Source of the DNA: Acidimicrobiia bacterium
GTDB taxonomy: Bacteria; Actinomycetota; Acidimicrobiia; Acidimicrobiales; VFJN01
Reading direction: 5' to 3'
Length of the DNA: 64,000 bases
Assembly (NCBI GenBank): GCA_009694375.1
Contig: SHVB01000016.1
Location: forward strand, 189 to 64,188
Shown here: in pieces, positions 1-64,000 of the stretch
How the letters are laid out: every line of letters begins with the position of its first letter
Numbering within the stretch: the stretch's first letter is position 1
The notes under the pieces: model-generated
What the model was told of the DNA's origin: nothing
Seen by the model: only the letters and a program-made list of their open reading frames with translations
Database searches by the model: none
Made by a program: the position numbers and the translations under genes

Positions 1-75
1 AACAGCATCGCCACTGGGACCACCCGGCCCCGGTGACCATGCCGTGACCTCCGTCCTTTCCTGGACCAGAGTCAG

Positions 76-777
76 TCACGGCTGCAGGTCCGACTCCTGC
101 ACCTCGGCGCGGATCGACGTAACGACGATCACCTCTACGATGCCCTCCCCGTACTCAACCCGGCTGGCCGAGCGCGCCCCCGTGAAGGGATCAAAACAGA
201 AGCGGGCACGAATACCAAACGGAGCCCGGGGTTCCACCCGAATCTGCTTCAGGGAGAAACACCCGGTGGAGGTCTCCGCAACCGTGTAGAGAGCCCCTGG
301 ACCGGTAACCATCGCTCGAAGCGCCGCTATCTCCGTGATCACCGATTCGCGAAAGGTAGGGCCTCCGGGTTCGCCCAACCGGCAGACCGATGGGCCGATC
401 TCCCCCGTGGGAGGCACCGGGCAAAACACTGGCCGGTCGTCATCACGACCATCAACACCACCGAGTTGCCGGTGGAGGCGGCGCGGGGGGAGTTGCGCCA
501 CGACGTCCTTCGAGGCCACCCGGGCACCAGTAATGGAACTGGTTCTCTCAAAGGTGCCCGATGCCACATACGTCCCCATGCGACTCCGCTCCCAGACCTC
601 CACAAACTGCTCGGCGGTCGAGGTAGCCGCATCCCGGCGCGCCACCGGAGGACGCGTGTGGAGCGCATCGGCGGTCACCAGGATGAGAAGAGTCGCGTAG
701 GCAGCCACCGCTGCCCAGCCCCACGCAAACCTCATCCGTGATCGCATCCCCGACGACGGTACGCGATCGTGCAGCAC
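76..777 (-). CDS. hypothetical membrane-anchored or exported protein
   Basis: 233-aa ORF with an Arg-rich N-terminus followed by the hydrophobic segment FAWGWAAVAAYATLLILV. I recognise no catalytic motif. Confidence 0.4.
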   Translation of the reverse strand: MLHDRVPSSGMRSRMRFAWGWAAVAAYATLLILVTADALHTRPPVARRDAATSTAEQFVEVWERSRMGTYVASGTFERTSSITGARVASKDVVAQLPPRRLHRQLGGVDGRDDDRPVFCPVPPTGEIGPSVCRLGEPGGPTFRESVITEIAALRAMVTGPGALYTVAETSTGCFSLKQIRVEPRAPFGIRARFCFDPFTGARSASRVEYGEGIVEVIVVTSIRAEVQESDLQP

Positions 778-823
778 CCATCGCGGTCACCCACGCTGGC
801 CATTGGTCATGCACCATGCCGAT

Positions 824-1243
824 TCAGTCCGTCGGTGGCGAGCGCCGCTCGGCTTTACGGTTCGACTGCCGCCGCTTGGCATCCAATCGCTTCCTGTCAC
901 TCGCCTTGCTTGGCTTGGTGGCCCGTCGAGGCGCCGATGTCCGCAAGGCATCCGCCAGCCGAGTGGCGAGACGTTCGAGGGCCAACTCACGATTTCGAGC
1001 CTGTGACCGCTCATCGGAGGCCACCACCCAGACCTCAGGACCGAAGCGCTCCAACAAACGTGCCCGCTGGCGAGGTCCCAGCGAAGGGGAACCAGCGATG
1101 TCGAAGCGCACCTCGGCCCGGGTGTCGGAGGTGTTGGCATGCTGCCCCCCGGGGCCACCGGAGCGACTGAAGCGCCACGAGAGTTCGGAGAGTGGCACGA
1201 CAAGGGTGCTCGATACACGCAACCGGTTGGGCTCATCCGCCAT
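824..1243 (-). CDS. arfB: alternative ribosome-rescue factor ArfB (peptidyl-tRNA hydrolase, GGQ class)
   Basis: GGQ motif in SGGPGGQHANTSDTRAEVRF and a basic C-terminal tail (KPSKASDRKRLDAKRRQSNRKAERR). About 139 aa when started at the internal ATG at 1243 (MADEPNRL), which matches YaeJ/ArfB length. Confidence 0.8.
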   Translation of the reverse strand: MADEPNRLRVSSTLVVPLSELSWRFSRSGGPGGQHANTSDTRAEVRFDIAGSPSLGPRQRARLLERFGPEVWVVASDERSQARNRELALERLATRLADALRTSAPRRATKPSKASDRKRLDAKRRQSNRKAERRSPPTD

Positions 1244-1265
1244 GCCCCCAGCGTAGGGTCGGGCC

Positions 1266-1484
1266 ATGCCCAACGAAGACCGCACCGCCAGCCAATGGAT
1301 CGCCGCCTTCGCCAGCGCCCTGGGCACCGAACCCCCGGATCAAACCACCATCGACATCCTGCTCAACCTCGCCGGCACGGCCGCCCACGCCTCAGAGCGC
1401 ACGGCGGCCCCGATCGCCTGTTGGCTCATCGGACGCGCGGGGCTGTCCCCGGCGGATGCACAACGCCTCGCCGACACGATCTGA
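1266..1484 (+). CDS. small conserved hypothetical protein (DUF6457-like)
   Basis: 72-aa ORF (MPNEDRTASQWIAAFASALG...). A TAGGGT -10-like hexamer ends 6 nt before the ATG, which suggests a leaderless mRNA. The family assignment is from memory only. Confidence 0.4.
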   Translation: MPNEDRTASQWIAAFASALGTEPPDQTTIDILLNLAGTAAHASERTAAPIACWLIGRAGLSPADAQRLADTI

Positions 1485-1554
1485 CCGATCGCCATCTTGG
1501 GCCCGCCGGGGGCCAGGGCGGGTTGCTACCCGGCCCAGCGCGCGAACCGAAGGC

Positions 1555-3942
1555 TCAGTCGAAGCCCTTGGCCATATTGGCAAACAGCGTGTACTGGGGC
1601 AGGAACGCCAGTTGTACAACCCCGGTGGGCCCCGAGCGATGCTTCGCCACGATGATCTCGGCCGTACCGGCATTATCGGGCTTGGCGTCGTAGATCTCCT
1701 CCCGAAAGATAAAGATCACCACGTCGGAGTCCTGCTCGATGCTCCCTGATTCCCGCAGGTCAGCCAGCATCGGACGCTTATCCGTGCGCATCTCCAGACC
1801 GCGCGACAACTGACTGAGTGCCACTACCGGTGTTTCAAGTTCGCGAGCGAGGATTTTCAGGCCGCGGCTGAGTTCGGAAACCTCAACCTGGCGGTTCTCC
1901 GCATTGGATCGGCCGCTCATCAACTGGAGGTAATCGATCACGATCATCCCGAGACTGCCGATCTGACTCTTCAGGCGCCGGGCCTTCGCCCGAATCTCCA
2001 TGATGGTCAGATGCGGATTGTCATCGATCCAGATCGGCGCATCGGCCAGACGCCCCATGGCCCGAGAAATCTTGGACCAGTCATCGGCTTGGAGCTGTCC
2101 ATTACGGATCCGGGCGGCATCGACCCTCGCCTCGGAACAGATGAGCCGCTGGGAAAGTTCCAGGTTGCTCATCTCGAGGGAGAACATCAGCACCGGCTTC
2201 TGTGCCTCGAGCGCCGCGTGGGCCACCATGCCGAGCGCAAAGGATGTGTTGTGCACGAATACATCAGCCGCCACAAAGTTATGAAGGCCCGGAATGGTGA
2301 GGTCATAGACCTGCTCGGACCCCTCTGCCTCAATGGCCACGATTTCGTCCCACCGGACCACACCTTGGGGCCGTTCGAGAGCCAAAGCACCCGTTTCGCC
2401 AGTACCTGCGGGCACCAATCGGGCCGCGAGGCGAGCCCGCGCCACCAGATCATCGAGAAGGATCTGCTGGCCCAGTATCCCGATTTCCCCCGCCAGCCGC
2501 GCCAGGTCCTCGGCGTCGCTTACCTCCAAGACACGACGGCCCAGCCCACCCGACGGCGCGCCCACGGCGGCGTTGATCCCAAATCTCAAGAAAAGGTGCT
2601 GGAGATCCTGTGCCAATCTTGCACTGGCCAACGGGAGTCGCAGCCGGCCCGCATCGTCGTGACCGCTGGGCGGGGCGATCGTGGCTGCCGCAGCCAACAC
2701 CCGGTTCAAGTAGGTGGCCAGTTGGTGTCGGGGCAGGCGATACACCGCCTCGGGCACGCGGCGAGCCTCCGCCGCACCACCGAGGCGGTGCCGCTGCTGC
2801 AAACGGGCGACCACGCCGGGGCTGCCCTCCGCCAGGGGCGGCGCAGCGCTCGTGGAGACGCCGCTGGGCGCCCCCGTGAGGTACCCGAGGAGGCTCACCT
2901 CGACATCGGGTAGCGAATCGCCGCCGAAAATCGCCAGGCCGCTCGGGACCGCCACCACATCGCCGGGGCTCAGGGCCACCAGCGGGCGCCAACCCTCCGG
3001 TGTGAGGAAGGGGTGGCTCGCCGTCGTGCGCACTTCACGACCGAGTCGCGTCCGCACTCGAAACACCGGCTTGTGGCCATCGTCCACAAACGCCGACGGC
3101 GCCGTAACCGCTAACCGGTGATCCGCATCCAGCGACATGACCCGCACGGCATCGCCACGCTCGCCGACCCGGTGTAAGGCGGCCGCGGTGCGAACCGCGC
3201 CGGTAAGCGGATCCACGATCGGGGTATCCCACGCCACACACTTCCCCATCGCGGGACGAGCACCTACCACCACCAACGAACTCGGTTGCAACCCCGAGAG
3301 GAGCTGATCTAGATCGATGTACCCCGTGGGGGTGCCGGTGACGGTGTCGCCCTGCTCGTACAACTTCTCGAGCCGATCCAGATTGTCGGATAGGAGATCG
3401 GAGACACGCTTCGTGCTGTCGGTGACCCGACGTTCATTCACCTCGTAGACCATGGCCTCGGCGCGGTCGAGGGCCTTCGCCACATCGTCGGGCACTGAGT
3501 AGCCCAATTCCGAGATCTCGCCAGCCACCCCGATCAGGCGCCGCAACAGGGCATACTCCTCCACGATCCTGGCGTAGCGCGCCGCATTGGTGGTGGCCGG
3601 CGTGGACGACATGATCTGGGCCAGGACCGCCGGCCCGCCAATGGCCTCCAGCAGCCCGGCCCGCCGGAGTTCGTCGGACACGGTGACGGAATCTGCTGGT
3701 TGACCGGAAGCATACAGCGTGTGAATCGCGTCATATACGTGGCCGTGGGCGGGCTTGTAGAAATCCGACGCATTCACTACCCCGGCCGCGCCGGCGATGG
3801 CCTCGGTAGAGAGCATCATCGCCCCCAGCAGCGACTCTTCGGCCTGCAAATCGTGGGGTGGCACCCGGCCCGCGGGAGCGGAAGGTCGGGGGGATTCGTT
3901 GGCATCAGGTCTGGTCGCCATAGGTCCTCCACCTTGGTCCAC
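1555..3942 (-). CDS. dnaB: replicative DNA helicase DnaB, interrupted by an intein
   Basis: 795-aa ORF. The N-terminal domain contains PPHDLQAEESLLGAMML. The Walker A loop is split as GARPAMGK / TSFALG. The C-terminal RecA-like motifs are MIVIDYLQLM, ALSQLSR and RESGSIEQDSDVV. The exteins total 464 aa. Confidence 0.95.
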   Translation of the reverse strand: MDQGGGPMATRPDANESPRPSAPAGRVPPHDLQAEESLLGAMMLSTEAIAGAAGVVNASDFYKPAHGHVYDAIHTLYASGQPADSVTVSDELRRAGLLEAIGGPAVLAQIMSSTPATTNAARYARIVEEYALLRRLIGVAGEISELGYSVPDDVAKALDRAEAMVYEVNERRVTDSTKRVSDLLSDNLDRLEKLYEQGDTVTGTPTGYIDLDQLLSGLQPSSLVVVGARPAMGKCVAWDTPIVDPLTGAVRTAAALHRVGERGDAVRVMSLDADHRLAVTAPSAFVDDGHKPVFRVRTRLGREVRTTASHPFLTPEGWRPLVALSPGDVVAVPSGLAIFGGDSLPDVEVSLLGYLTGAPSGVSTSAAPPLAEGSPGVVARLQQRHRLGGAAEARRVPEAVYRLPRHQLATYLNRVLAAAATIAPPSGHDDAGRLRLPLASARLAQDLQHLFLRFGINAAVGAPSGGLGRRVLEVSDAEDLARLAGEIGILGQQILLDDLVARARLAARLVPAGTGETGALALERPQGVVRWDEIVAIEAEGSEQVYDLTIPGLHNFVAADVFVHNTSFALGMVAHAALEAQKPVLMFSLEMSNLELSQRLICSEARVDAARIRNGQLQADDWSKISRAMGRLADAPIWIDDNPHLTIMEIRAKARRLKSQIGSLGMIVIDYLQLMSGRSNAENRQVEVSELSRGLKILARELETPVVALSQLSRGLEMRTDKRPMLADLRESGSIEQDSDVVIFIFREEIYDAKPDNAGTAEIIVAKHRSGPTGVVQLAFLPQYTLFANMAKGFD
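2248..3240 (-). mobile_element. 331-aa intein inserted in the DnaB P-loop (Cys1 ... His-Asn / +1 Thr)
   Basis: Cys1 codon at 3238-3240 (TGT on the minus strand), directly after GARPAMGK. Block A is CVAWDTPIV, block B TTASHPFLT, block F VYDLTIPGLHNFVA and block G DVFVHN, followed by TSFALG. The terminal Asn codon is at 2248-2250. Confidence 0.85.
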
Positions 3943-3967
3943 GCGGCCTGTGGGCTACCAGAGGGAC

Positions 3968-3989
3968 AACCCTGGGGAAACCCTGGGGA
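3968..3989. repeat. 2 x 11-bp perfect tandem repeat upstream of dnaB
   Basis: aaccctgggga aaccctgggga, 26-47 nt upstream of the dnaB ATG at 3942. Confidence 0.85.
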
Positions 3990-4088
3990 TGTGTCGCTCC
4001 AGACTGTGGATATGGCTGTGTATAACTTTCCAGAAGACGCCTCGAACACGCTCTCGTTGGGCCGTCGGGTACCCCACCGGCCCGCAGG

Positions 4089-4535
4089 CTAGGACGAAAC
4101 CACCTCAACGGTGATCGGGAACTCCACATCTGCATGGAGTTTGGCGGGCACCACGTGGGTGCCAAGGGACCTGATCGGTTCGCTGAGGTGTAACTGGCGG
4201 CGGTCGAGGTCAATGCCCGTCTGGGCGGTGACCGCTTCCACAATCTGCTCGGTGGTAACCGAGCCGAAGAGCTTCCCCTCCGCCCCGGATCGAGCCGGGA
4301 TCGTGATTACCTGCGGCACGAGAGACTTCGCCACTGCTTCGGCCTTCACGCGGTCGCTGGCGTCGCGCACATCACGGCCCCGGCGCATCGCGCTGGCCTG
4401 AGCCTCCACGCCCGGGGTGGCCGGGAAGGCCAGGCCATTGGGAACGAGGTAATTGCGGCCAAAGCCCTTGGCCACCTCAACGATGTCGCCTTTCTTGCCG
4501 ACCTGATCCACATCGGCACGGAGAACGAGTTTCAC
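4089..4535 (-). CDS. rplI: 50S ribosomal protein L9
   Basis: [36 protein letters not shown] is a typical L9 N-terminus. It lies in the rpsF-ssb-rpsR-rplI cluster. Confidence 0.95.
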
Positions 4536-4990
4536 GACAGATCCTCCGCAGTACCGGCAGTCTCCACGAGGAGATCCCCTTCGACAACCTCCGCCTCACT
4601 GGCGAACTCGTCGGTACCCACTGCCTCACCGGGATCGGTATCGCGGCTCAGCGGCGCCGTCTCGGGAGCCGGGAGGTCGCGGTCGCGTTCGCGCCGGCCA
4701 CCCCGTTCGCCGTCCCGCTTGGGGCCCCGCGTCTGGGTAACACGACTTGCGTACGGCAAGATCGCCATTTCACGGGCATTTTTGATCGCCCGGGCGATCT
4801 CCGCCTGCTGCTGGGCGCTGTTACCACTCACCCGACGGGTGCGGATCTTGGCCCGGTCGGACATGAACCGGCGGAGCAGGTTCACATCTTTCCAGTCCAC
4901 GTAGTCCACTCGCTCGGTCACCAGAAGACTGACCTTCTTCTTGACGCGGCGACCGTTGTCTTTAGTTTTGGTGCGAACGGGCTTCGCCAT
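4532..4990 (-). CDS. rpsR: 30S ribosomal protein S18 with a C-terminal extension of about 68 aa
   Basis: S18 core: [53 protein letters not shown]. The ORF continues to 152 aa and its stop overlaps the rplI start. Confidence 0.9.
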
Positions 4991-5457
4991 CAGAAGGGCT
5001 CCTCAGCAGGGTCATAGCCAGCGGGGGCGGCATTCTCGACGGGACGACTCCCGCCGCCTTCGCCACCGCTGGAGGGAGCGGCGCCTTCGCGGCGCTCGTT
5101 ACGGGTGATGTCGGCGGTAGCAAAGAGCAGGCTGGCGCCCACCTCCTCGGCCACGATCTCCACCGCAGATCGCTTGTCGCCTTGGTCGGTCTCCCACGAA
5201 CGCTGCTCGAGGCGACCCGTGACGACCACGCGAGTGCCCTTCACGAGCGTGTCGCTCACGTTCTGACCGAGCTGGGCCCAGCACTTGACGTCGAAGAAGG
5301 AGGTCTGCTCTTCCCACTCCTTGGTCTGGCGGTTCTGCCAGCTTCGGTTCACCGCCAGGCCAAAACTCGCCACTGCCTGACCCGAGGGCGTAAACCGCAG
5401 TTCGGGATCTCGAGTGACGTTGCCGGTCACGCTGATGTTGTTGGTGTTACGTGCCAT
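4990..5457 (-). CDS. ssb: single-stranded DNA-binding protein
   Basis: OB-fold N-terminus [38 protein letters not shown], a Gly-rich linker and the acidic tail DPAEEPF. The internal ATG at 5457 is preferred over the 186-aa track ORF. Confidence 0.9.
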
Positions 5458-5470
5458 GGTTATTGGTCTC

Positions 5471-5818
5471 CTATCCGGCAGTCGCCGGTTCGGCCTGCAC
5501 CTCGCCGAGCAGACCGCGTCTAGCGGCCTCCCGGTCGGGCAAGCGCACAAGCTTGTGGCGAACTACTTCGTCCGCAAGACGCAGGGATCGCTCGAGAGCC
5601 TCAAGGTCGCCGCCATCGGAGGTGATCTCCCAGACGACGTAGTAGCCCTCTTGCTTGTGATTGATCTCATAGGCGAAGCGACGTCGGCCCCACCGATCGG
5701 TGCTGGCCACCGTCGCGCCGCGGGTGGCGATCGCCGCCGCCGCCAACTTGACCTGATCGTCGATCGCCTGGTCGTCGAGACCGGAATCGAAGATGACCAT
5801 CAACTCATAGGCCCGCAT
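5471..5818 (-). CDS. rpsF: 30S ribosomal protein S6
   Basis: MRAYELMVIFDSGLDD...RWGRRRFAYEINHKQEGYYVVW. 115 aa from the ATG at 5818. The 283-aa track ORF is an upstream read-through. Confidence 0.9.
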   Translation of the reverse strand: MRAYELMVIFDSGLDDQAIDDQVKLAAAAIATRGATVASTDRWGRRRFAYEINHKQEGYYVVWEITSDGGDLEALERSLRLADEVVRHKLVRLPDREAARRGLLGEVQAEPATAG

Positions 5819-5973
5819 GGGCGTACATCCTCCCTGTGGACCCGGCAGCACCGGGGCCCCCACGGTGGGGGCAGGGTGTCGAAATGACCTCGTGATCGTA
5901 GCGGTGGTGAGGGCGGCAGCACACATTCGCGACCTTACGGCGGTGGTGAGACAGTCCTCCTGACGACAATGGC

Positions 5974-6603
5974 TTACGCCGGCGCGCATGCACCCCCCAC
6001 GGCCACCGTGGCCTCCTCGGTGATCCCGAGGTCCGGCAGATCCCCTTGGAACGTTTCGATCGCGTAGCGGTAGGGCCCCCCGGGGGCGTAACGGGGGCAA
6101 CCCTGCCGATCCCGACACGGCGCCATGTCCTTGATGCTCACGACATGCCCGTCCTCCGCCACCCACGCGATGCTCAAGGCAGTGGGTGTATTTCGCATGT
6201 AGAAGGGATTGGTGGTGTCGGCTTGGTAGACGAACACCATGCCGTCGTAGCCCCCGAGGTCGGTGACCTCCATAAGACCCCGGTTGCGCTGGGTTGCGTT
6301 GAGGGCGGCCAGCAGACACCAAAACAACGGGGGCGCGCCGCGGCCGGGTTCCACCGTGATGGCAATCTCATCGAATCCCTCCACGCCGGTACGACCGGAG
6401 TCGCCCGGCGGCACAAACCCTGGTGCAACCGTGGGAGGGACCACCTCCCCACCGTCAGGGCCAGCGTTGCGGGTCTGACTCCATTGCAGGGCCAACGTGA
6501 TACCCAACACCAACACGATCACCGTGGCCAGAACCAAACCGCCGCGCAACTCACTACGTTCGAAACGCACCCGGGCATGCTCCCATGCCCCGGGCCTGCC
6601 CAC
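5974..6603 (-). CDS. DUF192 domain-containing membrane-anchored protein
   Basis: N-terminal TM segment GGLVLATVIVLVLGITLAL. The DUF192-like core is GLMEVTDLGGYDGMVFVY...FYMRNTPTALSIAWVAEDGHVVSI. Confidence 0.6.
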   Translation of the reverse strand: MGRPGAWEHARVRFERSELRGGLVLATVIVLVLGITLALQWSQTRNAGPDGGEVVPPTVAPGFVPPGDSGRTGVEGFDEIAITVEPGRGAPPLFWCLLAALNATQRNRGLMEVTDLGGYDGMVFVYQADTTNPFYMRNTPTALSIAWVAEDGHVVSIKDMAPCRDRQGCPRYAPGGPYRYAIETFQGDLPDLGITEEATVAVGGACAPA

Positions 6604-6609
6604 CGGCCA

Positions 6610-7503
6610 CTACGCCATCGATGCCGAGCCGGTTGCGTAAAGCCCCAACGTCTCGGCCACATCAGGGCAAAGGTGGTACGTCTCCCCCTCCGATGGGAAC
6701 GCCCCGGAACGCACGTCGGCCGCATAGGCCTCCAACGCCTCCACGGCGTTGGCCTTGAGATCGCCGTAGCGCCGCACGAACTTCGGCAGGATGCGGTCCT
6801 CGATGCCCACCACGTCGTGGAATACCAGCACCTGTCCGTCGGTACCAGGACCGGCGCCGATGCCAATGGTGGGTACGTCGACCGATTCGGTGATCACCTT
6901 GGCCACCTCGGCGGGTACACCCTCGAGCACAATGGCAAAACATCCGGCCGCCGCCAGGGCCTTCGCGTCGGCGAGCAGTTCCTGGGCGGCCCCGTGCTCC
7001 TTACCCTGCACCTTGAAGCCGCCCATCGCATGAATGGACTGTGGTGTGAGCCCCAGGTGCCCCATCACCGGGATCTCGGCATCGAGTAGCGCCTCAATCA
7101 TCGCCAGACGCTTCCGACCGCCCTCCAGTTTCACCCCCTGCGCACCTGCGCGCACGAGTTGGGCGGCATTGTTCACGGTGTCCACCGTGGTCGTGTGGTA
7201 GCTCATCCAGGGCAGATCAGCCACCAAAAAGGGTTTGGCGACAGAACGATCGGGGGCAGAGGTAGCCAGTCCCCGGGCTACCGCCGCGGTGTGGTGGGCG
7301 AGGTCGGCCACCGTCACGGAAAGGGTGTCTTCGTACCCGAGCACCACCATGGCCACCGAATCGCCCACCAGGATCAGATCCACGCCGGCTTCGTCGGCCA
7401 TCCGCGCCGTTGGCGCGTCATAGGCCGTCACCATCACGAGCGGCTCATTCCCGCTGGCCACCTTTCGAACCCTCACGCCCGGCGCCGTGAACTTCGTTCG
7501 CAT
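6610..7503 (-). CDS. panB: 3-methyl-2-oxobutanoate hydroxymethyltransferase
   Basis: VMVTAYDAPTARMADEAGVDLILVGDSVAMVVLGYEDT and KLEGG motifs. Start taken at the ATG at 7503 (MRTKF), giving 297 aa. Confidence 0.9.
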   Translation of the reverse strand: MRTKFTAPGVRVRKVASGNEPLVMVTAYDAPTARMADEAGVDLILVGDSVAMVVLGYEDTLSVTVADLAHHTAAVARGLATSAPDRSVAKPFLVADLPWMSYHTTTVDTVNNAAQLVRAGAQGVKLEGGRKRLAMIEALLDAEIPVMGHLGLTPQSIHAMGGFKVQGKEHGAAQELLADAKALAAAGCFAIVLEGVPAEVAKVITESVDVPTIGIGAGPGTDGQVLVFHDVVGIEDRILPKFVRRYGDLKANAVEALEAYAADVRSGAFPSEGETYHLCPDVAETLGLYATGSASMA

Positions 7504-7806
7504 GTACGAACCCCCTGATCCCGTCCAGCGCCCATGTGGCTGCCAGCAGTACCCATAGCGTAGGCACAACCGGCTACCGGTGCCAACAACCTCGCTAGGG
7601 TCCGCCAGATGGAGCCAATCGGGCAGTGCGACAGTTGCGGGGATGAAGGGGTGGGGGTGGTGGCCCTGCACCGGATCTACCTGACCCCCGAGGCCGGCGA
7701 ACAAACCCCCACGATGGCGCTGCAGCCATCTCTGGAGCGCTGGTGCTTCTCGTGCCGAACGTCCTACCCGCACCAACTGCTGGACTAACGCCAGCGCGGT
7801 AACCCA

Positions 7807-10020
7807 CTACTCGCGGTTACCCCGAGGGGTGGCGGAGTTGGGCTGCATCACCGTGGTCGTCGAGGTGGCCGGGACGGTGGTGGTGGTCGAGGTGGAGGTG
7901 CTGGAGGTGGAGGTGGAGCTGGAGGTGGAGGTGGAGGTGGAGGAGGTCGGCAATTCCTGAACCGAGGTGCTGCTCGACGACGGGGAAGGCTCCAGCGACG
8001 TAACCGGTCCCTCGGCATCGCCACCGTCGACGTCGCCGGGGAAGGTCTCGGGCGAGCGGAACGTCCCTGTGTCGGTACCCTCCGTCACGCGTTCCATGAA
8101 CTTCCGCCAGATCTCTGCCGGTAACGAGCCACCGGTCACCCCGGCAAGGCCGTGGATGTTATTCATCGCAGGGACCTCACCATCAGGCCCGGCATCGGGG
8201 AACCCGAGCCAGACGGCGGCCGTGAGTTTCGGTGTGTAGCCCACGAACCAAGCGTCTTTATTGTCCTGCGTCGTGCCAGTCTTGCCGGCCGCTGGCTTTC
8301 CGAACGCGGCCGACTGGCCCGTTCCTCCCTCTACCACCCCGCGCAGGCAGTAGGTAACCAAATCCGCCTCCTCTTCAGTGAGCACGCGCCGACCGCTGGG
8401 ACTGGCCTGATCGATCACGGTCAGACCGTCCTCATCCACCTGCTCAATCCGGGCAATCAGGAACGGTTCATTACGGATACCCCGGTTGGCGAAGGTGCTA
8501 TAGCCCGCCGCCATGTCGAGCGGGGAGACCTCACCGGTGCCGAGCACAATCGATGGCACCTCCGGGAGGGTGGCACTGACCCCCAAACTGTTGGCCATCT
8601 TGACCACGTCGACAGACCCAACCTGCAGCATCACTTGGGCAAAGACGGTGTTGGAGGAGACCCGAGTGGCATCGATCAGGTTGAGGGTGCCTTGCTCGGT
8701 CTTGCCGTAGTTACGTACCCGCCAGTCCTGTCCGGCGTTGGCCTTCGGGAACGTCATCTGCCCAGGGGCCTGGTAGGTCGCTTTGAGCGAGATGCCCTCG
8801 CGAATCGCCTCGGCCAGCACAAAAGGCTTGAACGATGAGCCGGCCCCGCGGCCCGAGCCTCCCCCCTGTGCGCCGAGCGCCAGGTTCACCTGACTCGTCG
8901 CGAAATCCCGACCACCGACCATGGCTTTGACCGACCCGTGATCGTCGAGCGCCACCAGGGCCGCCGCGGGATCCCCCGGCTCATCCAGCGTGGACACCAC
9001 CGCGTCCCATGCGGCGGCTTGCATGTCGAGATCGATCGTCGTGTAGATCCGCAGGCCTCCGCCGTAGAGGGTCTCCTCGCCATACTGATCGGCCACTTGC
9101 CGACGCACGGCCTCCACGAAGTACAGCGACCCCACCTCTGCGCCCACTACCGGCCCAAGACCAGCGCGGTCCCGTGGCGCCACGATGCCGGTGGCGATGG
9201 GCGTCGCGGCGGTGACCGCCCCGTCGTTAGCGGTGATGTAGCCCTCCTCAACCATGGCGTTGAGCACGGTGCCTCGTCGGCGCGTCGCTTCTTCCGGCTC
9301 GATCAATGGATCGGCCGAAGTTGGCGACCGGATCAGGCCCGCCAAAAAGGACGCTTCCAGTACCCCGACATCCCGCACGTCCTTGCCGTAATAGGCCCGC
9401 GCCGCCGCCCCTACCCCGTAGGCGCCGCGCCCGAAATACACCGTGTTGAGGTACCTCTCGAGAATCTCGTCCTTGCTGAGTTCTCGCTCGACCTTCACCG
9501 CCAGGGCGGCCTCGCTGACCTTACGAACAATGCTGCGTTCGGATGTGAGGTAGACGTTCTTCACGTACTGCTGGGTGATCGTGGACCCGCCCTGGGTGAC
9601 CCCGGCATTGCGAATGTCCTGGTAGAGGGCTCGACCGATGCTGGCAAGATCGACGCCGTTGTGGCGGTAGAAACCGCGATCCTCGGTAGCTAACACCGCT
9701 TCGGTGAGCGGTACAGGGAGTTCCTCGAAGGGCACATTGATGCGATCCTCCTGGGCACTAAAGGCGGCCATGGCATTGTCCGGGCCGCACTCCTCGGTTA
9801 CCGCGGCGCTGCACATGAACGACGTCTGAAGGAGCGGATCCGACGGCGGCAGGGGAATGTTGAGCACGACCGCCGCTACTCCTCCGACAACCGCCGTAAG
9901 AAGGACGCCGACGACGAAGAGGCCGCGCCGGTGGCGCCACAACATGCTGCGACGGCCGGACGGCTTGGATGGACGCTTCGAAGCCCTGGCGGGCGGAGGG
10001 GGCGAGCGGCGGAGCGTCAT
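7807..10020 (-). CDS. ponA: bifunctional class A penicillin-binding protein (glycosyltransferase/transpeptidase)
   Basis: GT51 motifs: ATEDRGFYRHNGVD, GGSTITQQYVKN and RKVSEAALA. Transpeptidase motifs: SSFKP, SSN and KTGTT. N-terminal TM segment and a Ser/Thr-rich C-terminal tail. Confidence 0.9.
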   Translation of the reverse strand: MTLRRSPPPPARASKRPSKPSGRRSMLWRHRRGLFVVGVLLTAVVGGVAAVVLNIPLPPSDPLLQTSFMCSAAVTEECGPDNAMAAFSAQEDRINVPFEELPVPLTEAVLATEDRGFYRHNGVDLASIGRALYQDIRNAGVTQGGSTITQQYVKNVYLTSERSIVRKVSEAALAVKVERELSKDEILERYLNTVYFGRGAYGVGAAARAYYGKDVRDVGVLEASFLAGLIRSPTSADPLIEPEEATRRRGTVLNAMVEEGYITANDGAVTAATPIATGIVAPRDRAGLGPVVGAEVGSLYFVEAVRRQVADQYGEETLYGGGLRIYTTIDLDMQAAAWDAVVSTLDEPGDPAAALVALDDHGSVKAMVGGRDFATSQVNLALGAQGGGSGRGAGSSFKPFVLAEAIREGISLKATYQAPGQMTFPKANAGQDWRVRNYGKTEQGTLNLIDATRVSSNTVFAQVMLQVGSVDVVKMANSLGVSATLPEVPSIVLGTGEVSPLDMAAGYSTFANRGIRNEPFLIARIEQVDEDGLTVIDQASPSGRRVLTEEEADLVTYCLRGVVEGGTGQSAAFGKPAAGKTGTTQDNKDAWFVGYTPKLTAAVWLGFPDAGPDGEVPAMNNIHGLAGVTGGSLPAEIWRKFMERVTEGTDTGTFRSPETFPGDVDGGDAEGPVTSLEPSPSSSSTSVQELPTSSTSTSTSSSTSTSSTSTSTTTTVPATSTTTVMQPNSATPRGNRE

Positions 10021-10045
10021 GGCGAGAGAGCGTCGGGCCGACGGC

Positions 10046-10444
10046 TCAGGTGTCGCCGAGCACGAAGGTCTTAGCCAGATGGTTCCAGGAGCACGACGGG
10101 CACACCTCGACCACGTAGCAGGCCACCTGGCGGCGTCCCTTGGTGAGTTTGGCTAACTCACCCTTCAGCGTGATGCAGCGTCCCGACGCCGGGAGCCCCG
10201 CCCCGAAGGCATAGGTGACCAACACAATCCTGTCCTCTTCACAGATCGGGCACTCCATGGCGGTGGGTTCGCTGGCGGACTGCGCGGCCCGCTTGAGCTC
10301 AGGATGGGCGTCGCACACCTCGTGCTTGGCGACGCGGCCTTTCTTGTACTCCGAGACGGCACCCATACGGGCCAGTCGGTAGTCGATCACGCCACCCGGT
10401 GCCTGCAGCCCGTTCCCACGGATCGATTCAGGCCGAAAGGTCAC
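10046..10444 (-). CDS. DUF5318-like Cys-rich protein (Rv0049-type, ponA-adjacent)
   Basis: 132 aa with CPICEED...CPSC cysteine pairs. It sits between ponA and PadR/ino1, as Rv0049 does in mycobacteria. Confidence 0.55.
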   Translation of the reverse strand: MTFRPESIRGNGLQAPGGVIDYRLARMGAVSEYKKGRVAKHEVCDAHPELKRAAQSASEPTAMECPICEEDRIVLVTYAFGAGLPASGRCITLKGELAKLTKGRRQVACYVVEVCPSCSWNHLAKTFVLGDT

Positions 10445-10591
10445 CCTCGGAGGCTAGGCCAGTGCATCGGGATTTACCCGGCACCCCGGGGGTGTGCCAT
10501 ACGGGGTTGACGAATCGCCGCCACTGCTAGATAGTGTTCGTTACATCGATTCGATACGTCATCCTGATGTACTGTTGATGCCTCCTCTCCT

Positions 10592-11209
10592 ATGATTGAC
10601 CTCGCCATCCTCGGCCTGCTCACCGAGCAGGACCTCCACGGCTACGAACTCAAGAAACGGCTGGGCGAACTGCTGTCGGGCCGCGCCTCGATCAGCTTCG
10701 GATCGCTCTACCCCGCCCTCGCTCGCCTCGAAGCTCAAGGCCATGTGAGAGCCGTGGAACAACCCATCGCCGTACCCATCACGCCGATGACCGGTTCCCT
10801 CGCCGGCGAACTTTCCGCCTTCAAAGCCCGGGTACGCGAGAGCAGCATTGCGAAGGTCGGCGGACGCGGCAAGAAGGTCTACGGCATCACCGAGGCGGGC
10901 CGAGGACGACTCGTCGAGCTCATGACCAATCCCGACCTAAGCGACGACCGAGCCTTCACTCTGCGGGTGGCCTTCGCCCGGCATCTCGATCCCAGCCCTC
11001 GCCTCGAACTCTTCGAACGTCGGCGCACCGAACTACTCGGCCGACGCGATGCCCTCAGCCGCCGGGCCGCCAGTCGGCGCCACGACCGCTACCTCGGCGC
11101 TCTCCAAGAGCGCGACGCCGACCACCTCGCCAACGACCTCGCCTGGCTCGATCGCCTCATCGACATTGAACGCACCCCAACCATGCAATCCACGGAGGAA
11201 TACTCATGA
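10592..11209 (+). CDS. PadR family transcriptional regulator
   Basis: [24 protein letters not shown]...[16 protein letters not shown] winged-helix PadR signature. 4-nt ATGA overlap with ino1. Confidence 0.8.
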
Positions 11210-12288
11210 ACGACATCCGGCTCGCCATCGCTGGCATGGGCAACTGCGCCAGTTCGCTCGTACAGGGACTCACCTATTACCAAGACGCTGATCCAGCCGA
11301 CCGCGTTCCCGGGCTCATGCACGTGGTGCTCGGGGGCTACCACATCCGCAACATCAAACTCGTCGCCGCCTTCGACGTCGACGCCGAAAAAGTGGGCCTC
11401 GACGCCTCCAAGGCTCTGCTGGCCGAAATCAACAACACGGTCATCTTCGCCGAGGTCCCCAACCTCGGCGTTGAGGTTATGCGTGGCCCCACCTTCGACG
11501 GCTTCGGCGAGTTCTACCACCAGGTAGCCGAGGAAAGCCCCGCCGAACCCGTCGACGTGGCCCAGATCCTGCGCGACACAAAGACCGACGTGCTGGTGTC
11601 GTACCTGCCGGTGGGATCCGAGGAAGCCCAGCGGTATTACGCCCAGGCCTGCCTCGATGCGGGCGTGGCCTTTGTAAACGCCATCCCCGTGTTCATCGCC
11701 TCCGACCCCGTGTGGGCCGAGAAGTTCCGGGCCGCCGGACTCCCCATTGTTGGCGACGACATCAAGAGCCAGGTCGGCGCCACCATCGTGCACCGCACCC
11801 TCGCCCGCCTCTTCGAGGACCGCGGCACCACGATCGACCACACGTACCAACTGAACTTCGGCGGCAACATGGACTTCATGAACATGCTGGAGCGCAAGCG
11901 TCTCAAGTCCAAGAAGATCTCCAAAACACAGTCCGTCACAAGCCAGATCGACCAGGGCATCAGCGATCGCGACGTACACATCGGACCGTCCGACCACGTC
12001 CCGTGGCTCGAAGATCGAAAGTGGGCCCTCATCCGCCTCGAAGGCCGCAACTTCGGTGACGTGCCGCTCACCATCGAGCTCAAACTTGAAGTGCACGACT
12101 CACCGAACTCCGCGGGCGTGATCATCGATGCAGTGCGCTGCGCCAAGATCGGGCTCGACCGCGGCATGGGCGGCCCCCTCGAAGGCCCCAGCGCCTACTT
12201 CATGAAGAGCCCGCTGAAGCAGTACCGAGACGAGGACGCCCACCGCCTCGTGGAGGCCTACGCCCACAACGAAACCGACCTGCTGTAA
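11206..12288 (+). CDS. ino1: inositol-3-phosphate synthase
   Basis: 360 aa. [18 protein letters not shown] Rossmann start, [10 protein letters not shown] and [15 protein letters not shown]. It lies downstream of PadR, as in mycobacteria. Confidence 0.9.
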
Positions 12289-12356
12289 CGCACGAACCCG
12301 CGGTGCACCGCGAGATCAGACAAGCACCGTGGGGCGCGTCCGGGCAGACTGCAGCG

Positions 12357-13046
12357 ATGCATCAACGCTTTACCGCCACCACTCCGGCCGGTCGCCACCT
12401 GCCCACTGACGTAGTGACCTATGGGCCTGACATAGCCCAGGAAGATGCGCTCAAACTCCTCGGCACGGTCGAGGGCACGCGCATCCTCGATCTTGGATGC
12501 GGCGCCGGACACAACACCATTGCCCTCGCCCGCCAGGGGGCCAAGGTCATCGCCATCGACGAATCGTCGGATCAAGTGGCCGAGGCCCGCGCCGCCTGCG
12601 AACGCGAGGGATTCAAGGTGGAGATCCACCACACTCCCCTCGCCGAACTGGCCTTCATACGAGCCGACACCGTCGATGCCGTTCTTTCCGTACACGGGCT
12701 GGCCCCAGTGCAGGACATCGATCGCGTATTCCGGCAGGTGGACCGCGTGTTGCGCCCCGGACACCCGCTCGTATTTTCCCTGCCTCACCCCGCGTTCGCC
12801 ATGGTGGACACCAACAACCCCGAGTGCCAAGTCCGGCGCACCTACTGGGATCCCACCACGATCGACGGCCAGGTACCCCGCACGATCCACCACCTCTTCA
12901 CCGCGCTCGGCCGAGCCAACTTCCGGGTGGACACCGTGCTGGAGCCCGAGCCCATCGCGATGGCCCAGCGCAGCGAGCATTGGCACGAACACATGCGCTT
13001 CGTCCCCGCCACCCTCATCGTCCGAGCACTCAAACAAGGGATGTAA
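12357..13046 (+). CDS. class I SAM-dependent methyltransferase
   Basis: Motif I: ILDLGCGAGHNTIALARQGAKVIAIDES. Start uncertain: GTG at 12303 or ATG at 12357. Confidence 0.75.
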   Translation: MHQRFTATTPAGRHLPTDVVTYGPDIAQEDALKLLGTVEGTRILDLGCGAGHNTIALARQGAKVIAIDESSDQVAEARAACEREGFKVEIHHTPLAELAFIRADTVDAVLSVHGLAPVQDIDRVFRQVDRVLRPGHPLVFSLPHPAFAMVDTNNPECQVRRTYWDPTTIDGQVPRTIHHLFTALGRANFRVDTVLEPEPIAMAQRSEHWHEHMRFVPATLIVRALKQGM

Positions 13047-13078
13047 TCGCCCACTCCCCGCCGAGCATCGCCATCGGA

Positions 13079-14485
13079 TCAATCCGACGGCGATGCTCGA
13101 TCCGCCCACCACTCATCGAGGCACCGCAGCGCCTCGACCTCGCTGAGGGGGCCCGAATCAAGCCGGAGTTCGAGCAGCATCGCCAACGCCTGCCCGACCT
13201 CGCGGCCCGGGGGAATCCCGAGGTGAGCCATCACGGCCTGACCATCAAGATCAGGACGGATGGCTTCGAGTGCCTCCTGCTCCCGAAGCTCCGCAATGCG
13301 AACTTCAAGGGCATCCATGCGGGCCGAGAGCATCTGGGCCTTCCGCTCATTGCGCGTCGTGCAGTCACAACGAGTGAGCTCATTGAGCTGATCCAGGAGA
13401 TCGCCAGCATCACGGACGTACCGCCGCACGGCCGAATCTGTCCAAAGATCGTCGCCATACCCATGAAAGCGGAGGTGAAGGTAGACGAGTTGGGTGACCG
13501 CCTCGACGATGTGATTCGGGTACCGCAGCGCCCGCATCCGGTTACGGGCCATCCGTGCCCCCACCACCTCATGGTGATGAAACGACACCCCCCGCGGTCC
13601 GATCATCCGGGTTTTCGGCTTTCCCACATCGTGCAGCAAGGCGGCCAGGCGCACCACGAGTTCGGGTTGAGTCTTGGCCACCACCGCCACCGTGTGGGCC
13701 AACACATCCTTGTGGCGGTGGATCGGATCCTGCTCCACCTGCATGGCGGGAAGCTCGGGCAGGACAATGTCGGCCAGTCCGTTGTCGACCAGAAACCACA
13801 GGCCCAGACTCGGCTCGTTCACCACCAGGAGTTTGCTCAGTTCGTCCCGCACCCGCTCGGCCGACACGATCTCCAAGCGGCCCGCCAAGGCTTGCACTGC
13901 CGCCACCAACTCCGGCACCGGGGCGAGGCCGTACCCCGCCACAAAGCGGGCCGCTCGCAACATCCGCAGCGGGTCGTCGGCGAAGGAAATTTCCGGTGCC
14001 AACGGCGTGCGCAAGATGCTCGTCGCGAGGTCTGCGGCTCCACCGAACGGATCGATCAGTTCCGATGTCTCGTCGCTGGTTCCCGTGACGCGCAGGGCCA
14101 TGGCGTTCACGGTGAAATCACGCCGTGAAAGATCCACCTCAACGTCATCGCCGAAGGAAACATCGGGATTGCGGGAGTGGGGCGAGTAGGCCTCGGAACG
14201 GTGCGTCGTGATCTCAAAGATCGTGTCGCCCTTTTTCACACCAATCGTCCCGAAGCGGGCCCCCTGATCCCACACCGCATCGGCCCACCCCCGCACGAGT
14301 TCGGCGGTGATCTCCGGTCGGGCGTTGGTGGTGAGGTCCATATCGGCCCTCTCACTGAGCGGGCGACCGAGCACCAGATCACGCACAATTCCACCCACGA
14401 GGTAGATCCGGTACCCCGCCTCCTCGAATCGGTGGGCCAGCGGACCCACACCATCGAAAATTAGGGCGAAGCGCTCAGGGATCAC
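13079..14485 (-). CDS. cca: CCA tRNA nucleotidyltransferase / poly(A) polymerase family with HD domain
   Basis: IYLVGGIVRDLVLGRP...DMDLTT nucleotidyltransferase motif, RAARF, and the HD region LLHDVGKP. Confidence 0.85.
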   Translation of the reverse strand: MIPERFALIFDGVGPLAHRFEEAGYRIYLVGGIVRDLVLGRPLSERADMDLTTNARPEITAELVRGWADAVWDQGARFGTIGVKKGDTIFEITTHRSEAYSPHSRNPDVSFGDDVEVDLSRRDFTVNAMALRVTGTSDETSELIDPFGGAADLATSILRTPLAPEISFADDPLRMLRAARFVAGYGLAPVPELVAAVQALAGRLEIVSAERVRDELSKLLVVNEPSLGLWFLVDNGLADIVLPELPAMQVEQDPIHRHKDVLAHTVAVVAKTQPELVVRLAALLHDVGKPKTRMIGPRGVSFHHHEVVGARMARNRMRALRYPNHIVEAVTQLVYLHLRFHGYGDDLWTDSAVRRYVRDAGDLLDQLNELTRCDCTTRNERKAQMLSARMDALEVRIAELREQEALEAIRPDLDGQAVMAHLGIPPGREVGQALAMLLELRLDSGPLSEVEALRCLDEWWADRASPSD

Positions 14486-14544
14486 GGGTGAGGAGGGTAG
14501 GCGCAGAGCCCTGCGTCTTCCGAACCGATATGACCAAGGCCCCC

Positions 14545-15627
14545 TCAGAGCGAGGCGCCGACCCCCGATTCGCTCAGTGAGATACGCAGCCCCTCAGGGT
14601 TCAAGGACGCGGCCAAGGCATCACCGAGGCTGACCATCCCATCGCGTGTCAACTCCAGCAACGCTTGATCCAACGTCTGCATGCCGTGATACCGCCCGTC
14701 CGCCAGCACCCTGTCGAGGTTGTGAAGAAGCAGCGGATCAGAGATGCAATCGACCACCCGGGAGGTGCCCACCAAAATCTCCAACGCCGGAATCCGACCC
14801 TTACCATCAGCCCGCTCCAGTAGTCGCTGGCTCACGACGCCCCGAACGACTCCCACCAGCACCTCCCGAGCGCTGGCTTGCTCGGAAACGGGGAACAAAT
14901 CAATAAAGCGAACCAACGTGTCCGAGATGTTGGCGGCCTGCATCGTGGAAATCACAAGATGCCCCACCTGCGCCGCCAAGAGCACCGCCCGCGCCGTCTC
15001 GACATCGTTGACCTCGCCCACGAACATCACATCGGCGTCCTGGCGTAGTCCACTGCGCACGGCAGCGGCATAACTGGTGGTATCGCTACCAATCTCACGT
15101 TGGGTCACGATGGCTTCGATATCGGCGTGGAGGGCCTCAATCGGATCCTCGATCGTGAGGATGTGGCATGACCGATGACGGTTGATGCGATCCACCAACG
15201 CGGCCACCGTGGTGGACTTGCCCGAGCCCGGCGCGCCGCTGATGAGCACGAGACCTGAGGCCTCCTCGGCGAATCGATCCAACTGGGGCGAGAGGCCCAA
15301 CGCATCAAGATCCGGCACCTCCGGGGGTACCTGCCTCAACACCATCGCCAACGATCCCCGCTGGCGATGCACTGACACCCGAAAGCGACCAATGCCCGGC
15401 AGGCCGAGGGCGCCGCTAACCTCACCGCGCTCAGCGAGTTCCTCCAGGCGATCCGCGTCGAAAACCTCGGCCGCGAGGGCTTCCACCACACCAGGCTCGA
15501 GGGCCTCGAACGGCGCGAGCCGTAACTCGCCGTCCACCCGCACGTGCGGAACAGATCGGGGCTTCAGATGGAGGTCCGATCCCTGGACTTCACTCAGGTG
15601 CGACAACATTTCTTCCAACAGCGTCAT
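14545..15627 (-). CDS. PilT-family (type IV pilus retraction-like) hexameric ATPase, orphan
   Basis: Walker A GAPGSGKSTT, Asp box ILTIEDPIE, Walker B DVMFVGEVND. The His-box region reads VGHLVISTMQAAN. No pilus genes are nearby. Confidence 0.8.
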   Translation of the reverse strand: MTLLEEMLSHLSEVQGSDLHLKPRSVPHVRVDGELRLAPFEALEPGVVEALAAEVFDADRLEELAERGEVSGALGLPGIGRFRVSVHRQRGSLAMVLRQVPPEVPDLDALGLSPQLDRFAEEASGLVLISGAPGSGKSTTVAALVDRINRHRSCHILTIEDPIEALHADIEAIVTQREIGSDTTSYAAAVRSGLRQDADVMFVGEVNDVETARAVLLAAQVGHLVISTMQAANISDTLVRFIDLFPVSEQASAREVLVGVVRGVVSQRLLERADGKGRIPALEILVGTSRVVDCISDPLLLHNLDRVLADGRYHGMQTLDQALLELTRDGMVSLGDALAASLNPEGLRISLSESGVGASL

Positions 15628-15716
15628 AGGGACTTCATCGGCAGATCACCGCGCCTTCTAAACCCCCCCTTCGGTGGCGGCCCAACCACCCTCGGGCCCA
15701 GACCGCCGGCAAGCCC

Positions 15717-16832
15717 TCAGAGCGAGGGCGTGCACTCGGCTTGGATGCGGCTCGCCTGAGCCACCACCTCGCGCCCCGGCCCCCCACTGGTAGGCGGTTC
15801 GGGCACCAGACGCTCACCGGCCATAGCCGCCACGCACGCGGCGGCCGACAGGCGAAGGGCCTCTAGGTCGTAGCCGCCCTCCAAGAACACGATCCGACGA
15901 CCCGGCGGCACAAGGGTCAACAGGGCCGCCGTGAGGTCGGCGTAGTCGCCTGCCGAGAGGCCAAGATCGGTGATGGGATCCGCCCGGTGGGCGTCGAACC
16001 CAGCCGAGATAAGCAACCAGGTGGGTTGAAATACGGCCGCAAACGGGGCGATCACCTCGTCCACGCCGGCCCGATATGCATCACCGGTGGCACCGGCCGG
16101 TAGGGGCAGATTGTGCGTGGTCCCCCACCCTGCCCCGCCCCCGATATCCCCCAACGCACCTGAGCCCGGGTAAAGCGGGTACTGGTGGTAGGAGATGTAC
16201 GCCACGTCGGGATCGGCCCAGAACACGTCCTGGGTGCCGTTGCCATGATGGGCGTCGTAATCCACCACCAGCACGCGCTCACCCTGGTCGGCCAGGGCCG
16301 CCGCGGTAACCGCCACGTTGTTGAAGAGACAAAACCCCATGGAGCGCGTCGACGTGGCGTGATGACCAGGGGGCCGCACGGCACAAAACGCGCTATCGGC
16401 AGCCCCCGACATGAGGGCCTCAACCGCCGTGAGTCCTGCGCCCGCCGCCAGGATCGCGGCCTCATAGGAGTGCTCGCTCATCGCCGTATCGGCATCCAAC
16501 CAACCTCCTCCCCCGGCCCCCATGGCCGCCACGCGCGCCACCAGCGCGGGATCGTGAGCAAGTTCCAACTCGTCCAGCGTGGCGGGCCGGGGCCCCATCG
16601 GCCGCAGGGCCTCCCCCAAGCCGGCCTCGTGGATGCCCTCAAGTACCGCCCGCAGGCGCTCCGGCCGCTCGGGATGAGCACGACCGTTGTCATGGTCGAG
16701 ATAGCGCGGATGGGTGATGAACACGACGTCGGCCACGAAAGCGAGCGTACCCACCAGAGCCGCGCCGGTACCGTGGCGGTATGACTGGGCATCGCATCCT
16801 CGCGGGAGCAAATTCCAAACTCCGCGTGACAC
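15717..16832 (-). CDS. histone deacetylase-family (AcuC/AphA-like) deacetylase
   Basis: RPPGHHA, VVDYDAHHGNGTQ and GFDAH motifs. The true start is probably internal (GTG codons near VGTLAFVADVVFITHP). Confidence 0.8.
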   Translation of the reverse strand: MSRGVWNLLPRGCDAQSYRHGTGAALVGTLAFVADVVFITHPRYLDHDNGRAHPERPERLRAVLEGIHEAGLGEALRPMGPRPATLDELELAHDPALVARVAAMGAGGGGWLDADTAMSEHSYEAAILAAGAGLTAVEALMSGAADSAFCAVRPPGHHATSTRSMGFCLFNNVAVTAAALADQGERVLVVDYDAHHGNGTQDVFWADPDVAYISYHQYPLYPGSGALGDIGGGAGWGTTHNLPLPAGATGDAYRAGVDEVIAPFAAVFQPTWLLISAGFDAHRADPITDLGLSAGDYADLTAALLTLVPPGRRIVFLEGGYDLEALRLSAAACVAAMAGERLVPEPPTSGGPGREVVAQASRIQAECTPSL

Positions 16833-17506
16833 CCTGGCGAGGTGATGTGACTACCGCCTACCTCACTCCCACGCGCGGTCGCCCTTCACTCGCCGTCATC
16901 GAACAGTGCCTGAGCGAGTTGCCCGGTGCGGGATACAACACCGCCATCACCGCCGCCCTGACCAGCGTTGACCAAATCCCCTTTCTGCAGTCGGGGTTCA
17001 GCGTGCTCGAACGCCTCCACCTCCTCAAGCGCACCCTCTACGACATCCCCCGTCCGCGCGTGTCCAACGTGGAACTTCGCCGAACACGACCAGCCGAGCG
17101 GCCGGCCGTCCTCGCCATTGACGCGGCGTCATTCCCCCCCTTCTGGCGCCTCGACGACTCCGGCCTCACCGATGCCATTGCCGCCACCCCCTCAGCCCGG
17201 CTGGCGGTGGCCCTAACCCGCGGCAATGAGGGCACCATCGTGGGCTATGCCATCACCGGCCGGGCAGGATCCCGGGGCTATCTCCAGCGGCTCGCCGTGG
17301 ACCCCGAGGCGCACCGGCAGGGCATTGGCAGCGCGCTGGTCGCCGATGGGCTTCGCTGGCTCCGGCGATGGGGGGCCAGGGAAATCATCGTCAACACCCA
17401 GGAAGGCAACGGCTCGGCGTTGGCGCTCTACGAAAGTCTGGGGTTTCGTATGCAGCCCGACGGACTCGCCGTGCTGCGTCGCTCCCTCGACGGGCCCGCG
17501 CAATGA
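16781..17506 (+). CDS. GNAT family N-acetyltransferase
   Basis: C-terminal acetyl-CoA motif QRLAVDPEAHRQGIGSALV...NGSALALYESLGF. Start uncertain. The stop overlaps the next gene (ATGA at 17503). Confidence 0.65.
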   Translation: MTGHRILAGANSKLRVTPWRGDVTTAYLTPTRGRPSLAVIEQCLSELPGAGYNTAITAALTSVDQIPFLQSGFSVLERLHLLKRTLYDIPRPRVSNVELRRTRPAERPAVLAIDAASFPPFWRLDDSGLTDAIAATPSARLAVALTRGNEGTIVGYAITGRAGSRGYLQRLAVDPEAHRQGIGSALVADGLRWLRRWGAREIIVNTQEGNGSALALYESLGFRMQPDGLAVLRRSLDGPAQ

Positions 17507-19527
17507 CCCGCCGGGCCTTCGGCGCGCTCGTGGTGCTCACCACGGTCCTGGCTGGTCCAACCGCACTACGCGAAGCCGACGCCGCGCCCCGCCAAGCCGA
17601 CGCCTCTATCGAGCTCGTCGCCCAAACGCCCTTGGCCACCCCGGGCTCCGAGTTCTCGGTGCAACTCCGCCTTCCCGGCGTCCCCACCGACGGCAGCGTC
17701 ACCCTGTCGATCCATCAGCGGGTGCGGTCCCGCTCCGAACTGGCTACCACCATCGACGGCAACGGCCTTCGGAGCCAACTGGTCACGATCGTTACGCCAC
17801 TCGCCACCCTGCCGGAGGCCGCCGACGGCACCCGGCGCTTCGCTATCTCCCTGGACCCGAGCACCGGTGGAGTTGCGCTGACCACCAGCGGCGTCTACCC
17901 CCTGGAGATCAGCGCCAAGAACGCAAGCGGCACAGAACTGACCAGCCTCGTCACCCACATGATCGTGCCGCCCGCAGACGAGGCCACTCCGCTACGCGTC
18001 GCGGTCGTAGCCCAGCTCGCCGCGCCGCCGGTCGCCACCGACGGCATCACCGCCGCCATCGACACGGGCGACCTTGACGCCATCGCCGGATTAGTGACCG
18101 CCCTGGGATCGGTCGATAACACCGTTGTCTCCCTGGCGGTCACCCCCCAAACGATCGACAGTCTCGCGGCCCTGGGCAAACCGGCGGCGAACCTGCTCAC
18201 CGGCCTGAAAAAAGCGGCAGCGGGGCGCCCGCTACTCCAGCGGCCCTACGTGAACATCTCCCTTGATGCGCTTGTGGCGGCGGAACTCCAGTACGAACTC
18301 CTTCGTCAGATAGAACGCGGCGACCTCGTACTCACCGACACCTTCGAGAGACCCCCCACCGAAACCACCTGGCTGGCTGGTCCGGACCTGGGTGCCGATG
18401 GGCTATCGGCCCTGCCTGGCCTCGGCGCCCGCCACGCCGTGGTCAGCGACGCTCAGGTTGCGCCACTCCCGGACAACCTCGTCAACCTCTCGCCGGCCCA
18501 GCCGTTTCTGTTGGCAGCCCCTGAGACCGAAAACGACACCGAGGTTGTCCCCTCCGCCGTTGACGCCATGGCCCTTGATCCGGTTGTGATCGACCGCCTC
18601 GAAGGCCCCGGCACCCCCGCCCTGGTGGCCAATCGCGTGCTCACTGAACTCGCCGTGCTCTGGTTCGAACAACCGGGAGTGGAACGCGGAGCAGTCCTCC
18701 CGTTGGACACGACGGTCAACCCCGACACGGTTCGAACCATCCTCACCGGACTCGATGCCGGGGGCGTGTTCTCAACCGTGAGCCTCGCCGACCTGTTTGA
18801 CACGGTTACCCCCCTCCGAGACGCCCGCCGGAACCCCGTGTCCCGTTCCCTCACCCCGACCAGCCTCAACCGCATCGCCCCCTCCGAAGCCAGGGACATC
18901 AAGGCCGACCGATCCATCGTGGAGACCTTCGGTGGCCTAGTTGGAGTCACCAGCCCCCTTGCGGAGGACGCCGACCGACGGTTTCTCCTCGCCACCGCCG
19001 CCGACCTCTCTCGCGTGGACCGCCAAGAGGTGGCCGACGGCGTGGTCAGCACGATCAACGACCTCGTGGCGGGAATCACCGGACCCGAACGATTCGTACT
19101 CACCCTCACCGACCGCAAAGGCACTATCCCCCTCACCCTCCGCAATGACTCGGGGGTCCCCATGAACGTCGTTATCCGCCTGCGTAGCCCCAAACTTGCC
19201 TTCCCCGAGGGAACGACCATCCCCCTCACTTTGGTTGAAACCTCCACCCGCCTCGACATTCCCGTAGTGGCTCGGGCGTCGGGGGCATTCCCCCTCAACA
19301 TCGAAGTCACCTCCCCCGACGGTCAGCGCCAACTCGTGGTGTCCCGCTACACGGTGCGTTCCACCGCCGTGGCGGGAGCCGGCATCGTTTTGTCCATCGG
19401 TGCCGGGTTATTTCTCATGATCTGGTGGGCCCGGCACTGGCGGCGCGCCCGTCGCAGCGGACGCCTCATCGCCACCCCTGACCACCCATCGCATCGCACG
19501 AAGCCTCCCACCACCGCCGGGCAGTAG
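17503..19527 (+). CDS. DUF6049-like exported protein with C-terminal membrane anchor (Rv3909-type)
   Basis: Signal peptide MTRRAFGALVVLTTVLAGPTALREADA and a C-terminal TM segment AGIVLSIGAGLFLMIWW. Its position relative to sigM/trxB matches mycobacterial synteny. The family call is from memory. Confidence 0.55.
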   Translation: MTRRAFGALVVLTTVLAGPTALREADAAPRQADASIELVAQTPLATPGSEFSVQLRLPGVPTDGSVTLSIHQRVRSRSELATTIDGNGLRSQLVTIVTPLATLPEAADGTRRFAISLDPSTGGVALTTSGVYPLEISAKNASGTELTSLVTHMIVPPADEATPLRVAVVAQLAAPPVATDGITAAIDTGDLDAIAGLVTALGSVDNTVVSLAVTPQTIDSLAALGKPAANLLTGLKKAAAGRPLLQRPYVNISLDALVAAELQYELLRQIERGDLVLTDTFERPPTETTWLAGPDLGADGLSALPGLGARHAVVSDAQVAPLPDNLVNLSPAQPFLLAAPETENDTEVVPSAVDAMALDPVVIDRLEGPGTPALVANRVLTELAVLWFEQPGVERGAVLPLDTTVNPDTVRTILTGLDAGGVFSTVSLADLFDTVTPLRDARRNPVSRSLTPTSLNRIAPSEARDIKADRSIVETFGGLVGVTSPLAEDADRRFLLATAADLSRVDRQEVADGVVSTINDLVAGITGPERFVLTLTDRKGTIPLTLRNDSGVPMNVVIRLRSPKLAFPEGTTIPLTLVETSTRLDIPVVARASGAFPLNIEVTSPDGQRQLVVSRYTVRSTAVAGAGIVLSIGAGLFLMIWWARHWRRARRSGRLIATPDHPSHRTKPPTTAGQ

Positions 19528-19573
19528 GTTCTGGACGACCTCGCTCATCCAGCGCCTCAGGAGCGTTTCTCCC

Positions 19574-20419
19574 ATGCCCGTTCGTATCGTGACCGACAGC
19601 AGTTCCGATCTCACCGACGAGGAAGTCGAAACCCATGGGGTGGAGGTGGTGCCCCTCTCGATCCGCTTTGGCGACGAGGAATACGAAGATCGCAGCGAAC
19701 TCTCGGTGGAGGCTTTCTACGAGAAACTCATGGCTTCGAGCACCCTGCCCGAGACCGCAGCGCCCTCCCCCGGCAAGTTCGAGGCTGCCTTCCGACGGCA
19801 GCAGCAGGCCGGCGCCGACGCCGTGGTGTGCATCAACCTCTCCTCGGGCCTTTCCGCCACCATGCAGTCGGCCCAGAACGCCGCCCGGGCCATCGACGGC
19901 GACCTCGACGTCCGGGTAGTCGATTCCCGCTCCATTACCTCTGGTCTCGGCACACAAGTAGTGCTCGCCGCCCAGGCGGCCGCCGCCGGGGCATCAGCCT
20001 CCGAGGTGGTGGCGCTGGCCGAGAACCTCGCCACCCGCACGCACGTGGTGGGAGCCCTCGACACCCTCGAAAACCTCAAGAAGGGCGGCCGAATCGGGGG
20101 TGCCCAAGCGCTCCTTGGCTCTCTGCTGTCGATCAAACCGATTCTGGATATCTCCAGCGGGGAGGTGGAAGAGGCTGGGAAAGCTCGTACCCGCAAGAAG
20201 GCGCTTGTGGCGCTGCGAGACAAGGTGGCTGAGGCCGGCGCCATTGAACATCTCTGCGTTACCCATGGCTTGGCCCCGGCGGCGGAGATCGAGGAGATGT
20301 TGGAACTTCTCGCCGACATCTACCCGCGCGAGTCGATCCGCACCGGACACATCGGACCGGTGATCGGCACCCACGGCGGACCGCGCGTCATGGGCGTCAC
20401 CTGGGTGGCGTCGGCCTAA
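19574..20419 (+). CDS. DegV family fatty-acid-binding protein
   Basis: VRIVTDSSSDLTDEE start, SGLSATMQSA, and a 281-aa length typical of DegV. Confidence 0.85.
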   Translation: MPVRIVTDSSSDLTDEEVETHGVEVVPLSIRFGDEEYEDRSELSVEAFYEKLMASSTLPETAAPSPGKFEAAFRRQQQAGADAVVCINLSSGLSATMQSAQNAARAIDGDLDVRVVDSRSITSGLGTQVVLAAQAAAAGASASEVVALAENLATRTHVVGALDTLENLKKGGRIGGAQALLGSLLSIKPILDISSGEVEEAGKARTRKKALVALRDKVAEAGAIEHLCVTHGLAPAAEIEEMLELLADIYPRESIRTGHIGPVIGTHGGPRVMGVTWVASA

Positions 20420-20479
20420 CCCGCGTCCCGCCGCCAGCGATCTCCTCCGCCACCCTCCCAGCGGTATCCTCCATCGGCA

Positions 20480-22084
20480 GTGTCAAGCCCAACCCCGCCC
20501 CACGGTCTTCCCGTCACCCCCCTTCCGTCACCCCCCATCGCGGTTGTCCCCGGCCGAGTGCTGGCGGGCCGCTACCAACTCGGGGAACTGTTGGCGACGG
20601 GGGGAATGGCCCAGGTGTGGCGCGGCAACGACGAAGTACTGCGGCGCCAGGTGGCCCTGAAACTGTTGCATCCCCATCTGGCTGCCGATGCATCCTTTGT
20701 CACCCGGTTCCGGCAGGAGGCCGTGGCTGCGGCCCGGCTCGCCCATCCCGGCATCGTGGCGATCTACGACACCTGCTCAGACAACGGCACCGAGGCCATC
20801 GTGATGGAACTCGTCACCGGCCAGACGCTGCGGCAACGACTCGACGACCGCACGCCCGTCGACCCCTGGCAGGCGGCCAGTCTCGCAGCCCAAGTAGCCG
20901 AGGCTCTCGACGCCGCCCATCGGGCGGGGCTCATCCACCGCGACATCAAACCGGCCAACATCCTCTTGTGCCGAAATGGGCGCGTGAAAGTGGCCGACTT
21001 TGGGATCGCCAAGGCTCTCTCGGAGGCGGACCTCACCCAACCCGGCTTGATGGTGGGGACCGCCAAATACCTGTCTCCGGAACAGGTGGAGGGGAAACCC
21101 GTCGATGCTCGCACCGACATCTACAGCCTCGGCATCGTGCTGTACGAAATGCTCTGCGGACGTCCGCCCTTCGTGGCTGACAACGACACGGCCACCGCCC
21201 TGGCTCGTCTTCAGCGTGATCCATTGCGACCTCGTCAGGTACGCCCAAGCGTCCCCAAGGTGCTGGAGGAAATCGTAGGACGGGCCATGGCTCGCGTCCC
21301 CCAGCAGCGCTACCCATCGGCCAGCGACCTGCGGGCCGCCCTCCTGGCGGCAGGCGCCACCCCCGACCTCGAAACTGACCTCACCATGACCACCCTTACT
21401 GCGGCGCCAGCGGCCGCCGCGCAGCCCGTCCCCGACACTCCCCCCGTCACTGCAGCCTCCCAACCCCGGAGCACCTTCCGAGAAACCGAACGGAGCTGGC
21501 TGGTCCCCACCCTCATGCTGGTGATCCTCGCCGTGAGCCTCGGCGTGGCCGGAGCCCTGCTCCAACGCAGCGGGGCCGGGAATGTCTTGGGCAGCGTGCG
21601 CGAGGCCATCACCGGACCCTCGGAGGGGACCTCCGGCACCATCGCCATCAGCACCGCCAAGGCCTTCGACCCGTCGGGAGACAGCCAGGAAAACGATGAG
21701 GACGCCGCCAGCGTGATCGACCTAGATCCGGCTACGACCTGGAGTACCGAGCGGTACGACAACCGCGACATCACCGCCCTCAAGGACGGGGTGGGTCTCG
21801 TACTGACGGGTGCGGAGCTGAGTCAACTTGACGACCTCACCCTGACGAGCCCCACCAATGGATGGTCGGCCAGCTTCTACGTTGCCGATACCGACCCTGG
21901 GTCGTTCGAGGGATGGGGGAACCCCGTGGCCACCATGGGCGGCATTGCGGCCGGCACCACCACCATCGACCTCAAAAAGACGACGGGCCAAGCCGTCCTC
22001 GTATGGATCACCGATCGCGGCGATGGCACTCCCGAGCCCCGGGTGACTATCGAAACCGCCTCCCTGCGTGGCGTGCCTGCGTAA
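20480..22084 (+). CDS. transmembrane Ser/Thr protein kinase with extracellular C-terminal domain
   Basis: GGMAQVWRG glycine loop, VALKLL lysine, HRDIKPANILL, DFG and SPE motifs. TM segment WLVPTLMLVILAVSLGVAGALL. An extracytoplasmic domain of about 170 aa follows. Confidence 0.9.
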   Translation: MSSPTPPHGLPVTPLPSPPIAVVPGRVLAGRYQLGELLATGGMAQVWRGNDEVLRRQVALKLLHPHLAADASFVTRFRQEAVAAARLAHPGIVAIYDTCSDNGTEAIVMELVTGQTLRQRLDDRTPVDPWQAASLAAQVAEALDAAHRAGLIHRDIKPANILLCRNGRVKVADFGIAKALSEADLTQPGLMVGTAKYLSPEQVEGKPVDARTDIYSLGIVLYEMLCGRPPFVADNDTATALARLQRDPLRPRQVRPSVPKVLEEIVGRAMARVPQQRYPSASDLRAALLAAGATPDLETDLTMTTLTAAPAAAAQPVPDTPPVTAASQPRSTFRETERSWLVPTLMLVILAVSLGVAGALLQRSGAGNVLGSVREAITGPSEGTSGTIAISTAKAFDPSGDSQENDEDAASVIDLDPATTWSTERYDNRDITALKDGVGLVLTGAELSQLDDLTLTSPTNGWSASFYVADTDPGSFEGWGNPVATMGGIAAGTTTIDLKKTTGQAVLVWITDRGDGTPEPRVTIETASLRGVPA

Positions 22085-22123
22085 CCTGCGCATATCGCCG
22101 CGAACCTCGACGACTCTGCGCTG

Positions 22124-22705
22124 GTGTGCGCCGCCCAAGCCGGGGATCGCCACGCCCTGGACATACTCCTTCGTCGGCACTACGACCGCGTGTACGCGCT
22201 CTGCTGGCGACTAACGAAAAACGACGCTGATGCCCACGACGCCAGCCAGGAAGCCCTGATCGCCATCAGTCGAGGCATCCGCCTCTTCGACGGTCGTGCC
22301 TCCTTCTCCACCTGGGCCTATCGAGTAACCACCAACGCCTGCCTCGATGAACTTCGACGCCTGAAACGGCGGCCCAGGGTCGGCCTGACCGAGGACGTTC
22401 GCGAGTCGAAGGCCGCCGACGCCACTGGCCTCCCGAGCGCAGAGATCGACATGGTCCCCGATCGACTGGCCATCGACACCGCGCTGGACCAAATGTCCGA
22501 GGAATTTCGCCTACCGGTGGTTCTTCGGGATCTCTGGGGCTTCGACTACGCCGAAATCGCCGAGCGCCTCGAGATACCGCCGGGCACCGTTCGCTCCCGC
22601 ATCGCCCGTGGTCGGGCCCAATTGGCGGGCCTACTCGATCCCCGGAACCAACTACCCGCTGGCGAACGTCCTATCTCAGACCAACCCCCGGAAACTTCAC
22701 CATGA
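22124..22705 (+). CDS. ECF-type RNA polymerase sigma factor (SigM-like by position)
   Basis: Region 2: DAHDASQEALIAISRGIRLFDGRASFSTWAYRVTTNACLDELRR. Region 4: LRDLWGFDYAEIAERLEIPPGTVRSRIARGRAQL. GTG start. Confidence 0.85.
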   Translation: MCAAQAGDRHALDILLRRHYDRVYALCWRLTKNDADAHDASQEALIAISRGIRLFDGRASFSTWAYRVTTNACLDELRRLKRRPRVGLTEDVRESKAADATGLPSAEIDMVPDRLAIDTALDQMSEEFRLPVVLRDLWGFDYAEIAERLEIPPGTVRSRIARGRAQLAGLLDPRNQLPAGERPISDQPPETSP

Positions 22706-23538
22706 CCGACCACCAACCCCTCGACGAACTCGCCTCAGCCCACCTTGATGGCGTTAGCACTGCTGAGGAAGCGGTGCGGGTGGATGCCGACCCCGAAATC
22801 CAGGCTCGCATGGCGGCGATGAGGAGAATCCGCCAAGTGATGGCCACCCCGCCGCCCCACCCACGCCAGGACCGCGAAGGAGCCATCGCCGCGGCGCTCG
22901 CCGCCTACGACGAAGAGGCCAACCCCACCCCGGACGTCACTCCGGTGACGAGCCGAGCATGGGGGCGCACCCCCATCGTGTGGCGGGTGGTGGGTGTGGC
23001 GGCCGCCGTTGCCATCCTTGTCGCCGTTGTACCCATGGTGGCTTCACTCCTTCCCTCGACGAGCGACACGAGCCAAACCGCCGCCCCCGAAATCGCCTCA
23101 CCACCGACCACGGACCGCGCCCTGTCGGGACCAGCCCCGGAATCCTCACCGGAATCCTCACCGGAATCCTCTGCCACCACCGCCCCCGCCCCTACCCCCC
23201 CGGATCCGACAACCACCCCTCCGGTCGCCAGCCCGTCGTCGGATCCCACCACCGTGGCCCTTCCCCTCCCGGACCTCGGAACCTTCCCGACCGACGCCGC
23301 CGTTGGTGAGGCCGTTGACACCCTCGCACTCCCGAGCACTTCGGTGCCCTGGTACGCATCGTTGTCGGATCCCACCTCCTGTATCGACGAGCTCCTCAGC
23401 GGCCTTCCCCCCGGGGCGGTCGCTCAACTGGCGGCCACCGCCGTCGTGGCCGAGCAGGAGGTTGCTGTGGTCGCCTGGGCCGAGGACGTGCGCATTGCCG
23501 GGGGCGACTGCAGCACGGTGCGGGTGCAGAACCGCTAA
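22702..23538 (+). CDS. putative anti-sigma factor (single-pass membrane protein)
   Basis: ATGA overlap with the sigma gene. N-terminus LDELASAHLDGVSTAEE, central TM segment VWRVVGVAAAVAILVAVVPMV, and a Pro/Ser-rich extracytoplasmic part. Confidence 0.6.
   Translation: MTDHQPLDELASAHLDGVSTAEEAVRVDADPEIQARMAAMRRIRQVMATPPPHPRQDREGAIAAALAAYDEEANPTPDVTPVTSRAWGRTPIVWRVVGVAAAVAILVAVVPMVASLLPSTSDTSQTAAPEIASPPTTDRALSGPAPESSPESSPESSATTAPAPTPPDPTTTPPVASPSSDPTTVALPLPDLGTFPTDAAVGEAVDTLALPSTSVPWYASLSDPTSCIDELLSGLPPGAVAQLAATAVVAEQEVAVVAWAEDVRIAGGDCSTVRVQNR
23136..23171. repeat. 3 x 12-bp tandem repeat inside the anti-sigma gene (PESS x3)
   Basis: ccggaatcctca ccggaatcctca ccggaatcctct. Confidence 0.9.
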
Positions 23539-23607
23539 GGCACGCCACCGGCGTGTCGCGCCCTTCGAGTAGCAACACCGGGGGTAAGGGTCATCTAGGA
23601 TCACCCC

Positions 23608-23988
23608 ATGGCCCGACCAGAAGCCCCCCAGGGAATGGGCCGCATCGCCCCGCCCACGAGTCACCCGGACGGCCGCGACCCCGTCGGCACCGATTGGCCC
23701 GCCCAAGCCGCCGATCAAATCGAACGGATGGTCAGACTTGTCCGGGACAACACCACCGGAAGAGCCATCACCATCGCTCGGGGGCTAGTGCTCGCCATGT
23801 TTGCGGTGTTTGCCGGCACGCTGGTGGTGCTGTTCCTCTCTATTGCCACCGTGCGTTTCCTCGTTGCCTATCTCCCTCAGAGCGCCACAGGAGAGCCGCG
23901 CGTGTGGTTGGCCCACGGGATTGTCGCGATGCTGTTCGTCATTCCGGGGCTCTGGCTAATCCGGCGAGCGAGCCGTCCCCTTCCCTAG
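23608..23988 (+). CDS. hypothetical two-TM membrane protein
   Basis: 126-aa ORF with hydrophobic segments LVLAMFAVFAGTLVVLFLSIA and AHGIVAMLFVIPGLWLI. Confidence 0.4.
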   Translation: MARPEAPQGMGRIAPPTSHPDGRDPVGTDWPAQAADQIERMVRLVRDNTTGRAITIARGLVLAMFAVFAGTLVVLFLSIATVRFLVAYLPQSATGEPRVWLAHGIVAMLFVIPGLWLIRRASRPLP

Positions 23989-24029
23989 AAATGGAACAAT
24001 CGGCCCGCTCGACCGGTTGACCCACCCCT

Positions 24030-25004
24030 ATGGCCACCCCCTCCCTTCACGACGTGATCATCATCGGCTCTGGCCCCGCCGGACTCACTGCGGCTGTCTA
24101 CGCCGCTCGGGCCAATCTGGTCCCCTTGGTCCTTGAAGGCGAAGTGTCCTCCACCTCCGACCAACCCGGTGGACAATTGATGCTCACCACCGACGTGGAG
24201 AACTTCCCCGGCTTCCCCGACGGCATCATGGGCCCGGAGCTAATGGCCCGATTCAGGGCCCAGGCGCTTCGCTTCGGGGCCGACATCCGCACCGAAAAAG
24301 TGAGCCGGGTGGATTTCTCGGCTGCGCCCTACGGGGTGTGGGTGGGATCCGCCGACGCCAGCGAGCCCACCTACCGGGCCCACTCCGTCATCGTGTCGAC
24401 GGGAGCGCAATCCCTCATGCTGGGGTTGCCCGGTGAGTCTCGACTCTTGGGCCACGGGGTATCCACCTGCGCCACCTGTGATGGCTTCTTCTTCCGCGAT
24501 CATGAAATAGCGGTGGTGGGCGGTGGCGACTCCGCCATCGAAGAAGCCACGTTCCTCACAAAGTTCGCCAGCAAGGTCACGCTCATCGTCCGGCGCGATC
24601 AGCTTCGGGCCAGCAAGATCATGCAGGACCGAGTGGCCCACAACCCCAAGATTGAGATCCGCTGGAACAGCGTGGTCACCGAGATCGTGGGCGAGACCCG
24701 CCTGGAGCACATCGTCGTGCAAGACGTACAGACCGCGGAGACCACCACCTTGGCGGCGACGGGACTCTTCGTGGCGATCGGGCATCGTCCCAACACCGAT
24801 CTCCTGAAGGGCCAACTCGACCTCGAAGACAACGGGTACCTCATCACCGGCCGCTGGGGCGGTGCCTCCACTACCAACGTGGCCGGCGTGTTCGCCTGTG
24901 GCGATGTGCAAGACCACACCTACCGCCAGGCCATCACGGCGGCCGGGTCTGGATGCCAAGCCGCCATCGATGCCGAACGCTGGCTCGAGGCCCAGCACGG
25001 CTAA
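24030..25004 (+). CDS. trxB: thioredoxin-disulfide reductase
   Basis: VIIIGSGPAGLTAAVYAAR FAD motif, redox CATCDG, and VVGGGDSAIEEA NADPH motif. Confidence 0.95.
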   Translation: MATPSLHDVIIIGSGPAGLTAAVYAARANLVPLVLEGEVSSTSDQPGGQLMLTTDVENFPGFPDGIMGPELMARFRAQALRFGADIRTEKVSRVDFSAAPYGVWVGSADASEPTYRAHSVIVSTGAQSLMLGLPGESRLLGHGVSTCATCDGFFFRDHEIAVVGGGDSAIEEATFLTKFASKVTLIVRRDQLRASKIMQDRVAHNPKIEIRWNSVVTEIVGETRLEHIVVQDVQTAETTTLAATGLFVAIGHRPNTDLLKGQLDLEDNGYLITGRWGGASTTNVAGVFACGDVQDHTYRQAITAAGSGCQAAIDAERWLEAQHG

Positions 25005-25138
25005 GACCCGTCGTGGTGGCAACGGCACCACTAAGCGAACATGTGTTCGATACTGGTCGGGCCTGGGAATGTCGGGCCTTCAACGAGTGTTAGAGACCAT
25101 GTCCCATCCCCTTGGGCCACCTACCTGCGGAGGATTCC

Positions 25139-25459
25139 ATGACCACCTCACTCACCGATACCAACTTCGATGAGGAGATCGCTGGATCGGCGGAACCTGT
25201 GCTCGTCGACTTTTGGGCGGAATGGTGCGGACCCTGCAAAACGATTGCCCCCATCCTCGACGAAATTGCCGCGGAGCAGGTCGGCAAACTCAGGATCGCC
25301 AAGTTGAACGTGGACGACAACCCCGAGATCGCCCGTCGCTTTGAGGTCATGAGCATCCCCACCCTCATCGTGTTTCAAGACGGCCAGCCGGTGAAGCGCA
25401 TGGTTGGAGCCAAGGGCAAGGGTCAGCTGCTCGAAGAGTTACAGGATCTCCTCGCCTAA
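25139..25459 (+). CDS. trxA: thioredoxin
   Basis: WAEWCGPCK active site. GGAGGA ribosome-binding site 6-11 nt upstream of the ATG at 25139. Confidence 0.95.
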   Translation: MTTSLTDTNFDEEIAGSAEPVLVDFWAEWCGPCKTIAPILDEIAAEQVGKLRIAKLNVDDNPEIARRFEVMSIPTLIVFQDGQPVKRMVGAKGKGQLLEELQDLLA

Positions 25460-25461
25460 CG

Positions 25462-25494
25462 TTCTCCACAACCTTCCCCACAGGTTGTGGACAA
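25462..25494. promoter_or_regulatory. cluster of three DnaA-box-like 9-mers that also forms an 8-bp-stem hairpin
   Basis: TTCTCCACA (25462-25470), TTCCCCACA (25474-25482), and tgtggacaa (25486-25494), which is TTGTCCACA on the minus strand. CCACAACC/GGTTGTGG form an inverted repeat. Confidence 0.4.
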
Positions 25495-25657
25495 TCTCTA
25501 CCTCCGGTTGAACTAGAGCTGTTGTTCAGGGTTTGTTTACCTTCAGTCAATCGTGCGGCAACCTCCGGGAATACAGCACTGGGCCAACCCACACCACCCG
25601 GGTTGCCGTCACGACTCTCTCGCGGAGGTTGAGGGTCCTGCGCCCGACCGAACGACT

Positions 25658-26563
25658 TCAGCCCAGTGCAGGGCCCTCGGTAATCGACCGGTAGATGCGC
25701 TCGAGGTCCTCCAGGCCACCGAACTCGATGATCACCTTGCCCTTCCCATCAGCGCCGGCCATCGTGACGCTCACCCGCGTAGCCAGATGGCGAGCCAACA
25801 ACTCCTCCAGTTCGAGCAGACCGGGAGCCCGCAGTCGCTTGGCCACCGGCGTTCGCCGACTCGGCGAGTCTCCCTCGGAGGAAGCCTGCCCGGGATCGTT
25901 ATGAGCCCGGACGGCGTCCTCGGCCTGCCGGACAGAGAGGCCCTCGGCCACAATCCGCTTGGCCAACACCTCCTGATACAACCGGTCCGGAGTGCCGAGG
26001 AGTGCCTTCGCGTGCCCCGCCGCCAACTGATTCTCAGCCACGAGGCGCTGGATCGACGGGGGCAACTGAAACAGGCGCAGCGTATTGGCCACCGCCGAGC
26101 GTGACTTCCCGACCTTTTGGGCTACGACCTCCTGCGTGAGGTCGAAGTCTTCCATCAACTGTTGAAACGCGGCCGCTTCCTCAAGGGGATTGAGATCCTC
26201 ACGGTGGAGGTTTTCGACGAGCGCATGCTCAAGCGACAGGACCTCGTCAACCTCCCGCACCACCACCGGTATGGTGGAAAGTCCAGCTCGCTTGGCGGCC
26301 CGCCAGCGACGTTCCCCGGCAATGAGTTCGAAACGCTCATCGCCTAAAGCCCGCACCAACACCGGTTGCAGCACCCCCAACTCGGCGATGGACGCGGTGA
26401 GGCCAGCCAACGCCTCCTCGTCGAAATAGGCCCGGGGTTGGCGCGGGTTTGATGAGATCGACCCCACCGCCACCTCCTGCAAACCAGAACCGGATACTCC
26501 GATGCTCTCTGTGGGGATGAGCGCTCCGAGTCCCCTACCGAGTCCGCTTTGGCGTGCCACCAC
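25658..26563 (-). CDS. parB: chromosome partitioning protein ParB
   Basis: GLGRGLGALIP N-terminus and the GERRWRAAKRAGL ParB box. Confidence 0.95.
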   Translation of the reverse strand: MVARQSGLGRGLGALIPTESIGVSGSGLQEVAVGSISSNPRQPRAYFDEEALAGLTASIAELGVLQPVLVRALGDERFELIAGERRWRAAKRAGLSTIPVVVREVDEVLSLEHALVENLHREDLNPLEEAAAFQQLMEDFDLTQEVVAQKVGKSRSAVANTLRLFQLPPSIQRLVAENQLAAGHAKALLGTPDRLYQEVLAKRIVAEGLSVRQAEDAVRAHNDPGQASSEGDSPSRRTPVAKRLRAPGLLELEELLARHLATRVSVTMAGADGKGKVIIEFGGLEDLERIYRSITEGPALG

Positions 26564-27797
26564 TCACCTCCTTGGCGAGTTCCCGATAGGCAATCGCCCC
26601 TCGGGAACTCGGATCGAACGAAATAATCGGTTGCCCAAACGACGGCGCCTCTGACAAACGCACCGTTCGCGGCACTACGTTTTTGCACACCTTGTCCCCG
26701 AAGTGCTCTCGCACTTCCCGTACCACCTGATCTGCCAACTTCGTGCGAGCGTCGTACATGACAAGAATGATGGCGCTCACATCCAGGATCGGATTGAGGT
26801 TCTTCTTCACCAGGCTCACGTTGCGAAGGAGCTGTCCCAGGCCCTCGAGCGCGTAGTACTCGCACTGGATCGGCACCACCACCTCGGTGGCCGCTGCCAA
26901 CCCGTTTACCGTGAGGAGTCCCAGGGAGGGAGGGCAGTCGATCAGTACGAAGTCGTAATCGTCATGCACCTCACTCAGGGCACGCTTCAGGCGAAGCTCC
27001 CGACTGAAGGCCGGCACGAGTTCGATCTCGGCACCGGCGAGGTCAAGGGATGAGGGCGCACAAAACAGATTCCTCACGGACGTAGCCTCGACGCAGTCCT
27101 CGATCGGCAGGTCGTGGAGAATCACGTCATACATCGAACCCTGGAGGTCGCGGATGTTGATGCCCAGACCCGTGCTGGCGTTGCCCTGCGGATCGAGATC
27201 AACCACGAGGACGCGATAGCCGATGTCGGCAAGACAGGCACCGAGATTCACCGCCGTCGTGGTCTTTCCCACCCCGCCCTTCTGATTCGCCACCGCCATC
27301 ACCCGGGGGAGTTCGCGAGCAAACGAGACTGGGGCCGTCTCTTCGATCACCTCGGAGGGAGCGGCATCGACGATGGTTCCGGGCCGGGGTGGGGGAGCGG
27401 GCATTGCAACCGGCTGAGCGGCGGGGGCGCCCGTCGACGGCTCTGGGTCATCAAGCGGCACATAGATCGGCGTCGTGAGGTCACCCTCACTCAGTTCGAT
27501 CGCCGCCGCCGAGCTACGACCGGGAAGGTCATCCGTGCCCGGCAGGGGGCTGCTCATCGGCATCGCCGGGGGCGGCGGAGTCTCGGAATCGGGAGGAGCC
27601 GTGAAGGCCACCAACTCCTCATCGGTAAGCGCCGGTGGCTCATCGGGGCCAACAACGGGAGGCTCCGGGGACGGCTCCGGCCGTACCTCCCGTAGTCGCC
27701 GGAAGATCGCCCGACCCCGAGTGGCTAGATCATCGGACGGTTCAGTCACCGGTGCATCCTGCCCGCTGGACATCGGTGATGCAAGGACCGTTGCCAT
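26535..27797 (-). CDS. parA: chromosome partitioning ATPase ParA/Soj with a Pro-rich N-terminal extension of about 160 aa
   Basis: Deviant Walker A NQKGGVGKTTTAVNLG and VLVVDLDPQGNAS. 420 aa if the most upstream ATG is used. Confidence 0.9.
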   Translation of the reverse strand: MATVLASPMSSGQDAPVTEPSDDLATRGRAIFRRLREVRPEPSPEPPVVGPDEPPALTDEELVAFTAPPDSETPPPPAMPMSSPLPGTDDLPGRSSAAAIELSEGDLTTPIYVPLDDPEPSTGAPAAQPVAMPAPPPRPGTIVDAAPSEVIEETAPVSFARELPRVMAVANQKGGVGKTTTAVNLGACLADIGYRVLVVDLDPQGNASTGLGINIRDLQGSMYDVILHDLPIEDCVEATSVRNLFCAPSSLDLAGAEIELVPAFSRELRLKRALSEVHDDYDFVLIDCPPSLGLLTVNGLAAATEVVVPIQCEYYALEGLGQLLRNVSLVKKNLNPILDVSAIILVMYDARTKLADQVVREVREHFGDKVCKNVVPRTVRLSEAPSFGQPIISFDPSSRGAIAYRELAKEVSGGTPKRTR

Positions 27798-27838
27798 GTT
27801 TCAGGAGAAACCCTCAACCACCTACATCAGGCAACCAG

Positions 27839-27854
27839 TGTTCCACGTGGAACA
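27839..27854. promoter_or_regulatory. parS site 1 (perfect 16-bp palindrome TGTTCCACGTGGAACA)
   Basis: Perfect palindrome read directly from the sequence. It closely matches the canonical parS (tGTTNCACGTGAAACa). Confidence 0.8.
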
Positions 27855-28067
27855 TCCCGCCAGCGCGCCCCGGACAGAGGTGTGGGCGGCCCGCCTGCCG
27901 TCGCCGTGATCCCTCCTGTAAGCCACGGTCGCCCTGGCCCGCCGACGCCGCCGAACGCCGGATTCGAAGGTTTTGCCACCGAGAAGCAGCCGGCAACGCC
28001 GCCATCAACCACAGGGCCGCCTGGCCCCACCCCCCGAATCCCACCGGCACCCGCGGACCCGTGCCGA

Positions 28068-28083
28068 TGTTCCACGTGGAACG
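28068..28083. promoter_or_regulatory. parS site 2 (TGTTCCACGTGGAACG)
   Basis: Identical to site 1 at 15 of 16 positions. It shares about 26 bp of downstream flank similarity with site 1. Confidence 0.75.
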
Positions 28084-28645
28084 CCCCACCAGCGTGCCTG
28101 GGACAAGGGGTGACCCGGCCCGAGGATCCGACGCCGCCACGAAACCTGGGTTGGCCGACCCACTCGATCCGCCAAGACCACCCATCGGCACCATGCGGGG
28201 AGTCAATGCCAACGTGTGGCGCGGCCGGGAACGGAAGCCGCCGACCTGCCCCTGGGGTCGGCGCGCCACCGGGGGAGTAGCCCCTCGACCATGGACCCCG
28301 GACACCGACCCACTCCGCTAGGCCCTCACACCGGCTGGGCCCAACCCTCAACCATGGCGGGTGCTGCACGCCCCGCGGAGCACCCCAGCGACGTCGGGCC
28401 TGAAGGAGTTCTCCCGCTCGCGTTCGCAGTGGGGGGCTCGGCCAGGCCGCTGCGTACCAACTCCCGTACCGGCATCACCGGCGAGGCTACGGCTGTTGTG
28501 CCAGCAGGACCGCCCGACGTTCCCGGCGGGGAATCGCGCCCTCCACCACCGGCATCACGACCAGGAGCGGCACCACGTCTCCAACGTGGACAACCACCAC
28601 GCGACCCCGCTCCGGCGGCAACCGTTGACCACGAAAGGCCAGCGG

Positions 28646-28661
28646 TGTTCCACGTGGAACA
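28646..28661. promoter_or_regulatory. parS site 3 (TGTTCCACGTGGAACA)
   Basis: Perfect 16-bp palindrome, 11 bp downstream of the rsmG stop codon. Confidence 0.8.
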
Positions 28662-28671
28662 CCCACCCAGG

Positions 28672-29262
28672 TCAGAACAAGAGTCGCTTGGCCGGCACCC
28701 CATCACGGCGGGGGTACTCGTCGGAGCAGAGTGATGCCAACTCCAGTACCTGCATCACCGGCGACGTCACCGTCCGAAACAGTGGTCGAAGTCCCAGTTG
28801 CGCCAGCGCAGCCGCCGGCCAGCGATCCTCGGCTATCGGCGGTTCACTCACCACCAGCAGTCCTCCCCGTCGTAGCAACGGAGCGGCACACTCTGCGGTA
28901 GCTGCCGGCGGACCAAAACTGCGGGCTACGACCCCATCGACCATTCCCCGCAACGGCCCCCGCCCCACTACCTCCGCCCGACCCTGTACCACCGCCGCCG
29001 CCAGCCCAAGTTGGCCGACCACCTCGTGGAGAAACTCGCATCGCTTCGCCGAGGAGTCTACGAGCACGACGTTGAGGTCCGGCCGCTCACTCGCCACGAT
29101 CAACCCGGGCACCCCACCGCCACTGCCCAGATCCACCACGCAGCCCGTCACGGGACCAAGCGCTTCCAGAAAGCCCGTGGCATGGGCCAGATGGTCCTCC
29201 ACCGGCCCTGGCCCCAGAAACCCAAGAGTGCGCGCCCGCAGCAGCACTTCCAGCAGGGTCAT
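28672..29262 (-). CDS. rsmG: 16S rRNA (guanine527-N7)-methyltransferase RsmG
   Basis: VVDLGSGGGVPGL SAM motif. Located between jag and parA. Confidence 0.9.
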   Translation of the reverse strand: MTLLEVLLRARTLGFLGPGPVEDHLAHATGFLEALGPVTGCVVDLGSGGGVPGLIVASERPDLNVVLVDSSAKRCEFLHEVVGQLGLAAAVVQGRAEVVGRGPLRGMVDGVVARSFGPPAATAECAAPLLRRGGLLVVSEPPIAEDRWPAAALAQLGLRPLFRTVTSPVMQVLELASLCSDEYPRRDGVPAKRLLF

Positions 29263-29329
29263 GCTTCACCCCCATCTCGCCGCCGACGGCCTGAAGAGGC
29301 GCCTGTCGCTCGACCGATCAACAACCGCT

Positions 29330-30232
29330 TCACTCGGGAAGGATGACCACCCGGCGGCGAGCGTCCTCGCCCTCCGAAAGAGTGCGTACCCCAGCGATGT
29401 CATTCACCGTGTCATGCACAACTTTGCGGTCGGGAGGCGACATGGGCTCGAGAGCCTGCTTCACGCCAGAGTCGCGAACCTGCTCGGCAATCTGCTGCGT
29501 GAAACGGGCCAGGGCCACCCGGCGATGGGCTCGATAGCCGCCAACGTCAACCCGGATACGAGCATGGGTTTTGCCGGGAAGGGTCCGCTGGAGCACGCTG
29601 CGGGAGAGTTCCTGCACCGCCTGAAGCGTGGCACCCTTCTGGCCGATCAGCAGCCCGAGATCCTCACCCGTAACATCGAGTTCCACCGCCCCTTCCTCGG
29701 CCGGCGTGGCCGTAACCTCGCCCTCCAAACCGAATGCCTCCAGAAGGTCGACGAGGAACCCCCGCACCACCTCGCCTTGCTCAGCCAGCTCGGTGTTGCT
29801 CATGTTGATGATCTCCTGCTTGTCGTCGATGGTGCCGGCACGGTCGCCGGACTGATTACGGGTACCACTGCGTCCCCCGGACCTCGGTGACGGCTGGTTG
29901 CCTCCGCCCGACCCCGAAGCCTTGCCCGACCCCGAAGCCTTGCCCGACCCCGAAGCCTTGCCGCTGCTTTTTTGGGAACCGCCGCCGCCTCTGGGCGCGT
30001 TCCGGCCGCCTCGGTCCCTGGCCTTACCCGACCGGCGCTCTACCTTGACTCGAGGCTTGAGTGGTCGCACCCGAGCCCGCACCCGGGCCTCGCCGCGCGT
30101 GCGGCCAAACAGCCCGGCCCGAGGTTCCTCGAGAAGTTCAAATTCGGCCTCCTGCTCATCTACCCCGAGTTGGTCCAGGGCCACATCCTTGGCCTGCTCA
30201 ACGGTCTTGCCGGTTGTCACTACCCATTCCAT
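29330..30232 (-). CDS. jag: Jag/KhpB-type RNA-binding protein (Jag_N, KH, R3H)
   Basis: N-terminus TGKTVEQAKDVALDQLGV. C-terminal R3H region LEPMSPPDRKVVHDTV. Located after yidC. Confidence 0.85.
   Translation of the reverse strand: MEWVVTTGKTVEQAKDVALDQLGVDEQEAEFELLEEPRAGLFGRTRGEARVRARVRPLKPRVKVERRSGKARDRGGRNAPRGGGGSQKSSGKASGSGKASGSGKASGSGGGNQPSPRSGGRSGTRNQSGDRAGTIDDKQEIINMSNTELAEQGEVVRGFLVDLLEAFGLEGEVTATPAEEGAVELDVTGEDLGLLIGQKGATLQAVQELSRSVLQRTLPGKTHARIRVDVGGYRAHRRVALARFTQQIAEQVRDSGVKQALEPMSPPDRKVVHDTVNDIAGVRTLSEGEDARRRVVILPE
29907..29960. repeat. 3 x 18-bp perfect tandem repeat inside jag (encodes GKASGS x3)
   Basis: The unit cccgaccccgaagccttg occurs at 29907-29924, 29925-29942 and 29943-29960. 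Confidence 0.9.
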
Positions 30233-30237
30233 GGTCG

Positions 30238-31245
30238 CTACCTACGCTTCTTCTTCTTCTTGGAACGATTGGCGTCGCTGACCGACCGTGGCGCGGGGGT
30301 CTGCTCGGCGGAAGCACCGTTGCTGCTCGCGCTGGGAGTGCTCGACGGGGGAGTGGACTTGGCGGCCGGTTTGACAGTGGATCCCTTCACCGGCAGCGCT
30401 CGCGACTGCTTGCCGAGCCGAGGCAGGAGACGTGAGGTGCCATTGGCCTCCTTCAATTCCTTGGTCTCGGCGGATGCCCGTTGGGCCTGGGCTCCCAGTG
30501 AATCCTCACCGTGGTAGAGGGTTCGGGTGATGTAGTACTGCATCCCGATCCGGTACAGGTTTGACGTGACGAAATAGACCACCAACGCAGCCGACGTCAC
30601 AAAGGCGAAGAACACCATCATCAACGGCATCAACTTCATCAGAATCTGTTGCTGCTGCGGAACTTCAACCCCTGGATTCCGGCTCTGAATCTGCTTCTGC
30701 TGGTAGTAGGAGGTGAGGGCCACAATCAACACCAAACTGATCTGCGGAAGGGCGTGGGCAAAGCTGACCTTCAGGGCCGCGCTGGCGCTTTCGGCGAGGT
30801 CGATGCCGAACGACATCATCTCGGTGGCCCCGTCGAGACTCCGATACATCTTGGAGCTTTCGTCGAGGTACTTCGGATCGAAGGTTGTCTCGCCGCTCGG
30901 GATGTAGGTGAGCCCACGGAGAACTGCGAAGAGGAAGAAGAAAATCGGCGCCTGCAGCAGCAGTGGGAGGCAGCCCCCGAGGGGATTCAGATTGTTCTCT
31001 TTATAAAACGCCATCAACTCCTCATTGAGCTTCTGGCGATCGTCCTTGTACTGGGTTTGTATCTTCTTCATCTCCGGTTGCAGCCGCTGCATCTGGATCA
31101 TGCTGCGGGTGCCCTTCAACGTGAAGGGCGTGGTCAACACCATTACCGAGACCGTCAGCCAGGCGATGGCGATGGCGTAGTTCGCGATGACGTCGTAGAA
31201 GAAACTGAGTACCTGGGCCAGGAACTCATAAACAGGGTCGAACAT
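30238..31245 (-). CDS. yidC: membrane protein insertase YidC
   Basis: Multi-TM protein. MQRLQPEMKKIQTQYKDDRQKLNEELMAFYKENNLNPLGGCLP is the conserved YidC/Oxa1 core. Confidence 0.9.
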   Translation of the reverse strand: MFDPVYEFLAQVLSFFYDVIANYAIAIAWLTVSVMVLTTPFTLKGTRSMIQMQRLQPEMKKIQTQYKDDRQKLNEELMAFYKENNLNPLGGCLPLLLQAPIFFFLFAVLRGLTYIPSGETTFDPKYLDESSKMYRSLDGATEMMSFGIDLAESASAALKVSFAHALPQISLVLIVALTSYYQQKQIQSRNPGVEVPQQQQILMKLMPLMMVFFAFVTSAALVVYFVTSNLYRIGMQYYITRTLYHGEDSLGAQAQRASAETKELKEANGTSRLLPRLGKQSRALPVKGSTVKPAAKSTPPSSTPSASSNGASAEQTPAPRSVSDANRSKKKKKRR

Positions 31246-31475
31246 CAGTTCGCCTTTCCATCAGGAACCGGGTCCCACCCCATGCCACCCCACGGATGGC
31301 AGCGACCCACCCGTCGGAGGGACATCCAGAGCCCTCGCCGTGCACCGTGGCGCTCGATTGCCGCAAGGGCATAGGTGGAACAACTGGGATCAAACCGACA
31401 CGGAGATGGGCGACCCGACATGACCCAGCGATAGCCCCGCACCAACGAGTGGAAACCCCGCGCCAGCGGGCTCAA
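31245..31475 (-). CDS. yidD: membrane protein insertion efficiency factor YidD
   Basis: CRFDPSCSTYALAAIERHG...RRVGRCHPW signature. Confidence 0.85.
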   Translation of the reverse strand: MSPLARGFHSLVRGYRWVMSGRPSPCRFDPSCSTYALAAIERHGARRGLWMSLRRVGRCHPWGGMGWDPVPDGKAN

Positions 31476-31855
31476 CGTGTCACCTCATCGATCGTGGTGG
31501 AGAGAGATGACACCAGTTTCGACCAAGGCATCTGTGCCGTTTCACTGGTAGCGCCAATCAGATAGGTGCCCGCCGGGAGGCGATCAGACACCACTAGGTC
31601 CCGCAGCGCAGCACGGACACGACGGCGAATCCGATTACGCACGACGGCGCCACCCACCGCCGTGCCGACAGCAAAGGCCACCCGAGGTGGGGTGGGACCC
31701 AAGGACGAGTCGGGGGCGAGGAAGGTGACCACCAACGAACCCCTGCGTACTCGTCGACCATGACGGCGCAAGGCCTGAAACGATTCCCGTTCGGTCACTC
31801 GCCACAATTGAGGACGCGGCGCACCAAGTGGGCGTACGGGCGGGGCGGGCGTCAT
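31472..31855 (-). CDS. rnpA: ribonuclease P protein component
   Basis: Basic protein with the RNR motif AVVRNRIRRRVRAA. Located between rpmH and yidD. Confidence 0.85.
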   Translation of the reverse strand: MTPAPPVRPLGAPRPQLWRVTERESFQALRRHGRRVRRGSLVVTFLAPDSSLGPTPPRVAFAVGTAVGGAVVRNRIRRRVRAALRDLVVSDRLPAGTYLIGATSETAQMPWSKLVSSLSTTIDEVTR

Positions 31856-31877
31856 CCTTCCGGTCCGATCGGGCCGG

Positions 31878-32012
31878 CTACGCCGACAGGCGCTTGCGGC
31901 CCTTGAGGCGACGGGCCTTCAGTACCGCTTGCCCAGCCCGGTCGGACATCCGGTGGCGGAATCCATGGCGCTTGGCCCGACGGCGATTGTTGGGTTGGTA
32001 GGTACGCTTCAC
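31878..32012 (-). CDS. rpmH: 50S ribosomal protein L34
   Basis: The GTG start at 32012 gives [44 protein letters not shown] (44 aa). A GAGGAGG ribosome-binding site lies upstream. The 113-aa track ORF is an over-extension. Confidence 0.9.
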
Positions 32013-32320
32013 TGGGATGGCCTCCTCGGCGGCCTGGGCCACTTGGCCCGGCGCCTGACAAAATCGAGTGGGATGCACCACCGACGCGCCACTTGTCGGC
32101 GCCACATGATGCGCGGGGGATCGTAGAGGCCACACCCCCTCGTGGGCAACCTGGGAAGCCCCTACCACATTCCAAGGGTGCTCAGGGGGATTTGGTAACG
32201 CTCTGAACAGCGTAAACACAAATTGTGGCCGGGCTCTTGCGCTGAGTGGTGACGGCGGTGCTACGGTGCCAGAACCTCATCACCACGGCTGGGTAATGGT
32301 CTCTGGATCGGCTCCTGTAC

Positions 32321-32424
32321 CTGTGGACGGGCGTCATCATTGTGCGGGTCGGCGGGTAGTACCACCGCCGAATCCGCTTCGTCATTTCTTTTCCACAGTT
32401 GTGGATGTCCTGTGGATGTCCACC
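32321..32424. promoter_or_regulatory. DnaA-box cluster in the rpmH-dnaA spacer (dnaA promoter / left origin flank)
   Basis: ctgtggacg (32321-32329), TTTTCCACA (32389-32397), ttgtggatg (32399-32407), tgtggatgt (32411-32419) and ATGTCCACC (32416-32424). Confidence 0.55.
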
Positions 32425-33810
32425 CGACCGAAGGCGCCGCTACGAGTGAACGAGGCACAGCGGTTGTGGGACGAATGCGCCGAAATCTTGCGGGCTCAGG
32501 TGTCGGAACCGGTTTGGCTCACCACATTCCGAGAAACGCGTGCCGAGTCGCTTGAGGGCGGCGTCTTGATCCTAGAGGTGCCGTCGTTTCTGGCGAAGGA
32601 GCGCATTGAGGGCCGGTACCTGTCCATGGTTCGCGACGCGCTAGCTGATGTGGGCTCCGGTGACCTCGAGCTCACGTTGCGGATCGCTCCGGCGGGACAG
32701 CGGACCGAACACGGTCTCGAACCACGTCCCACCACCATGGCCGCCCCAGTCGCCGAGAACACCAACGGGTGGGGTGGGCTCGAAGCCGATTCCTCAGACC
32801 CCTTCACCTTCGAAACCTTCGTGATTGGGCCTTCCAATCGATTTGCCCACGCTGCGGCGTTGGCCGTGGCGGAAAGACCGGCCCGGAAATACAACCCCTT
32901 GTTCATCTATGGCGATGCCGGGTTAGGCAAGACCCACCTTCTGCAGGCCATTGCTCACTACGTGAGAGTGAACTACCCCACCTACCGGGTTCGGTATGTC
33001 ACCTCGGAAGCATTCCTAAATGAGTTCATTGACGCCGTGCGCAACAAAACCAACGATGGATTCAAGCGACGGTACCGAGACATCGATGTGTTGTTAATTG
33101 ATGACATCCAGTTCATCGAGGGCAAGCCAGAGACCCAGGAAGAGTTCTTCCACACGTTCAACCATCTACACCAGGCCAACCGGCAGATCATCCTCTCCTC
33201 CGACCGGTCGCCTGACGCGATCGGAACTCTCGAAGATCGGCTGCGAAGCAGATTCAAGATGGGGTTGATCACCGACGTTCAGGTACCTGACCTCGAAACC
33301 CGCCTGGCCATCCTCCGAAACAAGGCCGAACTCGAAACCACCTCGGTACCGCCCGAGGTTCTCGAGTTCATTGCCACCAACATCACCGACAACATCCGGG
33401 TCCTTGAAGGAGCCCTCATACGAGTGGCGGCCTTCGCCAGCCTCACGGCTGAGGAACTTACGGTGGACACCGCCGCCTCTGTTCTGCGAGACCTTCTCAC
33501 CAGCCGTCAGCCTCAGGCAATCACCCCCCAGGTGATTCTTGAAGCCACCTCAAAAATGTTTGGTATCCCCGTCGAGGAAATCATCGGGAAGAAGCGTCAA
33601 CGTCCTCTCGTGACGGCACGCCAAGTTGCCATGTACGTCTTCCGTGACATCACCGACCTCAGTTACCCCGCCATCGCCAGGGAGTTTGGGGGCCGCGATC
33701 ACACCACGGTGATCCACGCCGTCGAAAAGATCACCGCTCAAATGAGTACGCACCAGGCGACCTATGACCAGGTCACCGCCCTCGTGCAGACCATCCGGGC
33801 AGAAGCATGA
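32416..33810 (+). CDS. dnaA: chromosomal replication initiator protein DnaA
   Basis: AAA+ motifs LFIYGDAGLGKTHLL and LLIDDIQF. C-terminal DNA-binding region DHTTVIHAVEKI. Preferred start is the ATG at 32416 (MSTRPK). The 50 upstream ORF codons cover the DnaA boxes. Confidence 0.95.
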   Translation: MSTRPKAPLRVNEAQRLWDECAEILRAQVSEPVWLTTFRETRAESLEGGVLILEVPSFLAKERIEGRYLSMVRDALADVGSGDLELTLRIAPAGQRTEHGLEPRPTTMAAPVAENTNGWGGLEADSSDPFTFETFVIGPSNRFAHAAALAVAERPARKYNPLFIYGDAGLGKTHLLQAIAHYVRVNYPTYRVRYVTSEAFLNEFIDAVRNKTNDGFKRRYRDIDVLLIDDIQFIEGKPETQEEFFHTFNHLHQANRQIILSSDRSPDAIGTLEDRLRSRFKMGLITDVQVPDLETRLAILRNKAELETTSVPPEVLEFIATNITDNIRVLEGALIRVAAFASLTAEELTVDTAASVLRDLLTSRQPQAITPQVILEATSKMFGIPVEEIIGKKRQRPLVTARQVAMYVFRDITDLSYPAIAREFGGRDHTTVIHAVEKITAQMSTHQATYDQVTALVQTIRAEA

Positions 33811-34065
33811 ACTGTGGGCCTGGGGAAAACACCGGGGACGAACTGTGGGCCCCCACCAGTCACCCAACTCCTCCTGTGGGCAAGCTGGGTCCTTTAGGCG
33901 TAGCGTCCCTAGCCCTGTCGCGTTCCTGTGGGAACCTGGGGAGAACCCTTGGGCAGCGCCACCCCAGTTGACCTGGGAAAATGTTTGGTTATCCCCAATC
34001 CACAGCCCCTACTACTACTACTTCTATTTTTCAGCATAAGACCACCGTAGAAAGCGAGCCAAGGC
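33811..34065. other. candidate oriC core (dnaA-dnaN spacer with DnaA boxes and an AT-rich unwinding element)
   Basis: Four CTGTGGG motifs at 33812, 33843, 33874 and 33926. TTATCCCCA (33989-33997) and CAATCCACA (33996-34004). A (CTA)4-TCTATTTTTCAGCATAAG AT-rich tract at 34009-34040. Confidence 0.6.
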
Positions 34066-35160
34066 GTGAAGTTCCGATGTGAGCGTGATGTTCTCGTAGA
34101 AGCACTCGGAGTTGCCGGCCGTGCGGCCGCTGGGCGCGGTAGTTCCTTGCCCGTGCTTTCTGGAGTACGAGTGGAACTGGTGGGGAATTCGCTGCAGATC
34201 ACCGGAACAGACCTGGAATTGACGATCTCGGTAGAGGTGGAAGTTTCTGGCAGTGCCGACGGTGTAGTGGTACTTCCTGGCCGACTGGCTTCGGACATTG
34301 TGCGAGCGCTGCCTGCTGGCAGCGTGGAAATCGAGGTAGCCAACGACGAAGCCCAGATCACCGCGGGACGGTCCAAGTTCAGCCTGCGGGTGCTTCCGGC
34401 CGATGAGTTCCCTCGGATCACTGAAGCCAACGGACAACCAGTGAGCCTGGCCAGCGATGAATTGGCTCTGGCGCTATCGCAGGTGGTTCGTGCCGCGTCC
34501 AATGACGACGCCCGTCCGATTCTCACGGGAGTGTTGCTGGCCGCTGAACCCGGAGGTTTACGGTTGGTAGCCACCGACTCCTACCGTCTTGCCATTCGTG
34601 ATCTCCCCGGTACGAACGTTCTTGAAGAGGGCCAACACGTTCTTATTCCGTCCCGGGCACTACAGGAGTTGGCCCGGGTGCTTTCGGCCGGCGACACCCT
34701 GGCGGTAAGTCTGGGTGAACGAGATGTGAGTTTCGAGGTGGGTGGAACCCGCTTGACCTCGGTCTTGATCGAAGGGGAATTCCCGCCCTACGAGCGCTTG
34801 ATCCCTCAGTCGCAGCCGAACCGACTCACGGTGGGTCGAGAGGTATTCCTCGAAGCGGTACGGCGAGTGAAACTTTTGGCCCGGGAAGCCACTCCAGTGC
34901 GATTGGCCATGTCTAGTGAGGGCCTGGAATTGGTTGCCGTCACACAAGACGTAGGCCAGGCCAGCGAAAGCCTCGACGCCAAGTTTGAGGGTACCGAACT
35001 CACTGTGGCGTTCAACCCGGACTACTTGCTCCAGGGCATCGAGGTTGCCCCCGGCGATGAAGTAACCATCGAAACCGTGGATGCGCTCAAGCCGGCCATC
35101 TTGAGGGTTCCCGAGCACCCCGAGTTCCTGTACCTACTCATGCCGGTGCGGGTGTCCTAG
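34066..35160 (+). CDS. dnaN: DNA polymerase III beta sliding clamp
   Basis: MKFRCERDVLVEALGVAGRA... 364 aa. Three-domain clamp pattern and position after dnaA. GTG start. Confidence 0.95.
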   Translation: MKFRCERDVLVEALGVAGRAAAGRGSSLPVLSGVRVELVGNSLQITGTDLELTISVEVEVSGSADGVVVLPGRLASDIVRALPAGSVEIEVANDEAQITAGRSKFSLRVLPADEFPRITEANGQPVSLASDELALALSQVVRAASNDDARPILTGVLLAAEPGGLRLVATDSYRLAIRDLPGTNVLEEGQHVLIPSRALQELARVLSAGDTLAVSLGERDVSFEVGGTRLTSVLIEGEFPPYERLIPQSQPNRLTVGREVFLEAVRRVKLLAREATPVRLAMSSEGLELVAVTQDVGQASESLDAKFEGTELTVAFNPDYLLQGIEVAPGDEVTIETVDALKPAILRVPEHPEFLYLLMPVRVS

Positions 35161-35203
35161 AGCCGTTCAGTTCCTCGAAGAACGGCGATGAAGAAGGGTT
35201 GCC

Positions 35204-36283
35204 ATGCGGTTGGATCGGGTGTGGCTGGCGGATGTCCGGTCCTATGTGACCGCGGAAATCGAGTTATCTCCTGGGCTTACGGTGTTGCTCGGGCGCAACG
35301 GTGAAGGCAAGACCAATGTCCTGGAAGCCGTTGGTTTCTTAGCCACCTTGGGGTCGTTCCGGGGAGCCCCTACTGAGGCGTTGATTCGACAGGGCGCTAG
35401 TAGCGCGGTCATACGGGCCGAAGGGGAGCGGGAAGGCCGGTCGCTGCTAATCGAGACGGAACTGGTGGCCAGCGGTCGTAATCGGGTGCTGGTGAATCGC
35501 CAACCACTCAAACGGGCCCGGGATCTCCTGGGGGTGCTGCGAGTCACCGTGTTTGCCCCCGATGACCTCGACCTTGTCAAAGGCGGGCCGGCAGGCCGTC
35601 GGCGGTATCTTGATGACGCCTTAGTGGCCTCTCATCCCCGCTACGACGCTCTCCAGAGCGAAGTGGACAAGGTGCTGAAACAGCGCAATGCGCTTCTGAA
35701 GGGGGCCCAAGGCCGACTCGATGAGGGGGCGGCGTTCACTCTCGACGTCTGGGATGCGAAATTGGTGGAATCCGGGGGCCGCCTCGCCGAGGCCCGGCAA
35801 CACCTTCTCCACCGCCTGCGGCCACTGTTGTCACAAACCTATGACGCGGTGGCCAACCGTCCGGCGGCCGTCACCGTGAGGTATGTGGCCGATTGGACTG
35901 AGGTGGGGCTGGCCAAGGCTCTGGCCACCAGCCGACGAGATGATGTGAGACGGGGGGTATCCACCATCGGGCCCCATCGCGACGACATCGAGCTACGCAT
36001 CGGGGGCTTACCTGCCCGTACCCATGCGTCGCAAGGAGAGCAACGCTCTTTGGCCCTAGCGCTGCGCCTGGCGGCTCATCACGTGATCACCGATGTGACC
36101 GGCAGTGCGCCGGTACTGCTCTTGGACGATGTCTTTTCCGAACTGGACCCCGATCGAAGCGACGCGCTGCTGGCGAACTTGCCGGCCGGACAGACGCTGC
36201 TGACCAGCGCCAGCGGTCTCCCGCCCAAAGCCACACCCGATCGGATCCTGCGCGTCCACGATGGTCAGATCACCCTCGGATGA
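35204..36283 (+). CDS. recF: DNA replication and repair protein RecF
   Basis: Walker A GRNGEGKTNVLEA, signature SQGEQRSLALAL and Walker B VLLLDDV. Confidence 0.95.
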   Translation: MRLDRVWLADVRSYVTAEIELSPGLTVLLGRNGEGKTNVLEAVGFLATLGSFRGAPTEALIRQGASSAVIRAEGEREGRSLLIETELVASGRNRVLVNRQPLKRARDLLGVLRVTVFAPDDLDLVKGGPAGRRRYLDDALVASHPRYDALQSEVDKVLKQRNALLKGAQGRLDEGAAFTLDVWDAKLVESGGRLAEARQHLLHRLRPLLSQTYDAVANRPAAVTVRYVADWTEVGLAKALATSRRDDVRRGVSTIGPHRDDIELRIGGLPARTHASQGEQRSLALALRLAAHHVITDVTGSAPVLLLDDVFSELDPDRSDALLANLPAGQTLLTSASGLPPKATPDRILRVHDGQITLG

Positions 36284-36653
36284 ATTCGGGGGTTGTGGGG
36301 CTACCCAAACAACGCGAGCATCAGGCATGGTCGCTCGCCCTCTTCCCGGTCCAGGACCCGGTCCCCAACGGGTGGGGGTGGCCCTTGATGCGGTGATGCG
36401 AGGCCTGGGCGCGCCGGAGGCCAGCGGTGTGCATCTGGTCTTCGACCGTTGGTCGACGGTGGTGGGAGAGGCTCTGGCGGCCCACACCCGTCCGCTCAAA
36501 ATCGAAGGAAAACGTTTGGTGTTGGCGGTGGACGAGCCGGCGATTGCCACGCACGTGAAGTTCCTCCAAGCGGAGTTGTTGGAGCGGTTGAGTGAGCTTC
36601 TCGGCCCGGATCGGGTGACCGCCATCGACCTCCGGGTTGGTCCCAAGCGGTAG
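36261..36653 (+). CDS. DUF721 domain protein (Rv0004/DciA-like)
   Basis: WSTVVGEALAAHTRPLKIEGKRLVLAVDEPAIATHVKFLQAELLERL. Located between recF and gyrB. The start may be the ATG at 36327. Confidence 0.7.
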   Translation: MVRSPSDEFGGCGATQTTRASGMVARPLPGPGPGPQRVGVALDAVMRGLGAPEASGVHLVFDRWSTVVGEALAAHTRPLKIEGKRLVLAVDEPAIATHVKFLQAELLERLSELLGPDRVTAIDLRVGPKR

Positions 36654-36834
36654 TCCCAAAGGTGTGGTCACTTTCGGCTGGTAATGACCTGATTTTACCC
36701 CTCAACCTGGTATGCTGACGGCGTTGTGATTCGGGCGTCTGACCAGGGTTTTTACTTCGATTTCCCTGGCGTTTTCCCCCTACGCAGCCCGGATGCTCCA
36801 GGCGCCGGGCCCACCATCTAAACGAGGTCCATTC

Positions 36835-38760
36835 GTGGCGCAGTCCGAGGGGTCTTACGGGGCCAACAGCATGCAGGTTCTGGAGGGGCTCGATCCTGTT
36901 CGTAAACGCCCTGGCATGTACATCGGCAGCACCGGGCCCACTGGTCTTCACCATTGTGTTTGGGAGGTGGTGGACAACTCGGTGGATGAGGCCATGGCTG
37001 GCCACGCCACTCGAATCGAGATCTCCTTACTGCCCGACGGCGGCTGCCGGGTAGTGGACGATGGACGCGGGATTCCTACCGACATCAACAAGCAGCAGAA
37101 GATGAGCGGGGTGGAGATCGCCCTTACGAAACTGCACGGCGGCGGAAAGTTCGGCGGCGACGGGTACAAGGTTTCTGGTGGGCTGCACGGTGTTGGGGTG
37201 TCGGTGGTGAACGCCCTCTCCCGAAAACTCATCGTGGAGGTGGACCGCGGTGGACAGCGCTACCAAATGACCTTCGAGAACGGCGGAGTACCCAGCAGCA
37301 CACTCGAGGTGGTCGGCACCTCGCCCCGCGGCCGCACCGGCACCACCGTCACGTTCTGGCCGGACGGTTCTATTTTCGAAACCACCGAGTTTTCCGCCCG
37401 TACGATTCTCGAACGCCTCCAGATGATGGCGTTCTTGAACAAGGGCCTGGAGATCGTGTTCACCGACGAACGGCCCGAGCATGCCGCCCCGGCGGTTACC
37501 TACCGTTACGCCGGCGGCATCATCGATTTTGTCAAGCATCTCAATACCTCCAAAGAGGCACTCTTCGCCAAGGTGGGGTACTACGAGTTGGCCGAAGAAG
37601 AACAAGAAGTGGAGGTGGCGTTCCAGTGGAACACGGGGTACAACGCCGACGGCATCCACTCCTTCGCCAATGGGATCAACACGACCGAGGGTGGGTCGCA
37701 CGAGGAAGGGTTCAAAGCGGCCCTCACCACCGTGGTGAACAAGCACGCCCGAGCCAAGAACCTGCTCAAAGAGAAAGAGCCGAACCTGCTCGGCGAAGAC
37801 ATCCGCGAAGGCATCACGGCAATCCTCTCGGTGCGTCTGCGCGAGCCACAGTTCGAGGGACAAACCAAAGGCAAACTGGGGAACACCAGCGTGAAGACGC
37901 TGGTGCAGAAGGCCACCAACGACAAATTGGGTCAGTGGTTCGAAGAAAACCCCGCTGAGGCCAACAAGATGGTGAAGAAGGCCCTCGCGGGGGCCCAAGC
38001 CCGCATGGCGGCCAAAAAGGCGCGAGACGTCATCCGGTCCAAGACTCTGCTCGACGGCGCCGGAATGCCCGACAAGTTGAAAGACTGCAGTTCTAAGAAC
38101 CGCGAGGAGCGCGAACTGTTCATCGTGGAGGGCGATTCGGCGGGCGGTTCAGCCGTAAGTGCCCGAGATCCTCTACGGCAAGCGATTCTGCCTATCCGCG
38201 GCAAAATCCTCAACGTGGAACGAGCGCGCCTCGACAAGATGCTGCGCAATCTCGAGGTCCAGGCGCTCATCGCGGCCATCGGGGCCGGGGTGGGGGAGGA
38301 GTTTGACGTAGAAAAACGCCGCTACGACAAGGTTTGTATTCTCGCCGACGCCGATGTGGATGGCCTACATATCCGCACTCTGCTCCTGACCTTCTTCTAC
38401 CGCCAAATGAAGCCCCTGGTGGAACACGGACACGTATTCATCTGTCAGCCCCCGCTGTATTCCACCGAGGTCAGCAAGGCGAAGGTGTACCTGAAAGACG
38501 ACCATGCCAAGGATCTCTTCCTGCGAGACAATCCGAATCACAAGAAGGACTTCGGTCGTCTCAAAGGTTTGGGGGAGATGGACGCGGAGGAGTTGCGGGT
38601 CACCACGATGGAAGATGGTCTCCGCACGTTGCTTCGGGTCACCGCCGAACAGGCTGCCCTGGCCGACGACACCGTCTCCACCCTCATGGGCGACGTAGTG
38701 GAAGTACGCAAGGCCTTCATCGTGAATAACGCTAAGGACGCGAGGTTCCTGGACATCTGA
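36835..38760 (+). CDS. gyrB: DNA gyrase subunit B
   Basis: [33 protein letters not shown], the EGDSAGG Toprim motif and [10 protein letters not shown]. Start is GTG at 36835 or the upstream ATG at 36793. Confidence 0.95.
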
Positions 38761-41225
38761 TGTCAGATCAAACCCCCCCCACTGACGGGCCCGTGCGCGA
38801 AGCCATCGAACCGATCGAGATCCAGGAGGAGATGGAATCCTCGTTCCTCGACTATGCGATGTCGGTTATCACCACCCGCGCTCTGCCCGACGCGCGCGAC
38901 GGCCTGAAACCAGTGCACCGGCGGATTTTGTACGGGATGTACGAACTCGGGGCGCGCCCCGACCGCTCCCACATGAAGTGCGCCCGCGTTACCGGCGACG
39001 TCATGGGGAAGTACCACCCCCACGGTGAGGGATCGATCTACGACGCGCTCGTGCGTATGGCGCAGGACTTCTCGCTGCGCCACCCGCTGGTAGACGGACA
39101 CGGCAACTTCGGCAGCCCCGACTTCGGCGCGGCGGCCTCCCGCTACACCGAGTGCCGACTGGATCCCATCGCCATGCGGATGCTCGACGGCATCGACGAG
39201 AACACGGTGGACAAGTCCGATAACTACTCGGGCGACGAAACCGAACCGGATGTGCTCCCGGCGCGATTCCCCAACCTGTTGGTGAACGGGAGCCAGGGCA
39301 TCGCGGTGGGGATGGCCACCAACATTCCGCCCCACAACCTCGGCGAGGTGATCAACGCCACCATCCACCTCATCGACCACCCCGAGGCCAGCCCCGATGA
39401 CCTGATGCAGTTCGTCCAGGGACCTGATTTCCCGACCGGGGCTCTCATCATGGGCCGCCAGGGCATTCTTGATGCCTATCGCACCGGAAAAGGATCGATC
39501 CGACTGCGGGCGGTGTGCGAGATCGAGGAAGGCAGTGGACGCAGCGGCGACCAGATCGTGGTGACCGAGATGCCCTACCAGACCTCCATCTCGGTGACCG
39601 CGGCTCGCATCGCGGAGTTGGTGCAAACCCGGTCCATCGAGGGCATCAGTGATGTGAACGACGAATCCGCCCGGGGCAAAACCCGTCTCGTGATCAAGTT
39701 GAAGAAGGATGCGCCGGGCCTGGTCATCTTGAACAACCTCTACAAGCACACCCCGTTGCAGACGAACTTCTCGGTGAACACGGTGGCCCTGGTGGGGGGC
39801 ATTCCCCGCACGCTAAACCTGGTGCAGGCGCTGCAGGCCTACGTTGATCACCAGGCCGAGGTCATCCGCCGCCGCTCTGAGTTCCGCCTCAAAAAGGCCG
39901 GCGACCGGGCCCACATCGTGGAGGGCTTGCTCAAAGCCGTTGACGTGATCGACGCCATCATCGCGCTCATCCGGGCCTCGGATGATCGTGCGGAGGCGCG
40001 CGTGGGCCTCACTTCGGCTCCCTACAACTTCTCCGACGTGCAGGCAGAGCACATTCTCGAAATGAAGTTGGGTCAACTCACTCGCTTGGCGCGGGTTGAT
40101 CTCGAAACCGAGATGGCCAACCTACGGGAGGTGATCGCCGGGCTCGAAGCGATCCTCGGCGATGAAGGTGTGTTGCGCACGGTAATGAAGGATGAGCTAA
40201 CCGAGGTGCGCGACAAGTTCGCCGACGCCCGCCGCTCCAAGATCACCCTCGACCTCGGTGACGTAAACATCGAAGACCTCATCGACGACGAGGAACTGGT
40301 GGTCACCCTCTCGGCTCGTGGCTACATCAAAACGGTGCTGGCCGATGCCTTCCGCTCGCAGGGCCGGGGCGGGCGCGGCGTGGCGGGCGCGAAACTTCGC
40401 GATGAGGACTACGTGACGCAGATCCTCACCACTACCGCTCATGCGTACCTGCTGTTCTTCTCCAACTTGGGGCGTGTCTATCGCCTCAAGGCCCACGAGA
40501 TTCCGAAGAAGGAACGCACCGCTCGGGGGACGGCGATGCCCAACCTCCTGCAACTTCAGCCGGGGGAGCACATCCAAACGATCATCGACACCCGCGACTA
40601 CGAGACCAGTCGTTTCTTGTTCTTCACCACCAAGCAGGGGCAGGTGAAGAAAACAAAGTTCAATGACTACGACTCGTCGTTGCGCACCGGGATCATCGCC
40701 ATCAATCTTCGGGGGGGCGACGAACTCGTGAAGGTCATTCCTACCAACGGGAGCGACGACATCTTGATGCTCAGCAAGTTGGGCCAGGCCATCCGTTTCA
40801 CGGAAGGCGACGTGCGACCCATGGGCCGAGCCGCCGCAGGGGTGAGGGGCATGAAATTGCGCACCGGCGACGAAGTGGTGAGCCTCGACAGCTGTCGCGA
40901 CGACGTAGCCATGCTGATCGTTACCGATGCCGGTTACGGCAAACGCACCCAGTTGGAGCACTTCAACCGCCAAGGCCGCGGCGGGCAGGGAGTGCGGGGA
41001 ATCAAAATCACAGCCAAAAAGGGACACGTGGTGGCGGCCTTCATGGTGGGCCTTGACGACGAGATTTTCGTGGTGAACTCGGTGGGAACGCTCATTCGTA
41101 TGCCGGTGAGGGAGATCTCTTCTCAGGGACGCGACGCAACCGGCGTGCGGGTTATGAACCTCGACGACAACGAAACAGTGGCGTCGGTAGCCCCGGTTCT
41201 TTCCGCCGACGACGACACAAGCTGA
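38760..41225 (+). CDS. gyrA: DNA gyrase subunit A
   Basis: [19 protein letters not shown] (catalytic Tyr region) and C-terminal beta-pinwheel repeats. The start overlaps the gyrB stop. Confidence 0.95.
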
Positions 41226-41265
41226 TTCGGCTCGTCCGGATTTTTCTCTTCTTCCCCCTTCACCC

Positions 41266-41601
41266 GTGGCGATACGCGCCCGAGTCGAGGAGGTCGTCGT
41301 GGGACGACAAGAACACGAGTGTGGCCAAACCGTTCCGTTGGTCTTGGCGGTGCTGCTGATCGCCGTAGTGGTGGCCATCGGGATGGTGCCTGTGGTGCAC
41401 CGCGCCCAAAACCAGGCCGCCGCTCGGACCGCCGCCGACGCCGCGGCATTGGCGGGCGCCGCGGAAGGGGAAGATGCGGCCCGTGAGGTAGCCGCCGCCA
41501 ACGGGGCGGAGGTGACGACGTGGCGAGCCGAGGGCAATGAGGTGTGGGTGGTGATTGACCGGGGTGGAACGAGTGCGGAAGCGAAGGCGCAACGCGACTA
41601 A
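41266..41601 (+). CDS. TadE-like (Rv3654c-family-like) small membrane protein, orphan
   Basis: GQTVPLVLAVLLIAVVVAIGMV hydrophobic segment, then AADAAALAGAAEG...AAANGAEVTTWRAEGNEVWVVI. The pattern is recalled from the TadE-like/helicase-secretion-neighbourhood family. Confidence 0.45.
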   Translation: MAIRARVEEVVVGRQEHECGQTVPLVLAVLLIAVVVAIGMVPVVHRAQNQAAARTAADAAALAGAAEGEDAAREVAAANGAEVTTWRAEGNEVWVVIDRGGTSAEAKAQRD

Positions 41602-41640
41602 GGGCGCATGTATGCGGCTGAGTGATGGGGGGCCAGCCCT

Positions 41641-42333
41641 ATGCTTACGGCGATGGTTTCCGATCCCGCTGGCGCATCGATGCCCATTGGCACCCGGGTG
41701 GGCGACGCGGCGACAGAGGAACTTCGTTCTCGGCGTGCCTCTGACGCCGCTCACGGAATCAGTCGGCCGCCGGCGAAGGGGGGCAAAGACCCGTCACGGC
41801 CCGGGAGCAGTCGTGATCGCGTCCGGGCCCGCAAGGTGCAGCGGGTGGTCCGCCACATCGACCCGTGGTCGGTTCTGAAGCTCTCGTTGCTGTTTTTCCT
41901 GGCGCTGGTCGTCATCATCTGTATCGCATTGGCTCTGTTGTGGGGGGGCGCCCGCAGTACCGGCACCCTGGGTGGCGTGGAGGACTTCATCACCGAGGTG
42001 GGGGGCTTCGGCAACTGCCCTGAACCCGTGGGTGAGGTCCCGGCGGTGCCAGCTGTGCCATCCGCTGACCAACCGGTCACCGCCGTCCCCACTGGGGATC
42101 AGAGCTGCGTCGGTGGCGCTGAACTGCAGGACACCTTCCGATTCGAGGACAGGAAGATCTTTGCGGCCGTTGCCCTTGGAGGGTTTGTGCTCGTGTTCGC
42201 CGGTTCGATGGGTGCCGTGGTGATGGCGCTGCTGTTCAACGTGCTGAGCGACCTCACCGGGGGGGTACGGATAACGGTGCTGGAGGAGGATCCCAGCCCC
42301 CGATCGGCCGGTACCGGCTCGCCGGGGCGCTAG
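41641..42333 (+). CDS. DUF3566 domain membrane protein (Rv0007-type)
   Basis: RHIDPWSVLKLSLLFFLALVVIICIALALLW and C-terminal MALLFNVLSDLTGGVRITVLEED. Located between gyrA and tRNA-Ile, as in mycobacteria. Confidence 0.7.
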   Translation: MLTAMVSDPAGASMPIGTRVGDAATEELRSRRASDAAHGISRPPAKGGKDPSRPGSSRDRVRARKVQRVVRHIDPWSVLKLSLLFFLALVVIICIALALLWGGARSTGTLGGVEDFITEVGGFGNCPEPVGEVPAVPAVPSADQPVTAVPTGDQSCVGGAELQDTFRFEDRKIFAAVALGGFVLVFAGSMGAVVMALLFNVLSDLTGGVRITVLEEDPSPRSAGTGSPGR

Positions 42334-42370
42334 GGCGGCGGCTATCTTCGCAGTTCCCGGCGCTGCACCC

Positions 42371-42447
42371 GGGGCTATAGCTCAGTCGGTTAGAGCGCAT
42401 CCCTGATAAGGATGAGGTCGGAAGTTCGATTCTTCCTAGCCCCACCA
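42371..42447 (+). tRNA. tRNA-Ile (anticodon GAT), CCA encoded
   Basis: Cloverleaf read by hand. Acceptor GGGGCTA/TAGCCCC, D arm GCTC-AGTCGGTTA-GAGC, anticodon arm CATCC-CTGATAA-GGATG, T arm GGAAG-TTCGATT-CTTCC, discriminator A, then CCA. Confidence 0.95.
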
Positions 42448-42458
42448 GTCCTGACCCG
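42399..42458 (+). repeat. attL-like direct repeat (3' half of tRNA-Ile plus 11 bp)
   Basis: Positions 42399-42437 are identical to 45638-45676 (39 of 39). The match extends to 55 of 60 through 42458/45697. Confidence 0.85.
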
Positions 42459-42565
42459 CGAGTCCGTCGCCATACTGCGATGGCCGCCCCGCCCGAACCG
42501 GGCCCAGGCCGCCGTCCTCGAGTGCTGCCGTCGGGTGAGGTCTCAAGGCACCCAACTGCCTCGCC

Positions 42566-43126
42566 TCAGCTGACACGGGGGTCGTCGGCCAGAAGCAGTG
42601 CGAGGGCTTTGCGGGCGCGGTGGATGGCGACGTCGATGGCGCCTGGCTCTTTGCCGAGCTCGGCGGCGATGTCCTTGGTCGACCGGCCGGCTACGTAGCG
42701 GGCTTCGATGAGGAACCGGGCTTCGGGGGACAGGCTGTCCAGGGCTTGCTCGATCACGATCTGCAGGACGGACTGGACGCTGGGGCTCGACATGCCGAGG
42801 GGCAGCTCCTGGACCAGGCGCGCGTAGTGCTGGTCGGGCCCGAAGTCGCCGTCGGCATCTTGTCGCGGTGGAGGAAAGGTTCCCTGCCGGCCGAAGGGAA
42901 CGTCCCGGTGCAGCTTCTTGCCGATGCGGCGGGCGTCGTTGGCGGCGACCTTCCAGACCCACCCATCTCGCTTGTCCGGGTCGATGTCGTCGAGTCCCTC
43001 GATGAGCTCCATCACGGCGTGGTTGGCCGCGCCTTCGAACACCTGGTCATCGCTGGAGATGGTCTTGGCTGCCTTGAGTGCGATCTTTCGGAAGTAGACC
43101 AACTCTTCGTCGCTCAGCTCCCCCAT
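42566..43126 (-). CDS. divergent sigma-70 family (ECF-like, two-domain) sigma factor
   Basis: Region-2-like NHAVMELIEGLDDIDPDKRDGWVWKVAANDARR. Region-4 HTH LSPEARFLIEARYVAGRSTKDIAAELGKEPGAIDVAIHRARKAL. No adjacent anti-sigma gene. Confidence 0.7.
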   Translation of the reverse strand: MGELSDEELVYFRKIALKAAKTISSDDQVFEGAANHAVMELIEGLDDIDPDKRDGWVWKVAANDARRIGKKLHRDVPFGRQGTFPPPRQDADGDFGPDQHYARLVQELPLGMSSPSVQSVLQIVIEQALDSLSPEARFLIEARYVAGRSTKDIAAELGKEPGAIDVAIHRARKALALLLADDPRVS

Positions 43127-43287
43127 GCCCTCGAAGGCTACGGGTCAGGCCGGCCCGCCGCTGGCGACAGCCCGCAAGGGCCCCCGCAAGAGATTCGCGA
43201 GACCCGGTGTAAGAAATCGCCCCTCGGATGACTCCTCTTCATTGAAGGGCACTTGACCCGAGCGCCCCATCGAAAGGAGTCACGAAC

Positions 43288-43881
43288 GTGACCATCAAGC
43301 CCAACCTCGACTTCGTCACCGATCGCATCGCCACCGGCGGCGACCTACCCCATCGCCGGGAGGACGCCGCCGCGGCCCTTCGGGTCTGGCAGGACCTCGG
43401 GATCACCCACGTGATCGATAATCGGCAGGAGTGGACCGACGAGGACCTCGTGGCCCACCTCGCCCCCGAGATGAGGTACCTCTGCAACGGGGTCGCTGAC
43501 GCCGGCAACGGCCAACCGGACCATTGGTTCGACGACGGTGTCGCCTGGGCCCGGGAGGCGTTGAGCGATCCCGACGCCAAGGTGCTCATCCACTGTCACA
43601 TGGGCATCAACCGGGGGCCGTCGTTGGCCTACGCCGTCTTGCTCGATCAGGGCGTCGACCCGGTGGACGCGGTCGACGCCATCCGTACCGCCCGCCCCAT
43701 CGCCGGAGTGTCCTACGCCGAGGACGCCCTCGGTTGGTTCCACCGCCGCCACGACGTCGACCCCGCCCGCCGGTCCGAGGACCGTCGCCGGCTCGCCCAG
43801 TGGCGCCACGAGAACCATATCGACGTCGTTCGCATCATCCGCAGCATCCGCCAGGACGAAGCGGCCGCCCGGGTCGCCTGA
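43288..43881 (+). CDS. dual-specificity / Tyr-phosphatase-like protein (CX5R)
   Basis: Active-site loop VLIHCHMGINRGPS (HCX5R[S/T]). GAAAGGAG ribosome-binding site 8 nt upstream of the GTG at 43288. Confidence 0.7.
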   Translation: MTIKPNLDFVTDRIATGGDLPHRREDAAAALRVWQDLGITHVIDNRQEWTDEDLVAHLAPEMRYLCNGVADAGNGQPDHWFDDGVAWAREALSDPDAKVLIHCHMGINRGPSLAYAVLLDQGVDPVDAVDAIRTARPIAGVSYAEDALGWFHRRHDVDPARRSEDRRRLAQWRHENHIDVVRIIRSIRQDEAAARVA

Positions 43882-43927
43882 CCCGCCACCTATCCGTACC
43901 AACACCCACCCAACCAGGAGATCCCCA

Positions 43928-44035
43928 ATGAGAAGCGTCACCGTCGAGCTCAACGACAACGAGTTCGCCCAGTACGTCACGGACCAGTGGCACTGGAAGC
44001 AGGACTTCACCGATTCCACCGAAGTCTACCGATGA
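43928..44035 (+). CDS. 35-codon micro-ORF (MRSVTVELNDNEFAQYVTDQWHWKQDFTDSTEVYR)
   Basis: AGGAGA ribosome-binding site 6 nt upstream of the ATG. Its stop overlaps the ATG of the next ORF (cgATGAgg at 44032-44035). It falls below the 60-aa cutoff of the supplied ORF track. Confidence 0.4.
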   Translation: MRSVTVELNDNEFAQYVTDQWHWKQDFTDSTEVYR

Positions 44036-45492
44036 GGCCCCGACCCTCGACCCCGAAAGGAACAACCGTGAACGCAGCCAAACCGCCCGTCTGGGACATG
44101 ATCGAGACGCTTACGAGGAGCCGTCTCGTCGTACCGCCCCTCGGATCCACCGACCCCGGCCAGGTCGACGCCTTCGGCCAGTGGCACTGGGGCACCCGCG
44201 ATCTCAACGCCCTGGACGAGCTGTACCTGTTCGACGTCGAGGCGGTCGCCCGGAACATCATCGACCACGGTCCCCTTTTCTCGCTCTCCTACGCCGGCCA
44301 CGGGATCAACAGCTACGCCCTCAGCCTCGTGACCACCGCGCCCACGGGCGATGTCGCCTTTTTCACCCAGGGCGGCCTCGGGGGCGGGTACTCCGACGAG
44401 GACAAGGACATCGCCAGGATCAACGACGCCTACCAACGAATTGCCCGGGAGTCGGCAGAGCTCGACGGCGGCACTCGCACCGACCGGGTCCGCTGGCTGG
44501 TGTTCTCGTCCTTCATGCGCGACGAAACAGGAATCATCGACCTCGATGGGCTCCGAGAGGGGGCGGGGGTCGACTCGGCCCTCGAGTGGATCGACGACAG
44601 CGTCCTCTTCGATGAGCTCAAGGCCCGTCGAGCCGCCGCTGATCCGTCCGCACCCCCGGTGGCCGGGATCGTCCCCCACCTTGCGGAGGTCCTGCGGCGG
44701 CTGAAAGACGACTCGCACCTCGTGATCAACGTTCTTGGATCGGTCCGCTACGTGCAGTTCGCCACCTTCCGACCCAACCTGCGTCTGGAGACCATCGGCA
44801 TCCGCTACCTCGAGCGGGACAACGACGCCATGACCGTCGACCACCTGGTGTGGCTCGCCTACCAGGGGTGGCACGACGCCGATGACGGCGGGAACCTGTG
44901 GCGGGAATGGATTCCGGCCGACGAGGACGAAGCCGCCGCCGCCGCCGTGGAGGTCCTCGTCAAGGTCCACGGCGTCACTGATATCGACCAGATCTGGTTC
45001 CATTCCGAAGACGACGATGCCCTCGCCGCGCTCGACCACTTCTCGCCGCCGAGGCCGGTACCACCGGGGGGCCTGCAACCGACCAACCGATTCCGGGCGG
45101 CAGTGATCAATGCTGCCTTGGGAGGAGAGCCGCTACGGCTGCTTTCCGGGTCCAAGGTCGTCGCGGTGGTCGACTACATCGCTCGTGACGCGGTGCTGGT
45201 GATGCTGGCTCTCGTGGACGGCGAGGTCCTCCGCCGCCACGACGGCCGCTGGCGTGACGACCCCGACTGGGACAAGGTCCTCCCGAAGGCACCGGCCCGG
45301 TCGATCGTCCCGCTCACCCAGGAGCAGTTCGACAAGGTCCGCGTCCAGATTGACCGATCGTCGGCAGGGAAGCCCTGGAAGCCGTTCAAGGCCCCGGACC
45401 TCGAGCGGTATTGGCCCAGTTACTGTCCCAACGACCCGGATCTGTTCGACTGGAGCCAGCTCGACTCCATCGCCGAGCTCCACGAGCGGTGA
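44032..45492 (+). CDS. large orphan protein of unknown function (about 486 aa)
   Basis: Long ORF with coding-like composition. Candidate starts are ATG 43987, ATG 44032 (coupled to the micro-ORF) and GTG 44068 (GAAAGGA ribosome-binding site). I recognise no catalytic motif. The acidic central segment is vaguely YbjN/chaperone-like. Confidence 0.6.
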   Translation: MRPRPSTPKGTTVNAAKPPVWDMIETLTRSRLVVPPLGSTDPGQVDAFGQWHWGTRDLNALDELYLFDVEAVARNIIDHGPLFSLSYAGHGINSYALSLVTTAPTGDVAFFTQGGLGGGYSDEDKDIARINDAYQRIARESAELDGGTRTDRVRWLVFSSFMRDETGIIDLDGLREGAGVDSALEWIDDSVLFDELKARRAAADPSAPPVAGIVPHLAEVLRRLKDDSHLVINVLGSVRYVQFATFRPNLRLETIGIRYLERDNDAMTVDHLVWLAYQGWHDADDGGNLWREWIPADEDEAAAAAVEVLVKVHGVTDIDQIWFHSEDDDALAALDHFSPPRPVPPGGLQPTNRFRAAVINAALGGEPLRLLSGSKVVAVVDYIARDAVLVMLALVDGEVLRRHDGRWRDDPDWDKVLPKAPARSIVPLTQEQFDKVRVQIDRSSAGKPWKPFKAPDLERYWPSYCPNDPDLFDWSQLDSIAELHER

Positions 45493-45637
45493 GGCGGGCT
45501 GAGGGGATGGGGACTGGCGACGACATCGGGCGGGGCGGCTACCCGGCGAAGTGGCAAACAGCGGTTTCTGGCGGTCACCCCCCGTCGCGAAAGACCAGGT
45601 CAGTGGGGATGGCGGTCAATGGCGCGCACCCCCATCG

Positions 45638-45697
45638 ATCCCTGATAAGGATGAGGTCGGAAGTTCGATTCTTCCTCGCCCCACTATCCCTGACCTG
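45638..45697 (+). repeat. attR-like direct repeat (displaced copy of the tRNA-Ile 3' half)
   Basis: See 42399-42458. This copy has no tRNA 5' half upstream of it and carries an acceptor-stem change (TCGCCCC versus TAGCCCC). Confidence 0.85.
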
Positions 45698-45824
45698 TAA
45701 GTTTGCCGTCGCCGGAAGTACCATTCGGCCAAATGACAGTCGTGGGGCGGGATTGGTAGGGTTCGTTGGGGCTAATCGTGCTGCGTTCCCGGTTTTACGC
45801 TGGCGCTTGTCGGGGGGGGGTGTG

Positions 45825-48536
45825 ATGTACGTGGGCACAGTGCGAGCAAGTAAGCGGTGGGCGCTCATAACGGTGCTTCTCGTGGCGGTGGGGCTCGCGG
45901 CGTCGCCACCGTCAGCGTCGGCGCACACCCCGCACGACGACATCTTCGATGTCGCCGTATCACCGGAGTTCAGCTCCGACGACACGCTCCTCGCCATCTC
46001 GCGTGGGCTGTTCATGCGATCCACGGACGCGGGGGTGACCTGGCAGCGCCTCGTAAAGGGGCTCAATAACCTAGCGCAACCTCAAGGGGTGGCCTTCGGC
46101 GGCGGGGTGAGCAGCCGAGCGTGGGCCTTGAGCCGGGACGGCGTCTTTCGCTCGGACGACGGGGGAGTCGCCTGGACACGAGTGATGACCCCGGTTGCCA
46201 ATGACCTCCAAGTGGTGGGTACGACGAGCGCCTCTCGGGATGTTGCCGTCGTCGCGGGCCCGGCCGCTGGTGCGTACATCACCCGCGATGGAGGGGTGTC
46301 GTGGGGGCCACTGGGGAGTTTCGGGGCCGCCGTCACCGCGGTGGCCTTCAAGAAGGCCAGTAGCCAGGTGGTGTTCGCGGGGGACGCCAACGGTGTCCTG
46401 CACATCTCGGGCACTGGCGGGGCGGCCTGGTTCAACTACCCACTGGCGGGGGCCGGAGCGATCACGTCGATCGCGGTGTCTCCGTCCTTCTCGACCGACG
46501 GCCTCGCGTTGATCGGCACCAATACTGGCGGCGTCCTCCGGTGGAACAATTTCACCAAGACGGCCACTTCGGTCAACAGCGGCCTCACGGACCCGCGGGT
46601 GACCTCCGTGACGTACTCCGCCGATTACGCCTGGGACTCCACGGTGTTCGCGTCGACCTGGACCGGCGGGTTGTTCGTCTCGGGTGACCGGGGGAGCACC
46701 TGGAGCGCGTCGAACAGCGGTCTGGTGTGGGATCCCCAACCGACCCAGATTGCCTTCCAGGACCGTCCGAACTTCGGCCGGGTGGTGAGCGCGCTGACGG
46801 ACCAGGTCACCCGGACTCAGACCGTTTTCCTGGCTGCCTTCGTGGGGCTGTACGCCTCTGACAACCGGGGGGCATCCTGGGCCGAGAGCGAGACCCTCAC
46901 CTCGAGCATCCTCGTGGGCCTATCGCTCTCCCCGCAGTACGGCACGAACCGGAAGGTGGCCATCTCCACCTACTCGAACGGCGCCTTCACCTCGGCCGAC
47001 GCGGGCGCAACCTGGTCGGAGAGCAACCTGGGGCTGGCCCAACGGGGCTTCTGGGATGCCGAGCCGGATGGGTACGCTCGGTTGTACAACATCGCCTACG
47101 CGCCCCCGGTGGCCGGGCGGTCCTGGTTGTACTCCTCGGTGGCCACCCACGGCGGGAGTCCCGGCGGCGTGCTGCGCTCGAGTGACGGCGGCGCCTCATG
47201 GTCGCGCACGTCCGTGCCGGGGTTCAGCAGCCCTGACTTCGATACCCACATCCCCTTCGTGCTGCCATCGCCGAACTTCGCCAACGATCGTTCCGTCCTG
47301 ATGGTCGATGGTGGCAATGGCTTCGTCAACCGCTCCGTGGACGAGGGCGCTTCGTTCCAGCGGGTCGGCACGATCCCGTTCCAGCCGCGGTGCCTCCAGG
47401 CCTCGCCCAACTTCGCCGCCGACCAGCGCCTGTTGGTCTGCACCAGTCGCGGTGTCTACGTGAGCACCGACCTCGGTGCGACGTGGTCCCCGACGGCGAG
47501 CTTGAACATGACGGGGCTTGCGGTGGTCGTGAGAAGCGGCGTCAGCGAGACCTGGCTCGCCGCCACCACGACCGGGCTGTTTCGGAGTACCAACCGAGGG
47601 GTGTCGTGGACGCGAGCGTCGCTGCCGTCGTCGGTCCCGGCCACGGCTGAGGTCGTGTCGGTGGCCAGCTCGCCCCCGTCCAGCGGGCCCGGCACCGTTC
47701 TCGTCAGCATCCGTGGGCGAGGTCTGCTCCGCTCCACCGACGGAGGCGCCACCTTCGGTGCCCTACTGACCGCGCTCCTGGATGCCAACGAGCAGCTCGA
47801 CAACTCCAACGCCAAGCCCACGGCGTCGGCGATCGCCTTCTCCCCGGTCTTCGAGGCCGACCGGACCGTGTTCGGCTACTCCAACGATCACCTGTTCCGT
47901 TCCACCGACGGGGGGGCCACGTGGGTGCGGGTGGTCTTCCCACGCGCCACGCACACGGGCCCCTTTCCCGTGGCCCCCTCCGCCCCGGTGATGGGAACCG
48001 CCACCAGCAGCAGTGGGTCCGCATCGGTCACCTTCACCCCATCCGGCGCCGGAGGGGCCCCCGCGGTTCGCTTCGACAGCACCTGCACCTCGACCAACGG
48101 AGGAGTCACGGGCGGCGGGTCGGGCCCATCGAGCCCAGTGATGGCAAGCGGCTTGACCAACGGCAAGACCTACACGTGTCGAGTGACGGCGACGAACGCG
48201 GGAGGCACCAGTGCCCCGTCAGGATCGTCCAACGCCGTCGTACCGATCGCCGTACCATCGGCCCCGCTGTCGGTGACGGCCGTGGCTGGGCCGGGACAGG
48301 CAACGGTCTCCTGGACGGTGCCGTCGTCGGACGGGGGCTCTCCCATCACCGGATACACGGTGACCCCCTACGTCGGGTATTTCGTCCTGCCTTCGACGAC
48401 ATTCGGTCCGGCGAGCACGAGCCAGACGCTCACGGGCCTCACGAACGGAACCTCCTATCGGTTCAGCGTGATCGCGATCAACGGCGCTGGAGCGAGCGCA
48501 CGGTCCACGCTGTCGAACCTCGTTGTTCCCGCCTGA
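45825..48536 (+). CDS. secreted Asp-box (BNR) repeat beta-propeller protein with two C-terminal fibronectin type III domains
   Basis: Signal peptide MYVGTVRASKRWALITVLLVAVGLAASPPSASA. About 13 S-x-D-x-G-x-T/S-W repeats (STDAGVTWQRL, SDDGGVAWTRV, SSDGGASWSRT, STDGGATWVRV and others). FN3-like segments PSAP...YTCRVTATNAGG and PSAP...SYRFSVIAINGAG. Confidence 0.8.
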   Translation: MYVGTVRASKRWALITVLLVAVGLAASPPSASAHTPHDDIFDVAVSPEFSSDDTLLAISRGLFMRSTDAGVTWQRLVKGLNNLAQPQGVAFGGGVSSRAWALSRDGVFRSDDGGVAWTRVMTPVANDLQVVGTTSASRDVAVVAGPAAGAYITRDGGVSWGPLGSFGAAVTAVAFKKASSQVVFAGDANGVLHISGTGGAAWFNYPLAGAGAITSIAVSPSFSTDGLALIGTNTGGVLRWNNFTKTATSVNSGLTDPRVTSVTYSADYAWDSTVFASTWTGGLFVSGDRGSTWSASNSGLVWDPQPTQIAFQDRPNFGRVVSALTDQVTRTQTVFLAAFVGLYASDNRGASWAESETLTSSILVGLSLSPQYGTNRKVAISTYSNGAFTSADAGATWSESNLGLAQRGFWDAEPDGYARLYNIAYAPPVAGRSWLYSSVATHGGSPGGVLRSSDGGASWSRTSVPGFSSPDFDTHIPFVLPSPNFANDRSVLMVDGGNGFVNRSVDEGASFQRVGTIPFQPRCLQASPNFAADQRLLVCTSRGVYVSTDLGATWSPTASLNMTGLAVVVRSGVSETWLAATTTGLFRSTNRGVSWTRASLPSSVPATAEVVSVASSPPSSGPGTVLVSIRGRGLLRSTDGGATFGALLTALLDANEQLDNSNAKPTASAIAFSPVFEADRTVFGYSNDHLFRSTDGGATWVRVVFPRATHTGPFPVAPSAPVMGTATSSSGSASVTFTPSGAGGAPAVRFDSTCTSTNGGVTGGGSGPSSPVMASGLTNGKTYTCRVTATNAGGTSAPSGSSNAVVPIAVPSAPLSVTAVAGPGQATVSWTVPSSDGGSPITGYTVTPYVGYFVLPSTTFGPASTSQTLTGLTNGTSYRFSVIAINGAGASARSTLSNLVVPA

Positions 48537-48637
48537 CCTCCCCGGCGCTGGCGCGGCGGGCCGCACATCCCTGCTAGGGATAGGCACCGCGGGGGGCTAC
48601 CCTCCTGCTCCCATGGTCTCGTGAAGGAGAAGCCCTG

Positions 48638-48775
48638 ATGGCCTTGTTTCGCCGTGCGGTTGTTGCAGTGGGGGTGGCCAGCATCGTCGCGACGGTCCTT
48701 CGTCTCCGAGGGAGCGGTGGAACCCCTCCCCAATACGGGGGCTGGCGTGAACTGTCGGGCCCGGATCTCGAATGA
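48638..48775 (+). CDS. 45-codon small ORF (MALFRRAVVAVGVASIVATVLRLRGSGGTPPQYGGWRELSGPDLE)
   Basis: GAAGGAGAA ribosome-binding site 7 nt upstream. One hydrophobic helix. The stop overlaps the ATG of the next gene (aATGAgg at 48772-48775). Confidence 0.4.
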   Translation: MALFRRAVVAVGVASIVATVLRLRGSGGTPPQYGGWRELSGPDLE

Positions 48776-49749
48776 GGATCCTTCTGGTTGGTGCCGGTGC
48801 CGTGGGTGCTCGGGCCGCCCGTCAGTTGGTAGAGGCAGGCGATGTTGAGGAGGTTTTCGTCTCTGATCTCGACGCGGCCCGACGGGTCGCGGTCGTCCAG
48901 GCCACGGGCGACAAGGCCACCGACGTGGGCAATGACCGCGAGGTGGAGGCGGACGCCGTGTTGCTCGCCGGGCCGGTTGGCTCCCACGCGGCCGAAGCCG
49001 CTCGTCACGTGGCGGCAGGCCGCACGGTGGTGTCCACCAGTGATTCGATAAGTGATGTGCAAGCCCTGCTGGATCTCGATGGGGCGGCCCGGGAACGTTC
49101 GGTGGCGCTAGTGGTGGGCGCCGCCTTTTCACCGGGATACTCCTGCGTGCTGGCCCGCCATGCGGCGGCGGGTTTCGACGAGGTGGAGGAGGTGCACATC
49201 GCCCGCTCCGGAACCGGCGGTCCGGCGTGCGCGCGTCACCACCATGCGTCGCTCACGGGCCGAGGCCTGGACTGGCGTGACGGCGAATGGCAACGTCGGC
49301 CCGCCGGATCGGGTCGGGAGCTGTGTTGGTTCCCCGATCCCATCGGCGCCGAAGATTGTTACCGGGCCGAGCTTCCCGATGCTTTGTTGTTGCAGCCCTT
49401 GTTCAGTGGCGTAAGTCGGGTGACGGCGCGGCTGGCGGCCACCCGCCGGGACCGCCTCTCGGCCCACTTGCCCATGCTGCGCAAGCCACATCCCGAGGGC
49501 TTGGTGGGGGCCGTTCGCGTGGAAGTTCGCGGGCGGCGCAACGGGCAGACCGAGGTGCGGGTGCTCGGCGCACTCGACCGCCCCGCAGTGGCCGCCGGTG
49601 CGGTGGCCGCCCTGGCGACGCGTTGGGCAGTGGACGGCCGCCTCCCCGCCGGCGCCCAGGGCCTCGGTGCCCTGGCCGAGCCGGTTCCCTTCTTGGTTGC
49701 CCTCGCCACGGTTGGTATCAAAGCGGCGGTGTTCGAGGGCGGATCCTGA
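48772..49749 (+). CDS. saccharopine dehydrogenase-like NAD(P)-binding protein
   Basis: N-terminal Rossmann motif MRILLVGAGAVGARAARQL. 325 aa. The architecture is recalled from the Sacchrp_dh family. Confidence 0.6.
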   Translation: MRILLVGAGAVGARAARQLVEAGDVEEVFVSDLDAARRVAVVQATGDKATDVGNDREVEADAVLLAGPVGSHAAEAARHVAAGRTVVSTSDSISDVQALLDLDGAARERSVALVVGAAFSPGYSCVLARHAAAGFDEVEEVHIARSGTGGPACARHHHASLTGRGLDWRDGEWQRRPAGSGRELCWFPDPIGAEDCYRAELPDALLLQPLFSGVSRVTARLAATRRDRLSAHLPMLRKPHPEGLVGAVRVEVRGRRNGQTEVRVLGALDRPAVAAGAVAALATRWAVDGRLPAGAQGLGALAEPVPFLVALATVGIKAAVFEGGS

Positions 49750-49791
49750 CGTCAGGTGCTCCGCGTTGACCAGTCGGTCTAGTTTGGCGGG

Positions 49792-51090
49792 ATGAAGCCG
49801 AGCCAAGCGTTGTCTCTTGATCAGATCGATTTGTCTGACCCTCAATTCTGGGCCGGCCCGGTAGCGGACAGGGAAGGGGCCTTCCTTACGCTTCGGGAGC
49901 AGGATCCGATCCGGTTCTTCAAGGAGCCGATCGTGTCGGAGACCTTCCCGCCGGGGCCGGGTTTCTATTCGCTCACCCGCCACGCCGATGTGCTCGAAGC
50001 CAGCAAACGCCCGGCGGTGTTCTGCTCCAGTCAGGGCACCAACATTCCCGACATGCCCACCGAGTTCTTGGAGTTTCTCGGTTCCATGATCAACATGGAC
50101 GATCCCAAGCACGCCCGCATGCGACGCATCGTGTCGAGGGGGTTCACGCCGCGCCAACTCGATCAGATGAAGGGCGACGTTGAGGCCACGGCGGCGGGGA
50201 TCGTCAACGATGTGATCGAGCGGGGCGAAGGCGACTTTGTGACCGAGGTGGCCGCCACCCTGCCCCTGCGGATCATCGTGGACATGATGGGAATCCCCCG
50301 CAGCCAGGAGCGGTTCATTTTCGATCGCACCAACATCATCCTGGGGCTTGGCGATGCCGAATACGTGCCCGATCAGACCGAGTCGGGGATTATGACAGCG
50401 CTAATAATCGCCGCTCAAGAGTTGACGCAACTCATCACTGAATTGAGCGAGGCCCGGATGAAGAATCCGCAGGAGGACCTGACCACGGCTCTGATCACCG
50501 CCGAGGTAGACGGGGAAAGCCTCACTCCCGCCGAGGTGGCATCGTTCTTCCTGCTGCTGGTGGCAGCGGGCAATGAGACCACCCGCAACGCCATTTCCCA
50601 CGGCATGCAGGCTCTGTCGGAGTATCCCGATCAGATGGCCCGATGGCAGGCCGACTTCGACGGACTGGCCCCGACGGCGGTGGAAGAGATCGTTCGGTGG
50701 GCCACGCCGGTGATCCACTTTCGGCGTACCTGCACGGCCGACGGCGTGCGCATCGGTGAGCAGGAACTCAACGCCGGCGACAAGGTGGTGCTCTGGTATT
50801 GCTCCGCCAATCGGGACGAGGCCGTGTTTGACGATCCGTTTTCCTTCGATGTGGGCCGCACCCCTAACGATCACCTGGGGTTTGGCGGTCCGGGTCCCCA
50901 TTTCTGTCTCGGTGCTCACCTCGCTCGCCGGGAGATCACCGTGATGTTTCGAGAGTTGTTCAGGCGGATGCCCGACATCCACACGGTGGGTGAACCCGAC
51001 CGGCTCCAGTCGAACTTCATCAACGGGATCAAGCACCTGCCGACGCGATGGACGCCAGGGCCGAAGGTCAAACATCGCATCGGTAGTTAG
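49792..51090 (+). CDS. cytochrome P450 (CYP124/125-like)
   Basis: I-helix AAGNETT, EEIVRW (ExxR), and the heme loop FGGPGPHFCLGAHLAR. Confidence 0.9.
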   Translation: MKPSQALSLDQIDLSDPQFWAGPVADREGAFLTLREQDPIRFFKEPIVSETFPPGPGFYSLTRHADVLEASKRPAVFCSSQGTNIPDMPTEFLEFLGSMINMDDPKHARMRRIVSRGFTPRQLDQMKGDVEATAAGIVNDVIERGEGDFVTEVAATLPLRIIVDMMGIPRSQERFIFDRTNIILGLGDAEYVPDQTESGIMTALIIAAQELTQLITELSEARMKNPQEDLTTALITAEVDGESLTPAEVASFFLLLVAAGNETTRNAISHGMQALSEYPDQMARWQADFDGLAPTAVEEIVRWATPVIHFRRTCTADGVRIGEQELNAGDKVVLWYCSANRDEAVFDDPFSFDVGRTPNDHLGFGGPGPHFCLGAHLARREITVMFRELFRRMPDIHTVGEPDRLQSNFINGIKHLPTRWTPGPKVKHRIGS

Positions 51091-51133
51091 ACCGCAGCGC
51101 CCGCCGGCACCGCCGCAGGTCCGTCGCGGGTCG

Positions 51134-53515
51134 TCAGGCTGCCAGCACCGCCACTACAACGACCAGGACCGCGAAGGACCCGACGACCCGCGCCGCGATC
51201 GACTCGAACGGTCGCCAGGCCCCGAGGCGTCGGCGTCGAAGAAACGTGAGTCCAGCGAACGCGAGGGCTGCGCAGCCCAGGCCCGCCAGCAACGGCCGTG
51301 CAATCGCGCGACCCACCGGGGGGGCGGCCGACTGCTTGTCCGGCCGCCCGTGGTGGAGATCCGAGGGATCGATCATGGGCAGCAATCCGCCGGGAGCAGC
51401 CTCGACGGCGGTGTCGTGGGTGCTGAGCGGCAGCACCAGCGACTCCCATGTCTCGCCGCCATCCGTGGACTTGACTACGGCTGTGCCCGCTTGCCCAAAG
51501 ATGGTGTGATCGTGCTGGAAGTCTGGGGAGAAGAGGATCGCCTCGGTTGCGCCGTGATAGAAGTTGGCGAGGACGATGTTGCGCTCCAGCAACGCCTCTC
51601 CAGTGGGAGCAAAGGTCGCCCCGCCGTCTGCTGACCGGAACAGACCACGGCCCCGCACGCTCACCAGGAGGGTTCCGTCGCTCGCGAACTCTGGGGAGAC
51701 GGCTACGGCCTCGATGCTGCTTGTTGGGCTGACACCGCTGATCGTGACCGGGGTCCAGCCCGTTCCGTCGGTGGCGTAGAGCCCGTTGGTGGTGCCGGCG
51801 AAGACGCGGCCCGAGTCGGCATAGTCCGGAGAGATGGCCAAGCTGGTCACCCGCTGACCGCCCAGCCCGATGCGCTCCCAGGTGCGACCAGCGTCCGCGC
51901 TGCGCTGCATCCCGGTGGAGGTGCCCGCTATGACGGTGTGATCAGATGCAAAGGCAGGGGAGGTCGCGATCGCTGAGACGGGTGAGTCCATCTGGCCGAC
52001 CTTGGCGAACTCCGATCCACCGTTCCTCGAACGGAACACCTTGCCCCTGCTCGACCCGAGAAGGACCGTTTGGTCTTGGGCGTAGGCGGACGAAAAGGCC
52101 CAGAGAGTGTAGTCGGGCGGCTCCTCTCCCTCCACCACGAGGCCATCTGGGATCTGCGCACGCCACTGGTCTCCCGCCGTCTCGGATCGCAACACGTAGC
52201 CGCGCTCGCTGGCGAAGAGGGTGCGGTCAGAGGCGAATGACGGCGAGATGCCGATGCTGGTCAGCCGCGCGTAGTACTCCTCGGACCGAGTCCAGACGCC
52301 CTGGTAAGCGAGACCGTCGTTGATCGCCGTCCACGTACGGCCTCCATCCTCCGAGAGAAACGCTCCGTTGAGGTAGGTGGCCACCGCGATCGTCGTGTCC
52401 TCCCCGTACGAGGAGGAGATCGCCATGCTGCTGATGTTGCGCGAGGACTGCGTCTCCAGCTCTTGCCACATCCCGGCGTCGGAGGAGCGGAAGAGCCCCT
52501 CAAACGCGCCGAGGAAGAGGATCGGCCGGATGCCAACCGTCGTGTTGGAGACGCGCAACGGCCCGAACTGGGATCGCCCGAGGAGGTCGGCCTGCCGGTT
52601 CGTCGTGAGCCCGTCAACTTCGTCAGACCAGGAAGCGCCGCCATCCCCGGATGTGAAGACCCCTGTTGACCACGTGCTCACCCAAAGGGTCTGGTCGACC
52701 GCGAAGTGAGGAGACACGGCGACGGACACGATTGAGGCATCGGTGATGCCGGTACCGACGGGTTCGAACGATTGAGCATCGTCGGTGGAGTGGAAGAGAC
52801 CCTTGTCGTGCGTGGCCACGAAGATCGAGTGGCCGCCAGAGGTGTTGGGTGACGCGACGATCGCGGTGATGCCTCCCGACCCAGGAAAGTCGGCGATCTT
52901 GCGCCAGGTGGACCCGCCGTCGCGCGACATCCTCACCGGTCCGCCTTCCGACCCGCTCAGAACCACCTCAGGGTCATCGTTGGCGAACTCGATCACACTC
53001 GCCGCGCCGGCGTCGGAGACGGTCGACCAGCTCAGGCCGCCGTCTTCCGTTCGGACCACGGTGGGCACACCATTGGTCTCGATCGTGGCGAAGAGGTTGT
53101 CCGATGAGCCTGGGGAGATGGACAGGGAACGAACATCGAGGGTGGGGAGGCCGCGGCTTCTGTTGGCCCAGGTCTGCCCGCCATCGCTCGACCGGTAGAT
53201 GCCGTCGCCTCGAGATCCGAGGAACAGCACCTGCTTGTTCTGTGGCGACACCTCGACGGCACGCAGCTGAAATCGATTGTCGAGTCCTCGGACGAGTCGG
53301 GTCCACGTATCACCGCCGTCATCTGACTTGAGAAGGGACTCCCGGACGATGGCGAACAGGGTGTGGTCACCCTCGAAGTCCGGCGAGAGCTCGACGTCGG
53401 CGACGACATCATGGGGAGTGTGGGCCGAAGCGGGCCCGGTGACACAGCACACGGTGGCGATGACGGCCACAACGACAGCACACCGGCCCGCCAAGCCCGA
53501 TCTGATCGCTGCCAC
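51134..53515 (-). CDS. membrane-anchored Asp-box (BNR) repeat double-propeller protein, paralog of 45825-48536
   Basis: Signal peptide ending PASA, then HTPHDVVADVELSPDF. About 14 Asp-box repeats (SDDGGDTWTRL, SSDGGQTWANR, SEDGGRTWTAI, STDGGETWESL and others). C-terminal hydrophobic anchors. GTG start. Confidence 0.8.
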   Translation of the reverse strand: MAAIRSGLAGRCAVVVAVIATVCCVTGPASAHTPHDVVADVELSPDFEGDHTLFAIVRESLLKSDDGGDTWTRLVRGLDNRFQLRAVEVSPQNKQVLFLGSRGDGIYRSSDGGQTWANRSRGLPTLDVRSLSISPGSSDNLFATIETNGVPTVVRTEDGGLSWSTVSDAGAASVIEFANDDPEVVLSGSEGGPVRMSRDGGSTWRKIADFPGSGGITAIVASPNTSGGHSIFVATHDKGLFHSTDDAQSFEPVGTGITDASIVSVAVSPHFAVDQTLWVSTWSTGVFTSGDGGASWSDEVDGLTTNRQADLLGRSQFGPLRVSNTTVGIRPILFLGAFEGLFRSSDAGMWQELETQSSRNISSMAISSSYGEDTTIAVATYLNGAFLSEDGGRTWTAINDGLAYQGVWTRSEEYYARLTSIGISPSFASDRTLFASERGYVLRSETAGDQWRAQIPDGLVVEGEEPPDYTLWAFSSAYAQDQTVLLGSSRGKVFRSRNGGSEFAKVGQMDSPVSAIATSPAFASDHTVIAGTSTGMQRSADAGRTWERIGLGGQRVTSLAISPDYADSGRVFAGTTNGLYATDGTGWTPVTISGVSPTSSIEAVAVSPEFASDGTLLVSVRGRGLFRSADGGATFAPTGEALLERNIVLANFYHGATEAILFSPDFQHDHTIFGQAGTAVVKSTDGGETWESLVLPLSTHDTAVEAAPGGLLPMIDPSDLHHGRPDKQSAAPPVGRAIARPLLAGLGCAALAFAGLTFLRRRRLGAWRPFESIAARVVGSFAVLVVVVAVLAA

Positions 53516-53709
53516 CGATGATCAACTCTCTTTCAAAACCCTTGAGAGGCGACAACGCCTGCTATCCAATGGCTAGCCTACGTCGCTCTGTCGACCTGCC
53601 TCGTCGATCGAAGCCCGCCCAGCCCGCTGCTGGCATCGCCGCGATGTCGGACGTGGCAACGCTCTACGGGTGCGGCGCCCATAGCGCCAGTGGCGTGTAC
53701 TCTCCGACG

Positions 53710-54285
53710 ATGCTCCGCCAGCTTCTTCTCGCTGGCGTGGTCACGTCCACTCTGATCGTCACCGCCTGCGGAGGCGACGATGGTGGAGCAGCGGGTGGTG
53801 AGGAAACCAACGTGGAGATCGGGCCCGCCGCTGAGGGGATCGAGGGTGTGATGGCCATCCGGGTACCGGACAACACCCACACGGAATCACCGGTGGACTA
53901 CGGGCTGAGCCCTCCCGCCGGCGGTGTCCACAACCCCGTCTGGTTGAACTGTGGCTTCTATGACAAGGCGTCACCCGCTGAGCATCTGGTGCACGATCTG
54001 GAGCACGGGGCCGTGTGGCTCGCGTATTCGCCGGATCTTCCGGCGGCGGACATCAACGTTATTCACAACTTGGCCCGCACCTCTCCCAGGATTGTGGCCA
54101 CGCCGTATCCCGACCTCGCCGATGGGGTGGCCGTGGTCGCTACCGCGTGGGCCCGTCAACTCACCCTCGACTCCGTCGCCGATCCCCGCATTGAGAAGTT
54201 CCTGGACCAATACACCGACGGCGATCAGGCCCCCGAGGCCGGGACCACCTGCCTTGAGTCCCCCCTGGGCACGCCGATTCCCTAG
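53710..54285 (+). CDS. DUF3105-like lipoprotein
   Basis: Lipobox LIVTAC after MLRQLLLAGVVTSTL. Conserved HNPVWLNCGFYD...HDLEHGAVWLAY. Confidence 0.6.
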   Translation: MLRQLLLAGVVTSTLIVTACGGDDGGAAGGEETNVEIGPAAEGIEGVMAIRVPDNTHTESPVDYGLSPPAGGVHNPVWLNCGFYDKASPAEHLVHDLEHGAVWLAYSPDLPAADINVIHNLARTSPRIVATPYPDLADGVAVVATAWARQLTLDSVADPRIEKFLDQYTDGDQAPEAGTTCLESPLGTPIP

Positions 54286-54995
54286 ACGGCCGCCGCCTTG
54301 CGCCAGGTGGTGAGTACCTCGCGGTTGCCGAATACCTCGAAGCGATCGTCGGCCGGTACCCGGTTCCAAGCCCATAGCAATAGGTCCGACGCCACCCCCC
54401 GCAGCGCCACATCGCCTTTGGCGTGGGCCCGGGTGAAGGTGACGCCCTCGCTGCCCATCTGGATCAGCCACTCCCCTTCGATGTCGGTGGCATGGAGGTG
54501 GATCGTGCCGCTCGAACCCGCCATCTTCTCGCTCGAAATCAAGGGCGAGAAGATGTCCAGCAGCTCATCGATACCATCGACGGCCAAGGCGGCATCGATG
54601 GTCCCGGCGGCCACATCCCAGCGGTGTACGGCGGTTTCTTGTGCGAGACGCCGCGGGTAGAAGGTGCCTGGTTGTGGACCGGCCCAGCTGGGCCACATCC
54701 GGTGGGCATCCATCGTAGAGAGCACCTCCGCGGTGTGGGCGGCGATGGCTTCGAACCAGGCGGGCAGGTCCTCACCCTCGGGCGGCCGGGACACAGAACT
54801 GAGGCGAATCCGTTCGGTGGGCCCGGCCTCCACCTGGGCTCCAATCCAGGCGTGGACAAACGCCACGTGCCCCAGCAACGTGGCGCGGTCCCAACCTGGG
54901 CACGAAGACACTGCCGCGTCGGGGTCCGCCGCGTGGGCCGCCAGGAGGGCGGCGCGGTCTCGAACGAGATGGTCGAGGTGGGTGGAGGGGTCCAT
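54282..54995 (-). CDS. DinB-fold, mycothiol-dependent maleylpyruvate isomerase family protein
   Basis: MDPSTHLDHLVRDRAALL...CPGWDRATLLGHV N-terminal pattern. Start taken at the ATG at 54995. The 336-aa track ORF is over-extended. Confidence 0.65.
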   Translation of the reverse strand: MDPSTHLDHLVRDRAALLAAHAADPDAAVSSCPGWDRATLLGHVAFVHAWIGAQVEAGPTERIRLSSVSRPPEGEDLPAWFEAIAAHTAEVLSTMDAHRMWPSWAGPQPGTFYPRRLAQETAVHRWDVAAGTIDAALAVDGIDELLDIFSPLISSEKMAGSSGTIHLHATDIEGEWLIQMGSEGVTFTRAHAKGDVALRGVASDLLLWAWNRVPADDRFEVFGNREVLTTWRKAAAV

Positions 54996-55101
54996 GGGCA
55001 GGAGCCTGCCACGGATGGCTCCCGTGGCGGTGCGGCGACCCCGGTGGTAGCAGAACCGCTCCATACCCGATCGACGGGCTCGGACCGGCAATGCTGACGG
55101 G

Positions 55102-56154
55102 GTGATCGTGGATTGCGCGGTGTACACGAAGGGGGTGCGGCGACCCGGGGACCTCCCCATCAGCGATGCCCTCGAGGCGGCCAGCGAGGCCGATTCCTTT
55201 GTGTGGGTGGGACTACACGAGCCCTCCAGCGAGGAGTTTTTGGTGGTCAAGGATGAGTTGGGGTTGCACCGCTTGGCGGTGGAAGACGCCATCGCCGCCC
55301 ATCAGCGAGCAAAACTGGAGGTCTACGGCGACAGCATCTTCGTAGTGCTCAAGACCGCTCACTACGACGACCTCAGCGAAACGGTGACCTACGCCGAGAT
55401 GCACCTGTTTGTTGGCCCGAACTTCGTTGTTACCGTCCGGCACGGTGAGGCCAGCGCCGTTGTCGACGCGCGAGCCGCCTTGGAGCAGGACCCCGAGCGC
55501 CTCGGGTGTGGACCTATGGCCGTGCTGCATTCCGTGATGGACCATGTGGTGGACGGCTACAAGGCAGTGGTGGAGGAGCTCGACAACGATCTGGCCGAGA
55601 TCGAGGACGCCGTATTCGATCCCAACCGGGTTCGGGGATTCGATCCCGCCGCCCGCATCTTCAAGTTGAAACGTCAGGTCCTGGAGTTCTATCGAAACAG
55701 TCAGCCGCTGCTCGATGCCCTCGATCCGCTCGTGCATGGTGCCGTTCCCGGGGCCCAGCGGGAGTTGGATCGCGACTTCCGTGATGTGGAGGATCACCTT
55801 CGTCGCGAGGTGGGTTCGTTGGGGCACATTCGGGACCTTCTCTCCGACGTTCTCAACGCCAACCTGGCCCAGGTTTCGGTGCGCCAGAACGACGACATGC
55901 GCACGATTTCCGCCTGGCTGGCCATCGGGGGGTTCCCCACTGTGGTGGCGGCCATCTACGGCATGAACTTCGAGCACATGCCTGAACTCCAGACCCGATA
56001 CGGCTACTGGGTGACGCTGGGTCTGATGGCGTTGATCTCCTTGGCCCTGCACCGTCGTTTCCGGCAGATCGGTTGGCTGGGACCAGCCGCCGTCCCCGGC
56101 CCATCTGGGGCCGATTCCGGGCCCGGCATGGCGGACCGGGCTAAGGACTCGTGA
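55102..56154 (+). CDS. corA: magnesium/cobalt transporter CorA
   Basis: YGMNF signature (AAIYGMNFEHMPE) followed by two C-terminal TM helices. Confidence 0.85.
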   Translation: MIVDCAVYTKGVRRPGDLPISDALEAASEADSFVWVGLHEPSSEEFLVVKDELGLHRLAVEDAIAAHQRAKLEVYGDSIFVVLKTAHYDDLSETVTYAEMHLFVGPNFVVTVRHGEASAVVDARAALEQDPERLGCGPMAVLHSVMDHVVDGYKAVVEELDNDLAEIEDAVFDPNRVRGFDPAARIFKLKRQVLEFYRNSQPLLDALDPLVHGAVPGAQRELDRDFRDVEDHLRREVGSLGHIRDLLSDVLNANLAQVSVRQNDDMRTISAWLAIGGFPTVVAAIYGMNFEHMPELQTRYGYWVTLGLMALISLALHRRFRQIGWLGPAAVPGPSGADSGPGMADRAKDS

Positions 56155-56184
56155 GACGAACCCGCCGGTTGAGGTGGGGGGGGG

Positions 56185-56955
56185 CTAGCCGCCGCCGAGA
56201 AGCGATAGGACCTCGTCGTGGATCACGCCGTTGGTGGCGAGGCCGCTGCCTCCCGCGATACCAGGCGCACCAGAGAGGTCGGTGAAGCGGCCGCCCGCTT
56301 CGGCCAAGATCACCGGCATCGGGCCAACGTCGTAGGGCTCCACGATGAGGTCGATCATCGCGTCGGCGCGGCCGGTGGCCACCAGGGCGTATCCGTAGCC
56401 GTCCCCCTCGGTGCGAAGCATGGTGCCGGCGGCTCGAAAGGCTTCGATCTGACTTGGCCGCCATCGCCTCAGCGAAGTGGTCATCACGCTGGCCCCGGTG
56501 AGGGCGGCGTGGTCGCTCACTCGGGCGGGCCCTCGTTCGGACCAGCATCCCAAGCCCCGCCCCGCCCAGACCGTTTCCCCGAGGGCGGGGAGGTTGATGA
56601 CGCCTACGGCGATGCCGTACTCGTCTTCGAGGGCCAGCAAGTTGGAATAGAGCGGCACGCCTCGGATGAAAGACTTGGTGCCATCGATGGGATCAAGAAT
56701 CCAGCGGCGCCCGGTGGAGGACGGAGTGGGGGCCTCTTCCTCACCTAAGACGCCATCGCCGGGAAAGTCCTGAGCCAGTTTGTGGCGGAGGTAGCGCTCG
56801 GCGTCGAGATCGGCGTTGGTCACCGGGGTGCCGTCGTCTTTGCGCTCTAGGTGAAGATCAGGAGACCGAAACCAGTGCTGGGTGCGTCGGCCAGCCTCCT
56901 GAGTGAGGGCGACGGCGTGATCAACGGTGGCCTGATCGATAGGAGGAATGCTCAC
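56185..56955 (-). CDS. inositol monophosphatase family protein (ImpA/HisN-like)
   Basis: GEEE...WILDPIDGTKSFIRG and a DxxVEPYDxxP-like C-terminal motif. Confidence 0.8.
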   Translation of the reverse strand: MSIPPIDQATVDHAVALTQEAGRRTQHWFRSPDLHLERKDDGTPVTNADLDAERYLRHKLAQDFPGDGVLGEEEAPTPSSTGRRWILDPIDGTKSFIRGVPLYSNLLALEDEYGIAVGVINLPALGETVWAGRGLGCWSERGPARVSDHAALTGASVMTTSLRRWRPSQIEAFRAAGTMLRTEGDGYGYALVATGRADAMIDLIVEPYDVGPMPVILAEAGGRFTDLSGAPGIAGGSGLATNGVIHDEVLSLLGGG

Positions 56956-57047
56956 GGGCTGTGATCCTCGCGCGATGGGGGCGTCGGGGGGCGTGCGTTG
57001 ATGGTTGAGGCGGGCGAGAGGATCGGGGGGCAGGACACGATTGTGTC

Positions 57048-58490
57048 TTACCAGTCCGTGGCGACGTATTTCGTCTCGGTGTAGTCGAGCATGCCTTCGT
57101 GGCCGCCCTCACGACCAAGCCCGGACTCTTTCATTCCCCCGAACGGAGCGGCCGGATCGGACACGATCCCTTTGTTCAGTCCGACCATCCCCGACTCGAG
57201 GGCCTCTGCCACCCGCAGGCCCTTGGCCAGATCGCGGGTGTAGACGTAACTCACGAGCCCCATGGTGGTGCTGTTGGCCAAACGAATCGCTTCAGCGGTA
57301 TCAGCCACGGTCACGATCGGGGCCACCGGTCCGAAGATCTCCTCCTGGAGAATCGGGTTGTCGGGCGCTACGTCGGTAAGGACAGTGGCTGGGTAGTAAA
57401 ACCCGGTGCCCTCCGGGACCGATCCGCCCACGATGGCCTTGGCTCCCGCCTGAACGGCTCCGTCGACGAGGGCCGCCACATTGGCGCGGGTGTCGGCATC
57501 CACCAGTGGCCCGAGCCGACTGTCGGGCTCGAGGCCGTGGCCGGTGGGAAGGGCACCCATCGCCTCGGCGAGCCGCTGGGAGAACTCGGCCGCCACGGGG
57601 GCCTCAACGTAGAAGCGGTTGGCGGCGGTGCAGGTCTCGCCGTTGTGCCGCATCTTGGCGATCATGGCGCCCTCGATGGCCGCATCGAGGTCAGCGTCGG
57701 CCAGCACGATGAAGGGGGCATTACCGCCGAGTTCCATCGAGACGTTGAGCACGCGTTCAGCGGCCTGGGCGATGAGCATCCGCCCCACCTCGGTGGAGCC
57801 CGTGAAGGAAACCTTTCGGACCCGTTCGTGCTCGAGTACGGCGTTGGTGATCACACGGGCCTGGTTCCCGGGGATCACGTTCACAACGCCGCCCGGCACC
57901 CCGGCATCGTGGAGCACTTCCGCTAGCGCCAGCGCCGTGAGGGGCGTGAGGGTGGCGGGCTTGAGCACTACTGAGCATCCGGCAGCGAGGGCCGGGGCGA
58001 TCTTGCGGGTGGCCATGGCGGCCGGGAAGTTCCACGGCGTAATGAGGTAGGCCACCCCTACTGGTTGGTGGAGGACGAGGATTCGGTTGGCCCCGCCGGG
58101 GGCGGTGGAGAACTCGCCCCGCAGCCGGACGGCTTCCTCGCTAAACCAGCGAAAAAATTCGGCGGCGTAGGTGATCTCGCCCTTCGCTTCGGCGAATACC
58201 TTGCCGTTTTCGAGGGTGATGAGGCGAGCGAGATCGTCGGCCCGCTCGGTGAGCAACTCCCATGCCCGTCGGAGAATTTCGGCGCGGGCCCTCGGGGGTA
58301 GGGCCGCCCACGCAGGCTGCGTGGCGGCGGCCGCGGCCGTCGCGGCTCGAGCATCGATGGCTCCCGCGTTGGCCACGGTGGCGATGACTTGCTCAGTGCC
58401 AGGGTCGTGGACGGCGAATCGGTCACCACTGGCGGCTGGCCGCCATTCGCCGCCGATGAAGAGGTCTGTACGAGAGAGCGTTTCAGCCAT
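57048..58490 (-). CDS. gabD: NAD(P)-dependent succinate-semialdehyde dehydrogenase (aldehyde dehydrogenase family)
   Basis: FTGSTEVG, ELGGNAP, the catalytic Cys region NGETCTAANR, and EEIFGPV. Confidence 0.8.
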   Translation of the reverse strand: MAETLSRTDLFIGGEWRPAASGDRFAVHDPGTEQVIATVANAGAIDARAATAAAAATQPAWAALPPRARAEILRRAWELLTERADDLARLITLENGKVFAEAKGEITYAAEFFRWFSEEAVRLRGEFSTAPGGANRILVLHQPVGVAYLITPWNFPAAMATRKIAPALAAGCSVVLKPATLTPLTALALAEVLHDAGVPGGVVNVIPGNQARVITNAVLEHERVRKVSFTGSTEVGRMLIAQAAERVLNVSMELGGNAPFIVLADADLDAAIEGAMIAKMRHNGETCTAANRFYVEAPVAAEFSQRLAEAMGALPTGHGLEPDSRLGPLVDADTRANVAALVDGAVQAGAKAIVGGSVPEGTGFYYPATVLTDVAPDNPILQEEIFGPVAPIVTVADTAEAIRLANSTTMGLVSYVYTRDLAKGLRVAEALESGMVGLNKGIVSDPAAPFGGMKESGLGREGGHEGMLDYTETKYVATDW

Positions 58491-58561
58491 GGTGCCGGTT
58501 GTACCGCGTTTCGAGGGTAGAGCGGACTTGAGCGTCAGGCTCGTTAGCCGCTGGGGGAACC

Positions 58562-58735
58562 TCAGGCTACAGGGAGGGGCACCGATGGGCAGGCGGGGCA
58601 GGTCCCCACAATGTCGAGCTGATGGTCCCGGATCACGAAGCTGATACGGGCGGCCACCGCAGTATCGATCCCGCCCTGGTGGTCTTGGGGGTAGCGGTGT
58701 TGGGCGATCGGGCGTTTCTCGTGCTGTCGTTCCAT
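58562..58735 (-). pseudogene. 57-codon ORF resembling only the C-terminal dimerisation end of Fur-family regulators
   Basis: Hand translation: MERQHEKRPIAQHRYPQDHQGGIDTAVAARISFVIRDHQLDIVGTCPACPSVPLPVA. The F-x-I-x-x-H-x-L-x-I-x-G-x-C-x-x-C tail is Fur-like. I found no winged-helix half in any upstream frame. Confidence 0.25.
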
Positions 58736-58832
58736 CAAGGTAAGGCGGGAAGTCTGGGGTTGTATCAGGAGGCCACCCCCTTGCCGTTGCTGGCCCTGAT
58801 AGCAGGAGCGATCGTGTCTTCGGTTCCAGTCG

Positions 58833-61220
58833 GTGGGAACCCTCCTGGTGTTTGGACTAGGCCTCAGCTACCACTGCGCGTTGGCGGCTGGGACAGCGAT
58901 GGCGGGGTTTTGTCGCCACGTTCATCGCGCTGGCATTGCTGGATCGGCGGTGATTCGGGCCATTGGGGGCGAAGCGGCCGAGTGGCTTGCCGCTTCCGAA
59001 CTTGGCAAACTCTCGACCGTGGACCTTGGCGAACAACTCCGTTATGCCTTTGAGCATGGGAAATCTGGGGTCGCCGTGGTCAATATCGACGGGTCGATTC
59101 GGGAACTCAATGCCTGGGCCGCCGGGCTAACCGGGATAAAACCGGAGAGCGGACCGGAGTTGGGGTCAGAGGTCATCGATCTCGTCCATCCAGAAGACGT
59201 GGAACTATGTTTGACGGCGCTGGCCGACGTGCTCGTTACCGGATCGGCTGGGCCGGTCGAGTTCCGAATACGAGAAACGGGTGGCACCTGGCGGTGGATT
59301 CAGGCTCGGGCCACTCATATCCCCGATCCGGTAGATCCGGTCGTGCATCTGACGCTGGACGATGTGACAGCGGTGCGCTCCACGATCAGCCAGTTGGCTC
59401 AGGCGCACCACCAGCAATCCTTGGTGGCCGGTCTCGGTGATGACGCATTGGGTGGACTGGCCGTCAAGAGCTTGATTGACCGTGCCCTGGAGGCCATCAC
59501 GGCCAACTTGAGCGTTGCGTTTGTTGGGGTCCTTCTCGACGATGGCCATCCCGATGGTCTGCTTCTGGTAGCGGCCCGCGGGGCTTTGGAGGACGGGGTC
59601 GGGACGTACCGACGGCCGCGGGCTCACTCGGTCGTGTCTCAGCCGCTGGAGGACCGCGGACTGCTGGTTACGGGAAACCTGGCTACCGAAACCCGGTGGG
59701 GGCCGCCAGAGCAGAATCCGTTGGTGGGGGAGGGGATCGTTTCGGTGGCCGGAGCCGTGATCGAAACCCGGACCGGGCCACCGGGATTGATAACGATTGG
59801 CGCAACGGTTGCCGACTTTTTCGGTTCTGAGGACCTGGCTTTTCTAGAGGCAGTGAGCAACGTGTTGGCGAGCGCGATCGATGCCGATCACACCCTGCAA
59901 GATGTCCGCCACAACTCGTTGCACGACTCGCTCAGTGGGTTACCGAATCGCGTGTTGGTACTTGACCGCCTCCAACAGGCGCTCGCCCAGGCTTCCCGTC
60001 GGGGTACCCAAGTAGCCGTACTCGTGTGCGACATCGATCAGTTCAAGTTTGTGAATGACGGAATGGGTCACGCCGCCGGCGACGCCGTTCTGCGCGTCGT
60101 GGCGAATCGATTAAGCGATGAGGTACGTCCGGGGGACACCGTGGGCCGCATGGGGGGTGATGAGTTTGTCGTCGTGTGTCCCAATATCAGTGATGTGGAT
60201 GCGGTGGTTGCCATCGCTAAGCGACTGGCAGCATCGGTCAGTGAGACTACGAGCGTGCTCGGTTCTCCGATCGCGGTGACGGTGAGCGTCGGTATCGCCA
60301 TCGCTGCTGCCGACAACGAGAGCGAGATGGAAGTAGTGGCGACCGAACTTCTCCGAGACGCGGATGCGGCGATGTATCACGCGAAAGCGGAGGGCCGTAA
60401 CCGATACAGACTGTTTGACGACGAGATGCGCACCTCGGCCACTCGGCGCATCAATCTATCGAGCGAGCTGCGACAGGCGATGAGCAACGACGAGTTGGTG
60501 TTGCACTACCAACCGGTTCTTTCCATCGAAGAGCCCGAATCGGTCGTGGGGGTCGAGGCCCTCGTGCGCTGGCAGCATCCTCAGCGCGGTTTGTTGGGCC
60601 CGGGGATGTTCCTGAACGTCGCTCGCGACATGGGGCTGTTGGGGGACTTGGGAGCGTGGGTGCTTAGCGAAGCGGCGATGAAAGCGGCGTCGTGGGTGGA
60701 GGCGGGGTGGTGGGGCCAGCGGTGGGTGGCGATCAATCTGGCTCCAGTTCAGGTGGTGGATCCGGAACTAACCGTTCTGATCGATCAGGTGTTGGAGGTG
60801 TCAGGGATCGACCCCTGCCTGCTTCGGTTTGAGTTGACCGAGGACGCCTTGGTGAGCAAGTCCGCCCTGACGCAGAGCATCCTCGAATGGATTCGCCGGC
60901 GGGGTATGGGCATCAGTGTGGACGACTTCGGTACGGGCTACTCGTCGCTGGCCTACCTGAAGCGGCTGCCAGTCGACATGTTGAAGCTCGACCAGAGTTT
61001 CGTGCGCGGGTTCGGCCAGGATGCCGACGACACGGCGATCGCGACAGCGGTGGTGGCCATGGGTGGGGCTCTGGGATTGCAAGTGATAGCCGAGGGGGTT
61101 GAAACCCCTCGGGAACTAGAGCTGCTTCGAGAGTTGGGGTTTGGGATGGCCCAGGGGTTCCTGTTCACCCCGGCCTTACCCGCTGAGCAGCTGCGATCAT
61201 GGATCCTGGCCCGAGAGTGA
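58833..61220 (+). CDS. PAS-GAF-GGDEF-EAL signalling protein (c-di-GMP turnover)
   Basis: PAS: GVAVVNIDGSIRELN. GGDEF: RMGGDEFVVV. EAL: VEALVRW, DDFGTGYSSL and EGVE. Start uncertain (GTG at 58833 or downstream). Confidence 0.85.
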   Translation: MGTLLVFGLGLSYHCALAAGTAMAGFCRHVHRAGIAGSAVIRAIGGEAAEWLAASELGKLSTVDLGEQLRYAFEHGKSGVAVVNIDGSIRELNAWAAGLTGIKPESGPELGSEVIDLVHPEDVELCLTALADVLVTGSAGPVEFRIRETGGTWRWIQARATHIPDPVDPVVHLTLDDVTAVRSTISQLAQAHHQQSLVAGLGDDALGGLAVKSLIDRALEAITANLSVAFVGVLLDDGHPDGLLLVAARGALEDGVGTYRRPRAHSVVSQPLEDRGLLVTGNLATETRWGPPEQNPLVGEGIVSVAGAVIETRTGPPGLITIGATVADFFGSEDLAFLEAVSNVLASAIDADHTLQDVRHNSLHDSLSGLPNRVLVLDRLQQALAQASRRGTQVAVLVCDIDQFKFVNDGMGHAAGDAVLRVVANRLSDEVRPGDTVGRMGGDEFVVVCPNISDVDAVVAIAKRLAASVSETTSVLGSPIAVTVSVGIAIAAADNESEMEVVATELLRDADAAMYHAKAEGRNRYRLFDDEMRTSATRRINLSSELRQAMSNDELVLHYQPVLSIEEPESVVGVEALVRWQHPQRGLLGPGMFLNVARDMGLLGDLGAWVLSEAAMKAASWVEAGWWGQRWVAINLAPVQVVDPELTVLIDQVLEVSGIDPCLLRFELTEDALVSKSALTQSILEWIRRRGMGISVDDFGTGYSSLAYLKRLPVDMLKLDQSFVRGFGQDADDTAIATAVVAMGGALGLQVIAEGVETPRELELLRELGFGMAQGFLFTPALPAEQLRSWILARE

Positions 61221-61299
61221 GGGTGGCGCGGAGCATCTGGTGCGATGGAAGATGGGGGGACTTCAACCAAAGCTTCGATACCAGATGTAAGGGAGCGCC

Positions 61300-62514
61300 A
61301 TGACAGAGATCAACGGTGAGTGCAAGCCGGGGTTCGAGGCAGTGGCGGAAGCCTTTGCCCTTAACTTCGCTGAGCATGGGGAAATAGGGGCGGGCACGGC
61401 GGTCTATGTCGGTGGGGAGAAGGTCGTAGACCTTTGGGGCGGTGTTGCCGACGAGGAGTCTGGCACTCCTTACACCGCCGACACGCTGCAGTTGGTGTTC
61501 TCCACCACCAAGGGCGCCACCGCCGCCTGCGCCAACCTGCTTGCCCAACGAGGTGAGCTCGATATCGACGCCCCGGTGGCTGAGTACTGGCCCGAGTTCA
61601 AAGCCGCCGGGAAGGAAAACATCCCGGTTCGCTGGCTCCTTACCCACCAGGCGGGGCTGCCTTATGTCGATGCCGTGCTCACCCTCGAGGAGGCCCTGGC
61701 CTGGGAGCCGATGATTCGTGCCCTCGAGCGCCAAGCCCCGGCGTGGGAGCCCGGCACGGCCCACGGCTATCACGCGACCACCTTTGGGTGGCTCGTCGGG
61801 GAGGTGGTGAAGCGGATTTCGGGAAAAAGTCTCGGCACTTTTTTCCACGATGAGTTTGCTGTTCCCCTCGACCTGGAGTTCTGGATCGGTCTCCCGGATG
61901 AGCAGCAGCACCGTGTTGCGCCCCTGCTCCAATGGGATGTCTTCGGCGGATCGGGTGATGGCGATGGTGCGGAATTGGACCCCGCGCTGGCCGCGGTCAT
62001 TGCGCAGTTCATGGGTCCAGACACCATGCTGGGGAAGGCCCTGACCGCACCCAGTGGGGTGCTGGCCACCGCTGAAGGAGGGTTTAACAACCCGGCGGTG
62101 CGCGCCGCGGAGATCCCCGCCGCCAACGGCGTCACCAATGCTCGATCACTGGCCCGCTTCTACGCCGGCCTCACCGGCCCGCTGGCGGGAGGCCCGTCGC
62201 AAGCGATACTCGGACCGGAACAGGTTGCCAAGGCCTCCGAGCGGCAGACATTCGGATCCGATAAATGTCTGATGTTCGAGACCACGTTGGGTCTCGGGTT
62301 CTTCGTGGCGTCACCGTTTGCTCTTTACGGGGGACCAAAGGCCTTCGGCCATGCCGGGGCCGGGGGTTCAGTGGGTTTCACGGATCCGGAGAACGCCATT
62401 GGCTTCGGGTATGTGATGAACAAGATGAGCATGAGCCTCAATGGCGACCCCCGGTCGGGGGGTCTCGTGAAGGCGGTGTACGAATCCATCGGGGTTGAGC
62501 CCACCTACGCGTGA
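61300..62514 (+). CDS. serine hydrolase, beta-lactamase/esterase (class C-like) family
   Basis: S-x-x-K motif FSTTKG, and a later HAGAGGS (KTG-equivalent) region. Confidence 0.8.
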   Translation: MTEINGECKPGFEAVAEAFALNFAEHGEIGAGTAVYVGGEKVVDLWGGVADEESGTPYTADTLQLVFSTTKGATAACANLLAQRGELDIDAPVAEYWPEFKAAGKENIPVRWLLTHQAGLPYVDAVLTLEEALAWEPMIRALERQAPAWEPGTAHGYHATTFGWLVGEVVKRISGKSLGTFFHDEFAVPLDLEFWIGLPDEQQHRVAPLLQWDVFGGSGDGDGAELDPALAAVIAQFMGPDTMLGKALTAPSGVLATAEGGFNNPAVRAAEIPAANGVTNARSLARFYAGLTGPLAGGPSQAILGPEQVAKASERQTFGSDKCLMFETTLGLGFFVASPFALYGGPKAFGHAGAGGSVGFTDPENAIGFGYVMNKMSMSLNGDPRSGGLVKAVYESIGVEPTYA

Positions 62515-63008
62515 GGGTGGCCGAGGAGTTAGTTGACCTCGTTGATACGGATGATCGCGTCCTTGAGGTGGTGACGAGGAGCGAAATGCGAGCTCGCGGT
62601 GAAGAGGCGCGTCACCGGGCTTGCTACGTGGTCGTGCTGAACGCGGCCGACGAATTAGTGGTGCATCGGCGGGCAGATTGGAAAGACGTGTACCCCGGGT
62701 GGTGGGACATTTGTTTTGGTGGGGTGCTGGGGGCCGGGGAGGCCTGGGACGAGGCGGCCCATCGCGAACTCCTTGAGGAAGCTGGGGTGGCAGCGTCGCT
62801 GGAGTTGTTGGGAATCAATCGGTGGGAGGCCCCGGGCGTTCGGCTGAATGCCCGGGTCTATCTGGCTCGCGTCGATGGGCCCTTTACCTGTCCTGATGGC
62901 GAGGTGGTGGAGGTGGCCACCGTGCCGCGACCCGGCTGGGACCGCTGGCTGGCGGCGCACGATGTGTGTCCCGATTCACTCGATCTCGTGTTGCCTCTCC
63001 TGCGGTAA
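62511..63008 (+). CDS. NUDIX hydrolase
   Basis: Complete Nudix box GVLGAGEAWDEAAHRELLEEAGV. GTGA overlap with the upstream gene. Confidence 0.8.
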   Translation: MRVAEELVDLVDTDDRVLEVVTRSEMRARGEEARHRACYVVVLNAADELVVHRRADWKDVYPGWWDICFGGVLGAGEAWDEAAHRELLEEAGVAASLELLGINRWEAPGVRLNARVYLARVDGPFTCPDGEVVEVATVPRPGWDRWLAAHDVCPDSLDLVLPLLR

Positions 63009-63026
63009 TCCCCCCGCCGGAGGGGC

Positions 63027-64000
63027 TCAGCCCTTGGCGGCGGGCGACCCGGGCCAGGCCGGGTAGTCGGGCAGGGCTTCGCCCGGGGGAACGGTGGTGT
63101 ACAAGGTGACGGCCCCTTCCTTCTCAAACAGGGGGAGGGGATCAGTGGGCCACTCGCCGGGCAGGTACCGGGTGCCCCCGTCGACATAGGTGATCATGCC
63201 TATCCCAGGATTACCAGGCTCGTCCTCCCCGGTGGCGACAGGATCCCACCAGATCACCCCGGCATCGTCGCTGGAATTGTGGTCGGGGCGGCCCCAGAGG
63301 GTATCGCCCCAGGACACGTGGGTGTAGGTCTTGCCGCCCGCGTTGGGCGGGTACCGAAACAGCCCTTGCTCGAATGAGGTGGGGGTGAGGTTGGCCCCGG
63401 CGAGATGGATGCCGAGCATGAGTTGGGCCGGCCCCGGGAGGATGACGTCGACGGTGTTCACCGGGGCTTTCTTGCCGTAGTACCACTCGTAGAGCCCGAA
63501 GGCATCGGAGAGATCATTGTCGGCCCGGGCCGGCGGTAGGGAGATACCAAAGGCATGCGCCCACTGCTCTTGGTCGAATGTCCGACCGAAGATGGTGGTG
63601 TCAGCCAACACCGAAGGGCCGATCACCCACTCCGGGAAGTACCCCTGTTTGGTGGCCTCCCGGGTGATCGTGGCCGGGATCAACGGGTCCACGCTCAGCA
63701 GCACTGTGGTAACTCCCGCGTCTTTCATGCGGGTCACCACGCTGGTGGCTGTCTCCTGGGCGGCGGCGAGATCGAAGAGGTACGTGGATCGAGTAGTGAC
63801 CTTGCCGCCGTAGTCCTTCTCCAGGAGGCGGTCGAATTCGTCGTTGCGGGCTTTGTACTCGCCGGTCTCGGTTTCGGCCTGAATCCAACCGAACACCCGC
63901 TCCTTCTTCTGCAGGGCTGTATCGCCGGCGTATTTGGCCGGCTTGCCGACGAGTTGCTTGCCCACCAGTTCGAGGAGGTGCTGATCGGCTTGCTCCGGCG
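63027..64000 (-). CDS. ABC-transporter solute-binding protein (type I periplasmic-binding fold), 5' end outside the window
   Basis: The ORF is open to the window edge. VTTVLLSVDPLIPATITREATKQGYFPEWVIG resembles LivK-like binding proteins. Confidence 0.5.
   Translation of the reverse strand, partial: PEQADQHLLELVGKQLVGKPAKYAGDTALQKKERVFGWIQAETETGEYKARNDEFDRLLEKDYGGKVTTRSTYLFDLAAAQETATSVVTRMKDAGVTTVLLSVDPLIPATITREATKQGYFPEWVIGPSVLADTTIFGRTFDQEQWAHAFGISLPPARADNDLSDAFGLYEWYYGKKAPVNTVDVILPGPAQLMLGIHLAGANLTPTSFEQGLFRYPPNAGGKTYTHVSWGDTLWGRPDHNSSDDAGVIWWDPVATGEDEPGNPGIGMITYVDGGTRYLPGEWPTDPLPLFEKEGAVTLYTTVPPGEALPDYPAWPGSPAAKG

Follow-up and report, generated by a model that had tools for sequence, protein, structure and literature searches.

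CIMEs (cis-mobilizable elements) and decayed genomic islands have been defined for derivatives of ICEs, the integrative and conjugative elements (ICEberg 2.0; PMC6323972). By definition, a CIME arises from an ICE or IME by deletion, keeps intact attL and attR and can be mobilized once it has undergone accretion with a related ICE. The islet described here, 3.2 kb of foreign DNA that occupies a tRNA-Ile(GAT) gene in an uncultured member of the Acidimicrobiales, resembles CIMEs in having attL- and attR-type flanking repeats and no integration or transfer genes; it also shows signs of having been derived by deletion from a larger element, at a site with accretion-like arrangements (L020; the loci used for comparison bear L numbers). 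It differs from CIMEs in that its arm repeats have been lost, no cognate ICE was identified and its host belongs to the Acidimicrobiales and is not a Firmicute. In an ICE proper, the att sites enclose genes for an integrase, a relaxase and type IV secretion, a set that the islet does not have. Our verdict is that the islet is a decayed island of CIME-like character, in a hotspot that can be reused.

A different mode of integration is seen in IMEX elements, which encode no recombinase, use the host XerCD recombinase to integrate at dif and carry conserved site sequences. The islet too is integrated without a recombinase of its own, an analogy that bears solely on the rival reading of mobilization in trans; the target here is a tRNA rather than dif, and no host recombinase is implicated.

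With respect to cargo, the closest counterparts are the ARG-centred systems, computationally predicted conflict systems directed against viral ADP-ribosylation (Iyer et al., 2022; PMC9503650, section 3.8), which combine an ADP-ribosylglycohydrolase with a phosphatase of the rhodanese-phosphatase superfamily, a TY-Chap1–3/SseB/vWA chaperone and a Nudix or WYL regulator. The literature on these systems is predictive throughout and not experimental. The islet encodes a trio (sigma factor, phosphatase and TY-Chap3 protein) that shares with these systems the tight coupling of a Cys-X5-Arg phosphatase to a TY-Chap3 protein, a conserved core with variable neighbours (L007, L060) and the character of a rare, fast-evolving module. 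No Pfam or NCBIfam match to the ARG domain was found at E ≤ 0.1 in the four islet proteins. Instead of a Nudix or WYL repressor, the islet has a divergently transcribed ECF-like sigma factor with a dedicated promoter-like element, and its TY-Chap3 domain is embedded between two domains that have no Pfam family. The sigma-70/ECF-like protein is the only regulator in the islet, and a Nudix-NrtR gene is found nearby solely in L007.

The tRNA-Ile(GAT) repeat and its occupants in related genomes

ARAGORN finds one tRNA gene in the window (the whole 64,000-nucleotide stretch that was analysed), an intact tRNA-Ile(GAT) on the forward strand at positions 42371–42447 (Rfam RF00005, 76.9 bits), which forms the attL side. 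The segment that begins at the anticodon stem and takes in the tRNA 3' end and a trailer is directly repeated. The left att core copy (42399–42463, forward strand) extends through the CCA end into ∼16 nt of trailer (..CTGACC..), and the direct-repeat search places the displaced right copy, also present in L001 and L002, at 45638–45702 on the same strand; the two agree at 58 of 65 positions (89%). The start point and trailer of the left core are also found in L058. The exact 39-of-39 match at 45638 reported in the first-pass annotation was confirmed, and a recount of 42399–42458 against 45638–45697 gave the same 55 of 60. A 34-nt repeat probe, with up to three mismatches allowed, matched the two copies only, with 0.00 matches expected (100 shuffles). 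ARAGORN called no tRNA at the right copy in the window; here the Rfam tRNA model aligns over its full length, at 45606–45683, but scores below threshold (21.9 bits, with a gathering cutoff of 29; E = 0.3). The repeat pair recurs in close relatives that were assembled independently (L002 and L001+L009), which excludes an assembly artefact.

Analysis of related genomes revealed empty sites, in which tRNA-Ile is directly followed by the conserved genes for a 45-aa peptide and an F420-like protein, in L012, L013, L021, L028, L045 and L051; none was seen among the closest relatives. The 45-aa gene starts 1–46 nt past the tRNA in L013, L021 and L012, an order that identifies this membrane peptide gene (48638–48775 in the window, forward strand) as the ancestral right neighbour of tRNA-Ile. 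The gene for a BNR/sortilin/fn3 secreted protein (45825–48536, forward strand; Pfam and synteny table), which lies outside the repeats, is also extra relative to this ancestral order and has the same position in L058 and L059. The islet itself is found at the same site in two close relatives (L001 and L002), and its ORFs are missing from that site in many others.

A parallel is an 8.4-kb element of L044, which lies between equivalent repeats in the same tRNA and encodes a tyrosine integrase, located beside the tRNA, and a Rep protein; we take it to resemble the small integrative plasmids of actinomycetes. In both cases the 3' part of tRNA-Ile(GAT) is duplicated, with the intact tRNA on the left and the displaced copy on the right. 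The L044 element differs in having its own integrase, a core that starts from the anticodon loop and unrelated arms, whereas the islet has no recombinase. Given the empty sites in more distant Acidimicrobiales and the integrase-and-Rep element in the same tRNA, we agree with the first-pass annotation that the tRNA 3' part was duplicated in att fashion: the repeat pair is a real att-type integration scar.

Other occupants of the site have no integrase. In L058, the same 62-nt repeats surround a 6-kb island with a ubiquitin-like system; the trailer is the same, the right-arm sequence is conserved and tandem 11-mer repeats are found on both arms, with unrelated cargo between them. L042 (4.1 kb) and L020 (0.86 kb) are likewise att-flanked with no internal integrase, and the latter shows an accretion-like arrangement. 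L010 has no islet ORFs, yet retains both repeat copies 37 nt apart: 3 nt separate the tRNA from a 34-nt stretch beginning GGGTGTGG, which leads into a 3' half that is exact over 49 nt. The first-pass annotation had reasoned that two repeat copies in relatives without these ORFs would refute its reading. Such relatives do exist (L010, and L058 with its unrelated cargo), but integration is not refuted by them; they show that the repeats belong to a slot open to reuse and are no scar peculiar to this cassette. The tRNA-Ile/att slot is a recurrent hotspot with differing cargo in related genomes.

The absence of a recombinase in or beside the islet was noted in the first-pass annotation and is confirmed. 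None of the four islet ORFs matched recombinase, replication or transfer families (Pfam, NCBIfam, PHROGs, PADLOC). The islet and the ∼10 kb around it yielded no integrase, the ∼10-kb flanks of L001 and L002 yielded no recombinase, and jackhmmer with the L044 integrase returned nothing in the window.

Gene content and boundaries of the islet

The sigma-70 family (ECF-like) sigma factor (42566–43126, reverse strand, 186 aa) matches TIGR02937 over residues 13–176 (49.5 bits, above the cutoff of 42.9), Pfam Sigma70_r4_2 in region 4 (4e-13) and phrog_1740, and has regions 2 and 4 in a protein of ∼190 aa, as is typical of the ECF type. Its position beside the phosphatase gene is kept in 8 further loci, and Pfam reveals no recognizable adjoining anti-sigma gene in the islet or in any of the trio loci compared. 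Upstream of the phosphatase operon, an 8-locus alignment has invariant columns that define the block AAGrAA-N11-14-GACTC (43211–43234, forward strand), which occurs exactly once per locus at a constant position and is a putative promoter element.

The phosphatase (43288–43881, forward strand, 197 aa) belongs to the dual-specificity (Cys-X5-Arg) type, with the motif HCHMGINRG; it matches Pfam DSPc at 6.6e-8 with a score (32.9 bits) slightly below the 33.5 cutoff, and the PDB entries for DUSP26, DUSP13 and VHR at 1e-6 to 1e-4. The 474-aa protein encoded next (ORF D, 44068–45492, forward strand) consists of an N domain (residues 1–195; AF2 model with pLDDT 92), a TY-Chap3 domain (PF22552, 9e-13, matched at ∼204–306 with a conserved block that reaches ∼322) and a C domain (∼340–470). 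Each of these domains is also found separately elsewhere, and the full protein has 14 homologs only among 5.8e9 proteins. DSPc (HCX5R) and PF22552 TY-Chap3 are thus encoded in one operon, a pairing kept in 8 loci. Between the two genes lies a 138-nt insertion (43901–44038, forward strand) with a 35-aa ORF (43928–44035) and a Shine–Dalgarno sequence, which is missing from L001, L002 and L003–L008; the ORF matches phrog_34511 (9.6e-6) and, weakly, Stenotrophomonas phage DLP_6 (tblastn). The four-ORF cassette described in the first-pass annotation is therefore conserved for three of its ORFs, the 35-aa ORF being confined to this window-specific insertion. The cargo, where it expected an undescribed module, is rare and uncharacterized but not entirely new, in that the phosphatase/TY-Chap3 pairing belongs to a class already predicted computationally (PMC9503650).

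The trio is found in six other contexts, with 48–85% identity in ORF D, all of them in variable mobile or defence-like DNA. Its neighbours in L007 are Macro, REase-ARP, ARPP-1 and Nudix-NrtR genes, and L060 has DSPc, TY-Chap2 and NT5C. Genes for AAA_10, TrbL_3 and NlpC_P60 are found a few kb away from the trio in L003 and L004. The type IV secretion genes near the L003 trio might belong to a neighbouring element.

Both ends of the islet are reduced. The left-arm remnant (42464–42565, from the core to the stop codon of the sigma gene), delimited by alignment and motif scan, has one degenerate CCAGGCCGCGG arm repeat at 42504 and is no more similar to the L058 arm than shuffled sequence; the CCAGGCCGCGG repeats stand in tandem in L058, L011 and also L059, and there are none in L001, L002 and L009. 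At the other end, translation comparison and blastn identify a stump (45507–45554, forward strand) that comprises the first 16 codons (MGTGDDIGRGGYPAKW) of a 555/587-aa RNase_H_2-domain gene, which follows the trio in full length in L003 and L005 (Pfam on both genes). Homology to L003 stops at 45554, where that to the L058 and L059 right arms starts. The right arm (45551–45637, forward strand; alignment with L058 and L059, motif count) adjoins the core, carries two TGGCGGTCA motifs (at 45569 and 45610) and has ungapped identities of 59/87 to L058 and 64/87 to L059; its final 33 nt bear a weak likeness to a tRNA 5' half. In L001 and L002, ∼94 nt equivalent to 45511–45604 are missing, a loss that, judged from the sequences, is a microhomology deletion between short G(A/T)GGGGATGG repeats. 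In terms of attL/attR intactness, both cores are present, the arm repeats are cut to one degenerate copy and the right arm borders directly on the stump.

Origin of the islet

We consider it likely, if by no means certain, that the islet is the immobilized remnant of a larger integrative element, probably a conjugative one, which is vertically inherited, is still eroding and carries cargo with a putative role of its own. The larger element would have recombined site-specifically into the tRNA-Ile(GAT) 3' part, whereby a core of ∼62–65 bp was duplicated. Later deletions would have stripped it of its recombinase, of transfer genes if it had them and of most attP arm sequence, leaving between the cores one functional unit and the 16-codon stump of the next gene. 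This unit comprises the ECF-like sigma gene and a divergently transcribed operon for the Cys-X5-Arg phosphatase and the three-domain TY-chaperone-like protein. The sigma factor is predicted to drive the single conserved promoter-like element before that operon, and the two operon products may have a substrate that carries a modification (phosphorylated or ADP-ribose-derived), with a role in conflicts with phages or elements. The islet would since have been inherited vertically in this lineage, its edges still eroding.

Between the window and L002, dS is 0.08–0.17 for the islet genes and 0.06–0.28 for the flanking genes (gyrA 0.12, F420-like 0.19, P450 0.28; DUF3566 is an outlier at 0.48), a similarity that fits co-divergence with the chromosome. 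The dN/dS values of the trio (0.20–0.59, mostly 0.25–0.44) mean that the genes are maintained; the trio is under purifying selection. As to derivation from an ICE or IME, T4SS-like genes neighbour the trio in L003 and L004, and the window has only a truncated form of the downstream gene; no full parent with these att arms was found, and sequence searches returned no element that joins these arms, this cargo and an integrase. The first-pass annotation had allowed for either a decayed island fixed in place or cargo mobilized in trans. The former fits best, given the truncated gene at the right end, the lost arm repeats, the erosion in close relatives and the flank-like divergence; mobilization in trans fits less well.

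Some observations sit uneasily with a decayed remnant: no such parent element was found, and the second-copy cores of L010 and L058 are each identical to their own tRNA (49/49), with the first differences in the trailer, at a dS of ∼0.9–1.5 from the window. As a passive old scar should drift, this identity suggests gene conversion, recent independent events or ongoing recombination. L058, which has matching ends and complete arm repeats but lacks an integrase, could mean movement in trans.

Accordingly, the islet might instead be a still-mobilizable cassette without its own integrase (a strict CIME, or one served by a recombinase encoded elsewhere), the slot serving for the exchange of defence cassettes with common ends, which we find unlikely. 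It would account for the tRNA-identical cores under saturating host divergence, for the 62-nt core, trailer, right arm and tandem 11-mers that L058 shares despite its unrelated cargo, for the integrase-free L042 and L020, and for the greater closeness of ORF D (dS 0.03) than of the flanking F420-like gene (0.165) to Bin_57_4. However, the window copy lacks right-hand arm repeats and has a gene stump at that junction, the arm is even more eroded in the closest relatives, which argues against selection for mobility, and neither an empty site in close relatives nor an integrase in the loci examined was found. Moreover, the right arm is about as conserved (68–74%) as the non-coding flank upstream of BNR (about 72% in the aligned part), so that shared descent could explain its conservation. 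A broader version of this idea, slightly less likely still, is that in Microthrixaceae-related Acidimicrobiales the tRNA-Ile(GAT) by gyrA/DUF3566 is the docking site of a family of recombinase-less cassettes, with a 62–65-bp core, TGGCGGTCA motifs and tandem CCAGGCCGCGG arms, which would carry interchangeable conflict modules (the trio, the ubiquitin-like system, methyltransferases) and be inserted and exchanged by a recombinase whose gene lies at another place in the genome or on a helper element; the trio would then represent a defence or counter-defence system that regulates itself and has a new architecture. If true, the slot would to some degree resemble a single-site integron for defence genes.

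It is improbable that the second copy is a decayed tandem tRNA-Ile duplicate kept similar by gene conversion, foreign DNA having entered between the two by homologous or illegitimate recombination. The arrangement in L010 with its 34-nt GGGTGTGG stretch would suit such an origin, as would the full-length Rfam match, the L059 copy that ARAGORN calls as tRNA-Ile and the agreement of the upstream 33 nt with the tRNA 5' half at 14 of 28 positions. Yet candidate acceptor 5' strands pair at only 4–6 of 7 positions, with no compensatory changes in the window, L058, L059 or L010. The identity block begins at or near the anticodon arm, like the integrase-associated repeats of L044, L042 and L020, and conservation runs ∼87–140 nt further left, with repeated motifs typical of recombinase arm sites. 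L012, L013 and L021, taken as branching before the first insertion, have a single tRNA-Ile and no pseudo-copy, and the L010 state could have arisen by deletion between the CCCCA at the tRNA end and the CCCCA in the arm.

A chance match or assembly artefact among ordinary chromosomal genes has next to no probability and is rejected: overall GC, which the first-pass annotation had proposed comparing, does not differ between islet and flanks, but the shuffle expectation, the recurrence in independent assemblies, the absence of the ORFs at the same site in many relatives and the higher GC3 of the islet genes (0.85–0.89 versus 0.75 ± 0.05 for 37 other window ORFs) all speak against it.

Possible cassette turnover beside gyrA

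As a structure, the immobilized remnant that we favour is ordinary: the decay of islands at tRNA hotspots is textbook material, and this example changes little. The trio is very rare and uncharacterized, has no experimental precedent and would be a compact candidate for testing the predicted phosphatase–chaperone conflict systems. Within an order of uncultured Actinomycetota that has received little study, the origin-adjacent slot has been used repeatedly, with differing defence-like cargo, the same repeats and usually no integrase, which prompts a testable question about the turnover of such cassettes.

Duplication of tRNA-Ile(GAT) and recurrent use of the site

The only tRNA gene in the window, tRNA-Ile(GAT) (42371–42447, + strand; called by ARAGORN, 76.9 bits with the Rfam model), is partly duplicated downstream. 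A repeat search of the window showed that 42399–42463 recurs at 45638–45702 (65 nt, 89% identity); the repeated segment spans the anticodon stem through the CCA end plus about 16 nt of trailer, and its first 39 nt are identical in both copies. The first-pass annotation had reported an exact 39-nt repeat of the tRNA 3' part and 55 of 60 matching positions; both figures held on recount, which confirms that observation and extends it to 65 nt. A 34-nt probe, allowing up to 3 mismatches, matched the two copies alone (expectation 0.00) and found no third, older att copy in the window to the right of the BNR gene discussed below.

A DUF3566 protein scan of species-representative genomes yielded 47 Acidimicrobiales loci, the closest of which were two contigs of MAG Bin_57_4 (GCA_009886035.1; loci L009 and L001). 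An ENA contig (L002), reached through ORF D of the islet, is as close to the window, and in all three the islet occupies the same position and has the same repeat. In distant relatives the order is gyrA, small ORF, DUF3566 gene, tRNA-Ile, 45-aa membrane peptide gene, F420-oxidoreductase-like gene and P450 gene, with 1–46 nt between the tRNA and the start of the 45-aa gene in L013, L021 and L012 and the same gene order in L028, L045 and L051. The first-pass annotation had proposed a search for empty sites, and these distant Acidimicrobiales loci are such sites. Two blocks of the window are absent from them: the islet and, on the right-hand side of the second copy, a BNR/sortilin/fn3 gene. The latter (45825–48536) encodes a secreted protein, is not found at the ancestral junction of the tRNA and the 45-aa gene, has a GC3 of 0.85, raised like that of the islet genes, and occupies this position in L001, L002 and the more distant L058 and L059; it is probably an older insertion. 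The 45-aa gene (48638–48775; MALFRRAVV...GGWRELSGPDLE), the ancestral neighbour of tRNA-Ile, overlaps the F420-oxidoreductase-like gene at the start of the latter; it is conserved throughout the Acidimicrobiales. L012 has about 2.2 kb (10577–12762) between the DUF3566 gene and tRNA-Ile, compared with under 100 nt in other genomes. A further BNR homolog context, L061, in which neither tRNA nor att copy was found, was uninformative.

In all loci, the 3' part of the genome's own tRNA was used to look for a second copy, and tRNA-Ile is a genuine integration target. In L044 that copy lies 8.4 kb downstream, and the interval (10466–18839) encodes a tyrosine integrase directly beside the tRNA, a Rep protein (PF23343), an HTH/sigma-r4-like protein, a PP2C phosphatase and an ankyrin protein; the interval has the appearance of a small, complete integrative element and, like the cargo in the window, combines a sigma-like regulator with a phosphatase. 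Att-flanked intervals with no internal integrase occur in L042 (10519–14680; 4.1 kb, N-methyl pilin-like and Big_9 proteins) and in L020 (10590–12140; 0.86 kb, two small minus-strand ORFs), the latter with an integrase fragment just outside the second copy. Further relatives were reached through BNR homologs. L058 has the order gyrA, DUF3566 gene, tRNA-Ile, a 6.0-kb island, att copy, BNR gene, 45-aa gene and F420-like gene, and its repeat (62 nt, 95%) has the same start base and the same CTGACCTGCG trailer as that of the window. The island (3795–9777), in which no integrase was found, carries an HTH gene, DUF1508, Multi_ubiq, DUF6791-ThiF (E1-like), PF20137 and small unknown genes, and resembles a defence-type, ubiquitin-like conjugation system. 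In L059, methyltransferase genes and an AAA_30 helicase fragment lie to the left of an att copy, itself upstream of the BNR gene. The repeats thus mark a reusable slot.

Gene content, truncation and inheritance of the islet

The islet encodes an ECF-like sigma factor (42566–43126, − strand; TIGR02937 above cutoff, Pfam Sigma70_r4_2 at 4e-13), a dual-specificity-type phosphatase (43288–43881, + strand; motif HCHMGINRG, Pfam DSPc at 6.6e-8) whose nearest solved relatives are DUSP26, DUSP13 and VHR, a 35-aa ORF with a good Shine-Dalgarno sequence (43928–44035), and ORF D (44068–45492, + strand), a 474-aa protein with a central TY-Chap3 domain (PF22552, 9e-13). As the first-pass annotation had stated, none of the four matched a recombinase, replication or transfer family. 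The phmmer and jackhmmer searches, seeded with the L044 integrase and run on all ORFs of 80 aa or longer in every locus and in the window, covered that integrase subfamily alone; they gave matches in L014, L020, L026 and L044 only and none in the window. A compositional deviation, for which the first-pass annotation had suggested looking, was found in GC3, which is about 2 sd higher in three islet genes (0.85–0.89) than in the 37 other window ORFs (0.75 ± 0.05), and not in overall GC, which is similar to that of the flanks.

ORF D has 14 homologs in all among 5.8 billion proteins (an exact look-up showed that of the window not to be on record). In every recovered context the sigma factor gene is on the − strand, followed by the phosphatase and ORF D genes on the + strand. 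The surroundings of this trio include AAA_10, TrbL_3, NlpC_P60, DUF8175 and Schlafen/AlbA_2 genes on one side and Tad genes on the other (L003 and L004), an AcrVA2-like gene (L005), methylase, Vsr, helicase, Macro, REase-ARP, ARPP-1 and Nudix-NrtR genes (L007) and a very large helicase (L008); metagenome contigs added two short loci alone, L056 and L057. The closest non-syntenic relative of the trio is in L003, between conjugation-type genes and a Tad/TadE/T2SSF pilus cluster (1–8463 and 14645–21428); there the Schlafen/AlbA_2 gene adjoins the sigma gene, and the contig does not include the limits of the trio-bearing element. A viral origin was rejected, with no ORF D relatives in IMG/VR and no tblastn match in phage and plasmid collections.

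The gene after the trio in L003 and L005 codes for an RNase_H_2-domain protein of 555 or 587 aa. Of this gene the window has just the first 16 codons (MGTGDDIGRGGYPAKW versus MGADDDIVLGGYPAKW), and homology to L003 ends at 45554; the islet is therefore a fragment. Its cargo appears to derive from larger elements and is truncated in the window. L001 and L002 lack window positions 45511–45604; short repeats G(A/T)GGGGATGG bound this deletion, a further erosion through microhomology.

The synonymous divergence of three islet genes between the window and L002 (dS 0.08–0.17) is within the range of the flanks (gyrA 0.12, F420-like gene 0.19, P450 gene 0.28, BNR gene 0.06), which fits vertical co-divergence. 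Since dN/dS of the trio is mostly 0.25–0.44 over all comparisons, these genes are maintained. The low dS of ORF D between the window and Bin_57_4 (0.03, versus 0.165 for the F420-like gene) is a hint of a recent exchange between closely related strains. Identity of window 33925–56000 to L001, L002 and L009 is mosaic, about 91% left of the tRNA and about 95% right of it; the islet is 97–98% identical to L001 at the nucleotide level, and 2.7 kb (51061–53807) is unmatched in L001 and L002, a picture suggestive of strain-to-strain recombination and of a further variable segment. The DUF3566 gene (41641–42333) shows only 74% amino acid identity to L002 and L009 (dS 0.48), far above the divergence of its neighbours (gyrA over 99%, dS 0.12; 111-aa ORF 96%), and may have recombined locally or be evolving fast beside the hotspot.

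We consider the islet to be, quite probably, an immobilised, CIME-like relic that a larger integrative element left in a tRNA-Ile hotspot; its structure is of a known kind. Of the two alternatives offered by the first-pass annotation, the truncated gene, the erosion and the flank-like dS favour the decayed island fixed in place. The other, that same-ended, integrase-less cassettes such as those of the window and L058 are still moved in trans, is the main rival explanation, which we judge rather unlikely.

Att arms and the origin of the second copy

The roughly 87 nt of the window that lie left of the second core are identical to L058 at 59/87 and to L059 at 64/87 positions. This right arm holds two TGGCGGTCA motifs; other matches to the motif, at 18134 and 36615 (the latter within the DciA coding region), were dismissed as chance. 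Its conservation is not above that of the adjoining non-coding flank upstream of the BNR gene and so cannot tell functional constraint from shared descent, and left-arm similarity between the window and L058 is not above that of shuffles. An IMG/VR scan with the arm-plus-core pattern, written TGGCGGTCA-N~30-ATCCCTGATAAGG, found nothing. Tandem CCAGGCCGCGG 11-mers are located further out than the ~87-nt stretch in L058 and L059 and also about 45 nt inside the left end in L058 and L011, so that the L058 island has them on both arms; recombinase arm sites flanking an attP core would be expected to show such a layout. In the window, a single degenerate copy is present on the left side, the right side lacks the 11-mer, and a motif scan found none in L001, L002 and L009.

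The second copy could alternatively have originated as a tandem pseudo-tRNA, an explanation that we find improbable and less likely than movement in trans. ARAGORN calls a tRNA at the L059 equivalent, and the 33 nt 5' of the second copy (GGGGATGGCGGTCAATGGCGCGCACCCCCATCG) resemble the tRNA 5' half at 14/28 aligned positions; however, just 4–6 of 7 positions of the candidate acceptor strand pair, and compensatory changes are absent. The first-pass annotation saw no tRNA 5' half here, a view supported by the absence of an ARAGORN call on the second copy and by its Rfam tRNA score of 21.9 bits, under the threshold of 29, and weakened by the upstream resemblance and the L059 call. We regard the upstream stretch as, at most, a relic of a tRNA-like attP arm.

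Both copies are kept without the islet ORFs in L010, a pattern that the first-pass annotation had set against integration but that we take as a sign of a reusable slot: an exact 49-nt copy of the tRNA 3' part follows tRNA-Ile after 37 nt, with nothing between (10651–10813). This arrangement could be derived by deletion, from CCCCA at the tRNA end to CCCCA in the arm. An FtsX/MacB-like permease gene lies after the second copy, on the opposite strand. The second-copy core matches the genome's own tRNA at 49/49 positions in L010 and in L058, the first differences being in the trailer, despite near-saturated host dS between the window and either locus (0.9–1.5); therefore, gene conversion, repeated recombination or recent independent events keep the copies alike.

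The cargo as a predicted conflict module

Eight loci, among which protein identity is 50–98%, have the block AAGrAA-N11-14-GACTC followed by GAGGGCAC in invariant form 5' of the phosphatase gene. It occurs once per locus, and a regulon search found no repeat of the motif elsewhere in the loci. From this conservation we infer that the sigma factor and the promoter-like block may form a dedicated sigma–promoter pair. A 138-nt insertion (43901–44038) between the phosphatase and ORF D genes, confined to the window and absent from L001, L002 and L003–L008, holds the 35-aa ORF, whose product has a match to phrog_34511 (9.6e-6) and a weak one to a hypothetical protein from Stenotrophomonas phage DLP_6.

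ORF D comprises three domains, each also found on its own in other proteins; the full-length architecture is limited to about four clusters of representatives. Its full-length model is poor (pLDDT 66) and Foldseek was uninformative. The N-domain model is confident (pLDDT 92) and has the order alpha-beta3-alpha-beta2-alpha, like type III secretion chaperones; it had no significant match in PDB or BFVD (best E-values 0.08 and 0.016), and a profile search of PDB sequences for the ORF D fold gave nothing. The association of N-domain, DSPc and TY-chaperone recurs, as an N-domain protein is encoded beside DSPc, TY-Chap2 and NT5C genes in L060.

No known defence system was matched by the four islet ORFs in PADLOC. 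The TY-Chap3 domain was defined by Iyer et al. (2022; PMC9503650, section 3.8), who placed it among computationally predicted anti-viral-ADP-ribosylation systems composed of an ADP-ribosylglycohydrolase, a rhodanese-phosphatase-superfamily phosphatase, a chaperone and a Nudix or WYL regulator. The islet shares the phosphatase–chaperone pair with these systems but has neither the glycohydrolase nor a Nudix/WYL repressor, with a sigma factor as the regulator instead. The first-pass annotation had singled out the cargo as the likeliest place in the window for an undescribed functional module; rare and uncharacterised it is, although as a variant of an already predicted class of conflict module (PMC9503650).

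What the first reader, a model, noticed from the sequence alone, without database searches (positions are those of the whole stretch)
42566..43881. Divergently transcribed sigma-70-family gene and CX5R phosphatase as islet cargo: a possible phospho-controlled sigma module with no anti-sigma factor
Seen directly: a 186-aa two-domain sigma-like protein (the region-4 HTH is clear, region 2 is divergent) lies head-to-head, 161 bp apart, with a 197-aa protein carrying the phosphatase P-loop HCHMGINRGPS (Cys-X5-Arg). No membrane or zinc-finger anti-sigma ORF follows the sigma gene.

Established knowledge: most ECF sigmas are held by a co-encoded anti-sigma factor. A minority are instead controlled by Ser/Thr phosphorylation of the sigma itself, for example the Vibrio EcfP-PknT system.

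Inference: pairing an orphan sigma with a protein phosphatase on a mobile islet suggests a reversible phosphorylation switch, with the kinase supplied by the host. A sigma/phosphatase pair that hijacks host transcription in a phage-like way is also possible. I know of no described family with this pairing.
Basis: inference. Interest (0 to 1): 0.6.

Follow-up and report, generated by a model that had tools for sequence, protein, structure and literature searches.

The report
Mobile sigma-driven phosphatase–chaperone gene cassette
A 3.2-kb insert beside a tRNA gene carries a very unusual small sigma factor that seems to exist only to switch on the neighbouring phosphatase-plus-chaperone operon, a mobile three-gene unit seen in many freshwater and soil actinobacteria whose biochemical target is still unknown.

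Summary
A 186-aa two-domain ECF-like sigma (42566-43126, -) lies 161 bp head-to-head with a 197-aa Cys-X5-Arg phosphatase (43288-43881, +), and no anti-sigma gene follows it.

The pairing is not a one-off. Every informative member of this tiny, very divergent sigma clade sits divergently next to this phosphatase family.

- A third conserved gene, a 474-aa TY-Chap3 chaperone-like protein (44068-45492), follows the phosphatase.
- A bipartite promoter-like motif, TGTAAGAAA-N13-GACTC (43208-43234), lies about 55 nt upstream of the phosphatase start. It travels with the sigma clade, and its -35 half changes in step with the sigma's region-4 recognition helix. It occurs once in the 2.58-Mb genome.

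My reading is that the sigma is the dedicated activator of the phosphatase/chaperone operon. The cassette is a sigma-regulated, ARG-less variant of the predicted ADP-ribose-centred conflict systems of Iyer et al. 2022, which combine a rhodanese-phosphatase enzyme, a TY-chaperone or vWA protein and a transcription factor.

The phosphatase family is much wider (213 species) and mostly lacks this sigma, so the sigma is unlikely to be its general substrate. A phospho-switch on the sigma is neither supported nor excluded. The complex prediction was uninformative.

The scan had noted the same islet before, on this same stretch.

The parts
42371..42447 (+). tRNA-Ile(GAT), the integration target
   Evidence: ARAGORN. 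In same-genus genomes G018 and G007 the same tRNA is followed directly by the saccharopine-dehydrogenase-like gene, which is an empty site.
42399..42463 (+). Left copy of the 65-nt direct repeat (3' half of the tRNA plus 16 nt); att-like islet boundary
   Evidence: the repeat finder family D1.
42566..43126 (-). Divergent two-domain ECF-like sigma factor, 186 aa: sigma2 about residues 6-72, conserved disordered linker 73-116, sigma4 117-180
   Evidence: Only 19 clusters (at 50% identity) reach E<=1e-10 among 1.84 billion representatives.
43208..43234 (+). Bipartite promoter-like motif TGTAAGAAA (43208-43216), 13-nt spacer, GACTC (43230-43234), pointing at the phosphatase gene
   Evidence: Invariant flanks with a variable spacer in 12 aligned loci. 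Present in every locus with this sigma clade, also where the sigma lies 1.6 kb away. 15 of 16 matches in 2.45 Mb of loci lie directly upstream of the phosphatase. Single match in the own genome, none in window shuffles.
43244..43279 (+). Conserved leader box GAAGGGCACTTGACCCGAGCGCCCC (43244-43268) and ribosome-binding site AAAGGAG (43273-43279)
   Evidence: Alignments. A small hairpin is predicted but has no compensatory changes, so its role is open.
43288..43881 (+). VHR-like Cys-based dual-specificity-type phosphatase, 197 aa, with a conserved C-terminal helical extension
   Evidence: 213 species representatives in Actinomycetota.
44068..45492 (+). TY-Chap3 (T3SS/YbjN-type chaperone-like) three-module protein, 474 aa. 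The ORF list extends it to a GTG at 43987.
   Evidence: Pfam PF22552, E 1e-12. Homologues start at MNAAKPP. A strain variant replaces 43891-44039 by 10 nt. Structure-atlas matches are TY-Chap1/3 and YbjN clusters.
45638..45702 (+). Right copy of the direct repeat (partial tRNA-Ile 3' half); islet boundary
   Evidence: The same repeat is in G017.

Best explanation
The islet carries a self-contained three-gene expression cassette.

Wiring. The small, highly divergent ECF-type sigma factor has no anti-sigma partner. It is probably made from its own housekeeping-type promoter as a leaderless mRNA. It directs RNA polymerase to one cognate promoter, TGTAAGAAA-N13-GACTC (43208-43234). That promoter drives the divergent operon for the Cys-X5-Arg phosphatase and the TY-Chap3 chaperone-like protein.

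Working parts. The phosphatase and the chaperone do the work. The chaperone-like protein is inferred to bind a modified or misfolded target protein. The phosphatase is inferred to remove a terminal phosphate from that target or from an ADP-ribose-derived group.

Closest kind. The cassette is a sigma-regulated, ARG-less variant of the predicted conflict systems of Iyer et al. 2022 (phosphatase plus TY-Chap or vWA plus transcription factor). It moves on integrative and conjugative elements, and here it sits as an integrase-less insert in tRNA-Ile.

What is shown (comparatively):
- gene identities;
- conservation of the trio;
- the promoter-like motif and its co-variation with the sigma;
- mobility.

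What is inferred:
- that the sigma really initiates at this motif (about 0.75);
- that the enzyme and chaperone act in an ADP-ribose or phospho-modification conflict (about 0.35-0.4);
- how the sigma's activity is gated (unknown).
For: 1. The module is conserved.
- The sigma is divergent from the phosphatase in the window and in L009, L010/11, L013/14, L015/16, L018, L020, L022, L028/31, L035, L066, L121, L122 and L123. It lies 1.6 kb away in L012 and L019.
- The TY-Chap3 protein follows the phosphatase in all close loci.

2. The motif behaves like a cognate promoter.
- Fixed 13-14-nt spacing, invariant TxxAAGxAA and GACTC, and a variable spacer.
- It stays about 55-60 nt upstream of the phosphatase start even when the sigma is displaced.
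- 15 of 16 matches in 2.45 Mb lie at that place.
- It is unique in the 96%-complete genome, and 0 matches are expected by chance.

3. The -35 half changes with the sigma4 recognition helix:
- TGTAAGRAA goes with DVAIHRARK;
- ATGAGAAAC goes with DNKLTAAKR;
- TGTCAGGAAtcc...CGTCGT goes with DQRTTRAKR.

4. The protein is a genuine sigma fold with both domains.

5. The phosphatase is catalytically intact and highly constrained.

6. Neighbours of the wider phosphatase family match the component list of PMC9503650 section 3.8.
- They recurrently include vWA (7), TY-Chap1/3, ADP-ribosylglycohydrolase (3), Nudix-NrtR (2) and sigma.
- In L009 a Macro-domain gene overlaps the TY-Chap3 gene by 4 nt, beside ARPP-1, REase-ARP, NrtR and PTP-SAK genes.

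7. Mobility.
- tRNA direct repeats and empty sites in G018 and G007.
- Variable contexts, including conjugation-like genes in L013/14.

8. Contigs from two metatranscriptome libraries cover parts of the phosphatase and TY-Chap3 genes, and one bridges the two genes. This is weak evidence.
Against: - No transcription start has been measured. One RNA-library contig (43139-43339) begins about 70 nt upstream of the motif. Either another start exists or DNA was carried over into the library.
- If GGAAT is taken as the -35 element, the distance to GACTC (12 nt) is shorter than in textbook ECF promoters. Only if TGTAAG is the -35 hexamer is the spacing (16 nt) canonical.
- Pfam does not recognise region 2, and the region 2.4-like helix is 3 residues shorter than usual.
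- A sigma with no visible control makes an odd regulator.
- The window islet has no ARG, Macro, Nudix or ART gene, so the ADP-ribose link rests on relatives and on a prediction paper, not on experiment.
- PADLOC knows none of the three proteins.
- The three groups used for the co-variation argument are few and related by descent.
Confidence: 0.55

Rival explanations
1. Phospho-switch. A host Ser/Thr kinase phosphorylates the sigma, for instance at the conserved Ser/Thr83 of the G-S/T-x-P-P linker motif, at S113-S116, or at S24 beside the DD of region 2.2. The co-encoded phosphatase removes the phosphate. Because the sigma drives the phosphatase, this gives a feedback loop that takes the place of an anti-sigma factor.
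For: - The sigma and phosphatase are always paired from the sigma's side, and there is no anti-sigma gene.
- The 45-residue linker is predicted disordered, yet it carries motifs conserved between sigma subgroups that are only 35-40% identical (KLHRDxPFGRxG[ST]xPP).
- The position of the DAED motif reads S-x-D-D, with a near-invariant Ser.
- Groups of ECFs regulated by phosphorylation exist (PMC8999054).
- One locus (L018) has a Pkinase gene 1.4 kb away.
Against: - No kinase is conserved in the module.
- Two acidic residues are kept where EcfP has none.
- The phosphatase family is invariant in its active site and C-terminal motifs across 213 species, most of them without this sigma.
- Five isolate genomes with the phosphatase have no full-length member of the sigma clade, so the family's substrate is something else.
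- The complex prediction scored 0.00, which the tool says is not evidence either way.
- VHR-like enzymes prefer pTyr/pThr, and nothing is known here.
Confidence: 0.15
2. Chaperone as sensor or anti-sigma. The TY-Chap3 protein (vWA or TY-Chap1 in other loci) holds the sigma, or is titrated away from it by a modified or misfolded client. Appearance of the client then releases the sigma and induces the operon, with the phosphatase acting on the client.
For: - A peptide-binding chaperone-type gene is the most frequent third component, and it evolves faster than the other two.
- ECF sigmas are normally co-expressed with their own inhibitor.
- The conserved disordered sigma linker could be the bound peptide.
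Against: - L121 has the sigma/phosphatase pair with the motif but no chaperone gene.
- The chaperone type is replaceable: TY-Chap3, TY-Chap1 or vWA.
- The complex prediction gave no interface (uninformative).
- There is no similarity to any anti-sigma domain.
Confidence: 0.12
3. Host take-over. The element's sigma redirects the host RNA polymerase to many promoters, as a phage sigma would, and the phosphatase is just one target.
For: - It lies on mobile DNA.
- There is a weak match to a phage sigma PHROG (phrog_1740, E 3e-7).
Against: - The cognate motif occurs once in the 2.58-Mb genome, in front of the phosphatase.
- In 2.45 Mb of related loci, 15 of 16 matches are at that same place.
Confidence: 0.05
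4. Decaying remnant. The three genes are leftovers of a larger integrated element and no longer work together.
For: - No integrase is present, and the islet is only 3.2 kb.
- The right repeat copy has diverged to 89%.
Against: - All three frames are intact.
- The same trio with the same motif is kept in more than 10 independent contexts at 48-97% identity.
- The catalytic residues are invariant.
Confidence: 0.03

Closest known systems
ARG-centric predicted anti-ADP-ribosylation conflict systems (Iyer, Burroughs, Anantharaman, Aravind 2022, Viruses 14:1977; PMC9503650, section 3.8)
   Same: - A rhodanese-phosphatase-superfamily Cys phosphatase is tightly coupled to a TY-Chap (here TY-Chap3) or vWA chaperone-like gene and to a dedicated transcription factor.
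- The genomic contexts are variable, mobile and island-like.
- Relatives of this phosphatase sit beside ADP-ribosylglycohydrolase, Nudix-NrtR, Macro, ARPP-1 and REase-ARP genes.
   Different: - The window cassette has no ARG or other ADP-ribose-processing enzyme.
- The regulator is a positively acting ECF-like sigma with its own promoter, not a Nudix- or WYL-HTH repressor.
- The main text of the paper never mentions a sigma.
- The phosphatase matches Pfam DSPc rather than PTP-SAK.
- The published system is itself only a prediction.
ECF (group 4) sigma factors, for example M. tuberculosis SigL, SigH, E. coli RpoE
   Same: - Two-domain sigma2-linker-sigma4 architecture.
- TIGR02937 is passed.
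- Sigma4 is closest to SigL.
- The promoter-like motif is bipartite with a GGAAT-type -35 half.
   Different: - Region 2 is not recognised by Pfam and is shortened.
- The linker is long and conserved.
- There is no anti-sigma gene.
- The sigma is transcribed divergently from its apparent single target rather than co-transcribed with its regulator.
- The clade is tiny: 19 clusters at E<=1e-10 among 1.84 billion representatives.
Phosphorylation-activated ECFs (ECF43: V. parahaemolyticus EcfP/PknT, X. citri EcfK/PknS)
   Same: - An orphan ECF without an anti-sigma gene, next to a gene of phospho-signalling.
- Ser residues lie at or near the DAED position.
   Different: - The partner is a Cys phosphatase, not a Hanks kinase.
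- The acidic DD of the motif is retained.
- No phosphorylation is known.
- The phosphatase family is mostly independent of the sigma.
Human VHR/DUSP3-type atypical dual-specificity phosphatases
   Same: - HCx5R P-loop and a general-acid Asp about 30 residues upstream.
- Profile match at E 2e-15 over 113 residues.
   Different: - It is bacterial and has an extra conserved C-terminal helical segment (W150, H152, W172, D179).
- The residue pattern after the Arg is GPS.
- The substrate is unknown.
Integrase-less tRNA-flanked islets (cis-mobilisable-element-like remnants of integrative elements)
   Same: - Direct repeats of the tRNA 3' half at both ends.
- Relatives show empty sites.
   Different: - Only three cargo genes, with no recombination or transfer genes.
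- Mobilisation in trans has not been tested.

Membership tests
ECF-type sigma-70 family | Two-domain sigma2 + sigma4 architecture without regions 1.1 and 3 | tested here: met
   AF2 model plus Foldseek: full-length matches to SigL, SigH, AlgU and RpoE at probability 1.0. TIGR02937 scores 49.5 bits against a cutoff of 42.9 over residues 13-176.
ECF-type sigma-70 family | Sequence-level region 2 (Pfam Sigma70_r2) with the W..IA.N...D..R signature | tested here: not met
   No PF04542 hit at E<=0.1. Only a weak, shortened W-x3-A-x-N-D-x-R-R match to SigL.
ECF-type sigma-70 family | Region 4 helix-turn-helix | tested here: met
   PF08281, E 4e-13. Profile hit to SigL sigma4 at E 5e-9.
ECF-type sigma-70 family | Initiates transcription at a cognate -35/-10 promoter | tested here: inconclusive
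   A conserved bipartite motif co-varies with sigma4. There is no transcription-start or biochemical data, and the RNA-library contigs are ambiguous.
Phosphorylation-regulated ECFs (ECF43-like) | Co-encoded Hanks-type Ser/Thr kinase | tested here: not met
   There is none in the islet. Among about 20 related loci only L018 has a Pkinase gene nearby, and Pkinase is not among the recurrent neighbour families.
Phosphorylation-regulated ECFs (ECF43-like) | Loss of the acidic DAED motif of region 2.2, replaced by Ser/Thr | tested here: not met
   The family reads S-x-D-D-Q-V, with two acidic residues kept. EcfP has STTA (PMC8999054). The placement of the motif is by my own alignment to the canonical pattern.
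Phosphorylation-regulated ECFs (ECF43-like) | The sigma is phosphorylated in vivo | not testable with these tools
   Needs Phos-tag or mass spectrometry.
Cys-based dual-specificity / PTP superfamily | H-C-x5-R P-loop | tested here: met
   HCHMGINRGPS at residues 102-112, invariant in 19 homologues.
Cys-based dual-specificity / PTP superfamily | General-acid Asp on the upstream loop | tested here: met
   D71 is invariant and aligns with the Asp of the KANDTQ segment of VHR. As I recall, that residue is Asp92, the general acid of VHR.
Cys-based dual-specificity / PTP superfamily | Family profile score | tested here: inconclusive
   Pfam DSPc scores 32.9 bits against a gathering score of 33.5 for the single sequence. 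The family profile matches VHR at E 2e-15.
ARG-centric anti-ADP-ribosylation systems (PMC9503650) | ADP-ribosylglycohydrolase (ARG) core gene | tested here: not met
   None is present in the islet. ARG is adjacent to 3 of about 65 more distant members of the phosphatase family.
ARG-centric anti-ADP-ribosylation systems (PMC9503650) | Coupled rhodanese-phosphatase-superfamily phosphatase | tested here: met
ARG-centric anti-ADP-ribosylation systems (PMC9503650) | TY-Chap, vWA or SseB chaperone-like gene | tested here: met
   PF22552 TY-Chap3, E 1e-12. Structure-atlas matches to TY-Chap1/3 and YbjN clusters.
ARG-centric anti-ADP-ribosylation systems (PMC9503650) | Nudix- or WYL-HTH one-component repressor | tested here: not met
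   An ECF-like sigma takes its place. The word 'sigma' is absent from the paper's main text.
tRNA-integrated genomic island | Direct repeat of the tRNA 3' end at both borders, and an empty site in relatives | tested here: met
tRNA-integrated genomic island | Own integrase | tested here: not met
   The islet holds only three ORFs, and none is a recombinase.

The most novel reading that the evidence does not exclude
A new way of gating an ECF-type sigma without an anti-sigma factor. The sigma's conserved disordered linker (KLHRDxPFGRxG[S/T]xPP ... SSxS) would be phosphorylated by a host kinase. The sigma-driven Cys phosphatase, recruited by the TY-Chap3 protein, would erase the mark. That would give a portable sigma/phosphatase feedback circuit that mobile elements carry between actinobacteria.
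Probability: 0.15. Interest if true: 0.8.

Novelty: new variant of a known kind. Interest (0 to 1): 0.5.

Why it matters
Three reasons follow.

1. It defines a very small, very divergent branch of the sigma-70 family whose members appear to have a one-promoter regulon. It also supplies the candidate promoter sequence. That makes a compact, possibly orthogonal sigma/promoter pair that is directly testable.

2. It adds a positive, sigma-based regulator to the phosphatase/TY-chaperone conflict systems. Those systems have so far only been predicted, and only with Nudix or WYL repressors. A minimal three-gene version such as this one is a convenient entry point for finding out what these phosphatases and chaperones act on.

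3. It is an example of an ECF-type sigma with neither an anti-sigma factor, a kinase nor an extension, so how it is controlled is an open question.

Tried and rejected
- Complex prediction. The three-chain run (TY-Chap3 protein + phosphatase + sigma, with my alignments) gave a median score of 0.00. By the tool's own verdict this is neither support nor evidence against.
- Fold of the TY-Chap3 protein. Foldseek against the PDB gave nothing significant (best E 0.014, sliding clamps at TM about 0.09). Only the structure atlas recovered TY-Chap and YbjN clusters.
- Recent horizontal transfer between G000 and G017. I first read this from the sigma being 99% identical while DUF3566 is only 74% identical. 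I rejected it: the flanking BNR, saccharopine-dehydrogenase-like and next genes are 95-99% identical too, so the two genomes are simply close and DUF3566 evolves fast.
- The 5'-leader hairpin as a structured RNA element. It has no compensatory pairs, so I do not claim it.
- Local jackhmmer and my crude GC3-based gene caller. They were too insensitive for distant TY-Chap families and mis-called some genes. I replaced them with Pfam tallies on the neighbour ORFs. Those tallies still rest on imperfect ORF choices.
- Other libraries. PADLOC gave no hits. The PHROG hits were weak.
- Literature:
  - The ECF reclassification (PMC7826278) and the review of non-canonical ECFs (PMC8999054) do not mention phosphatases in their main text.
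  - Burroughs & Aravind 2023 on the rhodanese-phosphatase superfamily (PMC10034599) is not held, so I could not check whether this phosphatase clade or its sigma link is described there.
  - No supplements of PMC9503650 are held.
- Unpublished genome.
Full report
**Setting.** The window is the replication-origin region of a 65% G+C actinobacterium. It holds gyrB (36793-38760), gyrA (38760-41225), a DUF3566 protein and tRNA-Ile(GAT) at 42371-47. Record titles of related loci point to Acidimicrobiia, many of them Ilumatobacteraceae. The runs that hold the stretch are freshwater and lake metagenomes.

Directly after the tRNA lies a 3.2-kb insert. It is bracketed by a 65-nt direct repeat of the tRNA's 3' half (42399-42463 and 45638-45702, 89% identical). 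It holds three genes and no integrase.

Relatives compare as follows:
- In same-genus genomes G018 and G007 the tRNA is followed at once by the saccharopine-dehydrogenase-like gene, which lies at 48772 in the window. That is an empty site.
- G001 and G016 carry other inserts there.
- The close relative G017 has the same islet at the same place.

The 186-aa protein:
- It passes NCBIfam's sigma70-ECF superfamily model over residues 13-176.
- In Pfam it shows only region 4.
- An AlphaFold2 model built on 16 homologues (mean pLDDT 75.8) has a three-helix N-terminal bundle (6-72), a 45-residue low-confidence linker and a four-helix C-terminal domain.
- Foldseek aligns 175-195 columns of the model to solved ECF sigmas (SigL, SigH, AlgU, RpoE, SigW) with probability 1.0.
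- By sequence, region 4 is closest to M. tuberculosis SigL. Region 2 keeps only a shortened W-x3-A-x-N-D-x-R-R trace.

The 197-aa protein:
- It carries HCHMGINRGPS. The loop and Asp71 are invariant in 19 homologues down to 55% identity.
- A family profile finds human VHR/DUSP3 at E 2e-15.

No conserved gene follows the sigma in any locus.

**What else is there.**

*A third gene.* The ORF after the phosphatase has a TY-Chap3 domain (PF22552, E 1e-12). Its homologues are about 474 aa and start at MNAAKPP, which places the start at 44068 rather than at the GTG at 43987. A strain variant seen in a DNA run and in an RNA library replaces 43891-44039 by 10 nt, which agrees with that start. The AF2 model (pLDDT 66.5) shows three alpha+beta modules. 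It has no significant PDB match. In the ESM Atlas its nearest clusters are TY-Chap1, TY-Chap3 and YbjN families.

*A conserved upstream motif.* The sequence upstream of the phosphatase carries TGTAAG(A/G)AA, 13-14 variable bases, then GACTC. A conserved box and the ribosome-binding site follow.

**Is the pairing conserved?** Yes, and asymmetrically.

The sigma clade is tiny:
- 15 clusters in the 5.8-billion-protein word-indexed search.
- In the exhaustive phmmer search of 1.84 billion representatives, 115 hits at E<=1e-3, 19 at E<=1e-10 and 2 at E<=1e-30.

Every member whose surroundings could be read lies next to this phosphatase family:
- Divergently adjacent in the window and in L009, L010/11, L013/14, L015/16, L018, L020, L022, L028/31, L035 and L066.
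- Also divergently adjacent in L121, L122 and L123, whose sigmas are only 35-48% identical to the window's.
- 1.6 kb away, behind three small genes, in L012 and L019.

The phosphatase family is far larger:
- More than 438 clusters.
- 213 species representatives across Actinomycetota.
- In 80 fetched loci only about 11-17 have a divergent upstream sigma.

On a phosphatase tree the sigma-linked rows are clustered: 7 changes against a shuffled mean of 15.7, with 0 of 500 shuffles as low. The window sits in a supported clade of eight rows. Seven of them are sigma-linked, and the eighth (L020) was scored 'unknown' only because its contig ends inside the sigma gene. One row, L013, was mislabelled 'nosig' by my script. 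It does have the sigma.

Five isolate genomes hold the phosphatase but lack the pairing. They are Marmoricola sp. Leaf446, Nocardioides litoris, two further Nocardioides strains and Tessaracoccus sp. OS52. None has a full-length member of the sigma clade; only generic region-4 matches appear.

**The link between the two genes.** The motif has the properties expected of the sigma's own promoter.
- The two conserved halves keep a fixed distance while the spacer sequence is free.
- It points at the phosphatase and ends 53 nt before its start codon, which leaves room for a short leader and the AAAGGAG ribosome-binding site.
- It stays in front of the phosphatase where the sigma gene has moved 1.6 kb away (L012, L019).
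- A generalised pattern finds 16 sites in 2.45 Mb of fetched loci, and 15 of them are at exactly this place in sigma-bearing loci.
- In the window's own 2.58-Mb, 96%-complete genome the motif occurs once. No shuffle of the window produces it.
- Three sigma subgroups have three versions of the -35 half, and each has its own region-4 recognition helix:
  - TGTAAGRAA goes with DVAIHRARK.
  - ATGAGAAAC goes with DNKLTAAKR.
  - TGTCAGGAAtcc...CGTCGT goes with DQRTTRAKR.
- The first two subgroups share both GACTC and a similar region 2.

This is comparative evidence from few, related groups and not a measurement. It is nevertheless the best-supported functional link between the genes: the sigma transcribes the phosphatase/TY-Chap3 operon, and apparently nothing else.

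The sigma gene itself is preceded at 7-8 nt by a conserved TANNNT (TAGCCT, TAGCGT, TACCGT, TACGGT). In actinobacteria that arrangement suggests a leaderless mRNA from a housekeeping promoter. This is my inference and I did not test it.

Contigs from two metatranscriptome libraries cover parts of the phosphatase and TY-Chap3 genes and none of the sigma gene. Depth is low, contigs have no direction, and one contig starts upstream of the motif. I therefore count this as weak evidence.

**What the operon may do.** Immediate neighbours of the wider phosphatase family are heterogeneous. The recurrent families are vWA (7), TY-Chap3 and TY-Chap1, ADP-ribosylglycohydrolase (3), Nudix-NrtR (2) and sigma.

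In L009 a Macro-domain gene overlaps the end of the TY-Chap3 gene by 4 nt. ARPP-1, REase-ARP, NrtR-type Nudix and PTP-SAK genes lie alongside.

This is the parts list of the 'ARG-centric' systems that Iyer et al. 2022 predicted to counter ADP-ribosylation by viruses. Those systems combine:
- an ADP-ribosylglycohydrolase;
- a rhodanese-phosphatase-superfamily phosphatase;
- a TY-Chap, vWA or SseB chaperone;
- a Nudix- or WYL-HTH repressor;
- optional Macro, REase or ARPP genes (PMC9503650).

The window cassette fits two of these features (phosphatase and TY-Chap3). It fails two: it has no ARG, and it has a sigma instead of the repressor. Neither 'sigma' nor 'ECF' occurs in that paper's main text. 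I therefore file the cassette as working like those systems, as a new variant rather than a member.

Other contexts are conjugation-like genes (weak TrbL and AAA_10 matches, NlpC/P60) in L013/14, and SLFN_AlbA_2, helicase and methylase genes elsewhere. These fit cargo of mobile elements and defence islands. PADLOC has no model for any of the three proteins.

A phospho-controlled sigma is not excluded.

In its favour:
- The linker is predicted disordered, yet it carries motifs conserved between distant subgroups, with an invariant Ser/Thr in G-[ST]-x-P-P and an SSxS patch.
- The DAED position reads S-x-D-D.

Against it:
- No kinase belongs to the module.
- Two acidic residues are kept where EcfP has STTA.
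- Most members of this very constrained phosphatase family live without the sigma.
- The only direct test I could run, a three-chain complex prediction, scored 0.00 and is explicitly uninformative.

I give this rival about 0.15. I give about 0.12 to the related idea that the chaperone-like protein gates the sigma.

**Novelty and limits.** I found no description of a sigma/Cys-phosphatase module in the ECF reclassification or in the review of non-canonical ECFs. I could not read Burroughs & Aravind 2023 on the rhodanese-phosphatase superfamily, which may treat this phosphatase clade.

The scan had already noted the islet on this same stretch (e1-3550930). It had also noted the downstream ORF as an orphan with a coupled micro-ORF (e1-3550932). 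My data identify that ORF as a TY-Chap3 protein. They also show that the micro-ORF region is dispensable in a natural variant.

**Verdict.**
- The best reading is a mobile cassette in which a dedicated, minimal ECF-like sigma drives a phosphatase/chaperone operon.
- It is a new variant of a known but only predicted kind of system, and of moderate interest.

Noticed in passing
window 42448-48536; L115-L118: The site downstream of tRNA-Ile is a hot spot for insertions. G018 and G007 go straight from the tRNA to the saccharopine-dehydrogenase-like gene. G001 and G016 have other inserts of 3.5 and 2.4 kb. The window and G017 have the islet plus the 903-aa BNR/Asp-box exoprotein gene.
   Followed up: partly
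window 43891-44039: A natural variant replaces these 149 nt by CGATCTGTAA. It is seen in DNA run X6 and RNA library X19. It removes the GTG at 43987 and the 35-codon micro-ORF at 43928 that the scan noted elsewhere, so neither is conserved.
   Followed up: partly
window 43127-43150 (minus strand) and the same place in L009, L010, L121: A conserved TANNNT hexamer (TAGCCT, TAGCGT, TACCGT, TACGGT) lies 7-8 nt upstream of the sigma start codon with no Shine-Dalgarno sequence. This suggests a leaderless sigma mRNA from a housekeeping promoter.
   Followed up: no
window 43244-43268: A conserved box GAGGGCACTCA (imperfect palindrome TGAG-N4-CTCA in relatives) lies just downstream of the motif's GACTC. 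A small hairpin is predicted but without covariation. It could be an operator or a leader element.
   Followed up: partly
P0140, P0141; L019 8634-11198; L012 2600-5605: Versions of the TY-Chap3 protein of 852-1001 aa repeat the N-terminal module and the TY-Chap3 module in tandem. In L012 there are faint LRV/HEAT repeat hits as well.
   Followed up: no
L009 1-5775: Beside the trio lies what looks like a fuller ADP-ribose-type system: Macro (overlapping the TY-Chap3 gene), REase-ARP, ARPP-1, Nudix-NrtR and a PTP-SAK/Tc-R-P phosphatase. A Vsr/DNA-methylase pair and a DEAD helicase lie on the other side.
   Followed up: no
window 41641-42333 versus G017:C76:6858-7547: The DUF3566 membrane protein is only 74% identical between G000 and G017. 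The flanking genes are 95-99% identical, so this gene evolves unusually fast.
   Followed up: no
G065 (Tessaracoccus sp. OS52) C1:140111-144094: Two region-4-like helix-turn-helix matches (open frames of 237 and 286 aa) may flank the phosphatase gene of L056 within about 1.5 kb, if contig C1 is the L056 contig. This could be another regulator type for the same phosphatase family.
   Followed up: no
L012 8638-10125; L013 8767-10110; L019 4167-5654: A SLFN_AlbA_2 (Schlafen/AlbA_2-like) gene of 447-495 aa follows the sigma gene on the same strand in three independent loci. The window has no such gene.
   Followed up: no

Follow-up and report, generated by a model that had tools for sequence, protein, structure and literature searches.

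TY-Chap3 domains were defined beside phosphatases of the rhodanese-phosphatase superfamily in predicted anti-ADP-ribosylation systems, and their topology was described as a circularly permuted form of the T3SS-chaperone/YbjN fold (Iyer, Burroughs, Anantharaman, Aravind, Viruses 2022; PMC9503650). The characterization of this family so far is computational only, and sigma factors go unmentioned in the same paper.

A TY-Chap3 protein is encoded in the window, the 64,000-nucleotide stretch of DNA from an Acidimicrobiia bacterium analyzed here. Like the published TY-Chap3 proteins, it is coupled to a Cys-based phosphatase, belongs to a mostly actinobacterial set, and has a predicted fold that resembles the stand-alone models. 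Unlike them, it carries two flanking modular domains without a Pfam model, its regulator is an ECF sigma factor, and its islet holds no ARG, Nudix, or WYL gene. The explanation that we consider probable as a whole combines a 474-aa gene, a conserved trio in a tRNA-Ile islet, a micro-ORF that would be a remnant, and a putative adaptor/sensor module.

A conserved trio in a tRNA-Ile islet

The islet, its borders, and its larger genes are as follows.

42371..42447, plus strand: tRNA-Ile(GAT), into which the islet integrated (ARAGORN; Rfam tRNA, 76.9 bits)
42399..42463, no strand: left att-like repeat, made up of the last 49 nt of the tRNA and the 16 nt that follow
42566..43126, minus strand: sigma-70 family protein of the ECF type, 186 aa, transcribed away from the phosphatase operon across a divergent region of 161 bp (43127-43287)
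43288..43881, plus strand: Cys-X5-Arg dual-specificity-type phosphatase, 197 aa, P-loop HCHMGINRG
44068..44643, plus strand: N-terminal domain of the large protein, aa 1-192, with W.WG, GHG.NSY, and Q..GG motifs; modular
44647..45057, plus strand: TY-Chap3 domain of the large protein, aa 194-330, Pfam PF22552
45085..45492, plus strand: C-terminal domain of the large protein, aa 340-474, with an RRHDG.W motif; modular
45638..45702, no strand: right att-like repeat, the displaced native 3' end of tRNA-Ile

The trio is the sole cargo of a 3.2-kb, integrase-less islet in the 3' half of the tRNA-Ile gene. The att-like direct repeats are 65 nt long and 89% identical, with the first 39 nt identical, and are spaced 3239 nt apart. 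In genomes of the genus that lack the islet, the stretch following the intact tRNA-Ile matched the right repeat and about 11 nt past the tRNA end (95% over 60 nt); the right repeat also gave a sub-threshold tRNA score of 21.9 bits. No integrase or recombinase was found among the three genes and the micro-ORF between the repeats. The islet resembles tRNA-integrated islands in the tRNA 3'-end repeat at its borders and in its target, since the same tRNA-Ile site has other insertions in the genus, and differs from them in its size of 3.2 kb and its lack of an integrase or excisionase; it may be a remnant or a passenger mobilized in trans. A tRNA-targeted islet with a sigma factor and a phosphatase had been proposed in an earlier note on this DNA, and the repeats, the tRNA, and the Pfam matches agree with it, the phosphatase being of the CX5R type.

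The divergent ECF sigma factor, the CX5R phosphatase, and the TY-Chap3 protein form a conserved mobile trio. The sigma factor matched Pfam Sigma70_r4_2 (E = 4e-13) and TIGR02937 (49.5 bits against a cut-off of 42.9, residues 13-176); regions 2 and 4, by which Group IV is recognized, are both present, region 4 being clear in Pfam and region 2 divergent. Its gene adjoins the DSPc gene in L003, L004, L016, L017, and L019, and lies nearby in L018. The phosphatase matched Pfam DSPc with E = 6.6e-8, slightly below the gathering score; in each of the eight related loci its gene immediately precedes that of the TY-Chap3 protein. The pN/pS ratio of the phosphatase against L003 was 0.27, and the values for the three trio genes, 0.27-0.60, indicate purifying selection.

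The proteins of the islet matched no PADLOC model, and no anti-sigma family was found among them. Variable defense-like neighbors accompany the trio in other loci (SLFN_AlbA_2, Macro, ARPP-1, REase-ARP, helicases, and methylase/Vsr), and the conflict context suggested earlier applies to the wider family, which sits among conflict genes. The trio is a compact, recurrent three-gene module that moves between actinobacterial genomes and sits among defense genes; in L004 it is part of a conjugative element.

The large protein and its start codon

The long frame is a real gene, and its product is a three-domain protein with its center in the TY-Chap3 family. The long ORF in frame with the ATG at 44032 ends at 45492, and the earlier note had begun the protein at that ATG, with a length of about 486 aa. 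Reading of the sequence places this ATG 36 nt upstream of the conserved start, which is described below together with the signals of the micro-ORF.

43916-43921, plus strand: AGGAGA ribosome-binding site of the micro-ORF, 6 nt 5' of the ATG at 43928
43928..44035, plus strand: micro-ORF, 35 codons including the start MRSV, an apparent remnant of a family of about 115 aa
44032-44035, plus strand: ATGA overlap, with the micro-ORF TGA at 44033-44035 and an ATG in frame with the large gene
44055..44070, plus strand: Shine-Dalgarno sequence (SD) GAAAGGAAC (44055-44063) and the true GTG start at 44068, as given by invariant columns and homologue N-termini

In all 11 full-length homologues the alignment begins at the residue for which the GTG at 44068 codes, and none has the 12-residue extension that initiation at 44032 would add. 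In addition, GAAAGGAAC is invariant in the alignment of five loci, and the NCBI-sourced cluster P0003 has a length of 474 aa, in agreement with the GTG start. Because this start is conserved, the protein is 474 aa long, and 32 nt separate the stop codon of the micro-ORF from the real start. Of the proposed translational coupling, the TGA/ATG overlap and the in-frame ATG are present, whereas initiation of the large gene at the overlapped ATG is not upheld. As in coupled upstream small ORFs, a 4-nt in-frame stop/start overlap is physically present in the window; unlike in those, the overlapped ATG is not the conserved start, the small ORF is absent in orthologues, and the CGA-TGA is apparently inherited from a parent family.

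The large protein had been taken for an orphan with no recognizable motifs, whereas it has 255 relatives at E <= 0.001 and its central domain scores above the Pfam cut-off for TY-Chap3 (PF22552; 49.3 bits against 27, E = 9.9e-13, profile positions 9-114 of 117). The suggestion that its middle third is similar to YbjN and secretion chaperones was sound, as shown by Pfam, by the Atlas match of the domain to a stand-alone TY-Chap3 cluster (TM 0.78 by target), and by structural matches to T3SS chaperones. In VIA-align, the domain matched ExsC, Spa15, SycN-YscB, SicP, SycT, InvB, and DR_1245, all weakly (Z 3.6-4.2). The T3SS chaperones and YbjN proteins (ExsC, SycN/YscB, SicP, Spa15; DR_1245) have an alpha/beta architecture of a sheet plus helices and bind extended peptides, and the predicted fold of the TY-Chap3 domain resembles that architecture; it differs from the T3SS chaperones in that the Z-scores are only 3.6-4.2, the topology is circularly permuted according to PMC9503650, the locus has no secretion system, and the host is actinobacterial.

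The large protein consists of three modules, each of which occurs independently elsewhere. The N-terminal domain is found alone or C-terminally in proteins of about 320 aa, and the C-terminal domain is also found in proteins of about 350 aa. The AF2 model of the whole protein had a pLDDT of 89.5, and that of the N-terminal domain 95.6. Neither flanking domain matched Pfam, the ESM Atlas feature searches with both were empty, and profile-profile comparison found both unrelated to the TY-Chap3 domain; a search of PDB sequences with the C-terminal domain returned no match. The whole protein had no match in NCBIfam or among PDB sequences, and Foldseek of the whole model and of the N-terminal domain against the PDB gave nothing at E <= 0.001. 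In VIA-align the best Z for the N-terminal domain was 4.2, to anticodon-binding domains of class II aaRS, a value too weak for a fold assignment. The large protein includes two confidently folded domains without a Pfam model or a clear relative of solved structure. No relatives of the protein were found in IMG/VR or in PLSDB.

Possible roles of the trio

The functional reading that we prefer is drawn from domain content and gene order. The TY-Chap3 protein would bind proteins or peptides and serve the phosphatase as adaptor or sensor, and the transcriptional output would come from the sigma factor. The trio as a whole would act in conflict (with phages or mobile elements) or in regulation, as a relative of the systems combining a phosphatase and a chaperone that were predicted in PMC9503650. 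The published anti-ADP-ribosylation mechanism is not directly transferable, because the islet contains no ARG gene.

A different emphasis, which we rate as possible although clearly the less likely, is that the trio is chiefly a switch for sigma control, in which the TY-Chap3 protein would be an anti-sigma factor or co-regulator and the phosphatase would reset a phosphorylation step, so that the trio would regulate genes of the element or the host and would not be an immune effector. T3SS chaperones such as ExsC, one of the proteins that the TY-Chap3 domain matched structurally, control transcription by partner switching. The sigma factor is of the ECF type with no recognizable anti-sigma gene nearby, the head-to-head order of the sigma gene and the phosphatase/TY-Chap3 operon is kept in at least six loci, and Pfam, NCBIfam, and PADLOC revealed neither a nuclease nor any other effector domain among the islet proteins, all of which favor such a switch. 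Conversely, the islet contains no kinase, and the defense-like variable neighbors elsewhere fit a conflict system equally well.

It is rather improbable that the locus is an ARG-centric system against phage ADP-ribosylation, with the phosphatase acting on ADP-ribose-derived phosphates and the TY-Chap3 protein binding modified host proteins. TY-Chap3 and phosphatases of the rhodanese-phosphatase superfamily are named components of those systems (PMC9503650), and in L017 the trio lies beside Macro, ARPP-1, REase-ARP, and a NUDIX-WHD_NrtR regulator. However, no ADP-ribosylglycohydrolase domain was found in the islet or in the gene lists of the eight related loci, and the regulator is a sigma factor and not a Nudix or WYL repressor; a Nudix-type regulator occurs near the trio only in L017. 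Of the marks of an ARG-centric system, the coupled phosphatase is present, and the ARG core gene and the Nudix/WYL-HTH repressor are missing.

The 35-codon frame upstream of the large gene

The ATG at 43928, the AGGAGA, the 35-codon frame, and the peptide quoted in the earlier note are all present exactly. The micro-ORF lies entirely within a polymorphic segment.

43891..44039, plus strand: polymorphic segment of 149 nt, containing the entire micro-ORF; insert-less alleles have CGATCTGTAA there

The micro-ORF is not a conserved component of the locus, and the segment is confined to a narrow strain group. Alignment of the loci showed that insert-less alleles have 10 nt (CGATCTGTAA) in place of the 149 nt. 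In L002 (98% amino acid identity) and L003 (85%), the spacer between the phosphatase and the large gene is 47 nt and the micro-ORF is absent, and in the more distant L004, L006, L016, L017, L018, and L019 the spacer of 40-78 nt leaves no room for it. The contig of run X18 jumps from 43890 to 44040 with the 10 letters of CGATCTGTAA between, and the contig of DNA run X4 covers 43807-44445 with zero differences from the window; both alleles thus occur in freshwater runs. The RNA evidence consists of contigs out of RNA libraries only, and such libraries may contain DNA. No copy of the micro-ORF was found in 30 genomes of the genus or 400 of the class. It was found elsewhere only in the near-identical contigs L021 and L022, as the 91% identical 35-aa variant P0166, which was also the sole match in a protein search with a 41-aa in-frame extended peptide.

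The earlier note had proposed that the small peptide and the large protein form a sensor/effector or immunity pair, and had held that homologous loci lacking the frame would speak against this. Because the frame and the ATGA junction are missing from the two closest and the six distant loci, that proposal is unsupported by its own test. The synonymous versus non-synonymous pattern it had called for points the same way: against L022/L021, the only other carrier alleles, the 108 nt of the micro-ORF differ by three non-synonymous changes and 0-1 synonymous ones, a tiny count of 3-4 in total, compared with one change in about 370 nt of flanking coding DNA. One of these changes, Y34C, hits a residue that is Tyr in all 11 aligned full-length members of the parent family, and another puts a Pro into the motif helix. 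These few substitutions hint that the micro-ORF may be under weak constraint.

The parent family is phrog_34511-like. The micro-ORF matched phrog_34511 with E = 9.6e-6 over profile positions 89-119 of 126 only, shared 16 of 30 identities with a phage protein in BLASTP, and has relatives in eight metagenome loci, with up to 62% identity to high-GC metagenome members. The family members are about 115 aa long, have no known function, and are present in phages (for example, AAY80_032 of Stenotrophomonas phage DLP_6) and in actinobacterial defense islands. The micro-ORF has in common with them the C-terminal motif and the position of the stop, and seemingly also the SD and the initial codons. Some 80 residues from the center, among them the conserved blocks NR..H and PEDHT.DY, are missing from it. 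In the C-terminal motif L..EF..YV.D.W.WK, all six family-invariant columns are retained, and the ending ...WHWKQ.F..T..Y.R-stop is common to the micro-ORF and the full-length high-GC members L050, L051, and L053. These three members have a CGA-TGA/TAA stop context and start with SD-ATG-AGA-ACC-GT, compared with ATG-AGA-AGC-GT in the window, their AGGAG-type sites lying at the same distance from the start as in the window; the micro-ORF thus retains the family start pattern of SD, ATG-AGA-A.C-GT, and MR[T/S]V. The CGATGA ending is also seen in L050 and L053, and the ATGA would be the family's own CGA-TGA stop context.

Judged from these alignments, the micro-ORF looks like a strain-specific remnant left after an internal deletion. 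An in-frame loss of about 80 codons from a phrog_34511-like gene of about 115 codons would have yielded the 35-codon ORF, with the ribosome-binding site, the first four codons, the last 31 or so codons with the most conserved motif, and the CGA-TGA stop as survivors, and the frame match of the ATGA to the downstream gene would be a coincidence of the inherited stop. Against this model, the N-terminal support comprises four codons and the SD only, a full-length gene at the exact site was found in no allele, and the frame, the SD, the start, and all invariant motif residues are intact in three independent contigs, which leaves some probability to a functional mini-protein. Because the closest and the distant relatives alike lack the segment, it is just as likely that a cassette shortened beforehand was acquired recently. 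Terminal repeats or a target duplication bordering the 149-nt segment were considered and rejected, since the C-rich flanks, compared by eye, agree at only about 50%, which is at chance level; a second copy of the 186-nt spacer is absent from the genome. The spacer matched no Rfam family, had a folding z-score of -0.42, and contained no sigma-70-type promoter consensus. Gene decay at the strain level accounts better for what had looked like a coupled acidic micro-peptide, and ATGA overlaps in GC-rich DNA call for caution where comparative data are lacking.

A working mini-protein is the main alternative to a remnant, and we regard it as unlikely. The micro-ORF would then be translated, from its strong SD, as a small protein with the family motif, reinitiation at the ATGA would give a TY-Chap3 isoform longer by 12 residues, and the chaperone domain could have the peptide as its ligand or regulator, as TY-chaperones are predicted peptide binders (PMC9503650). 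The SD, ATG, frame, and stop are intact in the window, L021, L022, and run X4, the six invariant residues are retained, the GC3 is host-like, and the full-length member in L050 likewise ends in an ATGA opening the next frame. On the other side stand the absence of the micro-ORF from the orthologous loci and the genomes named above, the conserved SD and start of the large gene 36 nt further on, the extension seen in no homologue, and the substitutions, three of 3-4 non-synonymous, by which the conserved Tyr is lost and the motif helix gains a Pro. The complex prediction for the 35-aa peptide and the large protein folded without alignments, scored 0.00, a value that is uninformative either way, and an ESM Atlas feature search with the peptide gave no match.

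Under the remnant reading, the family of about 115 aa may be an optional fourth component or modulator that was nearly lost in this lineage. In L050, a full-length member directly follows a homologue of the DSPc phosphatase (52% identity over 187 aa, E = 2e-57), and in L058 a phrog_34511-like member lies near a TY-Chap1 gene. The gene downstream of the member in L053 was considered as a phosphatase and ruled out (BLASTP E = 29). A small family of phages and defense islands is thereby tied to phosphatase/chaperone modules, the first such link in the literature searched. A more speculative proposal, which we consider very doubtful, is that phosphatase/TY-chaperone modules have phrog_34511-like proteins as their natural ligands, either triggers or inhibitors, bound by the chaperone via L..EF..YV.D.W.WK. 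The 35-aa remnant would then be a naturally minimized form that has kept its activity and, in certain strains of a freshwater actinobacterium, tunes the trio.

The length of 35 codons alone is not beyond chance, because in this DNA of 65% GC as many as 150 ORFs with 30 aa or more overlap a 14-kb stretch; nevertheless, a chance open frame within a non-coding spacer is extremely improbable, as it is contradicted by the family homology, the canonical SD, and the gene-typical codon-position GC. The latter is 0.50/0.33/0.86, with a GC3 of 0.86 similar to that of the adjacent genes. The gene-like codon-position GC, together with the protein-family homology, shows that the micro-ORF is coding-derived.

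Start and domain content of the large gene

The window has a GC content of 65%, and its genes run from the dnaA/dnaN region through gyrB, gyrA (38760–41225) and a DUF3566 membrane protein gene to tRNA-Ile(GAT), followed by the region studied here.

Features of the studied region (window coordinates; strand given for genes)
42371–42447: tRNA-Ile(GAT)
42566–43126, minus strand: ECF-type sigma factor gene
43288–43881, plus strand: Cys-X5-Arg DSPc-type phosphatase gene
43916–43921: AGGAGA site of the micro-ORF, read in the sequence
43928–44035: micro-ORF, 35 codons, from ATG 43928 to TGA 44033–44035, read in the sequence
44032: ATG overlapping the micro-ORF TGA and sharing the frame of the long ORF that ends at 45492
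44068–45492, plus strand: TY-Chap3 gene (large gene)
44068–44643: its N-terminal domain, aa 1–192, motifs W.WG, GHG.NSY and Q..GG
45085–45492: its C-terminal domain, aa 340–474, motif RRHDG.W

The AGGAGA site, the start codon, the 35 codons and the in-frame TGA/ATG overlap were all as described in an earlier note, which had read them as a micro-ORF translationally coupled to an orphan protein of about 486 aa. With 150 ORFs of 30 aa or longer overlapping 14 kb of the window, a 35-codon ORF by itself means little here. A word-index search yielded 15 relatives of the large protein. When the 11 full-length relatives were aligned (alignment A1), the N-termini of all 11 fell on the residue encoded by GTG 44068, and none carried the 12-residue extension expected from a start at ATG 44032. 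In addition, GAAAGGAAC, which precedes GTG 44068, was invariant in the window and four related loci, the spacers of which were otherwise diverged around it (spacer alignment A2). These results show that the large protein has 474 aa, rather than about 486, with its start 32 nt past the micro-ORF stop. The ATGA overlap is physically present, yet its partner ATG is not the conserved initiation codon.

For the middle third of the protein, the earlier impression of a YbjN/secretion-chaperone-like domain was correct, as residues 204–306 matched Pfam TY-Chap3. This match, together with 255 relatives that phmmer found when 1.84 billion representatives were searched exhaustively, contradicts the description of an orphan without recognisable motifs. 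The phmmer matches sorted into three independent modules: an N-terminal module (aa 4–190), found elsewhere by itself or as the C-terminal part of ~320-aa proteins, the TY-Chap3 module (aa 193–330), found elsewhere alone at ~145 aa, and a C-terminal module (aa 345–450), found elsewhere in ~350-aa proteins. The N-terminal domain, which is widespread and modular, made up the majority of the 150 best among the 255 matches. Neither outer domain has a Pfam model, a PDB sequence relative or a profile-profile relation to TY-Chap3.

The AlphaFold2 models were confident, with a pLDDT of 89.5 over the full-length protein and, for the N-terminal domain, a very confident 95.6. The middle domain matched stand-alone TY-Chap3 models (TM 0.78 by target), and matches to T3SS chaperones and DR_1245 were weak (Z 3.6–4.2). 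For the N-terminal domain, a candidate new domain family, no convincing relative was found among solved structures (best Z 4.2; 0 Foldseek matches at E ≤ 0.001).

The ~350-aa proteins sharing the C-terminal domain carry no Pfam annotation. Relatives of ~850 aa (protein clusters P0007 and P0008; locus L018, 7001–9565) contain a second N-terminal domain and TY-Chap3-like unit after the first three domains, a tandem duplication of the architecture.

The tRNA-Ile islet and its sigma factor/phosphatase/TY-Chap3 trio

The trio is bounded by a 65-nt direct repeat, the left copy of which (42399–42463) includes the last 49 nt of tRNA-Ile. Because the right copy (45638–45702) and about 11 nt past the tRNA end match what islet-less genomes of the genus have after their intact tRNA-Ile, the right copy is the displaced native tRNA-Ile end. 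The repeat at both borders and this native flank support the tRNA-bounded islet proposed earlier; no integrase lies between the repeats. Second copies of the tRNA-Ile end, unequally spaced, are present in other genomes of the genus, so that this end is a recurrent integration site with differing cargo. The duplicated 3' 49 nt were seen in genomes G002, G020 and G026; the copies are separated by about 9.1 kb in G002 and by 86 nt in G020.

At the right border, the listed 1041-aa TTG frame of a BNR/sortilin-FN3 protein (45411–48536) reaches back across the att repeat into the last part of the TY-Chap3 gene; its true start must lie downstream of 45702, and its counterpart in the related contig L003 is called at 887 aa.

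The phosphatase contains the motif HCHMGINRG. In each of the eight related loci, its gene immediately precedes the TY-Chap3 gene. The ECF-type sigma factor scored over the TIGR02937 cut-off, and its gene is divergent from the phosphatase gene in L003, L004, L016, L017 and L019 and close by in L018. The genes flanking the trio differ among the related loci and are mobile- or defence-like, comprising conjugation genes (TrbL, NlpC/P60, DUF8175), SLFN_AlbA_2, Macro, ARPP-1, REase-ARP, NUDIX-WHD_NrtR, helicases, a methylase with Vsr, dynamin-like GTPases and an AcrVA2-like gene. No ADP-ribosylglycohydrolase (ARG) gene was found around the trio in these loci. The family is rare (2 of 61 related genomes).

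In the literature searched, TY-Chap3 is named only by Iyer et al. 2022 (PMC9503650), as a predicted peptide-binding chaperone that accompanies phosphatases of the rhodanese-phosphatase superfamily in ARG-centred systems, for which a role in undoing phage ADP-ribosylation is proposed; sigma factors are absent from the text of that paper. The window locus shares the phosphatase/TY-chaperone pair with these systems, whereas it is sigma-linked and without ARG. It is a sigma-linked, ARG-less variant of the predicted phosphatase/TY-chaperone conflict modules.

In such a module, the TY-Chap3 protein would bind the substrate or signal of the phosphatase, a protein or peptide, and the transcriptional response would come from the sigma factor. 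A serious alternative is a sigma-control switch, in which the TY-Chap3 protein would be the missing anti-sigma partner. The trio may act in phage defence, mobile-element control, or both.

Polymorphism of the micro-ORF

The distance from the phosphatase stop to the conserved start of the large gene is 186 nt in the window, 47 nt in both L002 (sister species G017, 98% amino acid identity) and L003 (85%), and 40–78 nt in the more distant loci L004, L006 and L016–L019. The difference corresponds to a 149-nt segment (43891–44039), standing where the insert-less form has CGATCTGTAA. Freshwater metagenomes contain both forms: DNA run X4 has a contig identical to the window over 43807–44445, and in a 465-nt contig of a freshwater sediment metatranscriptome library (X18) position 43890 is joined to 44040 via CGATCTGTAA. 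The latter contig (window 43750–44353) spans the phosphatase gene end and the TY-Chap3 gene start, which is compatible with co-transcription of the two genes and hints at operon expression in nature, with the reservation that an RNA library may contain carried-over DNA.

The segment also occurs in contigs L021 and L022, with a 35-aa product 91% identical. In an alignment of about 560 nt, L022 differed from the window by four substitutions within the 108-nt ORF (non-synonymous V4G, Q15P and Y34C, and one synonymous) and one indel in the spacer; the large gene had one substitution in 240 nt and the phosphatase gene none in 130 nt. The pN/pS of the three established genes against L003 was 0.27–0.60. 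The peptide was found in none of 30 genomes of the genus and none of 400 of the class. The micro-ORF is a strain-level polymorphism. Homologous loci preserve neither its frame nor its start, an outcome that the earlier note had itself named as refuting its reading, so that the proposed pairing and coupling with the large protein are not supported.

A 45-codon ORF with an ATGA overlap (48638–48775) precedes the gene of a 325-aa Rossmann protein; unlike the micro-ORF, it is conserved in L003, with a gene-called counterpart at the same place (10428–10565).

Origin of the micro-ORF

The micro-ORF is coding-derived, its GC content by codon position (0.50/0.33/0.86) resembling that of the neighbouring genes. 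Residues 5–35 matched positions 89–119 of 126 of phrog_34511, the profile of a protein family of phages and actinobacterial defence islands (E = 9.6e-6), and shared 16/30 identities with the C-terminus of a 116-aa hypothetical protein of Stenotrophomonas phage DLP_6. Pattern scans for this family retrieved two IMG/VR loci, eight metagenome loci, a Nocardioidaceae MAG, an Endozoicomonas genome and one further actinobacterial genome. Full-length members have about 115 aa and carry, from N to C, the blocks MRTV(R/K)I.K, NR..H, PEDHT.DY, EMSV..V.EL and ..F..YV.D.W.WKQ.F..T..Y.R-stop.

The high-GC members L050, L051 and L053 have endings nearly identical to that of the micro-ORF, including a CGA-TGA or CGA-TAA stop context. 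Their starts consist of an AGGAG-type site, 5–7 nt and ATG-AGA-ACC-GT (MRTV), compared with AGGAGA, 6 nt and ATG-AGA-AGC-GT (MRSV) in the window. MAFFT placed the micro-ORF partly on the first two residues of the family and partly on its last 33. The simplest reading, which rests on a short N-terminal match, is that the micro-ORF is the remnant of a ~115-aa gene that lost about 80 internal codons by a deletion in frame. The gene's own translation signals would have been spared, as would its first four codons and the C-terminal motif conserved in the family. In that case, the ATGA would come from the parent gene and would not have been made for coupling. No full-length allele was seen at the window's site.

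In L050 (GC 0.67), a full-length member holds the position that the remnant has in the window: it is immediately preceded by a DSPc phosphatase with 52% identity to that of the window (187 aa, E = 2e-57). The neighbours of a member are a NERD-UvrD helicase and a TY-Chap1 protein in L058, and GmrSD and a trypsin-like peptidase in genome G756. In two phage contigs, a ~90–116-aa member directly follows a peptide deformylase gene (L020, 1252–1602, which is DLP_6; L045, 645–917). These contexts, a small sample, indicate that the family moves in phage/defence-island space and has met phosphatase/TY-chaperone genes more than once. We infer that the micro-ORF is a decaying remnant of a small phage/defence-island gene, carried by the locus.

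In L050 (1157–2372), the phosphatase and the member are followed by a frame opening at the member's ATGA; the contig stops 80 codons into this frame. The L045 member is without the central PEDHT.DY block, suggesting that shortening in nature has hit this family more than once.
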